Source of the DNA: Minisyncoccota bacterium
Lineage (GTDB): Bacteria; Patescibacteriota; Minisyncoccia; Phycocordibacterales; UBA9973
Reading direction: 5' to 3'
Length of the DNA stretch: 64,000 nt
Assembly: GCA_035714785.1 (NCBI GenBank)
Contig: DASTLQ010000008.1
Coordinates: 1,713-65,712 of the forward strand
The notes under the pieces are model-generated. The model worked only from the letters and a program-made list of their open reading frames with translations. It ran no database searches and was not told where the DNA came from. The position numbers and the translations under genes are program-made. This document shows, in pieces, positions 1-64,000 of the stretch; the stretch's first letter is position 1; the number at the start of each line of letters is the position of its first letter.

Positions 1-13
1 ATTTTAATTATAA

Positions 14-1819
14 TTACTGAATATTTGCTTTCGCTCGGCTGGCTGGACCTAGAAGTCCGTCAGCTACGAGACCAGCAGATGCTTGCCATGAGACAGCGGC
101 GGACATAGTACGCTTACCGCACCATCCGTCTACCACAAGTCCTGCATTTCTCTTCACATTGAAGAATGTCTGCCATGCACGACAAGCTTCACCCCTTGTT
201 CCCATTCTTACCAAAGCATTTCCAAATGCATAACCGGAAGCTCCGGGAGCATTTACGTTTGATACAGAATTACACCTTTCTCCTGTAGTAGTATTGAACA
301 GTTGTCCTGGAGGACAAAATACCAAAGCAGTGAAGGTTGTACATCTTTCACCTGTTGAAGTACTAAACATTTGCCCTGGAGGACAAGTTACCGGGGTATT
401 GGTTACTGGGGTAGGTGTTCTTTGTCTACTTCCTCCGCTAGAAGGATTGCTGGTTGCTGGGAATGCAATTGTATAGGTAAGAGTGTTGCCTGATACATTT
501 CCTCCTGCAGTTACACCCGCACTTACTGTACCTCCTGTATTTGTCGCAGGTACTGGTATGCCAGTCGTTGGGAATTTATATCCCGCAGCAGAAGTGAGTA
601 CCACTGTCGCCGTGTATACTTGCCCCGCACCAAAAGTGGTATCAGCAGGCGACCAAGTAATGCTTGTAACTGTGTAGGTAGCAGAACCCGCAGTGAGCGC
701 ACCTAGAGTGATAGGTGATGCATTTCGTTCTGGAACCACAAAACCAGTCACGCTCGGAGTCAATTCCCTAGGAGTTGGGGTAACGGAGTCTCCAATTGTA
801 TTGCCGATCAAGGTGATTTCTTTTTGTCCCAATGCTTTACCAGTCAAGGTCGCACCGTTTTCAAATGCAATCCCCGTTGTAGCGGGACCACCTAAAATCG
901 TTCCCTTAAAAGCCGAAGTGCTTCCGAGAGTGGTAGTTCCTGCCACTGCCCAGAAGACGTTGTCTGCTGAAGCATCACCGGTCAATAGTACATCTGTAGC
1001 TGAAGCGATGCTTAGATTTCCGGAAATTTGGAATATCCATACATCGTCAGCGTCACCACTTAAAGTCAGGTCGGTAGGAATCGTGACACCTGTATTAAAT
1101 GTATACACACCTGCTGGAAGAGTCATACCTCCGAGGTTTCCTGATCCAGCATTTAGAACAGTAGTCGCTGGAACTAGAGCCGCAGTATATGCTGCCTCCA
1201 TATCACCAACCGCTGTAGTCAACATAGATGAAGTGACTCCCCCTCCACCGGATTGATCCGAAGCATAAATTCTTCCTGTAACTAAAGATGAAGTAGCAAA
1301 TGTGCCTGTGGCATCAAGAACCAATCCAAATCCAGTCACATCCGAAGCTGCTGCAGGGCTGATTCCAAGGTCTCCCGTAATTGCAGTTACTCCTGTGCTG
1401 GTAATTCCTGTCTTAGACAAGAGGACGAAATCCCCTGCTGTTCCCAAATTCACAGCCGCTGGAGAAGAAGCCACTAAGTAAGTGAAACCACCCACTAAAG
1501 TATCAGTTCCTGGGCCAGTGGTAGGATTAGTAACCACTACATCCCGCGCTCCAGCTGTGCCCGCGGGAGTCGTAGCTGTGATTGTAGTAGCATTTACCAC
1601 ATTGACAGCTGTAGCTGCAACACCACCGACTGTCACAGTCGCAGTAGCGTCATCAAAACCAGTTCCTGTAATAGTGATAGCTGTGCCCCCCGTGGTTGCA
1701 CCAAAGTTTGGAGCAATGCTAGTGACCTCGGGAGCCGCCAAAACTAAAGAAGGACTTACTACCACCATAAATGCCAGAGCACCGAGACCAAAACCCAAAC
1801 TTTTAAATATATTTTTCAT
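14..1819 (-). CDS. Secreted surface protein: N-terminal signal peptide, IPT/TIG-like domain, ice-binding-like (DUF3494) beta-solenoid region, Thr/Gly-rich linker, CPPGQ..TGERC Cys repeats, C-terminal peptidoglycan-binding-like domain
   Basis: The 601-aa ORF starts with a hydrophobic signal peptide (MKNIFKSLGFGLGALAFMVVVSPSLVLA). A TGTGF..VGG block looks like IPT/TIG. AVNLGTAGDFVLLSKTGITSTG...ITGDLGISP matches the DUF3494 ice-binding-like signature. The C-terminus (..LVVDGWCG..AVSWQASAGLVADGLLGP) resembles PG_binding_1. Confidence 0.6.
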   Translation of the reverse strand: MKNIFKSLGFGLGALAFMVVVSPSLVLAAPEVTSIAPNFGATTGGTAITITGTGFDDATATVTVGGVAATAVNVVNATTITATTPAGTAGARDVVVTNPTTGPGTDTLVGGFTYLVASSPAAVNLGTAGDFVLLSKTGITSTGVTAITGDLGISPAAASDVTGFGLVLDATGTFATSSLVTGRIYASDQSGGGGVTSSMLTTAVGDMEAAYTAALVPATTVLNAGSGNLGGMTLPAGVYTFNTGVTIPTDLTLSGDADDVWIFQISGNLSIASATDVLLTGDASADNVFWAVAGTTTLGSTSAFKGTILGGPATTGIAFENGATLTGKALGQKEITLIGNTIGDSVTPTPRELTPSVTGFVVPERNASPITLGALTAGSATYTVTSITWSPADTTFGAGQVYTATVVLTSAAGYKFPTTGIPVPATNTGGTVSAGVTAGGNVSGNTLTYTIAFPATSNPSSGGSRQRTPTPVTNTPVTCPPGQMFSTSTGERCTTFTALVFCPPGQLFNTTTGERCNSVSNVNAPGASGYAFGNALVRMGTRGEACRAWQTFFNVKRNAGLVVDGWCGKRTMSAAVSWQASAGLVADGLLGPASRAKANIQ

Positions 1820-2077
1820 ATTATTTTATTTTTCGCACAATTAATAATGCCCCAAGGCCGGCTGAACCGCTTGGGGTTGGTTGTTAAGAAAATTATTTAT
1901 AATAAAAAGCTTCTCTAAAAAAATAGAGGAGCGTGAATGAAATTTCGACTTTTCACCCATTTGATTGTGATTGTTCATAACAACACACACGCAGACGTAC
2001 GAATCCTAGTCATATTACAGGTTATATCTATTGACGAGTGACGGGTGGATGTATTACAGTTGTGCGCTTACACACTC

Positions 2078-2131
2078 CAAAAAGCCCTTACGCTATGTAA
2101 GGACTTTTTAGATGAAAACTATGTATGCGCG
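2078..2131. repeat. 55-bp direct repeat, copy 1 (terminator-like hairpin AAAAGCCCTTAC..GTAAGGACTTTTT plus conserved 20-nt tail); second copy at 2770-2822
   Basis: Near-identical copies at 2076-2131 and 2770-2822 flank the histidine-phosphatase gene. Copy 2 abuts the 3' end of tRNA-Asp and shares its last 3-4 nt. Confidence 0.7.
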
Positions 2132-2213
2132 ACTTAGTGAACGAAGTGGGAACTGCTATACGACAACATAAGGGTTATATTTTTATCCCTAATTTAGGCA
2201 AAAGATTTTGAAG

Positions 2214-2741
2214 TTATTTTAGTATCTTATCTAAATCAAAAGCATGGACTGATGCATTGCCGATTTCTTCCATAGCTTCGTTAGTTTCTAAGAATTGAAG
2301 CATCCTCACAATTCCACCATGTGCAACAATCAGGGCTTCTCCATCAGAGTTTTCTGATTTAATTTTTTCTAAAATAGACAGAACTCTTCTCTTTACATCC
2401 TCAACCTTTTCACCCGAAGGACCCCAATCATAATCCTGCTTTTTATGCCTTTCTTTATGTTCTTCCAAAAAAGGCGTTCCTTCTAAGATGCCGAAGTTTA
2501 CTTCCTTTAATTCATCATGGTGGGTCAAATCAACTCCCAGCTTATCATTTAGAACTTGCGCTGTTTGTTTGGCTCTATTTAAAGAAGACGAGTAAATACG
2601 CTTTATGGTGTTTGGTAAGGACAATGCGGCTTGTTTTGCCTGCTCAAATCCCTCAGGAGCTAGAGTGTCGTGCAAACTTCCATTTATAAGACCTTGTTTA
2701 TTCATTTCTGTGAGGCCATGCCTAATTACATATATTTTCAT
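2214..2741 (-). CDS. Histidine phosphatase family protein (phosphoglycerate mutase-like)
   Basis: MKIYVIRHGLTEMN is the RHG catalytic motif. The size (175 aa) and a C-terminal AHGG motif fit the family. Confidence 0.7.
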   Translation of the reverse strand: MKIYVIRHGLTEMNKQGLINGSLHDTLAPEGFEQAKQAALSLPNTIKRIYSSSLNRAKQTAQVLNDKLGVDLTHHDELKEVNFGILEGTPFLEEHKERHKKQDYDWGPSGEKVEDVKRRVLSILEKIKSENSDGEALIVAHGGIVRMLQFLETNEAMEEIGNASVHAFDLDKILK

Positions 2742-2769
2742 AGGTAAATAATATCACACTCGGTTGGAA

Positions 2770-2822
2770 CTAAAAAGCCCTTACTATGCAAGGACTTTTT
2801 AGGTGAAAACTATGTATGCGCG
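2770..2822. repeat. 55-bp direct repeat, copy 2 (terminator-like hairpin downstream of tRNA-Asp)
   Basis: Same sequence as 2078-2131. The hairpin has an A-run before it and a T-run after it. Confidence 0.7.
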
Positions 2823-2893
2823 GCCGACCGGACTTGAACCGGCAACCTCGTCCGTGACAGGGACGCGATCTAACCAAATTGATCTACGGCCGC
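2819..2893 (-). tRNA. tRNA-Asp (GTC)
   Basis: The reverse complement folds as a cloverleaf: acceptor GCGGCCG/CGGCCGC, D-arm, anticodon loop CTGTCAC (GTC), T-loop GGTTCAAGTCC. Confidence 0.8.
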
Positions 2894-3036
2894 ATACTCT
2901 TATATTTTTCAAAAACCTTCCGCTTCCTGTCTAAAAACAGGCCAGAAACGTCTTTTGCCCCCTTATTATACATGAAATCGTATAATTTCAAAGAGAGTGA
3001 AATATGAACAATTTATACCGTAGTTTATGCTTTGTG

Positions 3037-3107
3037 TCGGGGGTGGGGATTGAACCCACGACCTGAGGGTTATGATTCCTCCGCTCTGCCAACTGAGCTA
3101 CCCCGAC
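3037..3107 (-). tRNA. tRNA-Met/Ile2 (CAT anticodon)
   Basis: The reverse complement is GTCGGGGTAGCTCAGTTGGCAGAGCG..ATCATAA..GGTTCAATCC..CCCCGAC. Acceptor, D, anticodon (CAT) and T arms are all identifiable. Confidence 0.75.
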
Positions 3108-3784
3108 AAAATATTCTCTTTCATTGCCCTAATTAAACCTAGCATTTTATATTTTAAGTTCTTTCCTCTTCTTACCACTAACCTACATGTACCATAGTAA
3201 TTATCATAATTAGCGTATACCTTACTAACCTTAGTATTTACATAATAAGGCTTTCTTAATTGACTATTTTGTAAGTTTAGCAGTTTTTTCCAAAAACTCA
3301 AGACCACATTTATTCGTTCTTCATGAATCCTATTAATCTGAATTGAGCACACAATTTCTTCAGAAGGTATCTGTAAAACATCCACTAAAAATAATTTCAT
3401 AATCAAAATCATTTCTGGATCTGAATTCACAAATATAAAACCCGAAGTGCTATCACTTTTTGATCCTTCGCTCCAATATAAAGCTGTAGCAATTAATAAT
3501 AATTCTTTTTTTGAAATTTTTTCAACATGCTGTTTACCCCAGTCATTAGCATTATTAATGGCATCTCGTTTTTTCTTTCTATTTGATTCTGCTCCCATCC
3601 ATCTACCCATAACACTTCCTTTTTGTTTTTTTAATTTTTCTATTTGTTCAGAACTAAGTAATATATCCCTACACCAAAGACTTACAGCACTTTTAGAAAC
3701 CTCGAGGGCTTTTGCAATTACCACAATAGACATCCCATTTGCCCTCATCTTTCGTGCTTCTATTTTCTTGTCATATTTAGCCAT
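3098..3784 (-). CDS. HTH-domain protein with possible LAGLIDADG-like homing-endonuclease fold (free-standing); the 3' end overlaps the tRNA(CAT) gene by about 10 nt
   Basis: The N-terminus carries a resolvase/IS-type HTH (ANGMSIVVIAKALEVSKSAVSLWCRD). The segment LLLIATALYWSEGSKSDSTSGFIFVNSD resembles a LAGLIDADG helix followed by beta strands. The start is probably at MAKYDKK. The assignment is weak. Confidence 0.35.
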   Translation of the reverse strand: MAKYDKKIEARKMRANGMSIVVIAKALEVSKSAVSLWCRDILLSSEQIEKLKKQKGSVMGRWMGAESNRKKKRDAINNANDWGKQHVEKISKKELLLIATALYWSEGSKSDSTSGFIFVNSDPEMILIMKLFLVDVLQIPSEEIVCSIQINRIHEERINVVLSFWKKLLNLQNSQLRKPYYVNTKVSKVYANYDNYYGTCRLVVRRGKNLKYKMLGLIRAMKENILSG

Positions 3785-3859
3785 ACATAAATGGTATAAC
3801 ACAAAATAAAGATATATAAACCTTGCAAAATCAGCAAAAATAAGCTATTATTTCTTACA

Positions 3860-4166
3860 GCGGGGTAGAGAAGTGGTATCTCACAAGGCTCAAATATGGG
3901 CCCCCCAATGAGAAATCATTGAGAGTGCATTTGCCAAATTCGGGGAAATCCTCCCTTTTCTTATGAAAAGAAAGACAATCCCGAGCTAAATCCTATATTT
4001 TTTATAGGTAAATGTGTAGAGACTAGATGGTAAACTCCTGCCTTTTAGGAAGGAGATGGTATAGTCCAGACCACAAATTTATCTTTAGCCTTTGGCTAGA
4101 GAGGAGCAGCGAAAGCTGTAGTGGTAAGCATAACCTTGAGACAGCCGTTCGAATCGGCTCCCCGCA
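3860..4166 (+). tRNA. tRNA (CAT anticodon; Met or Ile2) interrupted by a 238-nt group I intron in the anticodon loop
   Basis: The 5' exon is GCGGGGTAGAGAAGTGGTATCTCACAAGGCT and the 3' exon is CATAACCTTG..AGCCGTTCGAATCGGCTCCCCGCA. Together they give acceptor, D, anticodon (CT|CATAA) and T arms. The exon ends in U and the intron ends in G. Confidence 0.55.
3891..4128 (+). other. Group I intron (no ORF) within tRNA(CAT)
   Basis: The sequence contains an R-like element (TGTAGAGACTAGATGG) and an S-like element (GATGGTATAGTCCAGACC). The 5' splice site follows U and the intron ends in G. Confidence 0.55.
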
Positions 4167-4175
4167 ACACTAAAA

Positions 4176-4215
4176 GAAAAGCCCTTTTCCGGCGACGGAG
4201 TGGGGCTTTTCTTGT
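4176..4215 (+). terminator. Intrinsic terminator hairpin after the intron-containing tRNA
   Basis: The stem is AAAAGCCC..GGGGCTTTT with a T-run after it. Confidence 0.5.
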
Positions 4216-4277
4216 GTCTTCTTGTGCCTTTTTGCGCGCCAATTTTGTGCCTACACTTACGTGTCTTGCGCGCAAAT

Positions 4278-4928
4278 TTATATAAATCCGTACTCGCGGA
4301 AAATCTGCTCGTAGAGAGTCACTATCCTTTTCGCTTCCCTGCTAGTAATCACAAAATCGGATCCTTCGTGTGCTATTTTATTTCGGACTGCATGAGCTTC
4401 CCATGCGATAGACAAACTTCTAAATTTCTTTGGATCTGCTGATTTTAATTTCTCGCCGAGACTTTCTCCCTGAAAGCCAAGCTGGTCCATGAGAGCATCA
4501 AGCATCGTGTCCGCTTCCATGATAGCTATCTTCCATTGCGCAGGATCTGCTGAAGAGAGGCTGTTTATGATACCCACCCAGCGAGGATTGCCGGAGAGCA
4601 TTTCTGCTTTTCGACGAGCCTTTTCTCTTTCAGCTTCATGGTGGGCATATTCTTCTATCTCATGGTGAAGGTGTTCGTGCTCCTTTCTTCTTATTTCAAA
4701 CATGCGGACTGTCGTGTAAACGAGAACAAAGAAACAGAACATTGCGAGCATAGCCATTATTCCCTTTGTGATTTTCCATGTATTCTCATTAAAAATCTGC
4801 GGGAGAAAATCTCCGATAGCGTTCCAAAACTTGTAGAACTGATATTCCCACTGAAGAAACATCGAACCCCCCGGTGAAGTGTTACCGAATACTGGGCTCT
4901 GCTGAATTGATGGTTGTAAGATATCCAT
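4278..4928 (-). CDS. Hypothetical membrane protein (downstream of gatA, same operon)
   Basis: The 216-aa ORF has one TM helix (IMAMLAMFCFFVLVYTTV) and a His/Glu-rich segment. It abuts the gatA stop. Confidence 0.5.
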   Translation of the reverse strand: MDILQPSIQQSPVFGNTSPGGSMFLQWEYQFYKFWNAIGDFLPQIFNENTWKITKGIMAMLAMFCFFVLVYTTVRMFEIRRKEHEHLHHEIEEYAHHEAEREKARRKAEMLSGNPRWVGIINSLSSADPAQWKIAIMEADTMLDALMDQLGFQGESLGEKLKSADPKKFRSLSIAWEAHAVRNKIAHEGSDFVITSREAKRIVTLYEQIFREYGFI

Positions 4929-6386
4929 TTATTTTAAATCTTTTTCTAAGGGAAATAGTGAATAATCCTGGCCCGTAGGGGCGGTGAAAAGCATCCCGAA
5001 AGGTAGCCCTTCTTTAGAAAGACCAGACGGAATAGAGATAGACGGCAGGCCAGCGAGGTTTGCAGAAACTGTAAAAATATCGGAAAGGTACATTTCGACT
5101 GGATCTTTTTTCGCTCCAAATTTGAATGCGGGAGTAGGGGTGGTTGGTGTCATTACAAAATCTACTTCTTTAAAAATGCCATCGTATTCTTTCATGATAG
5201 CACGACGAACTTTCCATGCCTGATTATAGTAAGCGTCGTAATATCCGTGCGAGAGTACATATGTACCGAGCATCACTCTTCTGCGAGTTTCTTGGCCAAA
5301 GCCTAGGGCACGAGTTTTTTTATATGAGTCAGACACACTTTCCCCTTCTTCGCGAAGACCGTATCGAACTCCGTCCAACCGAGAAAGATTTGTAGAAACT
5401 TCTGCTGGCATGATTATATAGTACACGGCCAGAGAATACTTTGAATATGGGAGCGAAATATCTTTTATTTCATATCCTGCCTTTTTGAGCTTTTCTACGG
5501 AGTGCTCGAAATTTTGAAGCACTTCCGGATCTATTCCTTCTTTCAAGAAATCCCTTGGTATACCTATCCTTTTTAGGTGTAAGGGTAAGGGGTCCCCTTG
5601 CATGTTTGCGTGTAAGGGGTCCCCTTGCATGTTAAAGGGTCCGCCTTCGCTCTGCGAAGGTGGACCCTTAGATGTGCCATCCATTTCATCACGTCCCGCG
5701 ATGCATTCAAATACTATCCTTGCATCCTCAGAGGTTTTTGCCATCGGGCCGATTACGTCGAGCGATGAAGACATGGCAGTAAGACCGCTTCGGGAAACGG
5801 CTCCATAGGTAGGCTTCATTCCCACTACTCCGCAAAAACTAGCAGGCTGACGAATAGAACCACCCGTATCAGATCCAAGTGATGCGAGTGCCATTCCTCC
5901 TGCCACCGCAGCAGCCGAACCGCCCGAAGAACCGCCCGGTACTCTGGAGGGATCTAGCGGATTTCTCACTGGGCCATATGCAGAATTTTCGGTAGAAGAT
6001 CCCATGGCAAATTCGTCCATGTTTGTTCTACCGATTAGCACTGCTCCAGCTTCTTTCAATTTCTTTATCACGAAAGCATCATAGCTTGCTCGATAATTTT
6101 CAAGCATTTTTGAACCAGAGCTGTTTATTTTTCCATTCACTAAAATATTATCTTTCACTGCGATTGGAATTCCAGTGAGCGGTCCTCCTTCTCCCCTTTT
6201 TATTTTCTCATCCGCCTTTTTTGCTTCCTCTAGTGCACCTGCAAAAACTTCTAGAAAAATATTTAGCTCCTTGTTTTTTTCTTCTATGCGTGCGAGGCAT
6301 GCAGAAACTAAATCCACCGAGGTTATTTCTCCGGCTTGCATCATCTCTCCCGCTTTTTTAATTGTCAGTGAGTCTATGTCGATCAT
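4929..6386 (-). CDS. gatA: Glu-tRNA(Gln)/Asp-tRNA(Asn) amidotransferase subunit A, carrying an in-frame REP-derived insertion
   Basis: The amidase signature is present (GPLTGIPIAVKDNI, GGSSGGSAAAVA). A repeat at 5576-5670 is translated in frame as GPFNMQGDPLHANMQGDPLPLHL. Confidence 0.9.
   Translation of the reverse strand: MIDIDSLTIKKAGEMMQAGEITSVDLVSACLARIEEKNKELNIFLEVFAGALEEAKKADEKIKRGEGGPLTGIPIAVKDNILVNGKINSSGSKMLENYRASYDAFVIKKLKEAGAVLIGRTNMDEFAMGSSTENSAYGPVRNPLDPSRVPGGSSGGSAAAVAGGMALASLGSDTGGSIRQPASFCGVVGMKPTYGAVSRSGLTAMSSSLDVIGPMAKTSEDARIVFECIAGRDEMDGTSKGPPSQSEGGPFNMQGDPLHANMQGDPLPLHLKRIGIPRDFLKEGIDPEVLQNFEHSVEKLKKAGYEIKDISLPYSKYSLAVYYIIMPAEVSTNLSRLDGVRYGLREEGESVSDSYKKTRALGFGQETRRRVMLGTYVLSHGYYDAYYNQAWKVRRAIMKEYDGIFKEVDFVMTPTTPTPAFKFGAKKDPVEMYLSDIFTVSANLAGLPSISIPSGLSKEGLPFGMLFTAPTGQDYSLFPLEKDLK
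5576..5670. repeat. REP-like palindromic repeat cluster R1 (2 core units plus module-B palindrome) inside the gatA CDS
   Basis: GGTAAGGGGTCCCCTTGCATGTTTGCGTGTAAGGGGTCCCCTTGCATGTTAAAGGGTCCGCCTTCGCTCTGCGAAGGTGGACCCTT. Confidence 0.85.
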
Positions 6387-6664
6387 TAGAGTATCTTTTT
6401 AACTTTCACAAATCCATCTTGGGAATCTGGAAACTGATTTAAAATTTCTTCACGCGAAAACTGGCGGGGACGGGCCTCGTCTTCTCGCCACACATTCTTT
6501 TGCACTGGCTCAGTATCAGCATCAGTTTCATCGATTTTGGCCTCTCGGATTTGCTCAATATAGCCCAAAATCCCCTCTAGGTCTGCGGAAAGGGCGTCCT
6601 TTTCACTGTCTTCTAAATTAAGCTTGGCTAGCTCTGCCAGCTTCTCAATATCCTTTATTTCCAT
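6386..6664 (-). CDS. gatC: Glu-tRNA(Gln) amidotransferase subunit C
   Basis: The 92-aa ORF overlaps the gatA start by 1 nt (ATGA). The motif ..LAKLNLEDSE..ILGYIEQI.. is typical of GatC. Confidence 0.85.
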   Translation of the reverse strand: MEIKDIEKLAELAKLNLEDSEKDALSADLEGILGYIEQIREAKIDETDADTEPVQKNVWREDEARPRQFSREEILNQFPDSQDGFVKVKKIL

Positions 6665-6680
6665 GCTGAAATTATAGCAC

Positions 6681-6855
6681 GTGTAAGGGGTCCCCTTGCA
6701 TGTTATCCACAGGTAAGGGTGGTGGGTGTGGATAAAGTGTAAGGGGTCCCCTTACATGTTGGTGGGAAAGGGTCCACCTTCGCTAAGGGTCCGCCTTCGC
6801 CTCTGGCGAAGGTGGACCCTTAAAGGTGGACCCTTAAAGGGGTTCCTTTACACTT
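6681..6855. repeat. REP-like repeat cluster R2 (2 core units, 2 DnaA-box 9-mers, 2.5 copies of module B)
   Basis: GTGTAAGGGGTCCCCTTGCATGTTATCCACAGG...GTGTGGATAAAGTGTAAGGGGTCCCCTTACATG...AAGGGTCCGCCTTCGCCTCTGGCGAAGGTGGACCCTT. It lies between the htpX stop and the gatC start. Confidence 0.85.
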
Positions 6856-7735
6856 TGCCGAGAAGGGCGCTGATGCGGGCTTCTACAGGAGGGTGGGTGG
6901 CGAAAAGGCCTGTAATTTTCTTCCGGATGGTAGAGCCTTTTGGATCAGAGATATATAGGTGCGCAATCGCCTGACTTTGTCTTTTCATTGGCTGAGAATA
7001 TTGTGAAATTTTTCGCAGGGCGTTTGCCAATCCTTCTGGATACCTTGTGAGAAGTGCACCAGACGCATCAGCAAGAAATTCTCGTCTTCGAGAAATAGCT
7101 AGGCGAATCAGGGAAGCAAAAATTGGGGAAAGAATCACCAGCACTATTCCCACGATCATGAAAACATTTGCTCCACGATTTTCATTGCTTCTACCTGCAC
7201 CAAAAATATGACTGCGTATAAAAACATCTGCAATGATAGTCACAAATCCTACCAGCACTACTGCCACTGTTGAAATCAGCATGTCTCTGTTTCCAATGTG
7301 AGAAAGTTCATGACCAATCACGCCTTCCATTTCATTCTTTTCAAGTATCGCCAAAAGGCCAGTAGTGACCGCAACCACGGCATGATTTTTGTCTCTACCA
7401 GTAGCAAAGGCATTAGGAGCAGGATCATTTATCACATAGAGCTTTGGCATGGGAAGACCTGCCGTAATCGAAAGATTTTCGACAGTGGTGTACAGATCAA
7501 AGTATTCCTCCTTTCTGGCTTCTTTTGCCCCAGAGAGAGACAGCACCACTTTATCTGAAAACCAATAAGAAAATATATTCATCAAGATGCTGAATATTAG
7601 GAAGTAATACAGAATATTAGGATTGCCGTAATAGAAGGAAAAAAACCAGCCGAGTGCTATCACCACTGCCAGGAAGACCGTCATTAGTATCCAAGTCTTA
7701 GTAACATTTTTTGATTGTTCTGTGTATAGTGTCAT
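6848..7735 (-). CDS. htpX: Zinc metalloprotease HtpX (M48 family)
   Basis: HELSHIGNRD is the HExxH motif. There are four TM segments in an M48 architecture. Confidence 0.8.
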   Translation of the reverse strand: MTLYTEQSKNVTKTWILMTVFLAVVIALGWFFSFYYGNPNILYYFLIFSILMNIFSYWFSDKVVLSLSGAKEARKEEYFDLYTTVENLSITAGLPMPKLYVINDPAPNAFATGRDKNHAVVAVTTGLLAILEKNEMEGVIGHELSHIGNRDMLISTVAVVLVGFVTIIADVFIRSHIFGAGRSNENRGANVFMIVGIVLVILSPIFASLIRLAISRRREFLADASGALLTRYPEGLANALRKISQYSQPMKRQSQAIAHLYISDPKGSTIRKKITGLFATHPPVEARISALLGKV

Positions 7736-7763
7736 AGATATTTTATAGCATAAGTATTAAAGT

Positions 7764-9470
7764 CTACCAACTACCTCCCCCGCCCCCGCCGAAACCTCCA
7801 CCAGCAAATCCTCCACCGCCAGTCCCAGATCCACCGGAAGCAGCCGACATGCTACTGCCTATGGTCTCGGAAAATCCAGACATATGATTGGAAAAGGCTG
7901 AGACTGCCAAAGCTCCAGTCAGATGCCCCTGATACCATGACGGAGGAGATATATAAATGTTATCAAACTGCTTGGCCCATTTCTTTTCTACGCCCATGGC
8001 TATTGCATATGGCAGGAATTCCATAAACTGCTCCCCTGTCTTTTCTGGCGCATTATGAAAGGCTAATCTGTCCTTTTCAGTAACTGATAAAAAGAGCTTA
8101 AAGCCGAGAAGTCGGTCCTTTGCTTCTGCCCCAGCTTCTGTTCTTTTGCCCATCAAAAAGGCGAAGACAAGAACAATCAGGAATGAAAGGAAAGCAGAAA
8201 TTGCCCCTATCGGACCTGCAATGCTAGTGAAAAGAAGGAGCCCAGCAAAAAGCGTAACCACCGCGATGATTAGATAAATACCAACTACTTTTTTGGGATT
8301 CTTGTGATAGTATCCACGATCAGCCATTTCTTGGTACATGTCTTTCAAAAATTTTGAAGCATGACTCGAAAATGAAGTATTGTTTTTAAATGAAGAAATT
8401 TTCTTTATATCTCCTGCCTTATGTGGCTCATCAAAAATTAATTTCAAAATATCCTGTTCGATTTTTTCAAGCCCCGAAAAATTGTCGTTCACTAGCTCAA
8501 GCTCGTAGTCCACACTGCCAAACATCCAAGACTTTTCCAATCTTTTTATTTTTAAATATCCTTGTTCGGCCAAATAAATTATACCAGCCGTGATATCTCG
8601 GGTTTCTGGTCGGCCGTCGATCAGTGCACCTACTAATGTAGGTTTCATTTCTCTAGGAGGTTCGTATTCGGCAATGATTGGTTGATATCCCTTTGGATCT
8701 TGGCCATGTTTTTTCCAAATCAATAGCATAGCTAAGAAAATAAATATAGGAAAAGCTAGGATCAGATTGTCGAGCAGAATGGCAAAAGATTTTTCCGTTT
8801 CGCTCGGCTCTCGTACGGTACCTTTTGGAAATGACACAGCAGTGGTAAGTCCTTCACCGGGATATAAAACGGTAGTGGAATTTACAAAAATTACATTGTC
8901 TTTTAGGCTTGCTTGGCAAGTTTCATTTGCTCCATCTTTCCCGTGAAAACAACTTACTTTAATTTCTTTATCTTCGTCAGTTTGGGGAAGTTCGATTCTA
9001 GTGTTCACTTGGGCAATTGATGCGGGCCAGCCAGCGCCAGTCACATTCCAGTAAAATTCATCATAATCTTCAAAGTAACTTATTGCTCCTTTTACTAGAT
9101 AGGTGATTTCATAAAGGTGTTCACCACTGATGGTTTTGTCTTTATCCCCTATCTTTATTTCTACATTTGAGCCTTTATTTGTAACTTCATATGGCTCCAG
9201 AGCTCCGTCGCGAGTGACATTTTGTACCTCTAGTTTTATTGTTTTTTGTCCGAGCTTCGTCTTATATTTCACAGGCACATATCTAAAGATACCGTGCTTT
9301 TCTGCATCAAGGCTGTAAGTTATTTTTTCAACAACCAGAATACTCGCATATTCATTTACTTTTATATCTACAAAAAAACTTTTTATTTCCTCAACAGCAA
9401 AAGACGTTCTTCCTCCTATAGCAAGGAAGGTTAGGAAAACAAAAAGCCCTATGAAAATTTTCTTTTTCAC
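7764..9470 (-). CDS. DUF2207 domain membrane protein with C-terminal poly-Gly tail
   Basis: Signal peptide, large extracellular domain, TM helices, and a GGSGTGGGGFAGGGFGGGGGGSW tail typical of DUF2207. The partner LemA gene is adjacent. Confidence 0.7.
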   Translation of the reverse strand: MKKKIFIGLFVFLTFLAIGGRTSFAVEEIKSFFVDIKVNEYASILVVEKITYSLDAEKHGIFRYVPVKYKTKLGQKTIKLEVQNVTRDGALEPYEVTNKGSNVEIKIGDKDKTISGEHLYEITYLVKGAISYFEDYDEFYWNVTGAGWPASIAQVNTRIELPQTDEDKEIKVSCFHGKDGANETCQASLKDNVIFVNSTTVLYPGEGLTTAVSFPKGTVREPSETEKSFAILLDNLILAFPIFIFLAMLLIWKKHGQDPKGYQPIIAEYEPPREMKPTLVGALIDGRPETRDITAGIIYLAEQGYLKIKRLEKSWMFGSVDYELELVNDNFSGLEKIEQDILKLIFDEPHKAGDIKKISSFKNNTSFSSHASKFLKDMYQEMADRGYYHKNPKKVVGIYLIIAVVTLFAGLLLFTSIAGPIGAISAFLSFLIVLVFAFLMGKRTEAGAEAKDRLLGFKLFLSVTEKDRLAFHNAPEKTGEQFMEFLPYAIAMGVEKKWAKQFDNIYISPPSWYQGHLTGALAVSAFSNHMSGFSETIGSSMSAASGGSGTGGGGFAGGGFGGGGGGSW

Positions 9471-9475
9471 TTCTT

Positions 9476-10096
9476 TTAGAATTTTACTTCTACTGGGTTT
9501 TGAGCAGCGTCGCCGTCTGGTAGATCAAAGAATTGCTTCTTTCCAAATCCAAATACTCCAGCAATCACATTCCCTGGGAAGCTTTCTAGGCTAGTGTTTA
9601 GGTCGCGAACATTTCCGTTGTAAAATCTTCGAGAAGCCTGAATTTTGTTTTCAGTATCGGATAGTTCACGCTGAAGTTCCAAGAAGTTTGTATTCGCTTT
9701 TAGGTCAGGATACGCTTCTGCAAGAGCGAAGATGGATTTTAAAGCTCCGGTAAGCATGTTTTCAGCTTCGGCATGTTGCGCGGTTGGACCTTGTGCACCC
9801 ATCGCCACAGATCGAGCCTTTGTGACATTTTCAAAAGCGCTAGCTTCGTGAGTAGCGTAACCTTTTACAGTATTTACTAGATTTGGGATAAGATCATATC
9901 TTCTCTTTAGCTGTACTTCTATGTCTGCCCATGCTTCTTCGGTTCTGTTGCGAAGAGATATGAAATGGTTGTACATAGTAACCACCCATATCACCAAGAG
10001 GACTCCGATAGCAATCAGGTTAAATTCCCACGGAATTAGATCAAATAATCCGCTGGCTAGTAGTAAAATAATGATAATACCAAAGATAATATTCAT
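9476..10096 (-). CDS. lemA: LemA family protein
   Basis: N-terminal TM helix followed by RRYDLIPNLVNTVKGYATHE, which fits the LemA family. Confidence 0.8.
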   Translation of the reverse strand: MNIIFGIIIILLLASGLFDLIPWEFNLIAIGVLLVIWVVTMYNHFISLRNRTEEAWADIEVQLKRRYDLIPNLVNTVKGYATHEASAFENVTKARSVAMGAQGPTAQHAEAENMLTGALKSIFALAEAYPDLKANTNFLELQRELSDTENKIQASRRFYNGNVRDLNTSLESFPGNVIAGVFGFGKKQFFDLPDGDAAQNPVEVKF

Positions 10097-10143
10097 ATAA
10101 ATAATAAGGAATTAGGGGTAATACTTCTATTATAGCATGCTTA

Positions 10144-10224
10144 GGTGTAAGGGGTCCCCTTACACTTTATCCACACCCACCACCCTTACCTGTGGATAAC
10201 ATGTAAGGGGTCCCCTTGCATGTT
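10144..10224. repeat. REP-like repeat cluster R3 (2 inverted core units, 2 DnaA-box 9-mers)
   Basis: GGTGTAAGGGGTCCCCTTACACTTTATCCACACC...CCTGTGGATAACATGTAAGGGGTCCCCTTGCATG. It lies between the lemA start and the secF stop. Confidence 0.85.
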
Positions 10225-11128
10225 AGGCTTTACGTTTGTGCTCTTCCCACATCACGAGGACTGGGGAGGCGAAGAATATCGATGAATATACGCCGAAGAT
10301 CATACCTGTAGTAAGCATGAATGCAAAGTATTTTGTAGCAGGTGGTCCAAAGAAAAATAGGGACAGCAATACCAATATAGTAGTGAGCGAAGTGAGTATG
10401 GATCGAGCATAAGACTGATCCAAGCTCTTGCCTACAATTTCTTCAAATTTTGAATGATGTTTTATATTGTCTTCGTTTCGAAGATTTTCTCGAATACGAT
10501 CAAAGACCACAATAGTGTCAGCAATAGAAAGACCGACGATGGTAAGCGCAGCTACCACGAATAATGAATCCGCCTCTACTCCAGTAAATTTAGAAAGTAA
10601 TGAAAATACTCCAGCTGCAATGATCACGTCGTGCAAAAGTGCAGCGATAGCGATCAGTCCGTATTTCCATGAAGAAACTGGATTAGAAACTTTTCTGAAA
10701 GCAAATGCGATAAAGCATACCACCGCGAAAGAAGAAAGGATGATGGCGGTAATGGCTTTTCTTGAAAGCTCTCTTCCTGTTGATGGACCGATGGAATTAA
10801 AGCTAGTCTCTACAAGCTCATACTCATCGCCTGCAGACATGACCGAAAGCAATGCTTGGTGTTCATCATCTGTGAGATCGCGAGTCTTTACGATATATCC
10901 TGATTCCCCTGTAGGCTGAAGCACCACGGAACCAAGACCAAGTAGCGCAAGCTCACTGTTTAAATCAACTTGTAGAGGTCTCTCCCCTACATAGGTTACT
11001 TCGGTAAGTGCACCTCCTTTAAAGTCTATCCCCATTTTTATTCCAAATACGGAAATAGAGATGATAGACAAAATCACTAGTATGATAGAGATAGCGACAA
11101 ATATTTTTTTGTGTTTAATTACAAACAT
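10223..11128 (-). CDS. secF: Protein translocase subunit SecF
   Basis: The 301-aa ORF has six TM helices and the conserved FKGG.. N-terminal region. It lies downstream of secD. Confidence 0.85.
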   Translation of the reverse strand: MFVIKHKKIFVAISIILVILSIISISVFGIKMGIDFKGGALTEVTYVGERPLQVDLNSELALLGLGSVVLQPTGESGYIVKTRDLTDDEHQALLSVMSAGDEYELVETSFNSIGPSTGRELSRKAITAIILSSFAVVCFIAFAFRKVSNPVSSWKYGLIAIAALLHDVIIAAGVFSLLSKFTGVEADSLFVVAALTIVGLSIADTIVVFDRIRENLRNEDNIKHHSKFEEIVGKSLDQSYARSILTSLTTILVLLSLFFFGPPATKYFAFMLTTGMIFGVYSSIFFASPVLVMWEEHKRKA

Positions 11129-11130
11129 AA

Positions 11131-12495
11131 TTATTTTTTAAATATTCTTGCATCGAATAAAAATCTAGCAACCTTTCCTTCTCCAATGAATGTCACCCCG
11201 TATAGGAACAATCTTGAAATCACTACGGCAGCAAACATAGAGACCAGCACACCCATTCCAAGCGTCAGAGCAAATCCTTTGATGAGGGAACTTCCAAACC
11301 AGAAAAGGATCACTGATGTAATCAGGGTAGAAATATTTGAATCACGAATAGAAAGCCATGCTCGGGCAAAACCACCATTGATGGAATCAAGAATGCTCTT
11401 TTCTTCTGCAAGCTCTTCTTTCATGCGCTCAAATATAAGGATATTGGCGTCGACGGCTATACCGAGGGAAATAATAAATCCAGCGATGCCAGCTGCCGTC
11501 AAGGTGACTGGAATCAATTTATATAAAGCTAAAATAACTGCCACATATACCGCCAAAGAAATGACGGCTAGTAATCCTGGCAGGCGGTACCAAAGAATCA
11601 AAAAGATTGCGATTGCAAGAAATCCAATTATAGCTGCTTTCACTCCAGCCTCTACTGCATTTTCTCCAAGGATTGCTCCGATGGTCTGCCTAGAAACCAA
11701 AGTAATCGGCACAGGCAAAGCTCCGGAATTTAATCTTCCGACAAGCGTCTTCGCTTCTTCAGGAGTAAACTGTCCAGAAATTTGTGCTACTCCATCTAAG
11801 ATTGGTTCGTTTACTGTTGGTACTGAAATTGGTGCACCATCTAGATAGATTGCGACTGGCTTTCCGACATTTGCTTTTGTAATTTCTGCGAAGAGTTCTT
11901 TTCCTCTTTCATCAAATTCAATTCCAACCAAAGGCTGTCGTGTTGTAGGATCAAATTGTAAATTTGCTCTCTTTAAAAATCTTCCAGTAAGCTCCGTAGA
12001 AACAAATTGAGAATTTGGGTCTATTGTTAGCTCTCCTTCTTCGGTGATAGTGTAGTTTAGTTCTGTTCCCTCTGGGGCTTCAATTTTAAATTCCAAAATA
12101 GGAGTCTCACCGATCATGGCCGCTGCTTGGTCTACGTCAGTCACTCCGGGTAAGTCTACAATAAGTTTTTCTCCACCTCCTTCTACAAATCCGCCTCGCT
12201 GTATTTGAACGAGTGGCTCAGATACTCCAAAAAGATTTACTCGGCGCTCAATCACGTCTCTTAAGGCGTCCATTGATTCGCCAATTTCTCCGGGAGCTAC
12301 TTCTGAAACGTCCGCTTCATAAACAAGATGACTTCCGCCCGAAAGGTCTAGTCCTAAGCGCAAAGGAAAATTGTGAAAGAAAGAAGTCTCATTTTCATAG
12401 TTCGTGTTTGCCCGTGGTTCTGATTTAAATACAAAAAATGCCACTGCGATTCCGAGCAGTAATATGATGAGCGCTCCTAGTCTTTTTTTCCACAT
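11131..12495 (-). CDS. secD: Protein translocase subunit SecD
   Basis: Large periplasmic domain followed by six C-terminal TM helices. The start is trimmed to MWKKRLGALII, because the ORF's N-terminal extension runs into the REP repeat. Confidence 0.85.
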   Translation of the reverse strand: MWKKRLGALIILLLGIAVAFFVFKSEPRANTNYENETSFFHNFPLRLGLDLSGGSHLVYEADVSEVAPGEIGESMDALRDVIERRVNLFGVSEPLVQIQRGGFVEGGGEKLIVDLPGVTDVDQAAAMIGETPILEFKIEAPEGTELNYTITEEGELTIDPNSQFVSTELTGRFLKRANLQFDPTTRQPLVGIEFDERGKELFAEITKANVGKPVAIYLDGAPISVPTVNEPILDGVAQISGQFTPEEAKTLVGRLNSGALPVPITLVSRQTIGAILGENAVEAGVKAAIIGFLAIAIFLILWYRLPGLLAVISLAVYVAVILALYKLIPVTLTAAGIAGFIISLGIAVDANILIFERMKEELAEEKSILDSINGGFARAWLSIRDSNISTLITSVILFWFGSSLIKGFALTLGMGVLVSMFAAVVISRLFLYGVTFIGEGKVARFLFDARIFKK

Positions 12496-12544
12496 ACAGG
12501 TTGATATTACGACATTTTTTAAACGTTCGCAAGTTTTGGGCCAA

Positions 12545-12682
12545 CATGCAAGGGGTCCCCTCCAAGGGTCCACCTTCGCCAGAGGCGAAGGTGGACCCTT
12601 TAACATGCAAGGGGACCCCTTACACTTTATCCACACCCACCCCCCTTACCTGTGGATAACATGCAAGGGGTCCCCTTACACC
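12545..12682. repeat. REP-like repeat cluster R4 (3 core units, module B, 2 DnaA-box 9-mers) in the divergent secD/SIMPL intergenic region
   Basis: CATGCAAGGGGTCCCCTCCAAGGGTCCACCTTCGCCAGAGGCGAAGGTGGACCCTTTAACATGCAAGGGGACCCCTTACACTTTATCCACACC..CCTGTGGATAACATGCAAGGGGTCCCCTTACACC. Confidence 0.85.
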
Positions 12683-12702
12683 TAAAGTGCTATAATATAA
12701 GG

Positions 12703-13428
12703 ATGGAAAATAATACTACACGTACATATACGCTTTTTGCCCTCATTTTGGGACTGTCTTTGGTTTTAAGTGCGATTATTGGCTCAATGACTTTTTATAA
12801 ACTCCGCTCGATGGATTATATTTCTTCTACTGGCTCCGCTAAGAAAGCAGTGGTCTCCGACAAGGTGAAATGGTCTTCAAACATCAGCCGACCAGTTCGA
12901 ACTTCTACTATCAAAAGCGGATACGCAAACATGGAAGCAGATTTAAAGGCGGTGCGCAATTTTCTTACCACTAACGGAATTCCGGCAGAGTCAATCGAAA
13001 TCTCCCCTGTCTTTATGCACGAAGTATATGAACAAAATCCTGGAATAGAAAAAGCCTATACTCTCACTCAGAGTATCGAAGTAAGCTCTACCGATGTTGC
13101 AAAAATTGCAGAGCTTGCAAAAAACACTAGCTCTCTAGCAAACTCGGGCATGATCTTTTCTACAAACTCATTAGAATACTTTTACTCCCAACTTCCTGAA
13201 GCTCGTGTAGAACTCTTGGCTGCAGCAGTGGAAGATGCAAAAAATCGTGCAGGCCAAATAGCTAAGGCAGGAGGAAAGAAAATTGGTACTCTAAAATCTG
13301 CATCATCTGGCGTAGTGCAAGTAATGTCTGAAAACTCTATCGAAGTTTCAGACTACGGTATGTACGATACTTCTAAAATAAACAAAGAAATAATGGTGAC
13401 AGTAAAGGCTAGCTTCGAGATTCGCTAG
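12703..13428 (+). CDS. SIMPL (DUF541) domain protein
   Basis: N-terminal TM helix and a SIMPL-like periplasmic domain. The start is trimmed to MENNTTRTY, because the ORF's 5' extension reads through the repeat. Confidence 0.65.
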   Translation: MENNTTRTYTLFALILGLSLVLSAIIGSMTFYKLRSMDYISSTGSAKKAVVSDKVKWSSNISRPVRTSTIKSGYANMEADLKAVRNFLTTNGIPAESIEISPVFMHEVYEQNPGIEKAYTLTQSIEVSSTDVAKIAELAKNTSSLANSGMIFSTNSLEYFYSQLPEARVELLAAAVEDAKNRAGQIAKAGGKKIGTLKSASSGVVQVMSENSIEVSDYGMYDTSKINKEIMVTVKASFEIR

Positions 13429-13966
13429 ATTCTATAGACTGAAAAGATCTTTTTACTAAGTAGGCTATTATTGCTCCTACCACTAATCCCCCCAAAATAT
13501 CAACTGGAGAATGCACTCCGGCTGATATTCGTGCGAGTCCAATCACTAAAGCAATAATAATAAACACTGTTCCAGCTTTTTTACTTGTCATGTAAATCGC
13601 AACAGCCAGCGCCATAAAGAAAGTGGTGTGCGAAGAAGGAAAACCGTAGCCAGACTCTTCAATAATAGGAGTAATGTCGGTGATGAAATCAAGTGGACGC
13701 GGAGTAGATAATATAATTTTTAAAACATTTGCCACTACCCAAGCGGACACTAGCGAAACTACTATCGGTGCGAATTTTTTCCAATTATTGAAAAAGTTTT
13801 TGAAAGGATTCCCTCTAGGTAACACGTCGTAATGATATGCTAAAAATATCCCCGCCCCCAAGAGGGCGATATACGGTAAGGTATCAGCTAAAAAATAAAT
13901 CAGCTCATCTATCGTCTGTGACTGTCCTGTTAGATTATGAAAATATAAAAATATTTGTTCGTTCAT
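13409..13966 (-). CDS. PAP2 family phosphatase (undecaprenyl-diphosphatase-like)
   Basis: PAP2 motifs are present (PSSHTTFF and SAGVHSPVDILGG), with multiple TM helices. Confidence 0.75.
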   Translation of the reverse strand: MNEQIFLYFHNLTGQSQTIDELIYFLADTLPYIALLGAGIFLAYHYDVLPRGNPFKNFFNNWKKFAPIVVSLVSAWVVANVLKIILSTPRPLDFITDITPIIEESGYGFPSSHTTFFMALAVAIYMTSKKAGTVFIIIALVIGLARISAGVHSPVDILGGLVVGAIIAYLVKRSFQSIESSESRS

Positions 13967-13967
13967 A

Positions 13968-14810
13968 TTATTTACCCCTCTTCTTTGCTACTTTTAATAC
14001 ATTTCCTAGAAGCATAGCCACGGTCACCGGACCAACACCGCCAGGCACTGGGGACACAAAGCTTGCCACCCCGCGCACAGATTCTAAATCTACATCCCCT
14101 ACTATCCCTCCATTTGATTCAGAAGTACCAGCATCTATGATGACAGCTCCCTCTTTTATCATATCACCTGTGATATATTTTCCTCGGCCTATACCGGAGA
14201 TGATCACGTCCGCTTCCTTGATGATTTTCTCTTTATCTTCGGTAGAACTTCGGACAGTCACCGGCTCTAATCCTCTAAAACGGAGGAGTGCCGTCACGGG
14301 CTTTCCCACCAAATCTCCTTGACCTAGCACTGCTATTTTCTTACCCATTAAATCAATATTAATGGAATCCAATATAGCCATACAGGCCAAAGCCGTAGGA
14401 AAACCAACTTCGTTTTTGCCTTCGTAAAATCTTTGGCTAGCTTTTTCTCCCAAACAGTCTACATCTATCTCTTCGGGTACGCTGTTTAATATTTCCTCTC
14501 TGTGCTCCGCCAAACCACTTGGCAATGGAAGCTGGACTATCACCCCGCACATCCCCGGCACGTCCTTTAATTTTTTAATTTCTTCCATTAATACTAGGGC
14601 GGAAATATCTGCGGGAAATTGCGCTCGATGGAAACGTATACCTATCCGCTCCGCAGTCTTTGCTTTCATATCTACATACTGCACGGAAGCAGGATCGCTT
14701 CCTACTAATACATCTGAAAACACGGGCTGAAAAGAAAGTAAAGATATTTCTTCTTTAGTCTTTTCGAGCATCTCCCCTCTCATTTTTTTCCCGTCGATTA
14801 TGATTGTCAT
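13968..14810 (-). CDS. folD: Bifunctional methylenetetrahydrofolate dehydrogenase/cyclohydrolase
   Basis: The 280-aa ORF has GGVGPVTVAMLL and a Rossmann GxGxxG motif, and matches FolD along its full length. Confidence 0.9.
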   Translation of the reverse strand: MTIIIDGKKMRGEMLEKTKEEISLLSFQPVFSDVLVGSDPASVQYVDMKAKTAERIGIRFHRAQFPADISALVLMEEIKKLKDVPGMCGVIVQLPLPSGLAEHREEILNSVPEEIDVDCLGEKASQRFYEGKNEVGFPTALACMAILDSINIDLMGKKIAVLGQGDLVGKPVTALLRFRGLEPVTVRSSTEDKEKIIKEADVIISGIGRGKYITGDMIKEGAVIIDAGTSESNGGIVGDVDLESVRGVASFVSPVPGGVGPVTVAMLLGNVLKVAKKRGK

Positions 14811-14843
14811 ATTTGCGCGTATACTAGATTATTTTCAAAAAAA

Positions 14844-15971
14844 TTATACTCCATAAAATTCATTTTTCATATCGTCTCGATGAGCTGGCCTAGAATATCT
14901 ACGTGCGCTCATCATGATCCCAAGAGCCGCAAACTCGGTGAGCAAGTGTGATCCTCCGTAGCTCATAAAAGGTAGCGGGATTCCCGTCACGGGCATGAGA
15001 CCCAGATTCATACCGATGTTGATAATAATATGACTCATGAGCATGATAGCCACGCCCATTCCAAACAGCATTTCAAAATTTGAAGCACCCAAGGAAGCTG
15101 TATATAAAATCCTCCATATCACCAAGCCGTACAAGAGAATAATAAAGACAGATCCAACAAAACCCCATTCTTCGGCAAAGGCGGCAAAGATAAAGTCGGT
15201 CTGAGGCTCCGGCAAAAACTGCAACCGAGACTGACTTCCATATCCTAGTCCTTTTCCTAGAGCCTGCCCAGAGCCCACGGCCACCGTAGATTGAAATGCG
15301 TTGTATCCAGAGCCGTGAATATCAGCTAGAGGATTTAGGAAAGTAACGATGCGGGCCTTTTGATATGGAGCAAAAACAAACATCCACATAGTCATAAATA
15401 TCAAGGCTCCACCGGCAAATACTAGCAATAAGTGCTTTTTGGAAATACCTGAAACGAGCACCATTCCAAGCCAAATAAAGAAAATAATCATAGCGGATCC
15501 GAAGTCGGGCTGAAGGAGCACGAGTCCCACCGGAATGAGAACATATATAGCGGATATGAAAATATGCTTTATATTTTTGATCTCAACATGGCGACGAGAA
15601 AAATATTTAGCCAAGACCAACACTAACACTAGTTTCATCATGTCTGCCGGCTGAAAAGAAAATCCTGCAAAAGAAAACCAACTCTGTGATCCTTTGATAG
15701 TGCTACCTAAGAAAAATAGAGCCACAAGAAATCCACAAAAAACTAGGAAAAGTCCTACTAATACTTCTGTCCGGCGAAGAAAGCGAAAATCTATAAAAGA
15801 GAATCCAAAAAAGACTGCAAAAGAAATGGCAGCCCAGAGAACCTGTCTTTCAAAAAAATTCCCTCCCCCTTCAGGCGAAAAAGAATTCATGGTGACCAGA
15901 CCTGCCAGTACTATCGGCACAATAAAGAAAACAAGTAGCCAGTCTATCCGTTGTAGAGTCCTCTGTACCAT
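14844..15971 (-). CDS. rodA: Peptidoglycan glycosyltransferase RodA/FtsW (SEDS family)
   Basis: Ten TM helices and conserved SEDS loops (..PEPQTDFIFA..). Confidence 0.85.
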   Translation of the reverse strand: MVQRTLQRIDWLLVFFIVPIVLAGLVTMNSFSPEGGGNFFERQVLWAAISFAVFFGFSFIDFRFLRRTEVLVGLFLVFCGFLVALFFLGSTIKGSQSWFSFAGFSFQPADMMKLVLVLVLAKYFSRRHVEIKNIKHIFISAIYVLIPVGLVLLQPDFGSAMIIFFIWLGMVLVSGISKKHLLLVFAGGALIFMTMWMFVFAPYQKARIVTFLNPLADIHGSGYNAFQSTVAVGSGQALGKGLGYGSQSRLQFLPEPQTDFIFAAFAEEWGFVGSVFIILLYGLVIWRILYTASLGASNFEMLFGMGVAIMLMSHIIINIGMNLGLMPVTGIPLPFMSYGGSHLLTEFAALGIMMSARRYSRPAHRDDMKNEFYGV

Positions 15972-15973
15972 CT

Positions 15974-16762
15974 TTATTTAAGATTCGCCATAAAGATGTC
16001 ATACATCGGTATGATTTCTTTAGCGATTATTGTTTCTTTAAATCCTTGTGGCCATGTAAAGGTTATTTCCTTGCTTTCACCTCTTTTTAATTCTTCTACG
16101 TATGTACGTGAAGCTGAGATTGCATTTCCATTTTCATCATAAAGGAGAGTCACCACATCTATATCAGGAACAATAAATAGTGAGTCATTCTTTATTTTCG
16201 CAGACAGTCTCGGATCTGTAGCTTCATTTTCTAGGGTTACCTCTGACACTAAAATATTTATATCTCTCATCCGATCCTCTGGCGCTTTTACCCAAACTGG
16301 AGTTTCTAAAAATTCAAAAGTGACATATACAGGGGCCGAATTTCCAAAATCGAGAGCAGGCTCAAATACGGCAAACTTTGCGGAAGGTGGGACCAAGGTT
16401 TCCCCTTCTCTCATTCCTATATAAATATTATCTTCATCTGCAAATCGAAATCTGTATTTTATTTTTCTAATTGCGCTAGTAGGGTTGTGATTTTCTAAAT
16501 ATGCGACAGCATTGTATCGGCCAGGAACTACTTCAAAAGCTCTGGACCATAATATTGAAACCTGATCTACTTGATACAGACACACCAAGGCACAAGAGCC
16601 TCCGCAGTCTACTCCTTGCTCGTCTCCATTTTGCCTGCCGTCTTCGCATGTAGGGAGACGATTTACAATCGGAGAAATAACCATATACCCCAAGGTACCA
16701 AGAAAAAGCACAAAAACCCCTATGAACATAAGTTGTCTTTTCAGACTCCACGTAAGTGTCAT
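15974..16762 (-). CDS. Hypothetical membrane-anchored protein with Cys-rich extracytoplasmic domain
   Basis: N-terminal TM helix and CEDGRQNGDEQGVDCGGSCALVC. It is translationally coupled upstream of rodA. Confidence 0.45.
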   Translation of the reverse strand: MTLTWSLKRQLMFIGVFVLFLGTLGYMVISPIVNRLPTCEDGRQNGDEQGVDCGGSCALVCLYQVDQVSILWSRAFEVVPGRYNAVAYLENHNPTSAIRKIKYRFRFADEDNIYIGMREGETLVPPSAKFAVFEPALDFGNSAPVYVTFEFLETPVWVKAPEDRMRDINILVSEVTLENEATDPRLSAKIKNDSLFIVPDIDVVTLLYDENGNAISASRTYVEELKRGESKEITFTWPQGFKETIIAKEIIPMYDIFMANLK

Positions 16763-16790
16763 AGGGTTATTGTATCATAATTTAGAATTT

Positions 16791-16952
16791 CATTACTCTG
16801 TCCAAAAGACTTACGTAGAAGAGGTGTTTAGTTCCCCTACCTCAAAGACTTTTGTATATAGACTTTTCATTACTCTGTCCAAAAGACTTACGTAGGAGAG
16901 GTGTTTAGTTCCCCTACCTCAAAGACTTTTGTATATAGACTTTTCATTACTC
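16791..16952. repeat. 77-bp tandem repeat (2.1 copies) immediately 3' of 5S rRNA
   Basis: The units start at 16791, 16868 and 16945 (partial) and differ by one mismatch. Each unit begins CATTACTCTGTCC, which mimics the boundary at the 3' end of 5S. Confidence 0.8.
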
Positions 16953-17062
<110 letters not shown>

Positions 17063-17422
17063 ACAATAATGAAATTGCGATATATATACTGTCGCTCCCG
17101 CCGTGGCGGACGCGTTATGATTTTCAAATTTCTTAACAGGAATCGAACAATTAGTACTTCTCAGCTCTACACATTACTGTGCTTACACTTAAAGCCTATC
17201 AACCTGATCATCTCTCAGGGTTCTTAACGATTCCTAATCTTGAAGCTGGCTTCCCTCTTAGATGCTTTCAGAGGTTATCCATTCCCGACATAGCTACCGA
17301 GCAATCCACTTGGCAGTAGAGCTCGTACACCAGAGGTCAGTTCACGCCGGTCCTCTCGTACTAAGCGCAAATCTTCTCAAGAATCAACGAGTGCAGTAGA
17401 TAGGAGACCAACCTGTCTCACG

Positions 17423-17748
17423 CATCTACGTCCATAATTACTTATGGGATTGGACTATAGCTTCATCTTTCTTCAGTTTTTACTTGAATAAGACTGCTGA
17501 CGTTTAGTCTCTACGGGTTCCGCCTACTGGCAGATTCCCTCGGTATTGCCCTCACTTTCGTGATCGGGTTTCACCGATACTAGTCAGCTTCACGTCACGC
17601 ATTTCTGTGTGACGCCGCCGTGATGTGCTAAAGCAAATGAATGCCATGCACGTGGTTGTTTTCGATTTATAACAGTCTAATTCGTTCTGAATTATTTTCC
17701 TCTGTAGGGTTCAGATCGTCAAAACCACAAGTTTGTCTTATGATCTCA
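17423..17748 (-). other. Group I intron (ORF-less) in 23S rRNA at the E. coli position ~2593 equivalent
   Basis: Exon junction GGGTTCAGACCGT|intron|CGTGAGACAGG. The intron follows U and ends in G. R-like (GTAGAGACTAAACG) and S-like (GAAGCTATAGTCC) elements are present. Confidence 0.65.
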
Positions 17749-18411
17749 ACGGTCTGAACCCAGCTCGCGTACCTTTTTAATTGGCGAACAGCCAAACGCT
17801 TGGGAGCTTCTCCACCCCCGCGCTAAGGTGAGCCGACATCGAGGTGCCGAACTCCGCCGTCGATATGAACTCTTAGGCGGAACTAGCCTGTTATCCCTAG
17901 AGTAGCTTTTATCCGTTAATCTAAACCCGCATCTAATGCGAAATTTCGGTTCACTTAGTTCTGGTTTCCCACCTGCTCGGGAAGTACCCCTTACAGTCAA
18001 GCCATCTTATGCCTATACACTATCGGCACGGTTTCCATTCGCGCCTAGATGACCTTTAAACCCCTCCTTTACTTTTTAGGAGGGTACAGCCCCAGTAAAA
18101 CTATCCACCAGATACTGTCTCAGTCCGTTTTTTCCGTACTGGTTAGAACATGCCTTCAAAAAGAATGGTATTTCACTGACGAGTAGATAACAGCCGAAAC
18201 CGCTAACATCAGACCTCTCCCATCTATTCTACGCAGTTTAAAAACATGCTCAATATCAAGTTATAGTAAAGCTTCTAGGGTCTTTTCGTCTAACTGCACT
18301 TAACCGGCATCTTCACCGGTATTGTATTTTCACCGAGCTGGTCCCCGAGACAGTTTCCCAGTCATTACACCATTCGTGCGCGTCGGAACTTACCCGACAA
18401 GGTATTTCGCT

Positions 18412-18625
18412 CTTCTATACCCAAGAAGGACTCTATCTTCATCCTCTCCGAAGAGGTGGGATGCTTGACGCTGGTCTCTCGTTAGCCAAGTTTTGACTGT
18501 CTCTACATTACTCTAGAGCAGGTAGCATTCGAATAGTCTAATAATTTTTTAATTTAATTGTTTACTTTTTTCTACAACAGTCCCAGTCATTCCGCGCTCG
18601 TCTGCCATAGGCAAACAAATGCAGA
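18412..18625 (-). other. Group I intron (ORF-less) in 23S rRNA at the E. coli position ~1917 equivalent
   Basis: Exon junction GGTCCTAAGGT|intron|AGCGAAATACCTTGTCGGGTAAG. The intron follows U and ends in G. R-like (TGTAGAGACAGTC) and S-like (GAAGATAGAGTCC) elements are present. Confidence 0.6.
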
Positions 18626-18660
<35 letters not shown>

Positions 18661-19394
18661 CAGGGCTTATATCAGTCTGCATATCTCCATCTTGCGACAA
18701 AGAAACACCGCCGATATTTGACCTTCTGGCATTGGTCAGGTGTCACCCCCTATACATCCTCTTACCGAGTTCGCAGGGAGCTGTGTTTTTGGTAAACAGT
18801 TGCCAGGAATACTTTCGCTGCGGCCGGCATTTCTGCCGGCAAGCCTTATCCCGAAGTTACGGCTGCTTTTTTGCCGAGTTCCTTGGGGACCTCTCACTCG
18901 TTCGTCTTGGTCTACTCGACCTGATCACCTGTGTCGGTTTGCGGTACGGATTCCATATTTTTAAGTTTAGAGATTTTTCTTGGAAGCGTGCTTTGCGAAA
19001 TTGCCCTCGGCCTAAACCGAAAACTTTTCACTTCTCTTGGATTCGCTATTTAAAGCAGCGCGCGGATTTTCCTACGCATCATCCTCAAGAAGCAAACTTA
19101 AATCCATTAATAAGCGACGCATACTACACTCCGTCCTCTCATCACAAAATATGGAAGTGCAGAAATATTAATCTGCTCTTCCATCGGGTGCGGATTTCTC
19201 CATCCCCTTAGGCCCGACTAACCCTTGGCTGATTATCATTACCAAGGAAACCTTGATCTTTCGACGTGATGCGTTCTCAGCATCATTGCGGTTACTTGTG
19301 CCAACATTCTTACTTCCACACGCTCCATAGGCCCTCACGGGTCCTACTTCACAGCAGAGTGGAACACTCTCCTACCACTCGTGAACTTCATAGA

Positions 19395-19705
19395 GGAGCC
19401 GATATTTTTTTATATCGGCTTTCAAACAATTTCGGGGTTCTCCGCAACATCAATCCACACGTTCAGAACACCATATTTAACGTATTGGAGAACCCAAAAG
19501 AACAAATCGTGCCCAGGAAGCGGGATTAAAACCCGACAAAGACCTTCGTCTTTGTATGCTTTGTTTTAACAAAAATTTTTTAAATTAGTTTTTATTTAAA
19601 CATCGCCTGATTGTTACTACTACCGGCTCAATATATCATACACGATATACCAGTACGTAACCCTCCTGGGCTGGCCACCCACCTTGGATGCGAAACTCTT
19701 CCTCT
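19395..19705 (-). other. About 310-nt insertion in 23S rRNA at the helix-45-equivalent region (IVS-like, bounded by a ~16-bp long-range stem)
   Basis: It lies between conserved CCGAA.. and GGTAGGAGAGTGTTC. The flanks GAATTTCATAGAGGA / TCCTCTATGAAGTTC can pair with each other. No group I signatures were seen. Confidence 0.4.
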
Positions 19706-20409
19706 ATGAAATTCACGAATCCTCACATTCGGTACTATGCTTAGCCCCAATTATTTTCGACGCAAAATCTCTGGATGAGTGAGCTGTTACGCTATCTTTA
19801 AAGGATGGCTGCTTCTAAGCCAACCTCCTCATTGTCAGAGAAATTTCACCTTCTTGTCTTGCACTTAGCATAGATTTAGGGACCTTATATTGAGATCCGG
19901 GCTGTTTCCCTTTTCACCAATGGAGCTTAGCCCCCACGGTGTAACTGCCGCATTCTGGCTTCTGGTATTCGGAGTTTGATAGGTTTCGCGAGATTGCTCC
20001 CTGTCGAAACCTTCCAGTGCTCTACCCCCAAAAGAAACATGCGACGCTAGCCCTAAAGCTATTTCGGAGAGAACCAGCTATTACCAGGTTCGATTAGCTT
20101 TTCACTCCTTACCACAAGTCATCCCAACGCGTTGTACGACGAACGGGTTCGGACCTCCATAAGTCTTTCGACCTACTTCATCCTGCTCATGGCAAGCTCA
20201 CCTGGCTTCGGGTCTTATGCATGATATATTTATTTCGCGCTATTAACACTCGGTTTCCCTACGGCTCTGCGGTTCTCCCGCTTAACCTACAACATGCATA
20301 AACTCGTTGGCTCATTCTTCAATAGGCACGCTGTCGCAGATATAAATACCTGCTCCAACTCCTTGTAGACATACGGTTTCAGGTCTATTTCACTGCCCTA
20401 ATCGGGCTT

Positions 20410-20446
<37 letters not shown>

Positions 20447-21202
20447 ATCTGTTAGAGTATTTAGCCTTAGCGGTTAGTTCCGCTGGATTCCCCCCGGCCA
20501 TTCGTGTCCTGGGGTACTCAAGAACGGCAATAAAAGAGATAAATTATTTTCGCTTACGGGCCTATCACCCTCTATGGAACCGCTTTCCAGCAGTTTCAGC
20601 TAATAATTTATTTTTTTACTCTTCTAGTAATCTACATTGCCGCCTTACAACCCCCAAATATTGCTACTTGGGTTTGGGCTCTTTCCTTTTCGCTCGCCGC
20701 TACTTAGGAAATAATTTTTATTCTCTTTTCCACCTGGTACTGAGATGTTTCACTTCCCAGGGTGCGCTCTCTGAATCAAGTTCAGAGTTATTGAGGTTTG
20801 CTCAATAGGGTTTCCCCATTCGGAGATCTCCGGATATATTGGTTGCTAGGCACCTCCCCGGAGCTTATCGCAGCTATGCCACGTCCTTCATCGCCTCTAA
20901 CAGTCTAGGCATCCACCGTACGCCCTTAATTTCCTGTTAAGAAATCTGAAAATCATAATTTTCATTTAGCTTTCTTTTCCGACCGCTCGGCATAAGAAAG
21001 CTGTTCTACCTACCGACATAAAGACCCCTTGGAAAGATTCATATCTTTACAAAAGAAATTGTCGTAGTAGCTTTAAGTTTTCAATCTTCAATCCGTTTCG
21101 GCAAACAAAAAACCGCCTTGTGGGCGGCTAAAAGAAAAAAACTTCTCTTTAGCGCCGCCTTTTGAGTTTCGTGTTTTTCGTTATTGTCATACTGATTGGG
21201 CT

Positions 21203-21231
21203 AGTATATATCAAAGGCTTTTCAATGTCAA
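21203..21231 (-). promoter_or_regulatory. Candidate sigma70-type promoter for the 23S-5S operon
   Basis: On the minus strand: TTGACA, a 17-nt spacer, then TATACT. This lies about 265 nt upstream of the 23S 5' end. Confidence 0.4.
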
Positions 21232-21296
21232 GAAAAAGGCCTAAAACCCCCAGAAACGCCAAAAGCCCAGCATAAACCGGGCTTTTGTAAGGATTT

Positions 21297-21340
21297 GCAA
21301 GGGGTCTAGGTGTAAGGGGTCCCCTTGCATGTTATCCACA
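21297..21340. repeat. REP-like repeat R5 (1 core unit plus DnaA-box 9-mer)
   Basis: GGTGTAAGGGGTCCCCTTGCATGTTATCCACA. Confidence 0.85.
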
Positions 21341-21347
21341 TATTTGA

Positions 21348-22043
21348 TTATTGTCTGTTGGAAACTTCTTCGCCAAGTCGAGAAATCAAACGAGAAGCGT
21401 GATCCTTTCCACCGAGTCCAAATGCTAGTGCTCCAGACAGGGCAAGCATCGCTACGATACCGGTGAACAAAATGCTCATGTATGCTTCAGCCACTCCTAG
21501 TTGTCCAAGAGCGATGATTAGAGCAAAGATCCAAACTGCATACTTTGCGATAGCAGCCAAAGTACGAGCAGATGAAACACTCACTGCTTTAGCGGAAGCT
21601 GATACTGCACCTGATGCAAAGTCAGCAACATATGCTGCGATGATCAAGATGAACGCTGCCACGATTACTCTAGGCAAGAAACCTAGAACATCGTATCTCA
21701 AGAAGGAAGCAAGGTAATCCAATCCAACCAAATTTAATGATGGAAGAAGGAAGATGATTATTACAAACCACTTCACAATCTGTCCCAAAAAGTAACCGGT
21801 ATTCAACTTCATTCCTGCTCTATGAAGCAGATTCTCTAGTCCTAAAGATCTAAAAGCGTTGTCTACTTTAAGTGCACCGAAAACATGCTCGAAAGCTTTT
21901 GCAATCAAGTTACCTAGAACCCAACCGATGATAAACAAGATGATGGCAAGCAACAGTTTAGGAGTAAACTGTATGAAGCCCCACCATAGTTCTTGCAATG
22001 ATGCATTAAACACATCACCCCAAGTAAGCCAAATATTATTCAT
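21348..22043 (-). CDS. Polytopic membrane protein with conserved-TM-helix repeats (mechanosensitive-channel-like N-terminal region)
   Basis: The 231-aa ORF has about five TM helices. A repeated segment (..IIIFLLPSLNLVGLD../..IFALIIALGQLGVAEAY..) resembles the TM_helix (PF05552-like) motif. The assignment is tentative. Confidence 0.45.
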   Translation of the reverse strand: MNNIWLTWGDVFNASLQELWWGFIQFTPKLLLAIILFIIGWVLGNLIAKAFEHVFGALKVDNAFRSLGLENLLHRAGMKLNTGYFLGQIVKWFVIIIFLLPSLNLVGLDYLASFLRYDVLGFLPRVIVAAFILIIAAYVADFASGAVSASAKAVSVSSARTLAAIAKYAVWIFALIIALGQLGVAEAYMSILFTGIVAMLALSGALAFGLGGKDHASRLISRLGEEVSNRQ

Positions 22044-22116
22044 AATCTAATGTTAAAAATACTGATAATTCTTAAGTTCGACCTTAAGATTCTTATGACC
22101 ATATTATATCAATATT

Positions 22117-22698
22117 TCAAGGTCTTTTGAGTGCTTGTGTGGATAACTCTTTGGCGGACCACACGACCTCGTGAGGGAAATCGAGGATATCTCTGACCAA
22201 TTTGTCGTACATATCCAATCTATATACAAATTCTTTAGTATCAAAAACAACGTAAGAAAGCTCAACTCCGATTTCTGCTTCAAGTCTTTTCACACCTTCT
22301 TCCACTTTCTTGGTCTTGATTTTATCTCCTACCACTAAAATATCAGCCCGAGTGTCTTTGTCTTTTATAAATACACCAGACACAATCAAGAGCTTTATCT
22401 TTCCTGATTTTCGGAAACTTTCGATTATGTTTTGCTTGTCGTAGCTTCCGGCATTTATTAATAAATCCTCAAATTCAGTTGTATAAGGGAAAGCTAGATT
22501 GAAGGTCCAACCTGCAGACATCTTTTTTACAAAATTTGCCGACGAAAGAAGAGCGAGCTCTTTGCGGACCACCGAAAGATTCACCCTACTTCTACTTACT
22601 ATATCTTTATTGGTAAAAGCTTTGCTTTTGTTTTGCAAAAAAAGCCTCATCATTTTTACCCTAGACGGGCTTCCTAGTATTTTTCCTAATATTTCCAT
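22117..22698 (-). CDS. Hypothetical winged-HTH-like protein
   Basis: The N-terminal segment ILGSPSRVKMMRLFLQNKSKAFTNKDIVSRSRVNLSVVRKELALL has HTH character. The start is trimmed to MEILGKILG, because the 5' extension reads through repeat R6. Confidence 0.45.
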   Translation of the reverse strand: MEILGKILGSPSRVKMMRLFLQNKSKAFTNKDIVSRSRVNLSVVRKELALLSSANFVKKMSAGWTFNLAFPYTTEFEDLLINAGSYDKQNIIESFRKSGKIKLLIVSGVFIKDKDTRADILVVGDKIKTKKVEEGVKRLEAEIGVELSYVVFDTKEFVYRLDMYDKLVRDILDFPHEVVWSAKELSTQALKRP

Positions 22699-22717
22699 AT
22701 GCTCTATATTATACCTC

Positions 22718-22752
22718 GCATGTAAGGGGTCCCCTTGCATGTTATCCACAGG
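22718..22752. repeat. REP-like repeat R6 (1 core unit plus DnaA-box 9-mer)
   Basis: CGCATGTAAGGGGTCCCCTTGCATGTTATCCACAGG. Confidence 0.85.
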
Positions 22753-22767
22753 TTGCAAAAATTAAAG

Positions 22768-24480
22768 TTAATGCTGGTAAAATCCTCTAGCTTCTGAATC
22801 CGGTATAAGAATAAGTTTTACTTCCCTATTTTTACATAATTCGATTATTTTTTCATCATTTACTGACCCGCTCGTAGAAAAAATCGTCTTTATTCCTCGG
22901 TCTATTAATACTTCTGGAGCATCAGGAAATGGGAAGAAACTGTCGCTGTATGCCGTGGCTCCTGTGAGGTCGGCTGTTTGTGTGCCCTCCTGTGCGCTTT
23001 GGGCGCTTTGGGCGCTCTCTGCGCTTTGGGCCTCTCCCATACTTGCTCGAAATCCGGCTGACTCATCGGCGCGAGAGATTGCAAGCTTTGCCGCTCCCAC
23101 TCTGTCCTGCTGGCCGACTCCGTTTCCTAGTAGCTGTCCATCTTTTACTAGTGTAATGGTGTTGCTGTTTGAAGTACTACCTACTGCCCAAGCGAGCACT
23201 GCATCTTGGGGCAAGGCGTTTAGGGGTAAGGGGTCCCCTTGCATGTTTGCGTGTAAGGGGTCCCCTTGCATGTTATCCACAGGTACGAAGGTGTAGTTTG
23301 GTTGCTCTAAAAATCCACCTCGGACATATCGGAATCTTTTGGCTATATCGAGTGAGTCCTGCCCCGCCTTTTCAATCTTTGGATTTACTACCAAACGGCA
23401 CTTCCCCTTTTTGCGAGAAAGTATTTCGATTGCTTCTTCGCTAAAAGAAGGCGCGGCCACCATGTCGAGCAATCTCCTCCCCTCCGCTACATATTTATGA
23501 ATCAGGTCTTCTGCAATCTTTTCATCAACTGGAAAATTTACCATCACCATCCCGCCAAAGATTGCGCGTAAATCGCCAGTGAGCATTTTTTCCACTGCCA
23601 CTCCGCCATCAGCATCTGACACTCCTGCCCCACATGGATTTCCATGCTTTACTCCAATAGCCACAAACGGAACTTGCGAAAAGTTTTTTTCAAACCCCGC
23701 TCCGATATGGGTGACTGTCTGGATCATCCGATCAAGATCACATATATTGTTGTAGCTCATGGCACTGCCTCCGACCTGCTTCCAATTGTGCACCGCTAGT
23801 GCATCCTTGCTTCCTAGATTTTCAAAGAGAGCCGCCGGCTTCTGATATGCATTTTCCCCGTAAGCACATTCGTAGTTTCTTTTTCCAAAAATTGCTTTGT
23901 ATTCACCTCCACTATGATACTCTCCAGAAATGGAACAGTACCTTCCCACTACCGCTTCTGCCTTGGCAGAAAGTGCGTTTAGAAAATTTTCTTTCTCTGG
24001 TTCACCAGCTTGTAGCCATTCGATTACTCTTGGTCGATCGATAGGGTCGCAAATAGTGATCCTTCCTCCTTTGGCCGAAGCCCTGATCATGGTCGGTCCG
24101 CCAATGTCTGTTTTCTCTATCACTGATTCACGAGTGGCGTCCGGATTTGCAACCTCATCTTCTAAGGGATAGAAATCTACACACACCATATCGATGCGAG
24201 AGATTCCATATTTTTCCAAGTCCGCAATATGTTCCGGAGTATCGAGCGCTAAAAGTCCCCCGTGAATTTTTGGATGCAAGGTCGCTACTCGGTGTCCCAA
24301 TATTGCCGGCATGCCCGTGATCTCCTCAACGTCCGTCACCGCTATTCCATTTTCCGAAAGATATTTTGCCGTCCCTCCCGAAGAGATTATTTTCCAGCCC
24401 ATAGATACTAGGGCCTTGGCAAAATCTTCTAGACCATTTTTATTATAAACAGAAATGAGGGCCGTTTTTTGGTGTTGCAT
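22768..24480 (-). CDS. purH: Bifunctional AICAR transformylase/IMP cyclohydrolase, carrying an in-frame REP-derived insertion and a SAQ nonapeptide-repeat insertion
   Basis: The N-terminal MGS-like domain is MQHQKTALISVYNKNGLEDFAKAL. The C-terminus matches PurH (..SDSFFPFPDA..). Repeat R7 is translated as VDNMQGDPLHANMQGDPLPLNALP. The 9-bp tandem GCGCTTTGG x4 encodes SAESAQSAQSAQ. Confidence 0.9.
   Translation of the reverse strand: MQHQKTALISVYNKNGLEDFAKALVSMGWKIISSGGTAKYLSENGIAVTDVEEITGMPAILGHRVATLHPKIHGGLLALDTPEHIADLEKYGISRIDMVCVDFYPLEDEVANPDATRESVIEKTDIGGPTMIRASAKGGRITICDPIDRPRVIEWLQAGEPEKENFLNALSAKAEAVVGRYCSISGEYHSGGEYKAIFGKRNYECAYGENAYQKPAALFENLGSKDALAVHNWKQVGGSAMSYNNICDLDRMIQTVTHIGAGFEKNFSQVPFVAIGVKHGNPCGAGVSDADGGVAVEKMLTGDLRAIFGGMVMVNFPVDEKIAEDLIHKYVAEGRRLLDMVAAPSFSEEAIEILSRKKGKCRLVVNPKIEKAGQDSLDIAKRFRYVRGGFLEQPNYTFVPVDNMQGDPLHANMQGDPLPLNALPQDAVLAWAVGSTSNSNTITLVKDGQLLGNGVGQQDRVGAAKLAISRADESAGFRASMGEAQSAESAQSAQSAQEGTQTADLTGATAYSDSFFPFPDAPEVLIDRGIKTIFSTSGSVNDEKIIELCKNREVKLILIPDSEARGFYQH
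22990..23035. repeat. 9-bp tandem repeat (about 4.5 copies, GCGCTTTGG / GCGCTCTCT) inside purH
   Basis: The sequence is read directly. It is in frame and encodes an (SAQ)n-like stretch. Confidence 0.75.
23224..23283. repeat. REP-like repeat cluster R7 (2 core units plus DnaA-box 9-mer) inside the purH CDS
   Basis: GGTAAGGGGTCCCCTTGCATGTTTGCGTGTAAGGGGTCCCCTTGCATGTTATCCACAGG. This is the same two-unit variant, in the same strand and frame, as in gatA. Confidence 0.85.
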
Positions 24481-24496
24481 GTACGTATAATAACAC

Positions 24497-24609
24497 AAAA
24501 ACCCCTGAATACTTCTTGAGAAAAGCCTTCGGAGGCGCGACGGCGCCGGAGAGAGAAAATTTTCAGCAGAAAATTTTCGTGCTTTTCAAAAGAAGTATTC
24601 AGGGGTTTT
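24497..24609 (-). terminator. Long structured inverted repeat / intrinsic terminator between rplL and purH
   Basis: An outer stem of about 26 bp (AAAACCCCTGAATACTTCTTGAGAAAAG / CTTTTCAAAAGAAGTATTCAGGGGTTTT) encloses inner hairpins. On the minus strand it is followed by TTTTTGTGTT. Confidence 0.5.
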
Positions 24610-24617
24610 AAGTTTTG

Positions 24618-24983
24618 TTATTTCAATTCCACTTTCGCACCAGCTTCTTCGAGCTTCTTCTTTAGGTCTTCAGCTTCATCTTTCTTCATACCTTCTTTCA
24701 AGGTTACTGGAGCGCCGTCTACTAAATCTTTAGCTTCTTTCAATCCGAGTGCTAGGACTTCTTTTACTACCTTCATCACTCCGATCTTTTGTTCACCAGC
24801 CGAAGCAAGAACTACTGTAAAGGAATCCTTTTCCTCTGCGGCTGCAGCTCCTGCGGCAGGACCAGCGGCAGCAACTGCTGCTGCGGACACTCCAAACTTT
24901 TCTTCAATTTCTTTGACGAGGTCATTCAACTCCATAACAGAAGCTGATTCCAAGTCTTTCATAAATGCGTCGAATTTTGACAT
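24618..24983 (-). CDS. rplL: 50S ribosomal protein L7/L12
   Basis: The 121-aa ORF has an Ala-rich hinge and the C-terminal segment [27 protein letters not shown]. Confidence 0.9.
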
Positions 24984-25008
24984 ATTATTTTAAAATATAA
25001 ATTTATAA

Positions 25009-25491
25009 TTATTTTTTCTTGGCAACTTCGCCGACAGCGATAGCCAATCTCTGCATAGGAGATTTGAGCAAGAATGCAATCTTTGAGAGAAGTACTTCCC
25101 TGCTTGGGATAGTAGCAATCTCGGTCATCTTTTCTGCGTCCACAAACTTTCCTTCAAAAATCCCTCCGAGAATGCTGAGCAATCCGTTGTGACTTTTATG
25201 AAAAGCGTAAACTTCACGTGCGCTTGCGATCGGATCGTTAGAGTAGGCCAATGCCACTTCTCCTGTTAGGGGTGGAAGTTCTCCTTCGGCTTTTCCTTCG
25301 AGGGCTCTTCGCAAAAGGCTTTTGCGAGACACTTTGTATCCCACTTCCTTTTCTCGAAGATCTCGGCGAAGCACAGTCTCGTCGGTCACATTTAATCCGT
25401 GGAAATCCACGAACACTACGGACTTTGAGCTATCGATAGCCTCCCCCAATCCTTTTACTATTTCTTCTTTTTTTGATCTTAATAATGCCAT
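25009..25491 (-). CDS. rplJ: 50S ribosomal protein L10
   Basis: It matches L10 along its full length. The start is taken as MALLRSKKEEIV. The longer ORF 5' extension is unlikely to be real. Confidence 0.85.
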   Translation of the reverse strand: MALLRSKKEEIVKGLGEAIDSSKSVVFVDFHGLNVTDETVLRRDLREKEVGYKVSRKSLLRRALEGKAEGELPPLTGEVALAYSNDPIASAREVYAFHKSHNGLLSILGGIFEGKFVDAEKMTEIATIPSREVLLSKIAFLLKSPMQRLAIAVGEVAKKK

Positions 25492-25826
25492 ATGTATTTT
25501 TTCGCTTTTGCGAATTTTAAACAAAAAAACGGCTCAATGCTAATAAGAGCCGCAAGTGCCGATTTCATGCTCCGCCTTTGGGCAGAAAACGAAAACGGGT
25601 ATCGACCACTCTACAGGACTTATGGATGCCTGTCGTCTTTGCGGTACCTCTACTATATCATAATATCCTTATTCTGCAAACCATTCTACTACCTCTTTTG
25701 CTCGAGGGTCTGCTCCTTCCATCCCACTTATCCAATACAATCCTAATAGGGCTAATAGAATCATAGCCGTAAATAGAAGGACGGTTTTGAAGAAATGCTT
25801 GGTGAGCATGAGTATATAATACCATA

Positions 25827-28697
25827 TTAGGGGGAATATGTCGATTCGTAAACGGGAAGGGGTTTCAGAATCATATTAAATCCGCCGGAATAGGGAGGGA
25901 AAGGAGAATCTTCGATCGAAAACCATTCACCCGAAGGGAAAGTTTGGAAGTGATTTTCTGAACTGTTCCACCCGACCCAAGTATTTTCATCTAAACTTTC
26001 CACCACCACTTCTTCGTAGCCCACGAGCTGTTCCCCTCTTCTAAGATAATACGTATACCCCGTCGCCTTCCAAGTAATCGAAACGCTATATATTTCTCCA
26101 TCCATATTATTTTGAGGATTATTTTTGAGAAGCGAAAGTGTAACATCAGAAGATTCGAATCCTTTTTGCGGATCGCGATTAAAGATACCTCGCTCCAAGA
26201 AATTTTCACTGCCCGTCCCTGATTCTGCAGTTTTTATTTTAAAATCTTGGCGAAGAAAACCATTTCTATAACTATTTTTCCAATCATATACATATGACCC
26301 ATCAAAAGCCCAAATCTGCCAATATCGACCTAACTCATCTACACCAAAGGAATATTTAGGAATATATGTATAGGTCGGAGAAGTGACGGTAAATTTAAAT
26401 TTCGTATCTGTTGTCGGAAAACGAAAAGTCTCGTCATCGTCGGTAGAAGTAAAATAATAATCATATTCTCCCGCTTCAAATGTTCCATCATATCCGTACA
26501 TTTCACCGTTAGAAAAATCTCCGTCACTAAATATACCTTCTCCCGATGTTATTCTTTCCATAGAAAAATCTGAAAGTAGGGATGAATTTAAATTTTCCGT
26601 ATGCAACATTACTTGCTCGGGTTCTCTATTAAGTGGACATGTATAAATCACTCGAAAAGAAAAAATTGTTTGGTTTTCATTTCCTTCCAGAATATTTAAT
26701 CCATCGTTTTCATATGGACCGGAAGTGGTCGTGCTCAAATGTGGCAATAATGGCAGAGGAAGTCCAATGTATACAGCAAAAGGTTCCATCATCATACTAC
26801 CCCCTCCTTCTAAGCCCGGAGAAGCATACGGTATTCCAATCCAATCCCCCGAAGGAAAAAATTTAAACGAATTAAATGACCCGTCCCAACCCACCCACAT
26901 ATTTTCATCAACTCCTGCAATGTCTGTATGTCCTGTAGCATGCACAGTATTATCATCCGACAAATTAGTAATTGTATAGGTGTAGCCAAGAGCATCCCAC
27001 AGAATATCAACTAAGTATGTAGCGTCAATCATGTTATTTTGCGGACTATATTCAAGGGAAGAAATAGTAAGGTCAGTGCGAAGAAAGCCCAGCCTAGGAT
27101 CACCGTTTTTAAATATTCCTCGTTCCAAGCACTGCGAACACCAGAATCCTCTGTATGTTTGAAGTTTGAATTTCTCATTTAAGTATCCATTTATATAAGT
27201 ATCGGACCAGTCATATATATTTGAACCATTAAAAGCCCAGACTTGCCAATCACGTCCGTCTCCGTTCCCTGTTCCAAATTTATATTTATCAATATATTTG
27301 ATCTGTCCCGGAATTGGCGGATCACTTTCCTCCCCGCCGCCATTTCCTCCTTCTTCGTTTCCGTTTTCTTCTTCATTTCCATTGTTCCCCCCTTCTTCAT
27401 TGCTTTCTTCTTCGTTTCCATTTCCTTCGGAATCGTTGTCATCCTCTTCTTCTTCAGAATGGTTGTCCTCCTCATCAGGTGGAATCACGACAGGGTCTAC
27501 GACCTCACTCACAGGTGAAGGAGAAACGTTCCGAGAGCTCCTGTTTCTACTTGGATTCAAAACAACAGAATCTGGTTTCGAAGGATCTATGTTTTCACTT
27601 GTGCTAGAAGTGCTAAGATTTGCGGCTTGATTCCAGATGGGTGCAATTTGAAAAGTTTGAGGAGGTGTGGAGGGAGAGATAGTTTGCTGAGTCGGTTCCG
27701 CCGATTTTTGCTTATCAGTTTGATCAGTAACAAGATTGTCGTATGCAATTACAGCGACCGATTCGTTTGGAATTTTCTCCGCCGTACTAGCTAGCTTGCT
27801 AAAAATCGAGAGCGCACCTTCTGCAATCTTCTGTGACAAATAGTCCGCCCCTTTCACCGCAGTTTTGATTATTGCTTTTCCCGCTAGCGCATATGGATCT
27901 GCAAGAAAAAAGAATCCCTCGAGAATACGATGCCCAAGCGTAGGATCGGGAGGAGCAATGCAATAATTTTCTTTCAATTGAACAGAATTATTGGAAAGTT
28001 CTCCGAGCGAATTATATACACCTCTTATAATGTCTCCTTTTAAATATTTTAGGTAAACATTTCGGAAATTGTGTCCATTAGAATCATCGCCAGGGTCTAA
28101 AGTTACTTTTGCATTTGCAGGCAACACGCTTACGATCTTTCCCGTCCGAATTAGATTTATGACCTTGTCAGTATCTGAAGTAAGATACTTTCCATCTCCG
28201 GCAACTCGACTAGTAGGAGTGGCTATTCCAAACAATCGTATAGACTCAGCGGGGATTCCTCCAGACCGATTGGCCACAGTGTCGTAGAAACTATTAGCAT
28301 AAAAATTCCCTTGAGAATGGCCCACCAATAATACCTTCTGAGTGGTAATTTTTTTACTTGCCTCTTTTAAAATTTCAACTAGGTCAAAATCACGCACCTC
28401 CCTTTCGTCAAAATACTTTTGATATGCGGCAGCAAAAAGATCAGTGACGCCTCCTAAGTGAGTTGGATTATGAAGATAATCAACCTTAATTTCCTCAGTA
28501 TTACGATTAAAAGGCAAAATTTTTCTGAGTCCTTCCATGTTGGCTACCGCTTCCTTTTCAGTAGTAAAAATGCCATTGATAGTGACTACCGTAAAATCAT
28601 CCGGTGAGCAATACTGTGCAAACGCTTCCCCAAATCCAGCTAAAAATAAAAAGATGAAAAACAAAACTGTTATCAAAATTTTATTGAATGTTCTCAT
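25827..28697 (-). CDS. Large secreted protein: N-terminal alpha/beta-hydrolase (lipase/esterase-like, GHSQG nucleophile elbow), poly-acidic E/N/G-rich linker, and two tandem ~190-aa C-terminal repeat domains
   Basis: Signal peptide, then VLLVGHSQGNFYANSFYD. An EEEDDNDSEGNGNEEESNEEGG low-complexity linker follows. Two paralogous domains begin KYKFGTGNGDGRDWQVWAFNGSNIYDW.. and KYSFGVDELGRYWQIWAFDGSYVYDW.. Confidence 0.55.
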   Translation of the reverse strand: MRTFNKILITVLFFIFLFLAGFGEAFAQYCSPDDFTVVTINGIFTTEKEAVANMEGLRKILPFNRNTEEIKVDYLHNPTHLGGVTDLFAAAYQKYFDEREVRDFDLVEILKEASKKITTQKVLLVGHSQGNFYANSFYDTVANRSGGIPAESIRLFGIATPTSRVAGDGKYLTSDTDKVINLIRTGKIVSVLPANAKVTLDPGDDSNGHNFRNVYLKYLKGDIIRGVYNSLGELSNNSVQLKENYCIAPPDPTLGHRILEGFFFLADPYALAGKAIIKTAVKGADYLSQKIAEGALSIFSKLASTAEKIPNESVAVIAYDNLVTDQTDKQKSAEPTQQTISPSTPPQTFQIAPIWNQAANLSTSSTSENIDPSKPDSVVLNPSRNRSSRNVSPSPVSEVVDPVVIPPDEEDNHSEEEEDDNDSEGNGNEEESNEEGGNNGNEEENGNEEGGNGGGEESDPPIPGQIKYIDKYKFGTGNGDGRDWQVWAFNGSNIYDWSDTYINGYLNEKFKLQTYRGFWCSQCLERGIFKNGDPRLGFLRTDLTISSLEYSPQNNMIDATYLVDILWDALGYTYTITNLSDDNTVHATGHTDIAGVDENMWVGWDGSFNSFKFFPSGDWIGIPYASPGLEGGGSMMMEPFAVYIGLPLPLLPHLSTTTSGPYENDGLNILEGNENQTIFSFRVIYTCPLNREPEQVMLHTENLNSSLLSDFSMERITSGEGIFSDGDFSNGEMYGYDGTFEAGEYDYYFTSTDDDETFRFPTTDTKFKFTVTSPTYTYIPKYSFGVDELGRYWQIWAFDGSYVYDWKNSYRNGFLRQDFKIKTAESGTGSENFLERGIFNRDPQKGFESSDVTLSLLKNNPQNNMDGEIYSVSITWKATGYTYYLRRGEQLVGYEEVVVESLDENTWVGWNSSENHFQTFPSGEWFSIEDSPFPPYSGGFNMILKPLPVYESTYSP

Positions 28698-29293
28698 ATC
28701 TTTAGATCACAAAATTCCTTTTGTGTTTGATTAAAGCTGCCAATTTTTTTGTAAAAGTTGTCGTCGGCCTTGATGCGCGCCGGAGTATTAAGCTGTAATT
28801 TTTCTACAAATTGAGCAAGCTCGTCGCTAATCTCCAAAATATTTTCTGTATCTTTCGGTAGATGACTGGCCAAACATTCATATGCTCGACTTTTTTCTTG
28901 AATGACTGCTGTGGCAATATCTTCATTTACATATTTTGTATTTGCCATAGTCTGTAGGGCAAAAGCGTACTGCATTAATTGGGCCCGTGTCACTAGATCA
29001 GGATAGGCATTTAATATTGAAAGCTCCACATCGTCCCTGATGCCGTTATTGTTTTCATCTATACCTTCCACGGTATCCTTTGATTTAGAACCCGTAAAAG
29101 AAGGCATGTTTTCACCTGTTATATCTGCCAAGGAAATCTTCGCCTCATGTATTTCCTTTAATTTTGCTTCTACGTCCTCTTGATGAAACAAAAATGCTAT
29201 ACGAGAAACCAGTCCCGAACCAAAAAGAATCACCGTCAGCCCAAGAACCCAGAGCATCACTTTGAGTGATTTATGATTGAATAGATTTTTCAT
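28694..29293 (-). CDS. Hypothetical membrane-anchored protein (overlaps the start of the downstream large hydrolase by 4 nt)
   Basis: The 199-aa ORF has an N-terminal TM helix and an ATGA overlap with the 25827-28697 gene. Confidence 0.45.
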   Translation of the reverse strand: MKNLFNHKSLKVMLWVLGLTVILFGSGLVSRIAFLFHQEDVEAKLKEIHEAKISLADITGENMPSFTGSKSKDTVEGIDENNNGIRDDVELSILNAYPDLVTRAQLMQYAFALQTMANTKYVNEDIATAVIQEKSRAYECLASHLPKDTENILEISDELAQFVEKLQLNTPARIKADDNFYKKIGSFNQTQKEFCDLKI

Positions 29294-29393
29294 TATTAGA
29301 GAAAATTACTTATAAAATAGAAAAAGACCAGACCTCGGCGGATCTAGTCACTCATCTTTCGATTATATTCTTTGTGTCCCCAACCTGTCAAAA

Positions 29394-29480
29394 CTGTGGA
29401 TAACATGTAAGGGGTCCCCTTACACGCAACATGCAAGGGGACCCCTTACCCCTTGCCGACCCTTACCCTTACCCTTGGCC
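29394..29480. repeat. REP-like repeat cluster R8 (2 core units, DnaA-box 9-mer, CCCTTACC tail) at the 3' flank of the RAYT gene
   Basis: CTGTGGATAACATGTAAGGGGTCCCCTTACACGCAACATGCAAGGGGACCCCTTACCCCTTGCC. Confidence 0.85.
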
Positions 29481-30161
29481 CTCGCCCAAACCCTCATGTG
29501 TATTAAACAAAAGCCATTCTTTTATAAAATCATTAAAGTCATCGACTTTTTCAAAATATTCCGGAAAAGCTCCTTTGTTAATAATTTCTTCTTCTTGATA
29601 ATTTTTCTGCTGGTAAATTAAATAGCTAGAATTTTGATAACTATTTAAATATCTCTCTGTCCTACGAATATCACTAATTCCGCTCTCTTTCCACTCTGGG
29701 TCAATTATTTTTACCGGATTTAAATGAATATAAGCAAATAAATATTTTAAGTATGTATCCGTGTTAACATGCTTCGCTTTAAATGCCCTCTCAAATACTG
29801 GCCCAGTCCTTTTGTGTTTTTTATTAAAATACATCGAATAGCCAGTAAGGAGCTTTAGCATAAATTGAGTTACTCCTCCTGGAATCTTTTCTTTTACTAA
29901 AATATGAAAGTGATTAGGCATGAGACAATATGCCCCTATGTCGACAAGTGTTCTTTTTCTGCGCACGAAAAATAGGTCAGAGAAAGTACGGCCGTTTTTG
30001 AAATGCCGAGCTATGTCTACAGAGTCTGAACTATTACACACATAGAGCAGAGCCTTAAATCTCAAATAATCCTTGGAATCGAGAAAAATCTCGTGCTTAT
30101 CCGTACCACGGTTGTATAAATGATAATATTCGTTGATAGAAAAATTGATCTTCCGCTCCAT
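29469..30161 (-). CDS. REP-associated tyrosine transposase (RAYT; IS200/IS605-like Y1 HUH transposase family)
   Basis: An HUH motif (CLMPNHFHILV) and a C-terminal catalytic-Tyr motif (YLFAYIHLNPVK) are present, and the N-terminus (YHLYNRGTDKHEIF) matches the Y1 family pattern. REP clusters lie immediately on both flanks. Confidence 0.7.
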   Translation of the reverse strand: MERKINFSINEYYHLYNRGTDKHEIFLDSKDYLRFKALLYVCNSSDSVDIARHFKNGRTFSDLFFVRRKRTLVDIGAYCLMPNHFHILVKEKIPGGVTQFMLKLLTGYSMYFNKKHKRTGPVFERAFKAKHVNTDTYLKYLFAYIHLNPVKIIDPEWKESGISDIRRTERYLNSYQNSSYLIYQQKNYQEEEIINKGAFPEYFEKVDDFNDFIKEWLLFNTHEGLGEGQG

Positions 30162-30224
30162 ATTATATGGAAGATCGCGTCTCTCGTATCAAAAATTATA
30201 GCAAAACTAGTAACCAAAAAGAAA

Positions 30225-30313
30225 GGTCCCCTCCACCTGTGGATAACATGCAAGGGGTCCCCTTACACTTTATCCACACCCTGTGGATAACATGCAAGGG
30301 GTCCCCTTACACC
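30225..30313. repeat. REP-like repeat cluster R9 (2 core units, 3 DnaA-box 9-mers) at the 5' flank of the RAYT gene
   Basis: GGTCCCCTCCACCTGTGGATAACATGCAAGGGGTCCCCTTACACTTTATCCACACCCTGTGGATAACATGCAAGGGGTCCCCTTACACC. Confidence 0.85.
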
Positions 30314-30317
30314 TTGA

Positions 30318-31085
30318 TCAAACCTTCGTCAAAATCTCAGGCTCATGGTCGGTGATTAGGACGGTGAGCTCAAAGTGAGCACTAGGCTTTCCGTCCGATG
30401 TACGAAATGTATACCCGTCGTGCTCTAGCACTACGTTTTTCTTGCCCATGTTTAACATCGGCTCAATTGCTATCACCATTCCAGGCACTAGCTTTTCACC
30501 TGTTCCTTTTTTCCCAAAGTTTGGCACAAATGGATCTTCGTGAATATATTTTCCTACTCCATGGCCTGCCAAGACATCTACTATTCCATATTTATGGGGC
30601 TTCACATATTTTTCAATTGCGTGTCCGATATCCCCCACCCTACCTCCGCCCACTGCTGCGTCTATCCCTACATGCATGGCCTCCTCTGTCACCTCCAAAA
30701 GTTTTTTCATAGCAGGACTAATCTTTCCTACTGGTACGGTGATAGCCATATCGGTAAACATCCCTTTGTGTTTTAGTCCGAGATCTATGGTGATATTCTC
30801 TCCCTCTTTCAGTATCCTGTTTTTACTAGGAATCCCATGCACTACTTCTTCTCCCACTGACACACAGAGACTAGCTGGAAAAGCGCTCCTGGCTCCCTCA
30901 GGCTTGTAGTTTAAAAAAGCTGGCTCATCCCCTCCTTTCTTTATTAGCGAGTAGGCATAGTCATCTAGCTCTTTAGTAGAAACTCCAGGCACTACCTTTT
31001 CTTTTACTTTGTGCAAGATGGTCGCCAGTCTCCTGCCTCCCTCGCGAAGTATTTCAATTTCTTCTTTTGTTTTTATATAAATCAT
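30318..31085 (-). CDS. map: Methionine aminopeptidase type I
   Basis: The 255-aa ORF carries the conserved metal ligands (..DLGLKHKGMFTDMAITVPVG.., HGVGKYIHEDP, IAIEPM). Confidence 0.9.
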   Translation of the reverse strand: MIYIKTKEEIEILREGGRRLATILHKVKEKVVPGVSTKELDDYAYSLIKKGGDEPAFLNYKPEGARSAFPASLCVSVGEEVVHGIPSKNRILKEGENITIDLGLKHKGMFTDMAITVPVGKISPAMKKLLEVTEEAMHVGIDAAVGGGRVGDIGHAIEKYVKPHKYGIVDVLAGHGVGKYIHEDPFVPNFGKKGTGEKLVPGMVIAIEPMLNMGKKNVVLEHDGYTFRTSDGKPSAHFELTVLITDHEPEILTKV

Positions 31086-31759
31086 CGTATTACTGTTCCC
31101 GGGAACTCTTTTCCTTCTAGGTAATTTGCAAAATTTTGAATTGGATTGCCGTTCATTATAGCCACTTCTATGCCTTCATTTTCTGCTAGCTCTGATGCTA
31201 TTGGATCAAAGGGGGTAGAAAGTCCAGGATTCCATTCTTTTGGAATGAATGCTCGGTATTCTTGCCAAGAAACTTTCTCAAGCTTTTTCGCATCAGGAAA
31301 CTTTCGTGGATCTTTGTCGTAAGCATAATCAATGTTTGAAAGATTTACTACCTTTTTTGCTCCGAGCTGTTTTGCCAACATCACTGCATCATAATCCGTA
31401 CTCCATCCAGGCTTCCATCCTCCCCCGAGCACTATTGGCCTGTCCATTTTCACAGGCAAAGTTGGATCAAGAATAATATTTTCTTCTACTAAATCTTTGA
31501 AAAGGATTTTGATAAACTCGGCATTAAATCGAGTAGAGTGAATTCCGAGCCAGTCCAATTCTTTTGCGCTCATTTCTTTTACTTCTTTTGCGGCGTCCTG
31601 ATATTTTCTGCAAACTTTTCCTCCGCCGGCAATAATCACAAATCTCTTTCCTTTTTCTACTTCGGAAAGAATGAGCTCTCTAAAGCTTCTAAGGAAAACT
31701 ACATCTACATCATCTGGAACAATGAGCGAACCTCCCAATGAAATGATGATAGTTTCCAT
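31082..31759 (-). CDS. pyrH: Amino-acid-kinase family protein, likely archaeal-type UMP kinase
   Basis: ISLGGSLI, IIAGGGKVCRKY and DWLGIHSTRFNA are present. The gene sits in a cluster with adk and cmk. Confidence 0.6.
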   Translation of the reverse strand: METIIISLGGSLIVPDDVDVVFLRSFRELILSEVEKGKRFVIIAGGGKVCRKYQDAAKEVKEMSAKELDWLGIHSTRFNAEFIKILFKDLVEENIILDPTLPVKMDRPIVLGGGWKPGWSTDYDAVMLAKQLGAKKVVNLSNIDYAYDKDPRKFPDAKKLEKVSWQEYRAFIPKEWNPGLSTPFDPIASELAENEGIEVAIMNGNPIQNFANYLEGKEFPGTVIR

Positions 31760-31764
31760 AATGA

Positions 31765-32352
31765 TTAGAGTCCTAGAGCTTTAATAATATCCTGGTGAAC
31801 ACTTTCGATGCTCTGCTCTCCATTAATGGCAAATATCTCGTACCCTGCTTTTCCTTTAAAATGATCCATTGCAGGAACGACATTGTTTACATACTCTTGG
31901 AACCGTCTTTTTATTCCCTCTTCTGTGTCATCAATTCTTCCGCGCAATAGATTTCTCTTCATCGCTTCTTGCTCAGAAAGTTCGATGTAGATAATCTTTA
32001 TATTGTTACGCTTATAGAATTTCATCATCGACTCAAAACTTTCTGCCTGTCTGATGGTACGAGGATACCCGTCCGCGATAAAATGCTTTTCGTCTGTCAG
32101 TGACTCCATCAATATTCCAGTAAAAATAGAGGTGGTCAAAAAATCTGGTTGTAGCTCACCTCTGCCCACAGAATCCTTTATTAGATTGCCAGTATAGCTT
32201 CCGCTTTCTATGTGTTTGCGATATTCAGCTCCAGGATAGGCGTATGTTATTTCTTTATCGGATTTTCCTTTCAAAAAATCCATTAATAGTTTTACTTGAG
32301 TCCCTTTGCCGGAACCCACTATTCCAAAAAACACGAATGTTTGTGGTTGCAT
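31765..32352 (-). CDS. adk: Adenylate kinase
   Basis: A P-loop (FGIVGSGKGTQ) and the motifs GYPRT and RIDD are present. Confidence 0.85.
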   Translation of the reverse strand: MQPQTFVFFGIVGSGKGTQVKLLMDFLKGKSDKEITYAYPGAEYRKHIESGSYTGNLIKDSVGRGELQPDFLTTSIFTGILMESLTDEKHFIADGYPRTIRQAESFESMMKFYKRNNIKIIYIELSEQEAMKRNLLRGRIDDTEEGIKRRFQEYVNNVVPAMDHFKGKAGYEIFAINGEQSIESVHQDIIKALGL

Positions 32353-32415
32353 ATTGTGTACAGGATACTAGATTTAGCTTGAATAATCAAGGTTTTTGTA
32401 ATATGATGGCTGTAC

Positions 32416-32985
32416 ATGAAAAAAGAAATCATCTCTATCACCGGTACTTTAGGAAGCGGGAAATCTAGCACCGCCGACCGCGTGGCCCAAAATTTAGGAT
32501 ATCAAAGATTTTCTTCTGGGGATTTTATGAGAAAAATCGCTCTCGAAAGGAGGCTTTCCATAAACGAACTATCTGCCCAAGCTGAAAATGACCCGACTAT
32601 AGATGTGAGTATTGACGACGAGGTACGAAAGGTTGGCGAGATGGATAAAATCGTGATTGATTCCCGCCTAGCGTTTCATTTTATTCCCAACTCTTTCAAA
32701 GTATATTTGGACCTCCCCCCTGAAATCGCCAAGGAAAGAATTTTGAACAACATCAAAGAAAATGCTCTCCGCCGACAAAGCGAAAGCTCCGAAAATCCCG
32801 ACGAGATTTTTCATAAAATAAATGAACGTCTTGAGAGTGAAAAGAAAAGGTACAAAGATATATATGGCATCACAAATCACACAGACAAGAGCAATTTTGA
32901 TATAGTAATAGACACAAACAAAAACAACCTCGATGAGGTTGTTAAAATCGTGCTTTCTGAATACCAAAAGTGGCTCAACTCCTAG
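32416..32985 (+). CDS. cmk: Cytidylate kinase (archaeal/short type)
   Basis: A P-loop (ISITGTLGSGKSS) is present, and the size and LID region match short-type CMP kinases. Confidence 0.65.
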   Translation: MKKEIISITGTLGSGKSSTADRVAQNLGYQRFSSGDFMRKIALERRLSINELSAQAENDPTIDVSIDDEVRKVGEMDKIVIDSRLAFHFIPNSFKVYLDLPPEIAKERILNNIKENALRRQSESSENPDEIFHKINERLESEKKRYKDIYGITNHTDKSNFDIVIDTNKNNLDEVVKIVLSEYQKWLNS

Positions 32986-33053
32986 GGTAAGGGGACCCCT
33001 TGCATGTTATCCACAGGTAAGGGTGGTGGGTGTGGAAAGGGTCCCCTTGCATG
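32986..33053. repeat. REP-like repeat cluster R10 (2 core units plus DnaA-box 9-mer) between convergent cmk and secY
   Basis: GGGTAAGGGGACCCCTTGCATGTTATCCACAGGTAAGGGTGGTGGGTGTGGAAAGGGTCCCCTTGCATG. Confidence 0.85.
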
Positions 33054-33058
33054 TGCAC

Positions 33059-34327
33059 CTAGTACTCGCGCATGGAGACTTGCGCGTCCACTTTTTTGAT
33101 GAGGTCTAGGACCACAGAAACTACGATGAGGAGGGCTGTACCGCCGAGGGCAATAGCTGTAATACCAGTCACAGCCTGAGTGACTAAAGGAAGGACTGCG
33201 ATCAATCCCAAGAATACTGCACCGAGCAAGGTGATTCTACCCAACACTTTGGAAATATATTCAGCAGTAGAAGCACCTGGACGAATACCTGGAATGAATG
33301 CACCATTTTTCTGTAGATTTGTAGAAAGGGATTCTGGATCAAAAGTAACAGCGGTATAGAAGTAGGTAAACATAAATACAAGAATGAAGTACAACACTCC
33401 GTACAATAGCGAAGTCTGAGAAAAGGAAGCGAGTGATGTAGCCACTTTTTGCAAAGTAGGATTTGTTGCCCCAGCCAAAAAGTTTCCGATCATTTGAGGG
33501 AACAGAAGAATAGAAAGGGCAAAGATGATTGGGATCACTCCAGCCTGGTTTACGCGAAGAGGAATGTAGGTAGAGCCTCCGCCGTACATTTTCATTCCAC
33601 GCACTCGTTTTGCGTAAGTGACCGGAATCGGTCGCTCAGCTTCCGTCACCACTACCACACCGGCGATTACCAGAATTCCCACCACCACAAAGGCTACCAA
33701 GAGTGGGATCTGCGAAGGTTCAAATGTAAATGCTAGCTGGCTGACTTCAGATGGAAGCACAGATACGATACCAGCAAAGATGAGCAAGGATACTCCGTTT
33801 CCGATTCCGAATTCTGAAATGAGCTCTCCGAGCCACATGGTCAAAAGTGCTCCAGCTACCACGATGATCACATTCATCACGCGATCAAAAGGAGTGAGGC
33901 CAGTCAAAATATTTTGCTGTTCCAAAATAGCGAGCAAGCTGTACCCCTGAATAGCAGCCAATGGCACAGTGAGATATCGAGAGTACTGAGTAAATCGCTT
34001 TCGTCCTGCCTCCCCTTCTTCATGATAAAGCTTCTTCAAAGAAGGCACCATGATAGTGAGGAGTTGCATGATGATGGAGCTCGTAATATATGGTCCTACT
34101 CCAAGCATGATTATAGAAAGGTTTGAAAGTCCACCTCCGGAAAAGATATTCAAAATCCCAAAGAATTGATTGTTGGACAAAAACTGATTTAGCGCCAGAG
34201 TATCGATGCTCGGAATTGGAATAGTAGAAAGCAATCGGAAGACAATCAAGGCGAAAAGCACAAACAGCACCTTCTTTCGGAGAGATGCATCTGTAAAGAT
34301 CAGTTTAATTTTGTGCCAGAAATTCAT
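33059..34327 (-). CDS. secY: Protein translocase subunit SecY
   Basis: The 422-aa ORF has ten TM helices and is the last gene of the spc cluster. Confidence 0.9.
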   Translation of the reverse strand: MNFWHKIKLIFTDASLRKKVLFVLFALIVFRLLSTIPIPSIDTLALNQFLSNNQFFGILNIFSGGGLSNLSIIMLGVGPYITSSIIMQLLTIMVPSLKKLYHEEGEAGRKRFTQYSRYLTVPLAAIQGYSLLAILEQQNILTGLTPFDRVMNVIIVVAGALLTMWLGELISEFGIGNGVSLLIFAGIVSVLPSEVSQLAFTFEPSQIPLLVAFVVVGILVIAGVVVVTEAERPIPVTYAKRVRGMKMYGGGSTYIPLRVNQAGVIPIIFALSILLFPQMIGNFLAGATNPTLQKVATSLASFSQTSLLYGVLYFILVFMFTYFYTAVTFDPESLSTNLQKNGAFIPGIRPGASTAEYISKVLGRITLLGAVFLGLIAVLPLVTQAVTGITAIALGGTALLIVVSVVLDLIKKVDAQVSMREY

Positions 34328-34330
34328 AGC

Positions 34331-34639
34331 TTACTTTATTATTATCTTTCTTCCTTTTATACCAAGCTCTTTTCGGATCTCGGAAAAGGATTTCACTTTG
34401 CCTGCGGTAGATACTTTTTCCTTTACTACTACCTTGTCCTTTCGAGTAGAATTAAACTTGTATCCTCGCTTCTTTGGCAATCTCTTTATGATATCACGAA
34501 GCTCTGGTCGGCGCTTGTTTCCAGCGCGGGCAGTCTGCCCTTTACCTCCACGCCCAGAAGTCTTGGCGTGCTTTCCACCACGACCGACGATTCGGTCCTT
34601 TTTGTTTTTATTTTTTCTTTTTAATTCGTGTATCAACAT
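34331..34639 (-). CDS. rplO: 50S ribosomal protein L15 (short form)
   Basis: GRGGKHAKTSGRGGKGQTARAG is present, and the gene sits between rpsE and secY. There is no L30 gene. Confidence 0.75.
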   Translation of the reverse strand: MLIHELKRKNKNKKDRIVGRGGKHAKTSGRGGKGQTARAGNKRRPELRDIIKRLPKKRGYKFNSTRKDKVVVKEKVSTAGKVKSFSEIRKELGIKGRKIIIK

Positions 34640-34644
34640 AAAAT

Positions 34645-35289
34645 TTATTCTTTAGCCACCTTACTTGCGGGCACTCTATCTTCTCTTGCGGGCGCTGCTT
34701 CCCGATTTCCGGGCCCTCCCTCTTTGGGTTCTGCTTTATCTATAACCTTTGTGTATTTTGAAGAAAGTGGTTCGAGTGCTTTCATCACTGCCTTTGTATT
34801 GTTCAACTTGTTTTTTGTTCCAGAAAATACCTTGCTAGTGATATCTTTTATTCCTGCTAGCTTGGCGATATCACGAATCACTGTTCCGGCTACTAGACCT
34901 CGTCCTTTGTTTGGCATCATCATCACGCTAGCGCTACCAAACTTTGCGGAAAGTTCAAAAGGAATTGAGGAAGATTCGGTAAGTTTCAAGGTCACCATGT
35001 TTTTCTTTGCATTTCGGAGAGCTTTGTTTATGGCAAGCGCAGTATCTCCTGCCTTTCCAAGACCAAGACCTACTGAACCCTTTCGGTCTCCAGCTACCAA
35101 GGATACGCTGAAAGAAAATCGGCGTCCTCCTGCAACCACACGAGTCACTCGGCGAATATCAAGAATCTTCTGATCGAATTCAGGCTTTGGACGTGCCCCA
35201 CCATCTCGGCGTCGGGGTCCCCCTCTACCTCGCGGTGCGCGATTTTCATCTTGTCCCTGTATTCCTTTTTTTTCTTCTTTGTTTTCCAT
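34645..35289 (-). CDS. rpsE: 30S ribosomal protein S5 (with basic N-terminal extension)
   Basis: The sequence ..GGRRFSFSVSLVAGDRKGSVGLGLGKA.. matches S5. Confidence 0.9.
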   Translation of the reverse strand: MENKEEKKGIQGQDENRAPRGRGGPRRRDGGARPKPEFDQKILDIRRVTRVVAGGRRFSFSVSLVAGDRKGSVGLGLGKAGDTALAINKALRNAKKNMVTLKLTESSSIPFELSAKFGSASVMMMPNKGRGLVAGTVIRDIAKLAGIKDITSKVFSGTKNKLNNTKAVMKALEPLSSKYTKVIDKAEPKEGGPGNREAAPAREDRVPASKVAKE

Positions 35290-35297
35290 TTTTTTTA

Positions 35298-35642
35298 TTA
35301 AAATTTAAGTCCACCACTTCTAGCTGCATCTGCTACTAGCTTTACTCGGCCAGTATATTTAAAACCATTACGATCAAATACTACCTTTTCGACTCCTATC
35401 TTTTTACATGCTTCAGCAACCATCTTTCCTACTTCTTGCGCTCTCTCTACCTTGGTTCCCTTTTCTACCTTTGCGTCGTTCGCTTCTGCCAAGGTATTTC
35501 CTAGGTCGTCATTAATGATCTGAGCATAAATAAATTTGTTTGAACGAAAGACCGAAAGACGTGGGCACTCAGAAGTACCATGCATCTTTGATTTGATCTT
35601 TGCCTTCAATCGTATTCTTTTTTCTTCTTTTGTCCTTTTCAT
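35298..35642 (-). CDS. rplR: 50S ribosomal protein L18
   Basis: Full-length match to L18 and the expected position in the spc order. Confidence 0.85.
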   Translation of the reverse strand: MKRTKEEKRIRLKAKIKSKMHGTSECPRLSVFRSNKFIYAQIINDDLGNTLAEANDAKVEKGTKVERAQEVGKMVAEACKKIGVEKVVFDRNGFKYTGRVKLVADAARSGGLKF

Positions 35643-35675
35643 GATTTTTTGAAATTTTCGATCGATCTTTAAAAA

Positions 35676-36209
35676 CTATGTAGTCTTCTTACCTTGTTTT
35701 CGGCGAACTACTTCTCCCTCGTATCTCATTCCCTTTCCTTTATATGGCTCAGCCTTCTTTAGAGCTCGGATAGAAGCTGCGAAGCCTCCTACTAGCTCTT
35801 TGTCTACTCCACTGATAGTGATGTTGTTCTTTTCAGCAGTAGCGGTGATGCCTTCGGGGATTGGTACGATGACTGGGTGAGAAAATCCAAGCGCAAAATG
35901 AAATTCTTTTCCTTTCACTTCTGACTTAAATCCAACTCCTTCAAGAATAATCTTTTTCTGATATGGAGTCTCTACCCCTTCAACCATATTTTTGATAAGG
36001 GATGCGTATGTACCCCAAAGTGCTTTAGAAAACTTGTCGTTTCTCTTTATTTCCAAAGTTACTTTGTCTTCTGCAATATTGATCTTGATATCGTCTCGGA
36101 AAATTTTTGTGATAGACCCTTTGGATCCAGTCACAGTCAAATTGCTGCCGTCGCGTACCAGCTTTACTCCCTTCGGTATTACTAATTCTTGTTTTCCTAT
36201 TCTTGACAT
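35676..36209 (-). CDS. rplF: 50S ribosomal protein L6
   Basis: MSRIGKQELVIPKGVKL plus a duplicated domain. Confidence 0.9.
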   Translation of the reverse strand: MSRIGKQELVIPKGVKLVRDGSNLTVTGSKGSITKIFRDDIKINIAEDKVTLEIKRNDKFSKALWGTYASLIKNMVEGVETPYQKKIILEGVGFKSEVKGKEFHFALGFSHPVIVPIPEGITATAEKNNITISGVDKELVGGFAASIRALKKAEPYKGKGMRYEGEVVRRKQGKKTT

Positions 36210-36219
36210 GACTTTATAT

Positions 36220-36609
36220 TTACCAAACTTTGAAAAGGGCTTCCCCTCCGACTTGTTCTTTCCTAGCTTCTTTTCCTCCTAAAATTCCTTTTGGAGTAGA
36301 AAGGACCAATAGCCCTCTACCTCCACGTACTACATGAATATCCTTTGTTCCAAAATACACTCTCTTTGACTGCTTGGAAATTCTTTCGATATCGCAAACC
36401 TTTGGCTTGTTGTCTTCTCCATAAAGAAGCTCGATTTCCAAAGATGGATGTCCTTTTTTAGCCTTTTTATCAATCGCTCCGATGTATCCTTCTTTGTGAA
36501 GACAATTTGCGATAGCGTGCTTTAATTTTGAATAAGGCATAGAAACACTCTCTTTGCGAGCGAGAGATGCATTCTTTATCATTACGATCATGTTTGAAAT
36601 TGGGTCCAT
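36220..36609 (-). CDS. rpsH: 30S ribosomal protein S8
   Basis: The N-terminus MDPISNMIVMIKNA matches S8. Confidence 0.9.
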   Translation of the reverse strand: MDPISNMIVMIKNASLARKESVSMPYSKLKHAIANCLHKEGYIGAIDKKAKKGHPSLEIELLYGEDNKPKVCDIERISKQSKRVYFGTKDIHVVRGGRGLLVLSTPKGILGGKEARKEQVGGEALFKVW

Positions 36610-36618
36610 ATTATTTTT

Positions 36619-36804
36619 CTACCAAGAAGATTTTCTTACTCCTGGTAATTTTCCTTCATTGGCAAATTCTCGGAAACAGATACGACACATGCCAAAATCT
36701 CGCATAAAACCTTTTCCTCGGCCACAACGAAAACATCGATTCTTTGCTCGAGTGCTAAACTTTGGTTTCTTTTTTGATCTTGCTACTACTGATGTTTTTG
36801 CCAT
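36619..36804 (-). CDS. rpsZ: 30S ribosomal protein S14 type Z (zinc-binding)
   Basis: The 61-aa ORF has CxxC...CxxC. Confidence 0.85.
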
Positions 36805-36989
36805 AACGATATAACGGAACTTGAGCTTCGCAATATCACGTTTTGTTCCTCCAACTCTCTGTAAGTAAATCTACCCAAAGAATTAAAGGAGAAAAACGGA
36901 TTAAACAAAGCATTGCTCCTTGGGGTTCATATTAGCAGAACCCCTAAAAAAGTCAAATTATTAAAAGAAATACGCCTTTCGCCAAAGGA

Positions 36990-37547
36990 TTACTTGCTCT
37001 CCTCTTTCTTGAAAGGAACTCCAAGCAACTCAAAGAAGGCTGTTCCCTCTTTTTTTGTCTTGGCAGTTGAAACTACGGTGATAGCTAGTCCAAAAACGTC
37101 CTTGATATCTTCGTCAGCTGTCTCAGGAAAGATAGTGTGCTCTTTGATACCAATAGTCAGATTTCCAATACTGTCTACTGCCTTTATATTTAGGCCACGG
37201 AAGTCTTTTGTACGAGGAAGTGCCACATTCAAAAGCTTTTCAAGAAATGAGTACATTCTCTTTCCGCGAAGAGTGACCATCACTCCGATTGGATCTCCTT
37301 GTCTTATTTTGAAAGCAGAGACAGATTTTTTAGCTCCGCGCACTGCTCCTTTTTGTCCAGTGATCTTTGAGAATCGATCCAACACATGATTGTTTGCATC
37401 CTTGTTTTTCTTTACTAGGGTTCCGGTGCTTGCGCTTACAATCACTTTCTTTAAGCGAGGAGCCGCCATCATGCCCTTGTATCCGTATTCTCCCTTTAGC
37501 TTCTCATAGCTCTCTGCTTCTTTTTCTTTTACTGTTTGGTGTTTCAT
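36990..37547 (-). CDS. rplE: 50S ribosomal protein L5
   Basis: Full-length match to L5. Confidence 0.9.
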   Translation of the reverse strand: MKHQTVKEKEAESYEKLKGEYGYKGMMAAPRLKKVIVSASTGTLVKKNKDANNHVLDRFSKITGQKGAVRGAKKSVSAFKIRQGDPIGVMVTLRGKRMYSFLEKLLNVALPRTKDFRGLNIKAVDSIGNLTIGIKEHTIFPETADEDIKDVFGLAITVVSTAKTKKEGTAFFELLGVPFKKEESK

Positions 37548-37563
37548 ATATGTATATTAAAAT

Positions 37564-37779
37564 TTACGCCTTCTTCACATTGGAGGCATGTATAGGCATT
37601 GCCATGTCCACAATGGAACCTTTTTCGTTGCTTTTTCGTGGTCGGCGGTGTCTTTTGAGTATATTCATTCCCTCTATCACCACCTTGTTTTTCTTAGGCA
37701 AAGAACGAAGAATTTTTCCCTTCTTTCCTTTATCCTTACCAGCCAAAATTATTACATTGTCTCCTTTTTTTAATTTCAT
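37564..37779 (-). CDS. rplX: 50S ribosomal protein L24
   Basis: A KOW motif is present (KGDNVIILAGKDKGKKG). Confidence 0.85.
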   Translation of the reverse strand: MKLKKGDNVIILAGKDKGKKGKILRSLPKKNKVVIEGMNILKRHRRPRKSNEKGSIVDMAMPIHASNVKKA

Positions 37780-37790
37780 GGTTTTGTTAT

Positions 37791-38162
37791 TTATATTACT
37801 TCCTGTGCTAGAGAGATTATCTTCTGGTAACCCATTTCTGCAAGCTCTCTAGGAATTGGACCGAATACACGTCCTGCCTTTGGATCCATCTTTCCTTTTT
37901 CCAAGATCACTACTGCGTTGTCATCAAATCTGATGTATGAACCATCTTTTCGGCGGTATGCTTCTCGAGTGCGAACTACTACAGCTTCATGGACGTCCTT
38001 TTTCTTTACTGCTTTTCGAGGGCTTGCGATTTTTACGGAAATGATCACTCTCTCCCCTAGGGAAGCGTATCTCTTCTTGGAACTTCCAAGAACCTTGAAG
38101 ACCTTTCCTACGGTACCTCCAGCGTTGTCTGTTATTTTAACTAATGTTTCTGTTTGGATCAT
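37791..38162 (-). CDS. rplN: 50S ribosomal protein L14
   Basis: MIQTETLVKITDNAGG. Confidence 0.9.
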   Translation of the reverse strand: MIQTETLVKITDNAGGTVGKVFKVLGSSKKRYASLGERVIISVKIASPRKAVKKKDVHEAVVVRTREAYRRKDGSYIRFDDNAVVILEKGKMDPKAGRVFGPIPRELAEMGYQKIISLAQEVI

Positions 38163-38166
38163 ATAT

Positions 38167-38400
38167 TTATCCGACTATTTTAAAGCTTTTGTCTTTGGAA
38201 ATTGGTCTGATTGACTCTATCTCTACCTGGTCGCCAGTCTTTGCCTTATTTTCTGGATCGTGCGCCTTGTATTTCTTGTTGATCTTGTAGTATTTTCCGT
38301 ATTTAGGATGCTTCACGAATCGAGAAACAGAAACCACTACGGTCTTGTCCATCTTGTCCGATACTACTACTCCTTTTAAAATTTGTTTTGCTGTTGTCAT
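38167..38400 (-). CDS. rpsQ: 30S ribosomal protein S17
   Basis: The 77-aa ORF matches S17 along its full length. Confidence 0.85.
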
Positions 38401-38401
38401 A

Positions 38402-38605
38402 TTATTTTTCTTTTCTTAACGGGCTATTTAACTCTGTCATTATTCGAGCAATTTCTTTTCGTAGAGTCATACCTTCTTTGACGTTTTTTGACTTGGATCC
38501 TTCTGCCTTGAATTTTATTACTCTCCCCTTTTCTTCAAGTTCGTGCAGTTTCTTTCGAAGGTCCTCCACTTTTACTTCTTTTAAGCTGTTCTTTTTGTCT
38601 TTCAT
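38402..38605 (-). CDS. rpmC: 50S ribosomal protein L29
   Basis: A 67-aa helical protein between rplP and rpsQ. Confidence 0.75.
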
Positions 38606-38606
38606 A

Positions 38607-39026
38607 TTATGCTCTTGAAATTATTCTTGTTTTAACTGGAAGCTTGGTTCCTGCTTTTCGTAGAGCTTCACGGGCAGTCTTTTCATCTACTCCGTCCACT
38701 TCAAAAAGAATACGTCCTGGCATTACCTGCATGCAGTATCCTTGTGGATCTCCTTTTCCCTTTCCCATTCCTACCTCTGCTGCTTTTGCAGTATATGGTC
38801 GATCTGGAAAAACACGAATCCAATATTTTCCGGTCTTGGTCAGGGTTCGAGCTACCACCTTTCGAGCAGATTCAAGCTGGTTGGACTTTACTCGGGCTGC
38901 TGTCTCTGCCTTTAGACCAAATGAGCCAAAGGAAAGACTAATACCGCGAGTATCCGCTGTAATCTTTTTTGGGTTTGTTCTCTGTGTCTGCCACTTTCTG
39001 AATTTTACTTTTTTTGGTATCAACAT
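38607..39026 (-). CDS. rplP: 50S ribosomal protein L16
   Basis: MLIPKKVKFRK. Confidence 0.9.
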   Translation of the reverse strand: MLIPKKVKFRKWQTQRTNPKKITADTRGISLSFGSFGLKAETAARVKSNQLESARKVVARTLTKTGKYWIRVFPDRPYTAKAAEVGMGKGKGDPQGYCMQVMPGRILFEVDGVDEKTAREALRKAGTKLPVKTRIISRA

Positions 39027-39043
39027 GGTAGTAAATTAAATTG

Positions 39044-39712
39044 TTATGCGCTCTTCTTTTCGTTAAAAATCTTTCCTCGGTAAATCCATACTTTTATTCC
39101 GATGGTACCGTATGGCAAGACTGCTCTTTCTCTCTTGAAATCAATGTCCGCGCGGAAAGTCTGAAGCGGAATGGATCCGCGCTTAAGTTCTTCCGTACGA
39201 GCGATTTCTGCTCCTCCCAATCTTCCACCAAGTACTATTCTTGCTCCTTCTACTCCCTGAGTAGCCATCACTTTTTCAATGATTTGCTTCATCACTCGGC
39301 GATATGGCATACGCTTTTCAAGTCCTTCGGCAATCATATATGCCACGATGGATGCATCTGCTTCAGGGTTTCCGATTTCTACGATTTCAAGCTTAAAGTC
39401 TTCGATCTTTGGAAGTTTCAATCTTGCCATCTGCTTTACCATATCAGCCTTAAGCTTGGTTGCTCCTTCTCCGTTTCGTCCGATGATAAGTCCTGGTCGT
39501 GATGTTTTCAAAATAAAGCGGGTAGCTTTTGGGCTTCGCTCGATTTCAATAGAAGAAACGTACATTCCACGCAATCTTTTTTCTAAATATTCTCGCAAAA
39601 GCACATCGCCTTTTAGGTATTCTTTGTATTTATGACCATCAGCAAACCAATGAGATTTCCAGTCTCTTAGGATTGTCAGTCTATGTGCGTATGGATGTAC
39701 TATTTTACTCAT
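39044..39712 (-). CDS. rpsC: 30S ribosomal protein S3
   Basis: KH domain plus the S3 C-terminal domain. Confidence 0.9.
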   Translation of the reverse strand: MSKIVHPYAHRLTILRDWKSHWFADGHKYKEYLKGDVLLREYLEKRLRGMYVSSIEIERSPKATRFILKTSRPGLIIGRNGEGATKLKADMVKQMARLKLPKIEDFKLEIVEIGNPEADASIVAYMIAEGLEKRMPYRRVMKQIIEKVMATQGVEGARIVLGGRLGGAEIARTEELKRGSIPLQTFRADIDFKRERAVLPYGTIGIKVWIYRGKIFNEKKSA

Positions 39713-39713
39713 A

Positions 39714-40130
39714 TTATTTTGCGGTTGTTTTCTTAGCTGGCTTTTTTTCTTTTACTATCTTTACTTCTTTTATCTTTTTTGCAGGTTTTGAAACAGTGGC
39801 AGTGGTGGTCTTGTCTCCTAATACCAAGGTTACATGGCTAGTTCTCTTGTTGATACGAGCGCCTCGTCCCATTGCTCTTGGCATCATTCTCTTCATTACG
39901 ATTCCTTTGTCAACTCGGATTTCTTTTACAAAAAGGTTGGATTTTTCAGCTCCTGTATATAGGGCATTTGAAACTGCTCCAGCAATAAGCTTCTTGATCG
40001 GAAGGGATGCTCTCTTTGGAAGGCTATCCAATATAACCAAAGCGCTTTCGGTCTTCTTTCCACGTACTAGGTCAGCCACAAGGCGAACCTTTCGAGGAGA
40101 CTGTCTGTAATTTTTTAAAAATGCCTTCAT
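39714..40130 (-). CDS. rplV: 50S ribosomal protein L22
   Basis: Full-length match to L22. Confidence 0.85.
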   Translation of the reverse strand: MKAFLKNYRQSPRKVRLVADLVRGKKTESALVILDSLPKRASLPIKKLIAGAVSNALYTGAEKSNLFVKEIRVDKGIVMKRMMPRAMGRGARINKRTSHVTLVLGDKTTTATVSKPAKKIKEVKIVKEKKPAKKTTAK

Positions 40131-40144
40131 GTTGTTGTTAAAAA

Positions 40145-40489
40145 TTATTTCTTCTTGGTGTCGGTAACAGCGGTAGCAGTTTTTGCCTGAGCTATTTCAG
40201 CTTCCTTTTTCTTCTGCTCCATTTCCTTTTGCATCTTTCCTCCATGTTTCGTAAATTTGCGAGTAGGTGAAAATTCTCCTAGTCGGTGCCCTACCATGTC
40301 TTCGGTCACGATCACTTCGACATGCATTTTGCCGTTGTGTACTCCAAAAGTAAAGCCCACCATTTCAGGTGAAATCTGACTTGCTCTTTTCCATGTCTTG
40401 ATGAGAGGAGTGCTCCTAGGATTTTTGCCTTCTATCTTTTTTAGAAGCTTCTCATCCACATATATTCCCTTTTTGATTGATCGTGTCAT
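40145..40489 (-). CDS. rpsS: 30S ribosomal protein S19
   Basis: ..[25 protein letters not shown].. Confidence 0.9.
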
Positions 40490-40574
40490 TTGATTACATA
40501 CAAAAACAAGCTCGATTCCGAGCTTGTTTCATAATAGCAAAATATTAAATAAAGTCAAACTCGTCCTTGTATTA

Positions 40575-41423
40575 TTAGCCCTGCTTCTTTCCCTTGCCTA
40601 CTTTCCTTCGAGAAACAATGAAGATATCGGAGTACTTCTTTGGGTGTCGGGTCTTTCGTCCTCCGGTGACCTTTCCCCATAGTGTTTTCGGTCGCTTGGT
40701 ACCTCTTCCCTGTCTTCCTTCTCCTCCTCCGTATGGGTGATCCACTGGGTTCATGGCTGTTCCTCGTACCGTTGGTCGGATTCCTTTCCATCGGGACCTA
40801 CCGGCCTTACCGTAATTTTCCAAGTGATGTTCTTCGTTGGAAACTGTTCCGATACATGCAAAGCTCTCTTCATTTACTTTTCTAACTTCAGAAGAAGGCA
40901 TCTTTATATTTGTATATCCTTCCGCGTTTGCCACCACCTGAGCAAAAACTCCTGCTCCTCGGGCAATCTTTGATCCACCTCCTGGTTTTAGTTCAATATT
41001 GTATACAAATGTTCCAACTGGAATATTTTTTAGTGGAAGTCGGTTTCCTGGAGCAAGCTCTGCCTTTTCAGAAACCAAAAATGTATCTCCGGGCTTTACG
41101 GACTTTGGCAAGATTACATATCTTTTTTCTCCATCTTTATAAAATGCCAATCCTATGAAAGCAGATCTGTTTGGATCGTACTCTACGCTTTTGATAGTAG
41201 CTGGAATATCTTTCTTGTTATATGAAAAATCAATATCTCGATAAAGACGCTTGTGTCCTGCTCCCTTGTGACGCATAGTGATTCTTCCCTGACTATTTCG
41301 TCCGACGGATCGGCGAAAACCATGGGTCAAAGACTTTTCTGGGGTTGTCTTGGTAAGCACTCCACGATAAGTAACGTTGGTCGCCTGCCTTCGGGATTTT
41401 GTTGTTGGTTTATATTTTTTCAT
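40575..41423 (-). CDS. rplB: 50S ribosomal protein L2
   Basis: 282-aa ORF; ..MNPVDHPYGGGEGR.. Confidence 0.9.
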   Translation of the reverse strand: MKKYKPTTKSRRQATNVTYRGVLTKTTPEKSLTHGFRRSVGRNSQGRITMRHKGAGHKRLYRDIDFSYNKKDIPATIKSVEYDPNRSAFIGLAFYKDGEKRYVILPKSVKPGDTFLVSEKAELAPGNRLPLKNIPVGTFVYNIELKPGGGSKIARGAGVFAQVVANAEGYTNIKMPSSEVRKVNEESFACIGTVSNEEHHLENYGKAGRSRWKGIRPTVRGTAMNPVDHPYGGGEGRQGRGTKRPKTLWGKVTGGRKTRHPKKYSDIFIVSRRKVGKGKKQG

Positions 41424-41432
41424 CGCGATATA

Positions 41433-41711
41433 TTATATAAATTCTATCTTGTCACCATCTTTCAGGTAGACCACAGCCTTTCTTCCACCTCCTTTCATTC
41501 CCTTTTTTCCTTTAGTAAACACTTGCTTTCGAGGAACACCAAGGATATTTACTCGAATTGCCTTCACCTTGTAAAGCTCAAAAATTGCTTTCTTTATTTC
41601 TGTCTTGTTTGCATTTTCTGTCACATCAAAGACATAAGCATTTTTTTCATAGCTCTCTGATGCCTTTTCGGTAATTCTTGGATTTTTAATTATTTTTGTA
41701 ACGGATATCAT
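41433..41711 (-). CDS. rplW: 50S ribosomal protein L23
   Basis: 92-aa ORF in the expected position. Confidence 0.85.
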   Translation of the reverse strand: MISVTKIIKNPRITEKASESYEKNAYVFDVTENANKTEIKKAIFELYKVKAIRVNILGVPRKQVFTKGKKGMKGGGRKAVVYLKDGDKIEFI

Positions 41712-41715
41712 AAAA

Positions 41716-42375
41716 TTATTTTGCTCGGGCCTCTAAGAATTTCACACTTTCGGCAGGATTTTCTATCACCAAATACTGATAATTTAGGGCCTCCAAGGGG
41801 TTCAGATTTTTCAATAGCGAAACCTGCAATTGAGCCAAATTTCGGTATCCTTTTCGGGACTTACTGTTTTCATAGAAAGCAACCAATGCCTTCTTTTTCT
41901 TTGAAGAACCCACTGCTGCAACCCCTGAAACTTTGGAAATGTTTGCCATGACTTCTGCTGCATCCTTTGTCTTTCCGGTTTCTAAATTTAAGGAATCCAC
42001 AAAGATGATTTCTCCATCTTTTAACTTTCGAGAAAGGACTGAGAATAGAGCTTCTGCTCTCATTTTTGTTGAGATCTTTCTCTTGTAGTTTTTGTCTTTA
42101 AGTGGACCATGAGTCACACCTCCTCCAACCCAGATTGGGCTTCGAGAAGATCCGTGTCGGGCTCGTCCAGTTCCTTTTTGTTTCCAAGGCTTCTTTCCTC
42201 CTCCGCGTACTTCTCCGCGATCTTTAGCGTGAGCAGTACCAGATCGGCCGTTGCTTCGCATGCCTTCTACTACTTGGTGAACCAAGTCAGAGCGCCATTT
42301 TGCTCCGAAAACTTTTTCGGGTAGTGCTACTGTGCCGGCTTCTTTTCCTTTTGTGTTGTAAATTTTTGCTTCCAT
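41716..42375 (-). CDS. rplD: 50S ribosomal protein L4
   Basis: 219-aa ORF in the expected position. Confidence 0.85.
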   Translation of the reverse strand: MEAKIYNTKGKEAGTVALPEKVFGAKWRSDLVHQVVEGMRSNGRSGTAHAKDRGEVRGGGKKPWKQKGTGRARHGSSRSPIWVGGGVTHGPLKDKNYKRKISTKMRAEALFSVLSRKLKDGEIIFVDSLNLETGKTKDAAEVMANISKVSGVAAVGSSKKKKALVAFYENSKSRKGYRNLAQLQVSLLKNLNPLEALNYQYLVIENPAESVKFLEARAK

Positions 42376-42383
42376 GTGTGTAT

Positions 42384-42998
42384 TTAATCAGCTCTAATTT
42401 CTACCAAGCTTCCGCGTACTCCCGGTACTGCTCCTTTTACGAGCATGGTGTTGGTATCTTTATCGATAAAGACTATCTCAAGATTCTTTTGGGTGATTCT
42501 GTCGCTTCCCATTCGGCCCGCCATTCTCATTCCTTTTGGAACGTGTGTACGTAGACCTCCTCCGATAGAACCGGCCTCTCTTTCAGAGTGCTTCTGTCCG
42601 TGGGTGCGAGGTCCTCCCCCGAATCCATGACGCTTCACTACTCCTTGGAAACCTTTACCTTTGGATGTTCCGGAAACCCATACTTTGTCTCCTGCTTTAA
42701 ACATTCCGTCCACTGTAAACTGATCTCCTACTTTAAAATCTGGGGCGCTATCTAGACGGTATTCTTTCAGGTAACGGAAATTTCCTAAATCTTTCAAGTG
42801 ACCCTTTTGTGCTTTGGATAGATTTTTTGCACCCTTTTCTCCATATCCAACCTGCACTGCAGTGTATCCATCTGTTTCCTTAGTCTTTAGCTGAGTCACA
42901 ACAGTAGGACCAGCAGTGATGATGGTCACTGGAAATACCTTTCCGTCTTCGGAAAAATACTGGGTCATATTCTCTTTTTTGCCAAGAATGAATTTCAT
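42384..42998 (-). CDS. rplC: 50S ribosomal protein L3
   Basis: 204-aa ORF. Confidence 0.9.
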   Translation of the reverse strand: MKFILGKKENMTQYFSEDGKVFPVTIITAGPTVVTQLKTKETDGYTAVQVGYGEKGAKNLSKAQKGHLKDLGNFRYLKEYRLDSAPDFKVGDQFTVDGMFKAGDKVWVSGTSKGKGFQGVVKRHGFGGGPRTHGQKHSEREAGSIGGGLRTHVPKGMRMAGRMGSDRITQKNLEIVFIDKDTNTMLVKGAVPGVRGSLVEIRAD

Positions 42999-43012
42999 GA
43001 TTTTATCTTCAA

Positions 43013-43381
43013 TTACAGCATCTTTACGTCGATATCCACTCCAGATGGCAATGACATATTTGTCAGAGATTCTACCGTGCTGGCATTCGGATTAATGATG
43101 TCGATCAGACGCTTGTGTACTCGTATTTCAAACTGTTCTCGTGAATTTTTATACACAAAAGAAGCTCGATTGACGGTATACTTTTTTATTTCCGTTGGCA
43201 GTGGCACCGGCCCTACGATTTCTGCATCATAGCGCATAGCGGTGTCGATGATTTGTTTTACTGAAGCATCCAGGATCTTGCTCTCGTATGCTCGAACTCG
43301 GATTCGCAGTATCACCTTTCCTTCCTCTTTTTTTACAACCTTCTTGGAAGGAGCTTTCGGATTTTTTGCTTTTGTAGCCAT
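43013..43381 (-). CDS. rpsJ: 30S ribosomal protein S10
   Basis: 122-aa ORF with an N-terminal extension. Confidence 0.9.
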   Translation of the reverse strand: MATKAKNPKAPSKKVVKKEEGKVILRIRVRAYESKILDASVKQIIDTAMRYDAEIVGPVPLPTEIKKYTVNRASFVYKNSREQFEIRVHKRLIDIINPNASTVESLTNMSLPSGVDIDVKML

Positions 43382-43401
43382 TTGTGTTTTTTATTCCCCA
43401 A

Positions 43402-44595
43402 TTAACCCAATATTTTTGTAACCACTCCTGCACCCACAGTCTTACCTCCTTCACGGATAGCAAATTTCTGTTGTTCTTCAAGAGCGATAGGTGTAACCAA
43501 TTTTACAGTGATGCTCACAGTATCTCCTGGCATAACCATTTCGGTTCCTTCTGCCAAAGTAACATCTCCAGTCACGTCAGTAGTTCGGATGTAGAACTGA
43601 GGCTTGTAACCTTTAAAGAATGGAGTGTGACGTCCACCTTCTTCCTTTTTCAAAACGTAAATTTCAGCTGTGAAATTGTCGTGTGGAGTAACAGTTCCTG
43701 GCTTTACCAAAACCTGTCCACGAGTGATGTCTTCTTTCTTAAGACCTCGCAATAGGACTCCGGCGTTGTCTCCAGCCATACCTTCCTGAAGATTTTTGTT
43801 GAACATTTCGATACCAGTAACAGTAGTCTTTTGATTTGCTTTAATACCAACGATTTCGATTTCTTCACCAACCTTTACGATTCCTCTTTCAATCTTTCCT
43901 GTAACAACAGTTCCTCGTCCTTCGATTGAAAAGATGTCTTCTACTGGCATTAGGAATGGCTTGGTAACATCTCTTTCTGGAACTGGGATGTAAGTATCAA
44001 GTGCGTCTGTAAGTTCCAATACTTTCTTTGACCATTCATCATTTACATCTTGAGATTCAAGAGCCTTAAGAGCGGAACCTCGGATAACTGGAGCATTTGC
44101 GCCGTCAAAGCCTTGTTTTGTAAGGAGTTCACGGATTTCTTCTTCAACCATGTCTAGCATATCCTTGTCATCCACCATGTCGCATTTGTTCATGAAAACG
44201 ATGATTCGAGGCACTCCAACTTGGCGAGCCAAGAGAACGTGTTCACGAGTCTGTGGCATAGCACCGTCAGTTGCAGCAACCACCAAAATAGCACCGTCCA
44301 TTTGAGCGGCACCGGTGATCATGTTTTTAATATAGTCGGCGTGTCCCGGAGCATCGATGTGCGCGTAGTGACGTGCATCGGTAGCGTACTCGTTGTGGGA
44401 GATGTTAATGGTGATTCCACGGGCCTTTTCTTCTGGAGCGTTGTCGATCTGACTAACGTCCTTTAGGCGCACAGTCTTTCCTGCCATCTGGAGCACATGA
44501 AGGATAGCAGCAGTAAGGGTAGTCTTTCCATGGTCAACGTGACCGATGGTACCTACGTTTACGTGCGGCTTGTCTCTTTTAAATTCTTCTGCCAT
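43402..44595 (-). CDS. tuf: Elongation factor Tu
   Basis: [22 protein letters not shown]. Confidence 0.95.
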
Positions 44596-44800
44596 ATGAT
44601 TTTTTTGGCTAATAGCTCTAACTTAACGTACGAGAACCAGTCGCTAAGGCGGAGTTACTAACGCTTAATTAAACTAATAATTTATAATTAAAATCTACTT
44701 ATTTTGTCATTTATTGCCTCTTTTTTTAAAATTAGCAACAAAAAAACCGCGAAAGTGCAGTTGCATCTATATTAACAGATTGCAAATTATTGTCAACATG

Positions 44801-44861
44801 GGTGTAAGGGGTCCCCTTGCATGTTATCCACAGGTTTAGGTGTAAGGGGTCCCCTTACACC
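44801..44861. repeat. REP-like repeat cluster R11 (2 core units plus DnaA-box 9-mer) upstream of tuf
   Basis: GGTGTAAGGGGTCCCCTTGCATGTTATCCACAGGTTTAGGTGTAAGGGGTCCCCTTACACC. Confidence 0.85.
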
Positions 44862-44888
44862 TAAGTTTGCGTGCATTTTAAATCTAAC

Positions 44889-45215
44889 CTATTGCTGGTT
44901 ATTTTCTTCTGAGACTTTCAGGAGAACTCTGGCTAATCTTTCGCTATCTACTTCTTTACCACCATATTGATCATTTTTATAGAGTTCTTCATTCAAGAAA
45001 TTCTTCTGTATTTTTTTAAAAGTATTCAGGAAGCCTAAATTCTCTATACGCTTCATAACTTCAGCATAAGGTAATTCTGACATGCGGTAGCCGGACAAAT
45101 TGTCACTATTTAATGTTGAATCAAGAAAAAGGGGACCTATTTTTCTAAATATTTTTAATTCTTCTGGTGAATACATGACATCTTCCCCCTGATTGAAATT
45201 TGGTTTATTTTCCAT
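44889..45215 (-). CDS. Hypothetical protein (inserted between fusA and tuf)
   Basis: 108-aa ORF with no recognisable motifs. Confidence 0.4.
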   Translation of the reverse strand: MENKPNFNQGEDVMYSPEELKIFRKIGPLFLDSTLNSDNLSGYRMSELPYAEVMKRIENLGFLNTFKKIQKNFLNEELYKNDQYGGKEVDSERLARVLLKVSEENNQQ

Positions 45216-45234
45216 TTGTTTTTATATTTAAATC

Positions 45235-45753
45235 TTATAATCCGCTGTTTTTAGACTGACGAGCTCGTTCAACTAATTCGTCTCTCATTTTCTCAGCATC
45301 TACTGCTGAAAGTCCTTTTAGTCTACCTTCCGACCCCATTCCTCTCATCCCGCGTCCGCCCATCATCCCCCCTCCTGCTGTCTGAATTTGTAAATCCGAA
45401 AGCCCTAGGAGGCGATCGATTATTCCCCTGTAAATATCCACGTTTTGAATTCGGTCATACGGAATGGTCACGTATTTTTTATAAATGACTCCCGATTCTT
45501 TCTTAAAACCATTTTCTGCTAGTTCATATCGATAATACTTATATGTAAGTCTTGCCCAAACATAGGAGACACCCACGACAAATAAGATATAAATGATTAA
45601 CGCTACTGTTAATGGTCCCCATGATACCTGTTGAGGTTCTTCAGTAATCCAAAAAGAAGATAAAATAGCGCCCAGAATCCAAATAATAAAAATAAATCTA
45701 GGAATAAATGCTAAGACGAACAGCCATAATGCTTTTGGGTCAAGATGTTTCAT
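45235..45753 (-). CDS. Bacterial PH-domain (bPH_2/YdbS-like) membrane protein
   Basis: Two N-terminal TM helices and a C-terminal domain (..YDRIQNVDIYRGIIDRLLGLSDLQIQTAGG..). The start is trimmed to MKHLDPK, because the 5' extension reads through repeat R12. Confidence 0.5.
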   Translation of the reverse strand: MKHLDPKALWLFVLAFIPRFIFIIWILGAILSSFWITEEPQQVSWGPLTVALIIYILFVVGVSYVWARLTYKYYRYELAENGFKKESGVIYKKYVTIPYDRIQNVDIYRGIIDRLLGLSDLQIQTAGGGMMGGRGMRGMGSEGRLKGLSAVDAEKMRDELVERARQSKNSGL

Positions 45754-45770
45754 AATTTGATTATACTCCA

Positions 45771-45820
45771 CCTGTGGATAACATGTAAGGGGTCCCCTTG
45801 CATGTTCCCCTTGCATGTTA
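45771..45820. repeat. REP-like repeat R12 (1.5 core units plus DnaA-box 9-mer) abutting the fusA stop
   Basis: CCTGTGGATAACATGTAAGGGGTCCCCTTGCATGTTCCCCTTGCATGTTA. Confidence 0.8.
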
Positions 45821-47968
45821 CTTGCGGGTGGCGATGATAGTTTCGGCTACGTTTTGAGGCACGATGTCGTAGCGAATGAATTCCATAGTGAAAGATGCAC
45901 GACCTTCAGTCATGGATCGTAGGCTGGTCATGTATCCGAACATTTCAGAAAGAGGAACTACGGCATTTACTACTTTGTTCATTCCGCGGTCTTCCATTCC
46001 TTCGATCAATCCTCGTTTTGAAGACAGATTACCTGTCACGTCTCCCATGAATTTATCTGGAGTGACAACTTCTACTTTCATCATAGGTTCCAAGATCACT
46101 GGAGTAGCTCGTCGGCAAGCATCTTGTACAGCCATAGAAGCGGCGATTTTGAAAGCCATTTCGTTTGAGTCCACTTCGTGATAAGAACCGTCCCATAGGT
46201 CTACTGATACGTTTACCATTTTGAATCCTGCCAAGATACCTCGGTCTAGTCCTTCTTTAAATCCTTTTTCACAAGCAGGGATATATTCCTGAGGGATCAC
46301 TCCTCCTTTGATGTTGTTGATGAATTCAAATCCTTCACTTCTCTTTGTATTCTTTGGAAGATCTGACACTTCTTCTTTTGTAAGAGCTTGCATTGGCTTG
46401 ATCTTGATCTTCACATGACCGTAGTTACCGCGACCTCCAGACTGCTTGATGTATTTTCCTTCAGCCTCAGAATTGTTGGTGATAGTTTCTCGATACGCAA
46501 CCTGTGGTTTTCCGACATTTGCTTCAACAGAAAATTCTCGCTTCATGCGGTCAACGATGATTTCTAGGTGAAGCTCTCCCATTCCTGAGATGATAGTCTC
46601 CCCTGCTTCGTTGTCGCTTGAAACTTTAAAGGTAGGATCTTCTTGGGCAAGACGGTTTAGGGCCATTCCCATTTTTTCTTGGTCTGCCTTAGTTTTTGGT
46701 TCGATTCGAAGAGAGATCACTGGTTCAGGGAACACGATCTTATCAAGCTCGATAGGACTATTTTCATCACATAGAGTGTCGGAAGTAATGGTGTCTTTCA
46801 ATCCCACCGCAGCTGCAATTTCTCCAGCAAATACTTTCTTTACTTCTTCTCGGTCGTTTGCATGCATACGTAAGATTCGGCCGATACGTTCTTTGTTTCG
46901 AGTACGAGGATTGTAAACATAAGATCCTGCACTCAGTGTTCCTGAATATACTCGGAAGAAAATAAGCTGTCCGACGAATGGATCAGTAGCCACCTTGAAA
47001 GCAAGAGCGGAAAAAGGTTCGCTATCATCTGCATGTCGAGCAATTTTAACTTCATCGTTTCCAGGATCAGTTCCTTCAATAGCGGGAATATCTAGAGGAG
47101 ATGGAAGATAATCTACCACTCCGTCAAGCACTAACTGAACTCCTTTATTTTTTAGAGCAGTACCTGCATATACTGGGAAAACTTCATTGTTGATTACTCC
47201 TTTTCTCAAAAGCTTCTTTAAAGTTTCTGCATCAGGAATCTTTCCTTCCAAGTATTCACCCATCACTGTATCGTCTTGCTCAACGATTTTTTCGACAAGC
47301 TCATGGTGATACTTTTGGGCTTCTGCTTTTAGTTCTTCTGGAATTTCTTTTTCAACAACCTGACTTCCCATTTCTCCTTCAAAGTAGAATGCCTTCATTT
47401 TCAAAAGGTCCACTACACCTTCGTGCTTTTCTTCCAAGCCGATAGGAATCTGCATGCGAACTGCTTTCTTTGTCAGACGATCCAAAATAGTTGCAAATGA
47501 GCGTTCAAAAGAAGCACCGGTGCGATCAAGTTTATTGATGAAACAAATACGAGGCACTTTTGCTTCGTCGGCATAGCGCCAGTTGGTTTCAGACTGAGGC
47601 TCTACTCCTGCCACTCCGTCGAAAACTACTACAGCTCCGTCGAGTACGCGAAGTGATCGCTTTACTTCTACTGTAAAGTCGATGTGTCCAGGGGTGTCGA
47701 TGATATTAAAACGATGTTTTTTGTTTTTGTCAGCAAGAGCATAGGTTGGAGTCCAGAAACAAGTAACAGCAGCAGAGGTAATAGTAATACCTCTCTCTCT
47801 TTCCTGTTCCATCCAGTCGGTCACAGTCTCCCCTTCATGCACTTCTCCGATCTTATGAGAAACTCCGGTATAAAAAAGCACCCGCTCAGTAGTGGTGGTT
47901 TTTCCTGCGTCGATATGCGCAATAATTCCTATATTCCTTACTTTTTCTAAAGGATAATCTCTTTCCAT
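45818..47968 (-). CDS. fusA: Elongation factor G
   Basis: 716-aa ORF with a GTPase domain ([12 protein letters not shown]) and the EF-G domains II-V. Confidence 0.95.
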
Positions 47969-47978
47969 ATTATTTTAA

Positions 47979-48449
47979 TTACCAGCCGAAGTGGGCAAAA
48001 GCCTTGTTTGATTCGGCCATTTTATGAGTATCGTCTTTCTTTTTAATAGCTGCACCTTCATTCTTGGAAGCGGCAATCAATTCATCAGCGAGTTTCTGAT
48101 GCATTGGTTTTCCCTTTCCTCCTCGAGCAGCATCACGAATCCAACGCATTGCTAGCGCTAGTCGTCGCTCTGGTCGAACTTCACGAGGAACCTGATAGTT
48201 TGCTCCTCCGATTCTCTTGGAGCGAACTTCAGTGATGGGACCTGCGTTCTTCATTGCAAGATCAAAAACTTCCAGCGGATTTGGGTTCCCGGTCTTTTCT
48301 TTTATTATTTCAAAGGCATCGTAAACTACGCTTCTAGCGGTTTCCTTTTTTCCAGACCACATGACGTAGTTGATAAACTTCTCCAATTTCTGAGAATTGT
48401 AAATGAAGTCAGGTGGGGTTACTTTTTTGTTTTTTATTGATCGTCGCAT
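47979..48449 (-). CDS. rpsG: 30S ribosomal protein S7
   Basis: 156-aa ORF. Confidence 0.9.
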   Translation of the reverse strand: MRRSIKNKKVTPPDFIYNSQKLEKFINYVMWSGKKETARSVVYDAFEIIKEKTGNPNPLEVFDLAMKNAGPITEVRSKRIGGANYQVPREVRPERRLALAMRWIRDAARGGKGKPMHQKLADELIAASKNEGAAIKKKDDTHKMAESNKAFAHFGW

Positions 48450-48465
48450 GTATTTCTATTCAAAA

Positions 48466-48882
48466 TTATTTTCCTTTCGGCTTCTTGTTTCCATAAAGGG
48501 ATCGGGATTGTCGGCGCTTTTCTACTCCCTGAGTATCCAAAACTCCACGAACGATATGGTATCGAACTCCGATAAGGTCTTTAACACGTCCTCCTCGAAG
48601 CATTACCACGGAGTGTTCCTGTAGATTGTGTCCTTCTCCTGGGATATATGCGGTCACTTCCATGCCATTAGTCAAACGCACTCTCGCAATCTTTCGGAGA
48701 GCTGAGTTTGGTTTCTTTGGAGTAGTGGTGGTGACTTTAGTGCAAACTCCTCTCTTAAATGGAGATGGGTAAAATACTGGCTTGTTTTTTAGGAAGTTGA
48801 ATCCACGTTCAAGAGCCACAGTCTTTGGTTTGCGGCTTACTTTCTTTCTTTTCTTCTTGATTAATTGGTTTACTGTAGGCAT
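48466..48882 (-). CDS. rpsL: 30S ribosomal protein S12
   Basis: [20 protein letters not shown]. Confidence 0.95.
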
Positions 48883-48947
48883 TTAAATAAAATAGAGCCC
48901 AAGGACTCTTCCCAAGAATATACTATAAGCCTTTAAAAATTGCAAAT

Positions 48948-49568
48948 CTATAGGGCAAAACCGGTGATGAGCTTGTAGAGGAATAGCAAAACAGGATACA
49001 AATATCGAGCAAAATAAAAGATAAAGATGAGAAGAATGAAGATTGAATATTTTTCTAGAAAATCTAGCACAGCATAAGCAGAAGAAGGTAAAAGAGAAAA
49101 CAGCACCTTTGAACCATCAAGTGGTGGAATGGGAATAAGGTTAAAAATCCCTAGACCGATATTGATAAGGACGATTGAGGAGATTATAAAGAATGCATCA
49201 GGTGCTATGCCCGTTCCCGCAATAACTCGCAGAATCATTCCGAAAAATATTGCTAGAAGAAAGTTTGCAAGGACTCCAGCAGACGCAACCCAAAACGTCC
49301 CCCATCGGCGATTTGTAAAGTTGAGCGGATTATAAGGCACTGGTTTTGCCCATCCAAACAAAAATGGAGCTTTTGCTAGTATCAAAACGAGTGGAACAAG
49401 CACAGAACCAAATATGTCTAAATGTTTTAAGGGATTTAGGGTGAGTCTGCCTGCATGTCGAGCCGTCTTGTCGCCAAAATATTCAGCCGCGTATCCATGA
49501 GCTACTTCGTGGATCACTACGGACATGATAAGAATCACTATAAAAAAAATTGTATCTGCTCCTTGCAT
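48948..49568 (-). CDS. Site-2 protease family zinc metallopeptidase (M50)
   Basis: HEVAHGY (HExxH) and NLIPIPPLDGSKV are present. The start is trimmed to MQGADT, to avoid overlap with divergent rpmB. Confidence 0.7.
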   Translation of the reverse strand: MQGADTIFFIVILIMSVVIHEVAHGYAAEYFGDKTARHAGRLTLNPLKHLDIFGSVLVPLVLILAKAPFLFGWAKPVPYNPLNFTNRRWGTFWVASAGVLANFLLAIFFGMILRVIAGTGIAPDAFFIISSIVLINIGLGIFNLIPIPPLDGSKVLFSLLPSSAYAVLDFLEKYSIFILLIFIFYFARYLYPVLLFLYKLITGFAL

Positions 49569-49599
49569 AATGATATTTTTATGATAGCATGAAAGAACT

Positions 49600-49848
49600 A
49601 TGGCGAAAACATGTGCAATCACAAAGAGGGGTTCGATTGTAGGAGGCGGATATTCCAACCGTACTCGTGCAACCAAATTCAACCCTACCGGTAAAGCCCG
49701 AAAATATCTGAATCTTCAGAAAAAGAAGATATTCGTACCCGAACTTGGAAAATCGGTGATTGTTACCATTTCTACAAAAGGCCTACGAACTATAAAGAAA
49801 AACGGTGCCTACGCTACTCTGAAGAAAGCTGGACTAATTAAAGCCTAA
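49600..49848 (+). CDS. rpmB: 50S ribosomal protein L28
   Basis: MAKTCAITKRGSIVGGGYSNRTRATKFNPTG..SVIVTISTKGLRTIKKNG aligns with the L28 family. Confidence 0.75.
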   Translation: MAKTCAITKRGSIVGGGYSNRTRATKFNPTGKARKYLNLQKKKIFVPELGKSVIVTISTKGLRTIKKNGAYATLKKAGLIKA

Positions 49849-49852
49849 CCCG

Positions 49853-49909
49853 CAACATGTAAGGGGTCCCCTTGCATGTTATCCACAGGGTAAGGGGACC
49901 CCTTACACC
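49853..49909. repeat. REP-like repeat cluster R13 (2 core units plus DnaA-box 9-mer)
   Basis: CAACATGTAAGGGGTCCCCTTGCATGTTATCCACAGGGTAAGGGGACCCCTTACACC. Confidence 0.85.
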
Positions 49910-49916
49910 TTGCATA

Positions 49917-49960
49917 TAAAAACCCTGACTGAAATTCAGCCAGGGTTTTGAATGTTTTTA
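49917..49960. terminator. Bidirectional terminator hairpin between convergent rpmB and the 49970 gene
   Basis: AAAACCCTGACTGAAATTCAGCCAGGGTTTTGAATGTTTTT. Confidence 0.55.
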
Positions 49961-49969
49961 CTTACTTTT

Positions 49970-50563
49970 TTAGGTTTTTATGGGGATTTTCGGTGGAATT
50001 ATGCCCACTAGGGCACAGGTCCTATCTATTCCTCCACCGTCATCCCCTATGATTGCATGGCCTTCAAACCACTTGCAGGTTGCCGGGCCACTCGCAGTAT
50101 CCCAAACTGTCATGTTAGGATACAGGCGAGAGAGCCCAGGCTGATCAATATTCAACTGAATCTGCGCAAACGGATTGATCAGTACTTTTCTTCTTTCATA
50201 CTCAAGTTTTCCTGCTTCATGAGTTATCCACTGCGTTGCGGTCTTGATGAATTTTTCTGGTCTAAATACCCCTACCGTTATCTCCCCCTTGGGAATTTCT
50301 ATTTTCCCTAAGGCAGGATTACCGGCTCTGTATTTATCAGCCAATTTAATGTCAATTGTGAGTTGAGTAATAACTAAAAAACTCCTGCTCTTGATAAAGT
50401 TCCAGAACAGGGTTCTTAATTCATTTTTAAATTCATGAGGATATTCCTCAAGAACCCTATTAATATCCTCTTCCTTGCATTCTTCCTCTTTTATTATTTC
50501 TTCAAAAAACTCCACTAAAAGACCTTCGGGGCTTTTTACAATTGGAAGTTCTGTCTCGCTCAT
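49970..50563 (-). CDS. Hypothetical protein, paralog A (shares motif ..LYPNMTVWD.. with the 50678 gene)
   Basis: 197-aa ORF with its own promoter and terminator. Confidence 0.45.
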   Translation of the reverse strand: MSETELPIVKSPEGLLVEFFEEIIKEEECKEEDINRVLEEYPHEFKNELRTLFWNFIKSRSFLVITQLTIDIKLADKYRAGNPALGKIEIPKGEITVGVFRPEKFIKTATQWITHEAGKLEYERRKVLINPFAQIQLNIDQPGLSRLYPNMTVWDTASGPATCKWFEGHAIIGDDGGGIDRTCALVGIIPPKIPIKT

Positions 50564-50611
50564 GCTACTAACTCCTTTTCTTTTTTTATTATTTTTACAA
50601 AATGTTTGCTT

Positions 50612-50641
50612 ATTTTTAGCACTTTAGAATAAATATGTCAA
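50612..50641 (-). promoter_or_regulatory. Candidate promoter for paralog A
   Basis: On the minus strand: TTGACA, 17-nt spacer, TAAAAAT. Confidence 0.45.
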
Positions 50642-50647
50642 AACAAA

Positions 50648-50672
50648 AGCCCTGTCGTGAAGACAGGGCTTA
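50648..50672 (-). terminator. Terminator hairpin after paralog B
   Basis: AAGCCCTGTCGTGAAGACAGGGCTT. Confidence 0.5.
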
Positions 50673-50677
50673 AAAGA

Positions 50678-51169
50678 TTATTTTGCCACGGCGCCAACCC
50701 ATAGGGTTGCGCCCTTCAATTCGGTGGGTAAGTTGCAGAATTCCCCTTCCCAAACGATCCTTTCAGTATAAAAAGCATGAAAGATAATAAGGTAAACCTT
50801 ATCTCCCTCCTTCCACAACGTTCCGTTGGGGTAGGTATCTGAAAAAAATAAATCTTGGATGTTTACTTGAGTTAAGGTAAACGGATCCACAAGTTTTAAT
50901 TTTTTCTCGTTCAACTTTTTCTCAATCTCTCCCAAATCTCCAAGGGTAGAATAATCAAAAGGAAAAAACTTAACTTTTTTTATACCCTTGTTTCCCCTGG
51001 GAATCGATTCATTCAGGGATCTAGTATCAAGGATCATTTTTCTTTCCGTTTGCCATAAAATTGTTAACAGTGGCAGGCTTCGATCTATTTCCCCCTTTAC
51101 TTCGACTTCTTTAACCTCATCCTGAGGTCTTTTGTAAGGTGAAAAAAATATGTTCATTTTGAACTCCAT
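50678..51169 (-). CDS. Hypothetical protein, paralog B (..TYPNGTLWK..)
   Basis: 163-aa ORF with a similar promoter architecture. Confidence 0.45.
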   Translation of the reverse strand: MEFKMNIFFSPYKRPQDEVKEVEVKGEIDRSLPLLTILWQTERKMILDTRSLNESIPRGNKGIKKVKFFPFDYSTLGDLGEIEKKLNEKKLKLVDPFTLTQVNIQDLFFSDTYPNGTLWKEGDKVYLIIFHAFYTERIVWEGEFCNLPTELKGATLWVGAVAK

Positions 51170-51197
51170 AATTTAATTTTTGAAAAGAATTTTTCTT

Positions 51198-51227
51198 GTT
51201 TTTAGCATTTACGGAGGCATAAGTCAA
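51198..51227 (-). promoter_or_regulatory. Candidate promoter for paralog B
   Basis: On the minus strand: TTGACT, 17-nt spacer, TAAAAAC. It resembles the paralog A promoter. Confidence 0.45.
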
Positions 51228-51237
51228 AGCAAACGAC

Positions 51238-51266
51238 CAAGCAGGCAAGGATTGTCCTTGCCTGCT
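51238..51266 (-). terminator. Hairpin downstream of the DEAD-box helicase gene
   Basis: GCAGGCAAGGATTGTCCTTGCCTGC. Confidence 0.45.
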
Positions 51267-51267
51267 G

Positions 51268-51342
51268 CCTGTGGATAAAGTGTAAGGGGTCCCCTTGCAT
51301 GTTATCCACATGTGGATAAAGTGTAAGGGGTCCCCTTACACC
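51268..51342. repeat. REP-like repeat cluster R14 (2 core units, 3 DnaA-box 9-mers)
   Basis: CCTGTGGATAAAGTGTAAGGGGTCCCCTTGCATGTTATCCACATGTGGATAAAGTGTAAGGGGTCCCCTTACACC. Confidence 0.85.
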
Positions 51343-51343
51343 T

Positions 51344-52639
51344 TTAGATGAAAGTCAAAGCTGTGCCTTTCTTTCCGCTTCGACCTGTTCGGCCGATGCG
51401 ATGTACATAGGTATCGTAGCTTTGAGGAATGTCGTAGTTGATCACATGCGTCACATCAGGAATATCCAATCCTCGAGCGGCTACGTCAGTAGCGATCAGG
51501 ACAGTGATATGGTCTTTCTTAAAAGAATCCAATATCCGAATGCGTTCTCGGCTTCGTTTATCGCCGTGAATACCTGCAACTTTAAAACCAGATTTTGTGA
51601 GCTCTCGTGTCAGCTCGTCCACGCTGTGTTTCATCTCGCGAAAGATGAGCACCTTGCTTGAATCCACGTGTGAGAGCACTTCCTGTAGTTTTTCCAATCG
51701 ATCTTCCTTGCTTCGAGTGCGAATGATATCCTGATCAATATTCTTTGCCGTTTCTCCAGCAATCACAGAAATATAAACAGGATTTTTCAAAAAACTCCCT
51801 GATAATTTCTTTATTTCCGGTGAAAGTGTTGCAGAGAAAAACAGAGTCTGTCTGTCGGGCGAACTTTTTCCGATAATAGAAACCATATCATCGCGAAATC
51901 CCATGTCGAGCATGCGATCTGCTTCGTCGAGCACTATTCTCTTGTATGAGGATAGATTTAATACTTTTCTTTTGATGAGGTCCATCACTCGTCCCGGCGT
52001 ACCGATGACAAATGAAACTCCCCTTTCTACTTCGCGTATCTGTTTCATGATTGGAAGCCCCCCGACTACTGCTACTCCGTAGAGTCCTGAGCCAGAAGCG
52101 AGAGAGCGAAGCTCTTCTTCAATCTGGAGAGCAAGTTCCCGAGTAGGAGCAAGCACTAATACTTTTTCTGTACGGTCGTTCATCACCCGATCAAGCAAGG
52201 GTAAAAGAAATGCTGCCGTCTTTCCGGTACCAGTATTTGCCAAGCCAAAAACATCTTTTCCTTCTAGAATACTTGGAATAGCCTGGTCCTGAATAGGACG
52301 AGGATTTGCATATCCTTTCTTGGAAATATTTTTTTGAATTTGAGAATGGAAAGGAAAATCTGCAAAAGTATGTTTTGAAACATATTCCTTTTCTACCACG
52401 AATTGTGCTTTCTTTATGAAACGTGAAAAATCTATTCGCTCTCCACCTTTTCTTGCGAATCTTCCAGTAGATCGCCCTCTTAGAGAGCTACCACTATTTC
52501 TATTATTTCTTGCGCCAGCAAATCTGCTAGCGGGTTTTCCTCCCGCAAAACGAGAAGAAGAGCGTGTCGACCTTTGAGGGGGACGCGCAGAACTGCGTTT
52601 GTTTATCATATTCTTTTTTGTGTCATGGATATCAATCAC
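51344..52639 (-). CDS. DEAD-box ATP-dependent RNA helicase with RG/S-rich N-terminal extension
   Basis: AxTGTGKT, DEAD (VLDEADRM), SAT and HRIGRTGR motifs are present. Confidence 0.85.
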   Translation of the reverse strand: MIDIHDTKKNMINKRSSARPPQRSTRSSSRFAGGKPASRFAGARNNRNSGSSLRGRSTGRFARKGGERIDFSRFIKKAQFVVEKEYVSKHTFADFPFHSQIQKNISKKGYANPRPIQDQAIPSILEGKDVFGLANTGTGKTAAFLLPLLDRVMNDRTEKVLVLAPTRELALQIEEELRSLASGSGLYGVAVVGGLPIMKQIREVERGVSFVIGTPGRVMDLIKRKVLNLSSYKRIVLDEADRMLDMGFRDDMVSIIGKSSPDRQTLFFSATLSPEIKKLSGSFLKNPVYISVIAGETAKNIDQDIIRTRSKEDRLEKLQEVLSHVDSSKVLIFREMKHSVDELTRELTKSGFKVAGIHGDKRSRERIRILDSFKKDHITVLIATDVAARGLDIPDVTHVINYDIPQSYDTYVHRIGRTGRSGKKGTALTFI

Positions 52640-52782
52640 AAGACACTAAAAGTCATAGATGATTTCCACAAACTCAGTCTCGTTTATATTTAATAGTAAT
52701 TAGCCTAAATTGACGATATCGTGGCTAATTCGGTGAGAATGATGTATAGAGTTTAGCATTTCTAGACTTTTTTGTCAATATT

Positions 52783-52811
52783 TTGCTTGCTTATTTTTAA
52801 AAAGCTATAAT
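52783..52811 (+). promoter_or_regulatory. Candidate leaderless promoter for thyA
   Basis: TTGCTT, 17-nt spacer, TATAAT. The -10 ends 6 nt before the ATG. Confidence 0.5.
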
Positions 52812-52817
52812 CAACCC

Positions 52818-53690
52818 ATGAAAGCATATCTAGATATTTTGAAAAAAGTTTTAGACGAAGGGGTAAAAGTAGAGACCCGCACGGGTACTTCTGCCTTTAC
52901 TATTGCAGGAGCAATATTTGAGCACGACATGTCTCTCGGCTTCCCTCTTCTTACTACAAAAAAAGTTCCTTTTCGCCTAGTAGCCAGCGAGCTTGAATTT
53001 TTTATAAATGGAATCACAGACAAGAAATGGCTTCAGGATCGCAACAATCATATCTGGGATGAATGGGCAGCTCCAAAAAAAGCTCCCTACGGACACGACG
53101 AAGAATCTAAAAAAAGAATGCTCGAAGAGCGAGACCTCGGCCCTATCTATGGATTTCAGTGGCGCCACTTCAACGCACCGTATGAAAATTTTGACAGTGA
53201 TTATGCTGGCAAAGGTTTTGATCAACTAAAAAAACTTGTGGAGACTTTGAAAACAAATCCTCGTGATCGACGAATGATTGTAAGCGCATGGAATCCTCTT
53301 CAGTTTGACGAGATGGGTCTGCCTCCATGCCACTATTCTTTTCAAGTGACCGTAGTAGATGGAAAGCTCAATTTACTTTGGAATCAGCGCTCAGTGGATA
53401 CGATGCTTGGTCTTCCTTTCAACATTTCAAGCTATGCCTTACTTTTGCATCTCTTGGCAAAAGAAACGGGGCTGGCGGAAGGAAAACTGGTCGGTTTTCT
53501 CGGAGATGTGCATGTATATGAAAATCACATCGAAGGCGCCAAAGAACAACTCAGCCGAGATCCGAATAAATATCCTTTACCAAAAATTGAGACGGAAAAT
53601 TGGAAATCTATTTTTGACTGGCACTTCGAAGATACTAAAGTTTTGAATTATGAAAGTTATCCGCGGATTCCCTTGCCGATTGCGGTGTAA
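52818..53690 (+). CDS. thyA: Thymidylate synthase (ThyA)
   Basis: 290-aa ORF. The segment ..RRMIVSAWNPLQFDEMGLPPCHYSFQ.. contains the catalytic Cys. Confidence 0.9.
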   Translation: MKAYLDILKKVLDEGVKVETRTGTSAFTIAGAIFEHDMSLGFPLLTTKKVPFRLVASELEFFINGITDKKWLQDRNNHIWDEWAAPKKAPYGHDEESKKRMLEERDLGPIYGFQWRHFNAPYENFDSDYAGKGFDQLKKLVETLKTNPRDRRMIVSAWNPLQFDEMGLPPCHYSFQVTVVDGKLNLLWNQRSVDTMLGLPFNISSYALLLHLLAKETGLAEGKLVGFLGDVHVYENHIEGAKEQLSRDPNKYPLPKIETENWKSIFDWHFEDTKVLNYESYPRIPLPIAV

Positions 53691-53743
53691 AATTCAATAT
53701 TAAAAAGGCATGTCGGATATTTACACCGTACATGCCTTATTTT

Positions 53744-54451
53744 TTAATAATAGCAAAGAAAGCAGACCGCGTCTGTGCTTCCGAGATTTCCTCCATCGTC
53801 AAGCCTAATCTCACCTTTCCTATTTAATTCTCGACTGGCTGGAGTAATTTCAAAGAAAAGGTCGTCATATTTTTCCAGTGGCTCATTCATGAGAAAGAGC
53901 CTACGGAGGTCAAAAACTTGCATTGCCTTTTCAGTCATACACTGTGATAGGAGGAAAGCAATCTGATAACCCATTTTTGCGGGTATAAGCCTTACTCCAC
54001 TAGGTAAAACTAATCTTTTTTTCAGATTTGAAACAGACGGTAGTCTCTTTCTTCTCAGAATTAATATTTTCGAAAAAGAGTGAAAGTAAAAATGATACGC
54101 CTCCTGAAAAGAGAAGAATTTTTTCATAGTAATTATTTTTTCTTCCACTATTATCCCTTGTGACTCAAGAACCGAGAAAGATTCTTCAATCCTTTTTTGT
54201 TGCGCTTCAGAAGAATCAGGGTCTGCTTTTGACCAATCATACTTATAGAGCAGTAATTCTTTATTGCACTCTTTTTCTGCCCCAAATCTAATTCCGTGAA
54301 CATCTGCATTAGGCGCTACCATACTTGCCAAATCCAGATAAATAAGATTACTAACGCTCACCCAATATTGGTGTGGTCCGGACGGTCCCGATGTCCAATA
54401 CCCAAAAGGAATTTGGGGTATTTCCATAATAAGATTATTGCCATCTTCCAT
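53744..54451 (-). CDS. Hypothetical protein (island gene 1)
   Basis: 235-aa ORF preceded by the conserved promoter cassette. Confidence 0.4.
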   Translation of the reverse strand: MEDGNNLIMEIPQIPFGYWTSGPSGPHQYWVSVSNLIYLDLASMVAPNADVHGIRFGAEKECNKELLLYKYDWSKADPDSSEAQQKRIEESFSVLESQGIIVEEKIITMKKFFSFQEAYHFYFHSFSKILILRRKRLPSVSNLKKRLVLPSGVRLIPAKMGYQIAFLLSQCMTEKAMQVFDLRRLFLMNEPLEKYDDLFFEITPASRELNRKGEIRLDDGGNLGSTDAVCFLCYY

Positions 54452-54486
54452 TTCTTTATTCCTTATCTTTATTTGAAATTACATTT

Positions 54487-54603
54487 ATTTAAAATATCAA
54501 TATTTATTCATTACAGCATGTTTCATAACGATTAGTCAATATGGCATAAAAAACGCCCGTAGGTTATACGGGCGGAAGATTTGTGAAATCTTCAAAACTT
54601 TTC
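54487..54603. repeat. ~115-bp conserved intergenic cassette, copy A (terminator hairpin plus promoter)
   Basis: It is about 90% identical to 55280-55392. It contains the hairpin CGCCCGTAGGTTATACGGGCG. On the minus strand it reads TTGACT, 18-nt spacer, TGTAAT. Confidence 0.75.
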
Positions 54604-54655
54604 GCGGACAAAGGGCAAAGTGTCAAAAAGACCACAGTGCCCCAAGTCCAGAGTG

Positions 54656-55288
54656 CTACTTACTGAAGCGGAGAGCGGGGTAGTTGGAGTTCCAGTTGTA
54701 GTCCAGCGAGCTCCAGATCAGCCAAACCTCGTCGCCGCTGACGTAGAGATACGGGACATACAGGTCGCCGTCACGGTTCTGCACGACCGACTTCCAGAGG
54801 TAGACGGCCTTCCCTTGGAAGAGTTCGCGGAATACCATTATCCCTTTCGCCCGAATTGCGAGTCCATCTTGAAGGTTCAGGCAACCCTCAAGAAGATTAT
54901 TAACTTTAAAAGATTCGTAGATAGTGTTTCCACCAACTACTCCATTTTTTTGATCGTCGTGGAGCCACAGCTCCAGACTTGAGAGATCATAATTCTCTGG
55001 ACCAGAATTTTGCAATTCTGGATTTATAATCTCCTCCACCCAGACAGGAAACTTGGCATTTACGGAACGATCAACATTAATGGAAAAATTAAAATCGGGC
55101 TTCGGGATTATGAATCCCCGAGAAATTGCGTTTTTAAGCTCATCGAGATTTCCTTCGTAATACTCGATTTGCTTTTTCGTTAAAATAACGAAGTTTGGGA
55201 CCGCCTTAAGTCCCAAATTATAGGCACGAGCTAGCAAGGGTGTGTCTGTGTCCATGAGACGTTTCCTTTTTTTGTTATAAAATATCAA
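54656..55288 (-). CDS. Hypothetical protein (island gene 2; GC-rich 3' end; C-terminal Trp-rich motif shared with gene 3)
   Basis: 210-aa ORF with the C-terminus ..LWKSVVQNRDGDLYVPYLYVSGDEVWLIWSSLDYNWNSNYPALRFSK. Confidence 0.4.
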   Translation of the reverse strand: MIFYNKKRKRLMDTDTPLLARAYNLGLKAVPNFVILTKKQIEYYEGNLDELKNAISRGFIIPKPDFNFSINVDRSVNAKFPVWVEEIINPELQNSGPENYDLSSLELWLHDDQKNGVVGGNTIYESFKVNNLLEGCLNLQDGLAIRAKGIMVFRELFQGKAVYLWKSVVQNRDGDLYVPYLYVSGDEVWLIWSSLDYNWNSNYPALRFSK

Positions 55289-55392
55289 TATTTATTCATT
55301 ACAGCATGTTACATAGCAATTAGTCAATATGGCATAAAAAACGCCCGTAGGTTATACGGGCGGAGGATTTGTGAAATCTTCAAAACTTTTAA
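55280..55392. repeat. ~115-bp conserved intergenic cassette, copy B
   Basis: Same sequence as copy A. A partial third copy (promoter part) is at 56040-56075. Confidence 0.75.
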
Positions 55393-55397
55393 GCGGC

Positions 55398-55991
55398 CTA
55401 CTTGCGGAGACCGGCAAACCACCAGTCGTCGTCCCAAACAATGTCGCTCTGAAAGACACCGACGCCGCGCCTGCCGCCCCAACGACTGAAGGAGGAGTAA
55501 CACCACCGACCATCAGAATTTTTCCAGTGAGTACAGCTGGGATGGTTATCCCCAAATGTAGGGTCAACAGCATTAACAGCAGCCAAAGAATATGGATCAG
55601 CGGCTTCCAAGCCACGAATTTGATATTCTTTTTCCAAATCGTTGTCGCTTATAAAGCGACCAAGATTAAAGAATACTACCTCCACCTCATCACCTTCGCC
55701 TTTCGGCATTCCGGCGATAACTGAGTTATTCACATGTTGCTCCCGTCCTGTGGCGTCCAACACCTGCTGAGGTGTCAAACTGCGATTTACACGAATAGTC
55801 CTGACAATCAAATTACTCACAGCCTCAACACGGCTGCGAAAAATTGAAAACATATCATCAACGAGCCCACTTTGTCCAAGGGCTGTTTGTACCGCCCGTG
55901 AATCAAAGCTTTTGCTATGCTTTTCCAACATAGCTCGATAAAGACTAACAGCTTTATCAATCTGTCCAGATAGGGTCATGGTTTTTTCCAT
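55398..55991 (-). CDS. Hypothetical protein (island gene 3; higher GC than its surroundings)
   Basis: 197-aa ORF with the C-terminus ..HWKNSDGRWCYSSFSRWGGRRGVGVFQSDIVWDDDWWFAGLRK. Confidence 0.4.
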   Translation of the reverse strand: MEKTMTLSGQIDKAVSLYRAMLEKHSKSFDSRAVQTALGQSGLVDDMFSIFRSRVEAVSNLIVRTIRVNRSLTPQQVLDATGREQHVNNSVIAGMPKGEGDEVEVVFFNLGRFISDNDLEKEYQIRGLEAADPYSLAAVNAVDPTFGDNHPSCTHWKNSDGRWCYSSFSRWGGRRGVGVFQSDIVWDDDWWFAGLRK

Positions 55992-56115
55992 GGCGTTATC
56001 TCCTTATTATGTTATAAAACAACTTGTTACCTTTTTAATTACCGCATATTACATAGCAATTAGTCAATAGTACTATTTTAACACCATTAAAACTCTTATC
56101 TGCTAAAATATATCC

Positions 56116-56601
56116 ATGCTCTCCATGATCGCGGCCATTGGTAAAAATAAAGAACTTGGAAAAGGAAACACACTCCTCTGGGATTTGCCGCTCGACATGA
56201 AGCATTTCCGATCAACTACTTCAGGTCATCCTGTGATCATGGGACAAAGGACATTTGAATCTATCGGTCGTCCCCTACCCAAGCGAAGAAATATAATCTT
56301 GACGAGGGACCGAGAGTATCATCCAGACGGGACCGAAATTGCGCATAGTATAGAAGAAGCTATCGCCCTCCTCGATGCAAGCGAAGAAAATTTCGTAGTA
56401 GGAGGCGGACAAATTTACACCCAATTTTTAGAAAAAGCTGACCGCCTGTATCTGACGGAAGTGGATGCCGACTTTCCTGACGCCGATGCTTTTTTCCCAG
56501 AATTTATTAAAGACGAATGGAAAGTGGTGGCAGAAGAGAAACACGAAAAAGACGCAGAGCACCAATACGATTTCGTTTTTAAAATTTACGAGAGAAAATA
56601 A
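56116..56601 (+). CDS. folA: Dihydrofolate reductase
   Basis: ..MIAAIGKNKELGKGNTLLWDLPLDMKHFRSTTSGHPVIMGQRTFESIG... The -10 element TAAAAT lies 6 nt upstream of the ATG, which suggests a leaderless transcript. Confidence 0.85.
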   Translation: MLSMIAAIGKNKELGKGNTLLWDLPLDMKHFRSTTSGHPVIMGQRTFESIGRPLPKRRNIILTRDREYHPDGTEIAHSIEEAIALLDASEENFVVGGGQIYTQFLEKADRLYLTEVDADFPDADAFFPEFIKDEWKVVAEEKHEKDAEHQYDFVFKIYERK

Positions 56602-56640
56602 ATAACTCTGGTATAAAATACCAGAGTTAAATTTAAATTA
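56601..56640. terminator. Bidirectional terminator hairpin
   Basis: AACTCTGGTATAAAATACCAGAGTT flanked by A-runs and T-runs. Confidence 0.55.
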
Positions 56641-57079
56641 TTATTTGGCAAGGGGGAAAGATCATTTCCTTTTCCTTTGTACCCAACAATATTTTCCCTT
56701 CTTTTGGTTCTAGGAAAATTAACTGCCGGTTGGTGTACCCCACGATTGTAGGATACACTAGCCTCCTACTAAATGTATTTTTATCTTTCTCAAGCTCAAG
56801 ATAAGAATACATTCTTGCCCAAATTTTATTCAACCGAGTTTTCCCCATTTTAAAATCTAGAACGATTTCCTTTGCCATTTTTTCATTAGGACTTTCATAA
56901 ATACTTACAAGATAATCTCCTACCCAGCTCTCATCTCTCATGTTTAGAAAGATTCTGAACTCTAAAGCGACCATAACCTTGTCGCTGTTTAGAATTCTAG
57001 ACTTTACAATTTCTATCTCTTCTTTGGGTTTTTTAATTTTATCGAAACCGACAAAACTATAATCCGTGGGGAATCTCAA
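56633..57079 (-). CDS. Hypothetical protein
   Basis: 148-aa ORF. Confidence 0.4.
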   Translation of the reverse strand: MRFPTDYSFVGFDKIKKPKEEIEIVKSRILNSDKVMVALEFRIFLNMRDESWVGDYLVSIYESPNEKMAKEIVLDFKMGKTRLNKIWARMYSYLELEKDKNTFSRRLVYPTIVGYTNRQLIFLEPKEGKILLGTKEKEMIFPPCQIII

Positions 57080-57191
57080 CTTTCTACCTCCATATTAATA
57101 TTTTAAAAAACAAAAAGGCCTGATAGGCCCTTTACTCTTATGTTGACGATGACATCAGAGAATCCTGTCAAACCAAAATATTATGCTGAAT

Positions 57192-57521
57192 TTACGGGTC
57201 TATGTCAGTTTTAATGCGAATAAAGACATCTTTTCCGTCGGGAGACTTTTCTTTTCTGTATTTTCTGTTTTTATTTATTTCAATCTTGCGGGCCAATTCT
57301 TTTTCCAGATCATAGCCGAGAATCTCTGACATTCCTAAAAGAAAAACTGCCACGTCGGCAAGCTCTTCGGCTACGCCCTCTTCTCTATGAAAATATTTTC
57401 TAAAAGCTTCAGAAAGTTCTTCATGGGCACGGCAAAATTCTTCCGCTACATCAGTGGTATTAAATCCTTTCTCTATTTTATTTCTCATTACTTCTTTCTG
57501 AAGTGCAGTTAAATCAATCAT
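57192..57521 (-). CDS. MazG-like nucleotide pyrophosphohydrolase (small all-alpha NTP-PPase)
   Basis: EEFCRAHEELSEAFRKY and EELADVAVFLLGMSEILGYDLE fit the MazG EExxE/D pattern. Confidence 0.55.
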   Translation of the reverse strand: MIDLTALQKEVMRNKIEKGFNTTDVAEEFCRAHEELSEAFRKYFHREEGVAEELADVAVFLLGMSEILGYDLEKELARKIEINKNRKYRKEKSPDGKDVFIRIKTDIDP

Positions 57522-57523
57522 GA

Positions 57524-58006
57524 TTATTGGTTATCGTATTTTTCAAATTCTCCATTAATTATTTCAAGTTCTACCCCGGCTTCCTTAAATATTTCCTTGC
57601 TTCTCGTTCCTGCATGATAATCTTTCATGGTTACTACTCTTTTTATGCCAGCACTGATGATACCCTTGGCACATGAATAGCATGGAGTCATTTTACAGTA
57701 CAAAGTCGCACCATTTACCGCTATGCCAAATCTGGCTGCCTGAGCAATCGCGTTTTGTTCTGCATGAGCTGTGCGCACGCAATGCATGGACTCCGTTCCG
57801 TCTTCGTTTATTACCTTGTGCATCTCGTGTCCGGCTTCATCGCAGTGAGGAAGACCTGGTGGAGCACCGATATATCCAGTGGATATTACTCTTTTATCAA
57901 GAGTAATCACACATCCGCTCTTTCCCCTATCACACGTAGAGCGAGTACCGACATAATCAATCATTCCTATAAAATATTCATCCCAAGAGGGTCTTTCTAG
58001 AGCCAT
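57524..58006 (-). CDS. comEB: dCMP deaminase (ComEB/cytidine-deoxycytidylate deaminase family)
   Basis: The zinc motif is HAEQNA ... PCYSCAKGI. Confidence 0.85.
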   Translation of the reverse strand: MALERPSWDEYFIGMIDYVGTRSTCDRGKSGCVITLDKRVISTGYIGAPPGLPHCDEAGHEMHKVINEDGTESMHCVRTAHAEQNAIAQAARFGIAVNGATLYCKMTPCYSCAKGIISAGIKRVVTMKDYHAGTRSKEIFKEAGVELEIINGEFEKYDNQ

Positions 58007-58051
58007 GTATTAAATATACTCCCAAATAAAATAAAAACCAACCAGCAAAAC

Positions 58052-58105
58052 AGGGTAAGGGGACCCCTTACCCTGTGGATAACATGCAAGGGGACCCCTT
58101 ACACC
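58052..58105. repeat. REP-like repeat cluster R15 (2 core units plus DnaA-box 9-mer) abutting the rplK stop
   Basis: CAGGGTAAGGGGACCCCTTACCCTGTGGATAACATGCAAGGGGACCCCTTACACC. Confidence 0.85.
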
Positions 58106-58530
58106 TAGTCTTTTACGTCGATTCCCATAGAGCGGGCAGAGCCTGCTACGATGCGGATAGCGCCTTCGATATCTTTTGCGTTTAGATCTGGCATTTTCTT
58201 TTCTGCGATTGCCTGTGCCTGTGCTTTAGTGATTTTTCCAGCCTTGCTGACAGTGTTTTTACCTGATCCCTTTTCGATTCCAGCAGCTTTCAAAATAAGT
58301 CCTGATACTGGAGGAGTCTTAACGACAAAATCGTAGCTTCGGTCTTCGTATACGGAAACATTTACAGATACTGTGTCGCCCATCATCTTAGAAGTGGCAG
58401 CGTTAAACTTGGTGACAAAGTCTCCGATATTGATTCCTGCCTGTCCAAGTGCTGGTCCAAGAGGAGGAGCTGGAGTAGCCTTTCCTGCTGGAATCTGAAG
58501 CTTTATTTTTTTTGTTACTTTTTTAGCCAT
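58105..58530 (-). CDS. rplK: 50S ribosomal protein L11
   Basis: [34 protein letters not shown]. Confidence 0.9.
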
Positions 58531-58581
58531 ATTTTTATATTTCTTTACTTAAAGCGCCCATGTCTCAACTGACAGATTACC

Positions 58582-59127
58582 CTATGTTCTCTTAACTTGC
58601 AAGAAGTCTAATTCTACTGGGGTTTCTCGGCCGAACATTGATACTAATACTTTTACCTTGCCTCTTTCTTGATCTACTGCATCCACTTTTCCTTCTAAAT
58701 CTCTAAATGGACCGTCAGTGATGCGTACCATTTCTCCGATTGCAAGATCAATATTGTGCTTTGCTGGTTCTCCATCCATTTTCTTAAACAGAAAATCAAC
58801 TTCGTCTTTTCGAAGGGGCACAGGATTTATTCCAGCTCCTACGAACCCAGTGACGCGTGGAGTGTTGCGCACTACGTACCATGAATCATCCGTCACTATC
58901 ATATCCACCAATACGTATCCGGGATATATTTTTTCTTCGACTTCTACCCTCTTTCCTCCTTTTACTTTTATTTTCTTTTCTACCGGTACTACTACATTAA
59001 AAATTTTCTCGTGCATCATCAGAGAGTCTATGCGCTGCTTCAAATTGCGCAGAACGACATTTTCGTATCCTGCGTAAGTATGAATGGCGTACCAATTTCT
59101 TGTACCTTGGTTTTCTTGCTTTGACAT
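58582..59127 (-). CDS. nusG: Transcription termination/antitermination factor NusG
   Basis: An NGN domain (NWYAIHTYAGYENVV) and a KOW domain (GEMVRITDGPFRDLEGKV) are present. The start is trimmed to MSKQENQ. Confidence 0.85.
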   Translation of the reverse strand: MSKQENQGTRNWYAIHTYAGYENVVLRNLKQRIDSLMMHEKIFNVVVPVEKKIKVKGGKRVEVEEKIYPGYVLVDMIVTDDSWYVVRNTPRVTGFVGAGINPVPLRKDEVDFLFKKMDGEPAKHNIDLAIGEMVRITDGPFRDLEGKVDAVDQERGKVKVLVSMFGRETPVELDFLQVKRT

Positions 59128-59140
59128 ATTATTTTTATTG

Positions 59141-59319
59141 TTAGAACAATAGCTCCAATGCTCGGAGGAAGATGAAGTCAAAGAGTCCGAGGAAATAAGC
59201 CACGAGGATGGAAAGAACAATAACGATAACAGTGTAATGCACTGTTTGCATCTTGCCTGGCCATACTACATGCCTCAATTCTCCTTTTATTTCTTTGAAA
59301 TATTCGGTTACTTTTGCCA
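59141..59319 (-). CDS. secE: Protein translocase subunit SecE (59 aa, below the ORF-track cutoff)
   Basis: The manual translation is MAKVTEYFKEIKGELRHVVWPGKMQTVHYTVIVIVLSILVAYFLGLFDFIFLRALELLF. It has a single TM helix and lies upstream of nusG. Confidence 0.55.
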
Positions 59320-59387
59320 TATTCTTTTAAAAAAGCCCCTCGTGGGGCTCTTTTAATATACTCCTTTCACAAAAAATGTCAATTTTA

Positions 59388-59467
59388 GGTGTAAGGGGTC
59401 CCCTTACACTTTATCCACACCCTGTGGATAACATGCAAGGGGACCCCTTGCCCCTTGCGCCTTGCGC
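59388..59467. repeat. REP-like repeat cluster R16 (2 core units, 2 DnaA-box 9-mers, CCCCTTGCGCCTTGCGC tail)
   Basis: GGTGTAAGGGGTCCCCTTACACTTTATCCACACCCTGTGGATAACATGCAAGGGGACCCCTTGCCCCTTGCGCC. Confidence 0.85.
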
Positions 59468-60265
59468 TTAGCGGATGCGGTAAGTGATGGTTACGTTTGA
59501 GCTGATGGTATTTTCTCCGGCTGGTAGCTCGGCGGTCATTTTTGCTTCGTTGGCCATAGTTCGTACAGCAGAATCGTACATCATTGGATACATAGCTCCG
59601 TCGTTTTCCTCATAGAAAGATGCTACTCCTACAAGACGGACACCTAGATCCTTTGCTAATGCTTTTGCTTTTTCCCTGGCTTCATCGATTGCCTTCTTGC
59701 GAGCTTCTGCTGAGAGCTCATCTTTTTCATCGATTTCAAAGTTTGGACCTGATAGCTCTGTGACACCTACGGCTGCTAGGTCTTCCATGATTTTTCCAGC
59801 AGTATCAATGCTTCTAACTTTTACGCTAATAGTTTCAAAAGACTGATATCCAGTGATAGTATTTTTGCCTGGTCGAGGAGGACATCCGTATTGATTACAT
59901 GGCAGAGCTGTTCCGTAAACATATTCATACTTTGGATTGAAAGAAGCGCTCACTGTCTTTATATCTTTCTCTTCAATTTCATTTGTTCTAAGAACTTCAA
60001 GAGCTTTTGTTTCGATAGTTGCTACTTGCTCCTGTGCATCAGAGACAGTCTTTGCTTCACCTCTGATGGTAAAAGAAATAGTTGCAATATCTGGTACTGC
60101 ATTTACTTCCCCGCGTCCTGAGACTGTAATAGTATTTTCTAATCCGTCGTTACCTACGAAGCCAAATTCCTGAATGGACTTAATAGCAAAGTATACGGAA
60201 AGGATGATAAGGAAAACAATCGCAGCAAAAAACAGATTCTTTTTATATTGATTAGGTACGTCCAT
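59468..60265 (-). CDS. SIMPL (DUF541) domain protein, second paralog
   Basis: N-terminal TM helix and the SIMPL pattern (..TITVSGRGEVNAVPDIATISFTIRGEAKT..). Confidence 0.65.
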   Translation of the reverse strand: MDVPNQYKKNLFFAAIVFLIILSVYFAIKSIQEFGFVGNDGLENTITVSGRGEVNAVPDIATISFTIRGEAKTVSDAQEQVATIETKALEVLRTNEIEEKDIKTVSASFNPKYEYVYGTALPCNQYGCPPRPGKNTITGYQSFETISVKVRSIDTAGKIMEDLAAVGVTELSGPNFEIDEKDELSAEARKKAIDEAREKAKALAKDLGVRLVGVASFYEENDGAMYPMMYDSAVRTMANEAKMTAELPAGENTISSNVTITYRIR

Positions 60266-60277
60266 TTTAATTATTTA

Positions 60278-60787
60278 TTATTGTATTGCTAATAGTTCAA
60301 CTTCGAAGATAAGTACAGCATTTCCTGGAATCACGCCTGGAATTCCAACTGGTCCATATCCGAATTCTGGAGAAATCTCTAATAGTCTTTTTTCCCCTAC
60401 TTTCATTCCAACCACTCCTTCATCCCATCCCTGTATTACCCGACCTTCGCCAAGAGTAAAGCTAAATGGTTCTACGTGTTGAAACTTTGGATCTACGTTT
60501 GAGTCAAAAACTGTTCCATTTTCAAGCCTTCCTGTGTAATTTACAGAAACTGTATCCCCTGTTTTTGCTTCTGCGCCCTGTCCTTCACTGACGGTGGTTG
60601 TCTTTACCCCAGTGATTTCTTCACTTTCCTCGATTTCATTTTCGTTTGGTGTATTCATAATTTGATCCAGAGAAGTGTCACTTCTGTAATTTTCGACATT
60701 TTTCCCTTTGCCATTAATGGTAATAAAAACTAAAACTGCTAACACTACTAATACTACTATTCCGTATATTATTGTTTTGTTATTCAT
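60278..60787 (-). CDS. FKBP-type peptidyl-prolyl cis-trans isomerase (membrane anchored)
   Basis: GDTVSVNYTGRLENGTVFDSN...FTLGEGRVIQGWDEGVVGMKVGEKR. Confidence 0.8.
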   Translation of the reverse strand: MNNKTIIYGIVVLVVLAVLVFITINGKGKNVENYRSDTSLDQIMNTPNENEIEESEEITGVKTTTVSEGQGAEAKTGDTVSVNYTGRLENGTVFDSNVDPKFQHVEPFSFTLGEGRVIQGWDEGVVGMKVGEKRLLEISPEFGYGPVGIPGVIPGNAVLIFEVELLAIQ

Positions 60788-60790
60788 AAG

Positions 60791-61807
60791 CTACATTATA
60801 TTCACTTCTCGTTCTAAATTCAAGCCGAACTTTTCTTTTACTGAAATTATGATTTTTTGAGACAAATCCATTATTTCCTGTCCAGAGGCGCCTCCGTGAT
60901 TTACTAAAACCAGTGCTTGTTTGTCATGCACCCCAGTACTCCCTATTTTCTTCCCTTTCCAACCACACTGCTCAATCAGCCACCCTGACGGAACCTTTAC
61001 CATATCATCTTCTTCAAAAGAAGGGATCTCGGGATACTGTTTTTTTAATTCTTCCAACTTTTCTCGATCTACAAAAACGTTTTTAAAGAAACTGCCGGCA
61101 TTTCCGGTCACTCGAGGATCCGGAAGTTTACTTTTTCTGATTGCTACCACTGCATCACTTATATCTTTTGGGCTTCGTGCCTCGATTTTATTTAATTCCA
61201 GATATTCCTGCAATACGCGATAGCTTGTATTCATTTTTCCTTTTTTACTGAGTACAAAATTCACCGCGGAAATAAAATATTTACCTTTTAGGCTGGTCTT
61301 GAAAACACTAGTTCGATATCCGAGCTCACATTCTTCTTTATTAAAAATTCTCTTCGCTCCAGTTTCGATTTCAAATGCTTCAACACTTTCCAGTGTTTCT
61401 TTTATTTCCACACCGTAGGCTCCGATATTTTGCATAGGAGCAGCTCCGACAGTACCGGGCACTAGGGATAGGTTTTCTAGCCCCCAATATTCCCGATCAA
61501 CGCTAAACTTTACCAAGTCATGCCAAATCTCTCCACCCATCACCCGCACCACCACTTCTTCATCTGTTTCATTTATTATTTCAATGCCTTTCAAGCTATT
61601 TAAAATCACCAGCCCGTCAAAGTCGCGAGTAAAAAGAATATTACTTCCTCCACCTAAAAAAAGCTTTTGGTTATTTTTAAAAATTGGATCTCTGAAAAGC
61701 TCTGCAATCTCGACTTCCTCTTTTACTTCCACGAAATATTTTGCTTTAGCAGGAACGCCAAAAGTGTTTAGTGCCGACAAATCGTAATTTTCAAAAAATT
61801 TTATCAT
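60791..61807 (-). CDS. murB: UDP-N-acetylenolpyruvoylglucosamine reductase
   Basis: An FAD-binding segment (LGGGSNILF) and full-length similarity to MurB. Confidence 0.85.
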   Translation of the reverse strand: MIKFFENYDLSALNTFGVPAKAKYFVEVKEEVEIAELFRDPIFKNNQKLFLGGGSNILFTRDFDGLVILNSLKGIEIINETDEEVVVRVMGGEIWHDLVKFSVDREYWGLENLSLVPGTVGAAPMQNIGAYGVEIKETLESVEAFEIETGAKRIFNKEECELGYRTSVFKTSLKGKYFISAVNFVLSKKGKMNTSYRVLQEYLELNKIEARSPKDISDAVVAIRKSKLPDPRVTGNAGSFFKNVFVDREKLEELKKQYPEIPSFEEDDMVKVPSGWLIEQCGWKGKKIGSTGVHDKQALVLVNHGGASGQEIMDLSQKIIISVKEKFGLNLEREVNIM

Positions 61808-61868
61808 ATCGTAATGTTGGGGAATTAATTATACACGGAATATTCGCTACGGAAAAAGTTTTTAAAAA

Positions 61869-63137
61869 TTATGGAAGAATCAATGCGGCAAATCCAAGAA
61901 AGGCCAAGAAACCAAGGACGTCGGTAGCGGTAGTAATAAATATGGTAGCAGAAGTCGCAGGATCCTTTCCTATTTTTTTCATTATCAGTGGGACCAGTGT
62001 TCCAAAGAAACCCGCTACAAAAAGCGCCACCACCATGGCCATCGAGAGCACCAGAGCGAGCTTCAAATCGCGGTTTATAATATACACTATCACTGCCACA
62101 GCTATACCATTTATAAATCCATTTATCACCCCGGCCTCCATTTCTCTTTTTAAAACTACCCATGCATTTTTTAGATCAATTTGCTTGAGAGCGATTCCGC
62201 GAACCACTACCGCCAAGGACTGCGTACCCGCATTTCCTCCCATTCCTGCTACTATCGGCATGTATACCGCGAGCAACACGTACTTAGAAATCGTATCTTC
62301 AAAAAGCGACACTGTGAATGCAGCAAAGAAAGCAGTAGCGAGGTTTAAGATCAACCACCTGTATCTATTTTTTACTTTTTGTTTCACTGAATCTCCTACA
62401 CTTTCCTCTGTGTTAACTCCAGCAAAATCGTAAAGAGATGCAGCCGCCTGTTTTTTCTCTATCCTCAAGAGGTCATCTGAATAAATAAATCCGATAATAT
62501 TCTGGTCTTCTCCTATTACTCCTACTTTATTGTGGGGATGGTTACTAAAAATCTTCAAGACTTCCTCGTAGGATGCATCATGTTTTACGATCAATAGTTT
62601 TCGTACATATAAATCAATAGTCTCTTCGGGTTTAGCAAAGCCTAATTCATGAATAGGAAGGTAGCCGGAAATTTTTCCATCTTTCATCACCACCACCACG
62701 GGCAATCTTCCTGTCCTTTTTTCATGAACTTTAAATTGCTTTGCTACTTTGGAAAAAGTATCAGTATTTTCTGCCTTCACGAAATCTAGGTCCATCAGAC
62801 CTGCCGCAGTAAGAGGATCGAATTTTGCCAGAAAAGAAACGCTCTCCCTAAATTCTTCTTTCAAGCGTGCAATTATTGATTTTTGTCTATATTTAGAGAG
62901 AAGCTGTACGATGTCTGTGGCAACATCAGGATCTAGATGTTCTAAAATGGCCACCACTTCTTCGTCCTTTAAATTTTTTAAAATCTCTCTTTTTATATTA
63001 GTACTAAGACGCAGAACAACCATAGCTCTATCCTTTTGAGATAGCCCTAAAAATATCTTCACTCTTTCGTGAGGATAAAAACTAATCCGATGAACCACGG
63101 AAGCAAGATCTGATTGGGGAATTTTTATATCAGGCAT
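61869..63137 (-). CDS. mgtE: Magnesium transporter MgtE
   Basis: An N-terminal domain, CBS pair, and a C-terminal TM domain (GNAGTQSLAVVVRGIAL). Confidence 0.85.
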   Translation of the reverse strand: MPDIKIPQSDLASVVHRISFYPHERVKIFLGLSQKDRAMVVLRLSTNIKREILKNLKDEEVVAILEHLDPDVATDIVQLLSKYRQKSIIARLKEEFRESVSFLAKFDPLTAAGLMDLDFVKAENTDTFSKVAKQFKVHEKRTGRLPVVVVMKDGKISGYLPIHELGFAKPEETIDLYVRKLLIVKHDASYEEVLKIFSNHPHNKVGVIGEDQNIIGFIYSDDLLRIEKKQAAASLYDFAGVNTEESVGDSVKQKVKNRYRWLILNLATAFFAAFTVSLFEDTISKYVLLAVYMPIVAGMGGNAGTQSLAVVVRGIALKQIDLKNAWVVLKREMEAGVINGFINGIAVAVIVYIINRDLKLALVLSMAMVVALFVAGFFGTLVPLIMKKIGKDPATSATIFITTATDVLGFLAFLGFAALILP

Positions 63138-63152
63138 ATATATAGTATAAGC

Positions 63153-63719
63153 TTATGCTCTTATCAAATCCACCGTCCCCTCAGGGTGAAGACGAATCAC
63201 CCGTGAAGCCTTTCCTTCCACAGTTCCAGCGTCCAAGTATAAAGACACTTCATCTCCAAAATATTTTCTAGCTTCCTCGATAGTCAGAGCTGGATCGTGC
63301 CCCTCCCTATTTGCCGAAGGCGCTATCAATGGTCCTACTTTTTCTAACAATTCTCGCAGGTGTTCCGAAGCTGGCAACCGAAAAGCAAGGGATTTGGTTC
63401 CTCGATGTAAATATTTAAAATCCTCCGATGGGCAATCGAAAATAATACTAGTGGGACCAGGCCAATATTCCTCTATTTTTTCTTTTTGCAAAACGGAGAG
63501 CGAAATTTCAAATTTTTCTAACTGGTCAGCATTTCCGATTAGAATTATGCAAGGCTTTTCTTTATTTCTACCTCGCAGTTCATAAATTTTATCCACTGTT
63601 TCTGCATGCAGTGCGCTACCCACAATTCCATACAAAGTATCGGTTGGCATTACCAACACCTCCCCTCTTTTCAACATGTTTTCTAGTTCTTCGTTATTCC
63701 AAATATTATCAGAAGCCAT
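63153..63719 (-). CDS. tsaC: L-threonylcarbamoyladenylate synthase (TsaC/YrdC family)
   Basis: ..VLVMPTDTLYGIVGSALHAETVDKIYELRGRNKEKP.. Confidence 0.8.
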   Translation of the reverse strand: MASDNIWNNEELENMLKRGEVLVMPTDTLYGIVGSALHAETVDKIYELRGRNKEKPCIILIGNADQLEKFEISLSVLQKEKIEEYWPGPTSIIFDCPSEDFKYLHRGTKSLAFRLPASEHLRELLEKVGPLIAPSANREGHDPALTIEEARKYFGDEVSLYLDAGTVEGKASRVIRLHPEGTVDLIRA

Positions 63720-63808
63720 GCATATATCTTAACACGGCTTCATTGCGTCTTTAATATCCTCCGGCAAAAATTAAAAAGACCCTGTCGGTGCAGGGTCTTT
63801 AAGTAGCA

Positions 63809-63958
63809 CTAGATAGGTCTTTGGCCACCAATTACTCGGAGGATGATCGCCACAACGGCGATAACCAAAAGAAGATGGATCAAGCCTCCGAGAGTATAGG
63901 ATGTCAATAATCCAAGCAACCAAAGCACGATGAGCACTACCGCTATTCCGTATAACAT
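63809..63958 (-). CDS. Small hydrophobic membrane protein (lmo0937-like, 49 aa)
   Basis: The manual translation is MLYGIAVVLIVLWLLGLLTSYTLGGLIHLLLVIAVVAIILRVIGGQRPI. A hairpin terminator (AAAGACCCTGTCGGTGCAGGGTCTTT) lies just downstream. Confidence 0.4.
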   Translation of the reverse strand: MLYGIAVVLIVLWLLGLLTSYTLGGLIHLLLVIAVVAIILRVIGGQRPI

Positions 63959-64000
63959 AGTATTTTTTTGATTAACGCTAATAATTATAATGCAACCGGA

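Follow-up and report, generated by a model that had tools for sequence, protein, structure and literature searches.

In the classical str operon of Escherichia coli and Bacillus, rpsL, rpsG, fusA and tufA follow each other on the same strand. The window analyzed here, a stretch of 64,000 nucleotides from a tiny-genome Paceibacterota bacterium, has the same gene order and strand for rpsL-rpsG-fusA-tuf, but a 1.2-kb segment with two unrelated genes separates fusA from tuf, and repetitive extragenic palindromes (REPs) border it on both sides. The question raised by the locus is whether the two genes were inserted into a conserved operon together with the repeats, as the initial annotation suggested, or whether genes and repeats have separate histories.

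All features of the junction are on the minus strand, in the order fusA, a REP unit, a 172-aa bPH_2 gene, a 108-aa gene (orf108), a REP doublet, a TTGACA-N16-TAATAT promoter and tuf. The upstream block of rpsL (48466–48882) and rpsG (47979–48449) ends with fusA (EF-G, 716 aa, 45818–47968; Pfam GTP_EFTU, EFG_III, EFG_IV and EFG_C). The native stop codon of fusA (45818–45820) is kept and abuts REP sequence, and the 3' end of the gene can be aligned through this codon with the relatives L088, L090 and L091. On the other side rpsJ lies 20 bp behind tuf (EF-Tu, 397 aa, 43402–44595 in the ORF map; Pfam GTP_EFTU, D2 and D3), with rplC and the S10 block next. The spacer from the fusA stop to the tuf start (44596–45817) is 1,222 bp long and contains both genes of the initial annotation, the 108-aa gene and the bPH_2 membrane-protein gene. 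PADLOC and PHROGs gave no defence or phage assignment for either of them.

The joins on either side of the bPH_2-orf108 block, with fusA and with tuf, pass through repeats that recur ∼30 times, and an independent k=31 assembly (Logan) stops exactly there, within the REP cores. A misjoining of fusA, the block and tuf via the REPs by the metagenome assembler could produce such a picture, yet we regard it as extremely improbable. The REP clusters are only 47–66 bp long, which is below ordinary read length, the position of orf108 after fusA matches that of its homologs in five other independent assemblies, and in one of these (L090) the block with the orf108 homolog also extends to tuf. The Logan contig is 100% identical to positions 44833–45799 of the window and confirms the linkage of bPH_2 and orf108.

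The junction was compared in 80 related Paceibacterota genomes at the species level; the closest genomes available had about 90% EF-G identity. The assumption that fusA is directly followed by tuf in related genomes does not describe this clade. A tuf gene is found within 6 kb downstream of fusA in 52 of the 80 relatives with a spacing of 85–5802 bp (median 813 bp), which is below 300 bp in only 8 of the 52, and 10 further relatives have no tuf within 6 kb of fusA. In contrast to the classical operon, the distance in this clade can be as short as 85 bp or exceed 6 kb. The contents of the slot are almost all unique, as 106 of the 126 ORFs in the gaps are singletons. Among the closest relatives, L001 has pyrC-D-E-F and a response regulator in this slot, while L088, L091 and L094 have a pyrD-like gene; the pyr genes are absent from the 64-kb window. 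Judged from these comparisons, the fusA/tuf junction appears to be a normal, ever-changing gap across the lineage. A literature full-text search returned nothing on fusA-tuf synteny in Patescibacteria.

A variable gap directly upstream of tuf raises the question of how tuf is expressed. The initial annotation had pointed to a promoter-like TTGACA-N16-TAATAT next to the left REP, and this site holds up. It runs from 44796 to 44769 on the minus strand, with TTGACA at 44796–44791, a 16-nt spacer and TG-n-TAATAT (−10 hexamer 44774–44769), and scores 10 out of 12. Promoter-like sites are not enriched in the region (12 found, 11.5 expected), and we take this one as real because it is conserved in relatives (L088, L090, L001, L002, L004, L003, L005, and L024), also where REPs are missing. 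Of 42 relatives, 26 have a motif of the same type no more than 260 bp ahead of tuf.

A small hairpin, AACUGCAC...GCGGUU with a T-run after it (44735–44762, minus strand), is conserved at the extreme 5' end of the predicted tuf transcript and was picked up as a terminator-like match; six pairs are kept across six genomes, with a UA/UG change. Further downstream a conserved 55-nt stem-loop (44608–44662, minus strand) with the loop motif ACUGGUUCUCGUA ends ∼12 nt before the tuf ATG. It has 19 pairs, 11 of them with compensatory changes, and 93.6% of the cells are paired, a result that was as good in 0 of 500 shuffles. The covariance model of the leader matches the window and 10 relatives, and in each of them only the sequence immediately before tuf. 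Rfam has no family for the tuf leader or for the REPs and returned only spurious miRNA-hairpin matches. Since promoter and structured leader are both conserved in relatives without REPs, they appear to be ancestral and older than the repeats. From these patterns we infer the operon boundaries and the use of its own promoter by tuf. Additional promoter activity for tuf has precedents in E. coli tufA and in the fus-tuf spacer of Bacillus. The clade-specific structured leader and the fusion of tuf to the S10 block have no counterpart in the classical str operon. As the junction varies throughout the lineage and tuf has an old promoter of its own, the arrangement in the window is an ordinary one for this lineage.

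The first of the two intervening genes, orf108 (44889–45215, minus strand, 108 aa), has no Pfam or NCBIfam match. A word-indexed homology search returned the query itself as the sole match, while an exhaustive HMMER search of 1.84 billion representatives gave 8 distant homologs. A profile search with the family alignment A1 against the six-frame ORFs of all loci yielded no further members, and tblastn of the orf108 and bPH_2 proteins against the 80 fusA loci placed neither at any junction. In all five other genomes with visible context (L088/L089, L090, L091, L094, and L095; fusA 88–95% identical) the orf108 homolog lies directly after fusA, starting 18–100 bp past it, and none of the five carries REPs. 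The family seems to be rare and fast-evolving and to keep its place on the 3' side of fusA. The AlphaFold2 model (pLDDT 82) has no fold match and depicts orf108 as a small, soluble and all-helical protein. Its GC content is 32.7% (z = −2.6).

These homologs bear directly on the proposed two-gene insertion. Five relatives without REPs already have them immediately behind fusA, so that orf108 did not arrive by an insertion, and the segment is not a unit that was inserted as a whole. A mobile cassette implies that both genes are absent in relatives and arrived jointly, and here only bPH_2 is new. The initial annotation had also reasoned that finding both genes between fusA and tuf in REP-free relatives would make the arrangement ancestral; this is seen for orf108 and not for bPH_2.

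The bPH_2 gene (45235–45753, minus strand, 172 aa) encodes a YdbS-like membrane protein that matches PF03703 with E = 4.9e-15 (56 bits, gathering cutoff 22). A longer ORF of 193 aa (45235–45816) over-extends into the REP, and M22 is most likely the true start, given the call by NCBI and the 100% coverage against homologs of 172–177 aa. Two N-terminal hydrophobic segments in the hydropathy profile (residues ∼8–35 and ∼45–68) precede the bacterial PH domain, as seen for YdbS/YdbT-type proteins with their two N-terminal transmembrane helices. The YdbS/YdbT proteins of Bacillus are linked to antimicrobial-peptide resistance. The protein described here differs from them in belonging to a CPR-wide orthologous group of ∼175 aa and in having no adjoining YdbT-like partner gene.

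We found 1315 homologs of bPH_2, the best non-self match having 60% identity. The orthologs (54–60% identity) adjoin rpiB-rpe-tkt, ligA or recG elsewhere, in unrelated contexts, and bPH_2 is located between fusA and tuf in none of the 57 other genomes examined at the junction. It therefore appears to be the only newcomer gene at the junction and specific to the lineage of the window genome. The opposite polarity, in which fusA-bPH_2-orf108-tuf was the ancestral order of the sub-clade and the relatives lost bPH_2 from the slot, would agree with the free gain and loss of genes there and with the native-like composition of bPH_2 (GC 39.5%, z = −0.6). It is nevertheless very unlikely in view of the 0 of 57 count, of the orf108 homologs 18–100 bp past fusA in five genomes, and of the housing of bPH_2 orthologs at other sites, such as next to rpiB-rpe-tkt in two Nomurabacteria-like genomes. 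Recent horizontal acquisition is not indicated, as the composition is not foreign; the native-like composition instead suggests relocation within the genome. The flanks of the orthologs have no upstream or downstream sequence in common with the window, so that no relocation scar was found; direction and mechanism of the move are inferred.

We now turn to the repeats. The REP core AAGGGGWCCCCTT has 58 strand-matches at 28–30 sites in the 64 kb, where shuffles give 0.10. The units are 23–25 nt long (CATGYAAGGGGWCCCCTTRCATG or GGTGTAAGGGGWCCCCTTACACC) and are short palindromes with stable hairpins, folding with −20.8 to −46 kcal/mol (z = −2.7 to −7.3). They form 16 clusters in the window, 14 of them intergenic and two in frame inside gatA and purH. 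Inverted doublets are frequent (13, with 26–56 bp spacing), and 4 cores lie outside doublets. Both clusters at the junction could be confirmed as genuine REP-type elements bordering the segment. The right one is a single unit (45771–45817) that consists of the DnaA-box-like 9-mer TGTGGATAA (45773–45781), a palindromic hairpin (45782–45804) and a duplicated half-copy of 13 nt (45805–45817); its sense-strand RNA folds with −20.8 kcal/mol (z = −2.7), and it directly abuts the fusA stop codon. In the alignment with L088, L090 and L091 it is absent at the same position. The left one (44801–44866) is a REPIN-like doublet of two hairpins (44801–44823 and 44839–44861) with TTATCCACA at 44824–44832, located just upstream of the tuf −35 hexamer. 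It folds as one long hairpin on the plus strand (−46.2 kcal/mol, z = −7.3) as well as on the minus strand (−33 kcal/mol, z = −4.4) and appears as an insertion relative to L088 and L090 (alignment A2). On the sense strand no U-run follows either cluster, and they are therefore not canonical intrinsic terminators. By analogy with E. coli REPs, the hairpins may stabilize mRNA 3' ends or act as partial terminators that insulate the units.

The family seems to be specific to this genome. None of 91 related loci contains the core, and a metagenome scan for the combined pattern of REP and DnaA box gave zero matches. A looser palindrome pattern matched more than 120 JGI metagenome and 2 IMG/VR sequences, which we rejected as REP relatives because they were single, had no linked DnaA box and occurred at about chance frequency for a 16-base pattern, several of them being an unrelated repeat.

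A candidate for mobilizing the repeats is encoded 15 kb from the junction. The gene (29469–30161, minus strand; 29395–30308 with flanks) is bracketed by REP doublets at 29395–29447 and 30238–30308 and encodes a Y1/HUH transposase of 230 aa with the HUH motif NHFHILV and the tyrosine motif YIHLNPV (YxxxNP). It matches Pfam Y1_Tnp with 31.3 bits (cutoff 23), and the sole NCBIfam match is NF047646 (REP-associated tyrosine transposase, RAYT) with 43.3 bits (E = 3.2e-11). As this is below the equivalog cutoff of 80 bits, the protein is a divergent relative of RAYTs and not a certified equivalog. A sequence search against the PDB returned no homolog. The protein probably mobilizes the REP family.

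The system resembles the REP/BIME/REPIN elements with their RAYTs known from E. coli (TnpA-REP/YafM) and Pseudomonas fluorescens (REPINs) in its over-represented, short imperfect palindromes that are almost all extragenic, its frequent inverted doublets that fold into one long hairpin, its conserved non-palindromic flank beside the hairpin and its REP-flanked Y1/HUH transposase gene. It differs in the host, which belongs to the Patescibacteria (CPR), in the flank, which is TTATCCACAGG instead of GTAG, in having two doublets in frame inside genes, and in a transposase of 230 aa that scores below the equivalog level. The in-frame doublets in gatA and purH encode the peptide NMQGDPLHANMQGDPLPL and are in this respect like the Rickettsia palindromic elements, which add a repeat-encoded peptide to intact housekeeping genes. 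Those elements have no sequence relationship to the REPs described here, which are much shorter (∼25-bp units and 50-bp doublets), mostly intergenic and accompanied by a candidate transposase.

Could the REPs have delivered the genes? If bPH_2 and orf108 were a cassette inserted into a contiguous fusA-tuf operon by REP recombination or by the RAYT, the REPs would be its scars. REP clusters that bound the block on either side but are missing inside it, an independent assembly that gives exactly the REP-to-REP block as one contig, a RAYT-like transposase in the window, and REPs that clearly insert at new sites, even in gatA and purH, would all fit. We nevertheless consider this quite unlikely. 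Besides the position of the orf108 homologs in REP-free relatives, contiguity of fusA and tuf is not ancestral in the clade, and the REP doublet is a clean insertion beside an ancestral promoter. RAYTs are known to move REP/REPIN sequences and not flanking genes. The bracketing itself is little evidence for gene delivery, because REPs occur in ∼14 of the ∼38 intergenic spacers of at least 50 bp in the window (about a third), so that a double bracket is fairly often expected, and because two doublets even lie inside gatA and purH. The REPs are real and independent of the arrival of genes, and that they bracket the block is a side effect of a repeat invasion throughout the genome. Of the proposed REP-associated insertion or rearrangement, what stands is that REPs and bPH_2 are lineage-specific additions at this site; delivery of both genes by REPs does not.

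A more limited role, with bPH_2 alone relocated by recombination at the REP abutting the fusA stop, would make this REP the cause and not a later arrival. The unit coincides with the fusA/bPH_2 boundary, has an odd 13-nt half-duplication, and also provides the −35-like part of a promoter-like site, CTTACA-N18-TATAAT (45789 to 45760), which overlaps the REP unit 6 nt upstream of the bPH_2 ATG. Half-copies are however present at other REP sites too, and the other boundary of the gene has no REP, with just 19 bp between bPH_2 and orf108. We find this scenario rather unlikely.

The account that we favor, and think likely to be correct, is a variable slot between two transcription units, with orf108 as resident, bPH_2 as newcomer and the REPs as separate colonizers. 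The fusA/tuf junction would then be a boundary between two units and not the interior of a tight operon, and it would long have been a tolerant slot in which genes arrive and leave. tuf and the downstream S10 ribosomal-protein genes would be driven by their own conserved sigma-70-type promoter with its structured leader, and because of these the upstream cargo would not disturb tuf. orf108, the old resident, probably forms the end of the rpsL-rpsG-fusA transcript. bPH_2 would have entered between fusA and orf108 only in the lineage of the window genome, and the sequence suggests that both genes may now be co-transcribed with fusA or from the REP-overlapping promoter-like site. Independently of these events, the genome-specific REP/REPIN family, mobilized by the RAYT-type protein, would have colonized the two free spacers, just as it entered about a third of the larger spacers elsewhere in the window.

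The REP units have a further property. Their conserved flank TTATCCACAGG is identical to the DnaA-box consensus, and each unit contains a perfect 9-mer box, TTATCCACA, at a fixed distance of 5 nt from the hairpin; 23 of the 24 boxes in the window are of this kind. If this density held genome-wide, there would be several hundred boxes per Mb. Full-text literature searches found nothing on REPs with DnaA boxes. It is a speculative and improbable idea that a RAYT-mobilized selfish element seeds DnaA-binding sites throughout the genome, also beside the tuf and bPH_2 promoters, and that the orf108 family and the tuf leader are unrecognized translation-linked regulators. If DnaA does bind the REP boxes, this could mean titration of DnaA, control of neighboring promoters by DnaA, or a DnaA-driven melting that extrudes the hairpin for the transposase.

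For the Patescibacteria these results mean that operon junctions regarded as universally conserved are not conserved. Paceibacterota genomes as a rule have a gap at the fusA/tuf junction, and genome scanning should therefore not report it as anomalous. The locus also offers a clear-cut case of a CPR genome with a REP-RAYT system, in which essential genes have in-frame insertions and the unit carries a DnaA box. Finally, a small tuf leader RNA specific to the clade and a protein family linked to fusA are defined here and could be tested experimentally.

The two genes between fusA and tuf lie in a Candidatus Paceibacterota MAG (Parcubacteria/Nomurabacteria-like), and NCBI lists their products under HEU0085603.1 and HEU0085604.1; the contig that carries them is 83.7 kb long. 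Reading along the minus strand, rpsL (48466–48882), rpsG (47979–48449) and fusA (45818–47968) are followed by a REP unit (45771–45817), the bPH_2 gene (45235–45753), a 19-bp spacer and orf108 (44889–45215). A REP doublet of two inverted units (44801–44866) then precedes the promoter-like TTGACA-N16-TAATAT (44796→44769), a 170-nt leader and tuf (43402–44595), after which come rpsJ, rplC and the remaining genes of the S10 block. Every element described in this spacer by the initial annotation is present where it was placed. Its reading, a REP-delivered insertion of two genes into a normally contiguous operon, held in part: the REPs, a lineage-specific insertion and a separate tuf promoter are real, while the delivery of both genes by REPs and the contiguity of the operon are not borne out.

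Using an EF-G probe, we collected 80 species-representative genomes with 62–89% EF-G identity. In 52 of these, tuf lies on the same strand within 6 kb downstream of fusA, at spacings of 85–5802 bp (median 813); ten further genomes have no tuf within 6 kb. Since only 8 of the 52 spacings are below 300 bp, fusA–tuf contiguity is not the norm in this clade, and a two-gene gap of 1.2 kb is typical for it. The gap ORFs are mostly unrelated to each other, 106 of 126 being singletons. Pyrimidine-synthesis genes fill the slot in the nearest relatives; none of them occurs in the 64-kb window, and this suggests a stepwise loss of the pathway from the fusA–tuf slot. The slot of locus L001 (5949–9961) holds pyrC-pyrD-pyrE-pyrF and a receiver-domain protein, and pyrD-like genes occupy it at L088:6463-7527, L091:911-1714 and L094:580-1050.

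Other parts of the window were also noted. The nusG-rplK cluster (58105–59220) is broken, being followed by a dCMP deaminase gene in place of rplA-rplJ-rplL. The rplJ-rplL pair (24618–25524) is 33 kb distant, and rplA was not seen. REP doublets edge such ribosomal-cluster fragments at 58057/58088 and 59393/59437. The 23S rRNA gene (17132–20939, minus strand) is 3.8 kb long, with at least one group I intron inside it (17431–17640). A second group I intron-like match (3881–4088, plus strand) lies outside any rRNA and adjoins two tRNA genes and the lowest-GC ORF of the window (3098–3784), for which no Pfam match was found.

In a word-indexed search orf108 was apparently an orphan. When 1.84 billion representatives were scanned exhaustively with HMMER, eight relatives emerged (91–156 aa, 32–47% identity) that share the motif STLNSENLGxY...EVMKRL...LG...ERLARI. 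All those with readable context are directly downstream of fusA, in genomes with EF-G 88–95% identical to that of the window: fusA-orf119-pyrD-p215-tuf in L088/L089, fusA-orf105-orf79-tuf in L090, fusA-orf-pyrD in L091 and L094, and fusA-orf106-orf66 in L095. No REP was found at any of these loci. The family evolves fast, with ∼35–45% identity vs 90–96% for tuf, and orf108 itself is AT-rich (32.7% GC, z = –2.6). The protein is predicted to be soluble and all-helical, and its predicted structure gave no recognisable fold match. A second family of small proteins (69–136 aa), unrelated in sequence to orf108, also directly trails fusA in more distant Parcubacteria with 62–65% EF-G identity (L065, L068–L072, L075 and L077; for example L070 at ∼8125–8535). 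Its N-terminus is weakly Phd/YefM-antitoxin-like (E = 4e-4, under the Pfam cutoff).

For the bPH_2 gene, a 193-aa ORF had been noticed initially, which overruns into the REP. Most likely the actual protein has 172 aa, as this form is the NCBI call and aligns over its full length with homologs of 172–177 aa. It combines two transmembrane segments with a bacterial PH domain and is a member of a large orthologous group found across the CPR (1315 matches, the best at 60%). Genes of this group have unrelated neighbourhoods, adjoining rpiB-rpe-tkt in two Nomurabacteria-like genomes, ligA in one and recG in one, and in 57 other genomes examined none lies between fusA and tuf. Aligned fusA 3' ends are conserved as far as the stop codon, beyond which the window has the extra REP and bPH_2. 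The composition of the gene is native (39.5% GC, z = –0.6) and no relocation scar was found. The most parsimonious reading is that bPH_2 was gained once in the window lineage. The gene orf108 is best seen as the long-standing resident of the slot and bPH_2 as the newcomer. The orf108 homologs that already follow fusA in REP-free relatives speak against a two-gene cassette brought in by REPs; only bPH_2 is new.

An independent Logan assembly of SRR10492801 contains a 967-bp contig matching window positions 44833–45799 at 100% identity, which confirms the bPH_2–orf108 unit. The contig ends within REP sequence at both sides, and the joins to fusA and tuf thus pass through repeats, as a chimeric assembly at these joins would have it. 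The REP clusters are, however, shorter than ordinary reads and orf108 has the same position as in other genomes, which makes a chimera very improbable.

The REP core AAGGGGWCCCCTT occurs at ∼30 sites in 64 kb vs 0.1 expected. Each unit consists of a 23–25-nt palindrome, exactly 5 nt and then TTATCCACA(GG). Perfect TTATCCACA 9-mers number 24 across the window, and 23 of them are linked to a core at this distance. TTATCCACA is a perfect DnaA-box consensus 9-mer, placed exactly 5 nt from the REP hairpin; the boxes are usually paired and face each other within a doublet (examples at 44824–44832, 45773–45781, 6703/6727, 10167/10191 and 30238–30290). Neither dnaA nor dnaN was seen among the genes of the window. 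Thirteen of the sites are inverted doublets folding into long hairpins, with –46 kcal/mol (z = –7.3) for the doublet on the tuf side. A 230-aa RAYT-like Y1/HUH transposase gene (29469–30161, minus strand; 34.6% GC, which is low) has REP doublets on both sides (29395–29447 and 30238–30308). Its product clears the Pfam Y1_Tnp threshold, carries HUH (NHFHILV) and Tyr (YIHLNPV) motifs, and has 'REP-associated tyrosine transposase' as its sole NCBIfam match (E = 3e-11, under the equivalog cutoff). Abundance, hairpin doublets and this REP-flanked gene agree, in the signature arrangement of REP–RAYT systems, and the label REP therefore holds. Full-text literature searches turned up no earlier account of a REP–RAYT system in a Patescibacteria genome.

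The 16 REP clusters of the window occupy roughly 14 of ∼38 intergenic spacers of at least 50 bp. They are missing from the tightly packed ribosomal block (33–44.6 kb) and from within rpsL-rpsG-fusA, and thus mark gaps between transcription units. Identical doublets also lie in frame within two intact housekeeping genes, gatA (4929–6386; doublet 5587–5626, minus strand) and purH (22768–24480; doublet 23228–23267, minus strand), both encoding NMQGDPLHANMQGDPLPL, reminiscent of the Rickettsia palindromic elements. Compared with the solved Aquifex GatA (3h0l), the GatA of the window is longer by ∼14 aa at this point; the PurH copy is located in a variable linker and adds only ∼4 residues. Given this occupancy and the two in-gene doublets, REP-bearing spacers around the two-gene block are unremarkable. 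The core is absent from 91 related loci, the relatives have neither REPs nor DnaA boxes, and the unit plus flank has no match in the JGI metagenome collection, so the family looks genome-specific. Looser matches in JGI and IMG/VR were at chance level or other repeats.

Between the –35 hexamer and the tuf ATG, the window sequence can be aligned with the REP-free loci L088, L090, L001, L002 and L004, and more loosely with L003, L005 and L024. Conserved are the TTGACA hexamer, a TGnTAnTAT extended –10, a small hairpin with T-run at the predicted transcript 5' end (44735–44762, minus strand) and a 55-nt stem-loop (44608–44662, minus strand) with conserved loop ACUGGUUCUCGUA, ending ∼12 nt before the ATG. 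In this alignment the window REP doublet is an insertion directly upstream of the –35. As the promoter noticed initially is kept in REP-free relatives, it is real in evolutionary terms and older than the REPs and bPH_2. Among 42 more distant relatives, 26 have TTGACW-N15-18-TANNWT within 260 bp upstream of tuf, far above our estimated chance of roughly 2% for such a site. The stem-loop covaries strongly: 11 of its 19 pairs show compensatory changes, and the cells are paired in 93.6% of cases; 0 of 500 shuffles reached these values and slid controls gave 2–4 compensatory pairs. Its covariance model has matches in the window and in ten relatives, all of them immediately upstream of tuf, and Rfam holds nothing resembling it. 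The leader is new and clade-specific, with further copies at L088:8364-8435, L001:10066-10137, L002:8638-8709, L004:8031-8103 and L090:1521-1589 and in L003, L005, L024 and L012, and may be autoregulatory for the tuf–S10 unit.

The fusA/tuf junction is most likely a boundary between operons, with rpsL-rpsG-fusA and whatever trails it upstream, and tuf and the S10 genes driven from the tuf promoter downstream. The slot would tolerate gene gain and loss because tuf expression would be independent of read-through. Being 19 bp apart, bPH_2 and orf108 are probably co-transcribed; their transcription could arise by read-through past the post-fusA REP hairpin (–20.8 kcal/mol on the sense strand, without a U-run) or from a promoter-like CTTACA-N18-TATAAT, partly made by the REP, 6 nt before the bPH_2 ATG. 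REPs in E. coli stabilise the 3' ends of upstream mRNAs or reduce read-through, and by analogy the hairpins here may do the same. Of wider interest are a REP–RAYT system of a CPR genome, in which the repeat unit carries a perfect DnaA box and has entered gatA and purH in frame, a new covarying tuf leader and a small fusA-linked protein family.

Follow-up and report, generated by a model that had tools for sequence, protein, structure and literature searches.

The genes thyA and folA are usually neighbours, and the locus described here raises the question of what three minus-strand genes of conspicuous base composition are doing between them. The window analysed is a stretch of 64 kb of an 83.7-kb contig from a Paceibacteria (CPR) genome, and its thyA-folA spacer holds a 2.4-kb insertion with three minus-strand ORFs, referred to as A, B and C (Table 1). 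A preliminary description of the sequence had stated both that the two flanking genes are commonly adjacent and that three minus-strand genes separate them here, and both statements proved correct: in 54 of the 65 evaluable loci of relatives the thyA-folA gap is shorter than 150 nt with both genes on the same strand. The comparison of synteny likewise upheld the insertion. The closest syntenic relatives show the order DEAD-thyA-folA-mazG-dcd with a thyA-folA spacing of 6-88 nt and no A, B or C, and DEAD-thyA-folA-(mazG)-dcd is conserved without any of the three genes at the loci L092, L093, L134 and L156. Judged from this absence at the same site, the 2.4-kb segment is a genuine insertion. No integrase or transposase ORF was found in 53691-56115, and a repeat scan returned no direct repeats flanking the island apart from its internal cassette. 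Gene A and thyA converge, and an inverted repeat between them is likely a bidirectional terminator.

Table 1. Features of the thyA-folA region (positions in the 64-kb window; VR, variable repeat)
Feature	Position	Strand	Remarks
thyA	52818..53690	+	left insertion border; homologues 62-82% identical adjoin folA in 54/65 evaluable loci
Inverted repeat, 12-nt arms, 16-nt gap	53702..53741		between convergent thyA and gene A; repeat scan and sequence
Gene A, 235 aa (NCBI call: 227 aa)	53744..54451	-	near-orphan, without variable repeat
113-nt repeat, copy 1 (B-A gap)	54490..54602	-	minus-strand order: hairpin 1, terminator hairpin with T-run, promoter-like core
Promoter-like core TTGACT-N18-TGTAAT	54510..54539	-	upstream of gene A
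Intrinsic-terminator-like hairpin CGCCCGTA-TAACC-TACGGGCG with T6	54548..54574	-	downstream of B
Hairpin 1, GAAGATTT-CAC-AAATCTTC, perfect 8-bp stem	54575..54593	-	RNA folding
Post-VR element, ~50-52-nt imperfect long hairpin of CTTNGNNC-like repeats	54602..54652	-	begins 6 nt past the B stop
Gene B, 199 aa, ATG start	54656..55255	-	~50-aa N-terminal module and C-type-lectin-like domain (predicted) ending in VR
Variable repeat of gene B, 127 nt	54660..54786	-	aligns over 127 nt with the L081 and L083 template repeats
N-terminal module of gene B, MDTPLL.RAYNLGLKAVPNF...RGFIIP	55106..55255	-	common to proteins with other C-terminal domains
113-nt repeat, copy 2 (C-B gap)	55278..55390	-	96% identical to copy 1
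Promoter-like core	55298..55327	-	upstream of gene B
Terminator-like hairpin with T6	55336..55362	-	downstream of C
Hairpin 1 behind C, one stem mismatch	55363..55381	-	RNA folding
Gene C, 197 aa	55398..55991	-	helical N-terminus and C-type-lectin-like domain (predicted) ending in VR
Variable repeat of gene C, ~100 nt	55402..55501	-	limits from homology with family members
Third repeat copy, partial, 38 nt	56032..56069	-	promoter-like core only; upstream of C
folA	56116..56601	+	right insertion border; ORF list and synteny

The 113-nt repeats within the island could have produced a chimeric join, in which case the three genes would not truly lie together. A Logan assembly made independently from the same run matches the window at 100% identity over 51315-54519 and 55335-58081 by contigs carrying DEAD-thyA-A and C-folA-orf148-mazG-dcd, each of which extends into one repeat copy and ends there. 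Since these contigs match across both the thyA-A and the C-folA junction, the junctions are real. The interruption of this assembly exactly within both repeat copies would suit a chimeric join, and the exact product of gene B is not on record from Logan. However, both outer junctions are covered, the two copies can be phased because they differ at several positions, and it is only the place of B between the copies that is given by the MAG assembly alone; we hold an assembly artefact to be very improbable. For orf148, searches of Pfam, PHROGs, PADLOC and NCBIfam gave nothing usable.

The base composition gave the first access to the nature of B and C. A windowed scan verified that the composition is atypical and placed the deviation in what we regard as variable repeats (VRs): the window has a GC content of 41.6%, and the elevation is restricted to the 3'-terminal ~100-130 nt of the two genes B and C. 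The VR of B reaches 58.8% GC (GC3 86%) versus 42.5% in the remainder of the gene, and that of C 60.8%, with an A content of 11.8%, versus 44.6%; GC3 values of the two VRs are 74-86%. The high GC earlier ascribed to these two genes is hence a property of their VRs (59-61%), but not of the rest of each gene (42-45%) nor of gene C as a whole. As a sign of foreign origin the composition did not stand up; it appears instead as an imprint of DGR variable repeats, by which the odd compositional island is accounted for without foreign DNA. Similarly, the Trp-rich C-terminal motif reported as common to B and C is not backed by significant sequence similarity (BLASTP E>6; hhalign probability 8%, with a weak alignment outside the motif), whereas a common predicted fold and the VR nature of both ends remain. 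The motif was therefore rejected as evidence of homology. As A likewise has no detectable similarity to B or to C, the three genes are not paralogues. The sequences indicate that both the motif and the raised GC content belong to the variable repeats themselves. The locus as a whole is best explained by B and C being stand-alone DGR target genes in a three-gene thyA-folA insertion, a reading we hold with good confidence.

The evidence for this reading comes from the relatives of the two genes. Gene C has at least 421 homologues at 52-67% identity, and no Pfam or NCBIfam model exists for the family. It is 44-59% identical to the products of 80 genome loci, of which 44 possess an adenine-specific template repeat (TR) of ~100 nt, situated 309-436 nt past the stop codon. 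In these VR/TR pairs, which span ~100 nt with the VR ending just ahead of the stop codon, 654 of 687 mismatches fall on TR adenines. The TR is followed by an Avd-like ORF and by a reverse transcriptase (RT) of ~335 aa in which the motifs LGNLTSQ and YADD occur. These RTs share 61-66% identity with that of the family B locus L083, for which Pfam gives an RVT_1 match, and the Avd ORFs reach 72% identity with the L083 bAvd (PF22296), which is also found in cluster 2 of the C-type loci. Compared with the 44 heterologous TRs, the VR of the window's gene C mismatches at 60% of adenine sites versus 21% of others.

For family B, which also has no Pfam or NCBIfam model, about 75 homologues were detected. 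The gene product (the mechanical ORF with a TTG start reaches 55288) is ~55% identical to P0164 and P0148, for which 22 of 23 and 18 of 18 VR/TR mismatches lie at adenines, the same counts as in the 127-nt VR/TR pairs of L081 and L083; both loci have bAvd and RVT_1 neighbours. With the TRs of L081 and L083, which are heterologous, the VR of B is 82-83% identical, with mismatches at 10-11 of 33-35 adenine sites versus 12 of 92-94 others (29-31% versus 13%). In B as in C, mismatches to the heterologous TRs are over-represented at adenines. Seven further proteins, P0189-P0195, match just the N-terminal ~25% of B, at 59-73% identity. On this linkage in relatives, the families of B and C are to be regarded as two unannotated Paceibacteria families of DGR variable proteins.

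Remote homology and structure were informative to different degrees. The family libraries remained empty for A, B and C, and profile searches versus PDB sequences returned nothing, but AlphaFold (AF2) models of B and C (pLDDT 92 each) appear C-type-lectin-like. The best Foldseek matches for C are C-type lectin domains, with weak scores, and the structural matches of the B and C models include the DGR proteins TvpA and Mtd. The modelled folds of both proteins resemble a C-type lectin with the VR at the C-terminus. By inspection, no signal peptide is evident in either.

The preliminary description had proposed horizontally acquired, duplicating cassettes encoding polymorphic toxin/immunity, phage-defence or addiction modules. 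The modular promoter-gene-terminator units inside a conserved operon and the shuffled N- and C-terminal modules of the proteins would suit such an origin. However, PADLOC gave 0 matches and Pfam, PHROGs and NCBIfam nothing significant, neither a toxin domain nor a small paired immunity gene is present, family C had no relatives in a scan of viral contigs, and both families are accounted for by their linkage to TR, Avd and DGR-RT in relatives. A toxin or defence function is in our view highly unlikely. The word polymorphic came close to the truth because B and C belong to families of hypervariable proteins, but in the toxin/immunity sense it has no support. Duplication has indeed occurred, but in the intergenic spacer and not in the genes, which do not represent one duplicated family.

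Gene A stands apart from its neighbours. A word-indexed search returned the self-match only, and among 1.84 billion representatives just two relatives were found, P0197 (44% identity) and P0198 (27%); Pfam, PHROGs, PADLOC and NCBIfam contain no match, and the GC content is 38%. The P0189/P0193 family has a comparable tail ('CFxC') at the C-terminus, but the idea that gene A is a decayed offshoot of this family was rejected. We infer that gene A is a putative unrelated passenger.

The window itself does not contain a complete DGR locus as defined by an RT (motif 4 [I/L]GxxxSQ and YxDD), an adenine-specific TR/VR pair and avd; among relatives such a pair is present in 44 C-type and two B-type loci. 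A tblastn search of the window with the RTs of 12 relatives returned nothing (best E 0.005 over 52 aa), no match to Avd was found in the 64 kb, blastn with a word size of 7 revealed a second copy of neither VR that could serve as TR, and the conserved motifs of the DGR-RNA leader were not found in the window. Rfam contains no family for this leader or for the 5'-UTR hairpin. B and C nevertheless carry the marks of target proteins, namely homology to proteins with demonstrated VRs and a C-terminal VR in a predicted C-type lectin fold. As RT, Avd and TR are absent from the window, B and C are therefore either targets served in trans or orphans. Trans targets do occur in relatives: the VR of L066 differs from the TR of L077 at 16 of 24 adenine sites versus 3 of 73 others, and the VR of L039 from the TR of L025, a locus of the same MAG but a different contig, at 13 of 26 versus 0 of 73.

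Behind gene B lies an element that bears on this alternative. The 3' flank folds with -43.5 kcal/mol (z -6.07), and the post-VR element shares 93-97% identity with its counterpart behind the VR of L083, a bona fide DGR locus, versus just 50-60% for the gene body. A second copy was sought in the window and was not found. Analogous arrays follow the VRs in C-type and B-type DGR loci, and the element of B is a candidate DGR target-recognition element. Gene C has no such array, with 7 nt separating its stop codon from the repeat, and folding shows only hairpin 1 and the terminator behind it; most family members carry the array, and a minority of the stand-alone homologues likewise do without. Hairpins were counted behind the family VRs in 17 of 45 sequences versus 4.6 expected from shuffled controls, counted per sequence. 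RNAalifold found no consensus structure in the unanchored post-VR alignment, which contained too many gaps. The 3' elements of B and C may act as recognition sites.

The alternative to rewriting in trans is that B and C once served as DGR targets and are now orphaned and fixed, their core being lost or never having arrived; they would now be ordinary lectin-like binders of frozen specificity, and their 3' elements terminators only. Besides the absence of RT, Avd, TR and DGR-RNA leader within 64 kb and the loss of the array from C, this is favoured by the carriers of the N-terminal module of B. P0124, which comprises the closest relatives of B with the same module, stands alone without an RT nearby and has a VR of lower GC which looks decayed; P0189 and P0194 also stand alone without an RT nearby, and the same P0194 sequence recurs in 23 contigs, an observation that speaks against continuing diversification in this subgroup. 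In addition, the VR of B retains 24 of the 35 adenines found in heterologous TRs and is hence only lightly diversified. On the other side, a non-coding element of 50 nt that resembles a live DGR locus far more closely than the adjacent gene body does is hard to maintain without selection or very recent transfer, the extreme GC3 of the VRs is still kept, and in relatives rewriting in trans has been demonstrated for stand-alone copies, one of which has no array. Orphaned targets are thus a possible but doubtful explanation. Under the preferred explanation, B is probably still rewritten in trans by a DGR core elsewhere in the genome, and C may be as well, with less certainty. The missing core in the 64-kb window, the missing array behind C and the stand-alone relatives of B were noted as observations against rewriting in trans. 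As the VRs of B and C are unrelated, two different TRs would be required.

The spacers between the genes are of composite nature. The near-identical cassettes of about 115 bp reported previously correspond to a 113-nt direct repeat (96% identity) and a 38-nt partial third copy, and the perfect hairpin with a T-run was recovered in each full copy. Further copies exist neither elsewhere in the window nor in 1.3 Mb of related loci, where the exact cassette has no ungapped match and the promoter-like core is absent. The window has three copies of this 30-nt core and no others, versus 0 expected. The sequence TTGACT-N18-TGTAAT looks like a promoter, but a sigma-70 scan passed over it on account of the G that stands in place of the usual A at position 2 of the -10 hexamer, and the second hexamer of the third copy reads GGTAAT. 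From conservation and position we infer a promoter. Hairpin 1 and the ~52-nt structured element behind B had escaped the preliminary description. Hairpin 1 matches a hairpin which precedes the terminator in the 3' flanks of DGR targets of relatives; similar flanks were found by blastn at L035/L036, L063 and L064 and on visual inspection at L008, L044 and L065. The upstream half of the repeat, consisting of hairpin 1 and the putative terminator, resembles the 3' flanks of DGR targets in some relatives.

The following course of events would combine these elements. A 2.4-kb insert with three separately transcribed genes would have been acquired in the thyA-folA spacer, and B and C would give rise to small soluble proteins with a C-type-lectin-like ligand-binding domain. 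In a DGR, transcription of the TR is followed by copying through RT and Avd, with adenines misread, and the cDNA takes the place of the VR, by which AAC-type codons on the lectin surface are rewritten. A history of DGR rewriting would account for 3' ends that are rich in GC and poor in A and for C-termini rich in Trp, Gly and Asp. The DGR-target-like 3' flank made up of hairpin 1 and the terminator is here joined to the promoter-like core of the next gene, and B has retained a post-VR element of the kind that follows VRs at bona fide DGR loci. A further idea, which we consider unlikely as it stands, is that hairpin 1, the terminator and the CTTNGNNC-repeat array of B form a portable CPR-DGR target-site module unlike the GC-hairpin/GRNA-loop of BPP-1. 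Hairpin 1 and the terminator are located behind two unrelated VR families, and B-type and C-type cores are closely related (RTs 61-66% and RNA leader 83% identical), so that one RT-Avd core might serve two VR families with two templates. If such a module existed, recombination there might recruit new genes or sites, e.g., the thyA-folA spacer, as targets.

In kind, the island is a known system, DGR targets, in an unannotated form. Two families of 'hypothetical proteins', with >400 and ~75 detected homologues, become recognisable as DGR variable proteins of Paceibacteria. Stand-alone targets are missed by surveys that require a VR beside the RT, a limit stated in PMC8144416, so that DGRs probably extend further in CPR genomes than is appreciated. 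With the conserved post-VR array and a covarying 5'-UTR hairpin, testable candidates for cis elements of CPR DGRs are at hand; in the DGR literature surveyed, no published target-site work on either was found.

Variable proteins of a CPR-restricted DGR clade were reportedly described by Paul et al. in 2017 in Nat Microbiol. DGR clade 2 is confined to CPR, and its targets have no recognisable domains (PMC8144416, Roux et al. 2021). Like these, B and C are small Patescibacteria proteins without a recognisable Pfam or transmembrane domain, with modular N-termini and a C-terminal VR in a predicted lectin-like fold, and homologues of their families lie beside TR, Avd and RT with adenine-specific mismatches. 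Unlike clade 2 loci, B and C stand alone without a DGR core within 64 kb, two target families are found side by side with one common 3' cassette, and the families are absent from Pfam and NCBIfam. The BPP-1 DGR (Mtd; PMC3240598) also has its VR at the 3' end of a gene for a C-type lectin fold, and as predicted for B a structured inverted repeat lies shortly downstream of the VR, past the end of TR/VR homology, with terminator-like stem-loops following; there, IMH and a downstream hairpin suffice for targeting (PMC3240598). In BPP-1 the stem of the target site measures 8 bp, is GC-rich, carries a GRNA tetraloop and lies within 24 bp of the VR, whereas B has a putative imperfect hairpin of ~50 nt, followed by two more hairpins. 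Remote targets have been documented (PMC5758913), and in Treponema denticola (TvpA; PMC5758913, PMC4891356) one core serves several non-adjacent targets, comparable to the in-trans rewriting in relatives of B and C. The Treponema targets have one VR type matching one TR, in contrast to the unrelated VRs of B and C. The two systems also differ in that TvpA is a lipoprotein and no signal peptide is apparent here. With polymorphic toxin/immunity cassettes, B and C have in common the shuffled N- and C-terminal modules, the variable C-termini and an island-like location, but toxin/immunity domains and a secretion-system context are missing, and variability in the families of B and C derives from templated adenine mutagenesis, in the toxin cassettes from cassette recombination.

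The stretch with the genes A, B and C is a real island in the thyA-folA spacer. It lies on an 83,675-bp contig from a MAG of Candidatus Paceibacterota (CPR/Patescibacteria), on which the three genes carry the locus tags VFQ59_01495-01505. The ORFs described as splitting two usually adjacent genes were confirmed: of the 65 cases that could be evaluated among 80 metagenome loci with ThyA proteins of 62-82% identity, 54 have folA behind thyA, in the same orientation and less than 150 nt away, and the gap measures 6-88 nt in L092, L093, L134 and L156, which share the wider neighborhood (DEAD helicase, thyA, folA, mazG-like gene, dCMP deaminase). Neither A, B and C nor a reverse transcriptase (RT) or accessory protein (Avd) was found near thyA in any of the 80 loci. 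In an independent Logan assembly built from the same run, contigs are identical to positions 51315-54519 and 55335-58081, both stopping inside the intergenic repeat; since they run across the thyA-A and C-folA junctions and reach into the repeat, these junctions are real.

Features of the thyA-folA spacer and its borders
Feature	Position	Strand	Remark
thyA	52818-53690		left of A
gene A	53744-54451	minus	ORF between thyA and folA
direct repeat, full copy	54490-54602		113 nt; full copies 96% identical
gene B	54656-55255	minus	ORF between thyA and folA
direct repeat, full copy	55278-55390		113 nt; full copies 96% identical
gene C	55398-55991	minus	ORF between thyA and folA
repeat, partial third copy	56032-56069		38 nt
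folA	56116-56601		right of C

Compared with syntenic relatives, orf148 (56633-57079, minus strand) between folA and the mazG-like gene is another insertion, the gap there being 6-112 nt in L092, L134 and L156; orf148 gave no match in Pfam, PHROGs, PADLOC or NCBIfam. In L091, L092, L094 and L156, a long inverted repeat (CCCGTACTAAATTTT ... AAAATTTAGTACTGGG) encloses the short thyA-folA spacer; possibly a regulatory structure or an attenuator, it has no counterpart in the window. Elsewhere in the window, the 23S rRNA gene (17132-20939, minus strand, 3.8 kb) contains a group I intron (17431-17640, minus strand) and a further match to a group I intron is located near tRNA genes (3881-4088, plus strand).

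A, B and C had no match in curated libraries. More than 400 homologs of C were found (about 200 aa, 52-67% identical), all from Paceibacteria-type MAGs or metagenomes. For 80 genome loci of this family the neighboring ORFs were clustered. Downstream of the C homologs, 40 loci encode an RT of about 335 aa with the hallmarks LGNLTSQ and YADD of diversity-generating retroelements (DGRs), and 26 loci carry, on the opposite strand, an ORF for a four-helix Avd-like protein of about 130 aa. A further short “ORF” there repeats the C-terminus of C in an Asn-rich form and is, by its mismatch pattern, the template repeat (TR): in 44 loci a repeat of about 100 nt lies 309-436 nt past the stop codon, and 654 of 687 mismatches to the 3' end of the gene, the variable repeat (VR), fall on template adenines. 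Adenine-specific mismatches between VR and TR are the defining signature of DGRs. The AlphaFold2 model of C from the family alignment (pLDDT 92) gave C-type lectin domains such as BDCA2, mincle, LOX-1 and langerin as top Foldseek matches, albeit weak ones (E 0.15-0.5, TM about 0.44).

Family B comprises 75 homologs, and its model was equally well defined (pLDDT 92). Behind those on the long contigs L081 and L083 come bAvd (PF22296) and RVT_1, and in their 127-nt VR/TR pairs 22 of 23 and 18 of 18 mismatches are at adenines. With RTs 61-66% identical, Avd proteins up to 72% and RNA leaders 83%, the DGR cores of both types are, as judged from these identities, close relatives. The N-terminal module of B, about 50 aa long (M.TPL.KRAYNLGLKAVPNF...RGFIIP), also occurs in P0189-P0195 (L170-L173), where it is joined to three or more other C-terminal domains with VR-like ends.

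The high GC content reported for the second and third genes is confined to their VRs (B 58.8%, GC3 86%; C 60.8%, only 11.8% A), the remainder of the genes amounting to 42.5% and 44.6% compared with 41.6% for the window. The VR of B aligns with the heterologous templates of L081 and L083 over the full 127 nt (82-83% identity), with mismatches at 29-31% of adenine sites versus 13% of other sites; for C and 44 heterologous templates, the values are 60% and 21%. The Trp-rich C-terminal motif noted in the preliminary description represents the conserved framework of two distinct lectin-type VRs and not a sequence homology between B and C, of which none is detectable. A duplicating gene family is likewise not seen, as A, B and C have no detectable similarity to each other. 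Gene A (38% GC) has neither a VR-like end nor a family match; 1.84 billion representatives yielded one clear relative, P0197 (44% identity), whose stand-alone gene adjoins rplU, and a marginal one, P0198. It appears to be a passenger which acquired the same upstream cassette.

Both full repeat copies contain the described hairpin with T-run (CGCCCGTA-TAACC-TACGGGCG, then T6), and folding revealed a second one, hairpin 1 (GAAGATTT-CAC-AAATCTTC). The proposed promoter TTGACT-N18-TGTAAT fared less clearly: its 30-nt core occurs three times in the window, only at the repeat copies (0 expected by chance), but the sigma-70 scan did not list it, the second hexamer having G at position 2, which leaves the promoter role putative. 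This downstream half of the repeat has no counterpart among the relatives examined; 1.3 Mb of related loci do not contain the core. Behind the VR stop codon, relatives typically have about 50 nt in which CTTNGNNC-like repeats abound, and a hairpin of 5-7 bp is frequent there (at least 5 bp in 17 of 45 sequences; 4.6 expected, shuffle maximum 12). In L008, L035/36, L044, L063, L064 and L065 there follow an element like hairpin 1, which in the repeat precedes the terminator hairpin, an intrinsic terminator ending TTTTTTATGC and the DGR RNA leader. B shows the same series as far as the terminator, including an additional imperfect hairpin of about 51 nt between stop codon and repeat (whole 3' flank -43.5 kcal/mol, z -6.07), whereas in C the stop codon is followed by 7 nt and directly by hairpin 1 and terminator. 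By these arrangements the upstream half of the repeat resembles the 3' flank of a DGR target.

No RT, Avd, second copy of either VR or DGR RNA leader motif is present in the 64-kb window. B and C might therefore be orphaned, former DGR targets, though this is the less likely reading. Activity would require two different templates, and the nearest relatives sharing the N-terminal module of B (P0124) stand alone with no RT nearby, as do the two other module carriers looked up, P0189 and P0194, the latter unchanged across 23 contigs from many samples. However, many family-C genes stand alone (36 of 80 loci without TR in the sequence examined), and two of them have demonstrably been rewritten in trans, judging from their substitutions: L066 differs from the L077 TR, with which it shares a contig, at 16 of 24 adenine sites versus 3 of 73 others, and L039 from the L025 TR, which lies in the same MAG but on a different contig, at 13 of 26 versus 0 of 73. 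The post-VR element of B, about 50 nt and non-coding, is moreover 93-97% identical to that of L083, with 50-60% in the gene body and a collapse of similarity just past the element. This near-perfect conservation argues for activity, and B is probably a live DGR target. For C this is uncertain; its missing array is not disqualifying for trans activity, since L039 also lacks a long one.

Stand-alone family-C genes lie beside an rpsL-rpsG-fusA-tuf-like cluster (L006, L013, L056, L058, L071) or between homologs of window 59468-60265 and 58582-59220 (L038, L075). As these sites differ between genomes and are uninterrupted in the window, the target gene relocates on evolutionary time scales. In many Paceibacteria, family-C targets possess a conserved 5'-UTR hairpin of about 20 bp (L011:5906-5982, L033, L043, L035, L076; alignment A6), for which RNAalifold predicted 20 pairs, 18 with compensatory changes, in 27 loci, followed by a near-invariant AAAGGAGGATGACGCCATG. 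It has no Rfam family and may be a cis-regulatory element; upstream of C it is absent, 55989-56005 retaining just RBS and start. Between target terminator and TR, B-type and C-type loci share a conserved non-coding region of about 230 nt (GGYAGTAGGTGAATATG...CCAGTATCCATACATTGAGA...; L035:6716-6967, L083:8930-9098, L081, L008, L044, L064) at 83% identity, with an extended -10-like box, TGCTAAAAT, upstream; likewise without Rfam family, this region probably forms the 5' portion of the DGR RNA. tRNA genes lie directly upstream of the target in L081 and L011 and also downstream of the RT in L081 (L081:7304-7761, 10667-11338; L011:5661-5732), where a serine recombinase adjoins the RT.

The feature of the preliminary description is real and its observations were largely correct, while the functional interpretation is replaced: B and C are variable-protein genes of DGRs with no retroelement nearby. 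The few new elements are a pair of target families lacking annotation, their position as stand-alone genes between thyA and folA, the 3' module they share, and a candidate for a post-VR element specific to CPR. In BPP-1, IMH and a downstream hairpin/cruciform are sufficient for targeting (PMC3240598). DGRs are enriched in CPR, with a CPR-restricted clade 2 whose targets have no recognizable domains (PMC8144416); the NAR survey, in which most CPR VRs stayed unclassified, documents non-adjacent targets too (PMC5758913). B and C fit that framework, but they stand alone without a local retroelement.
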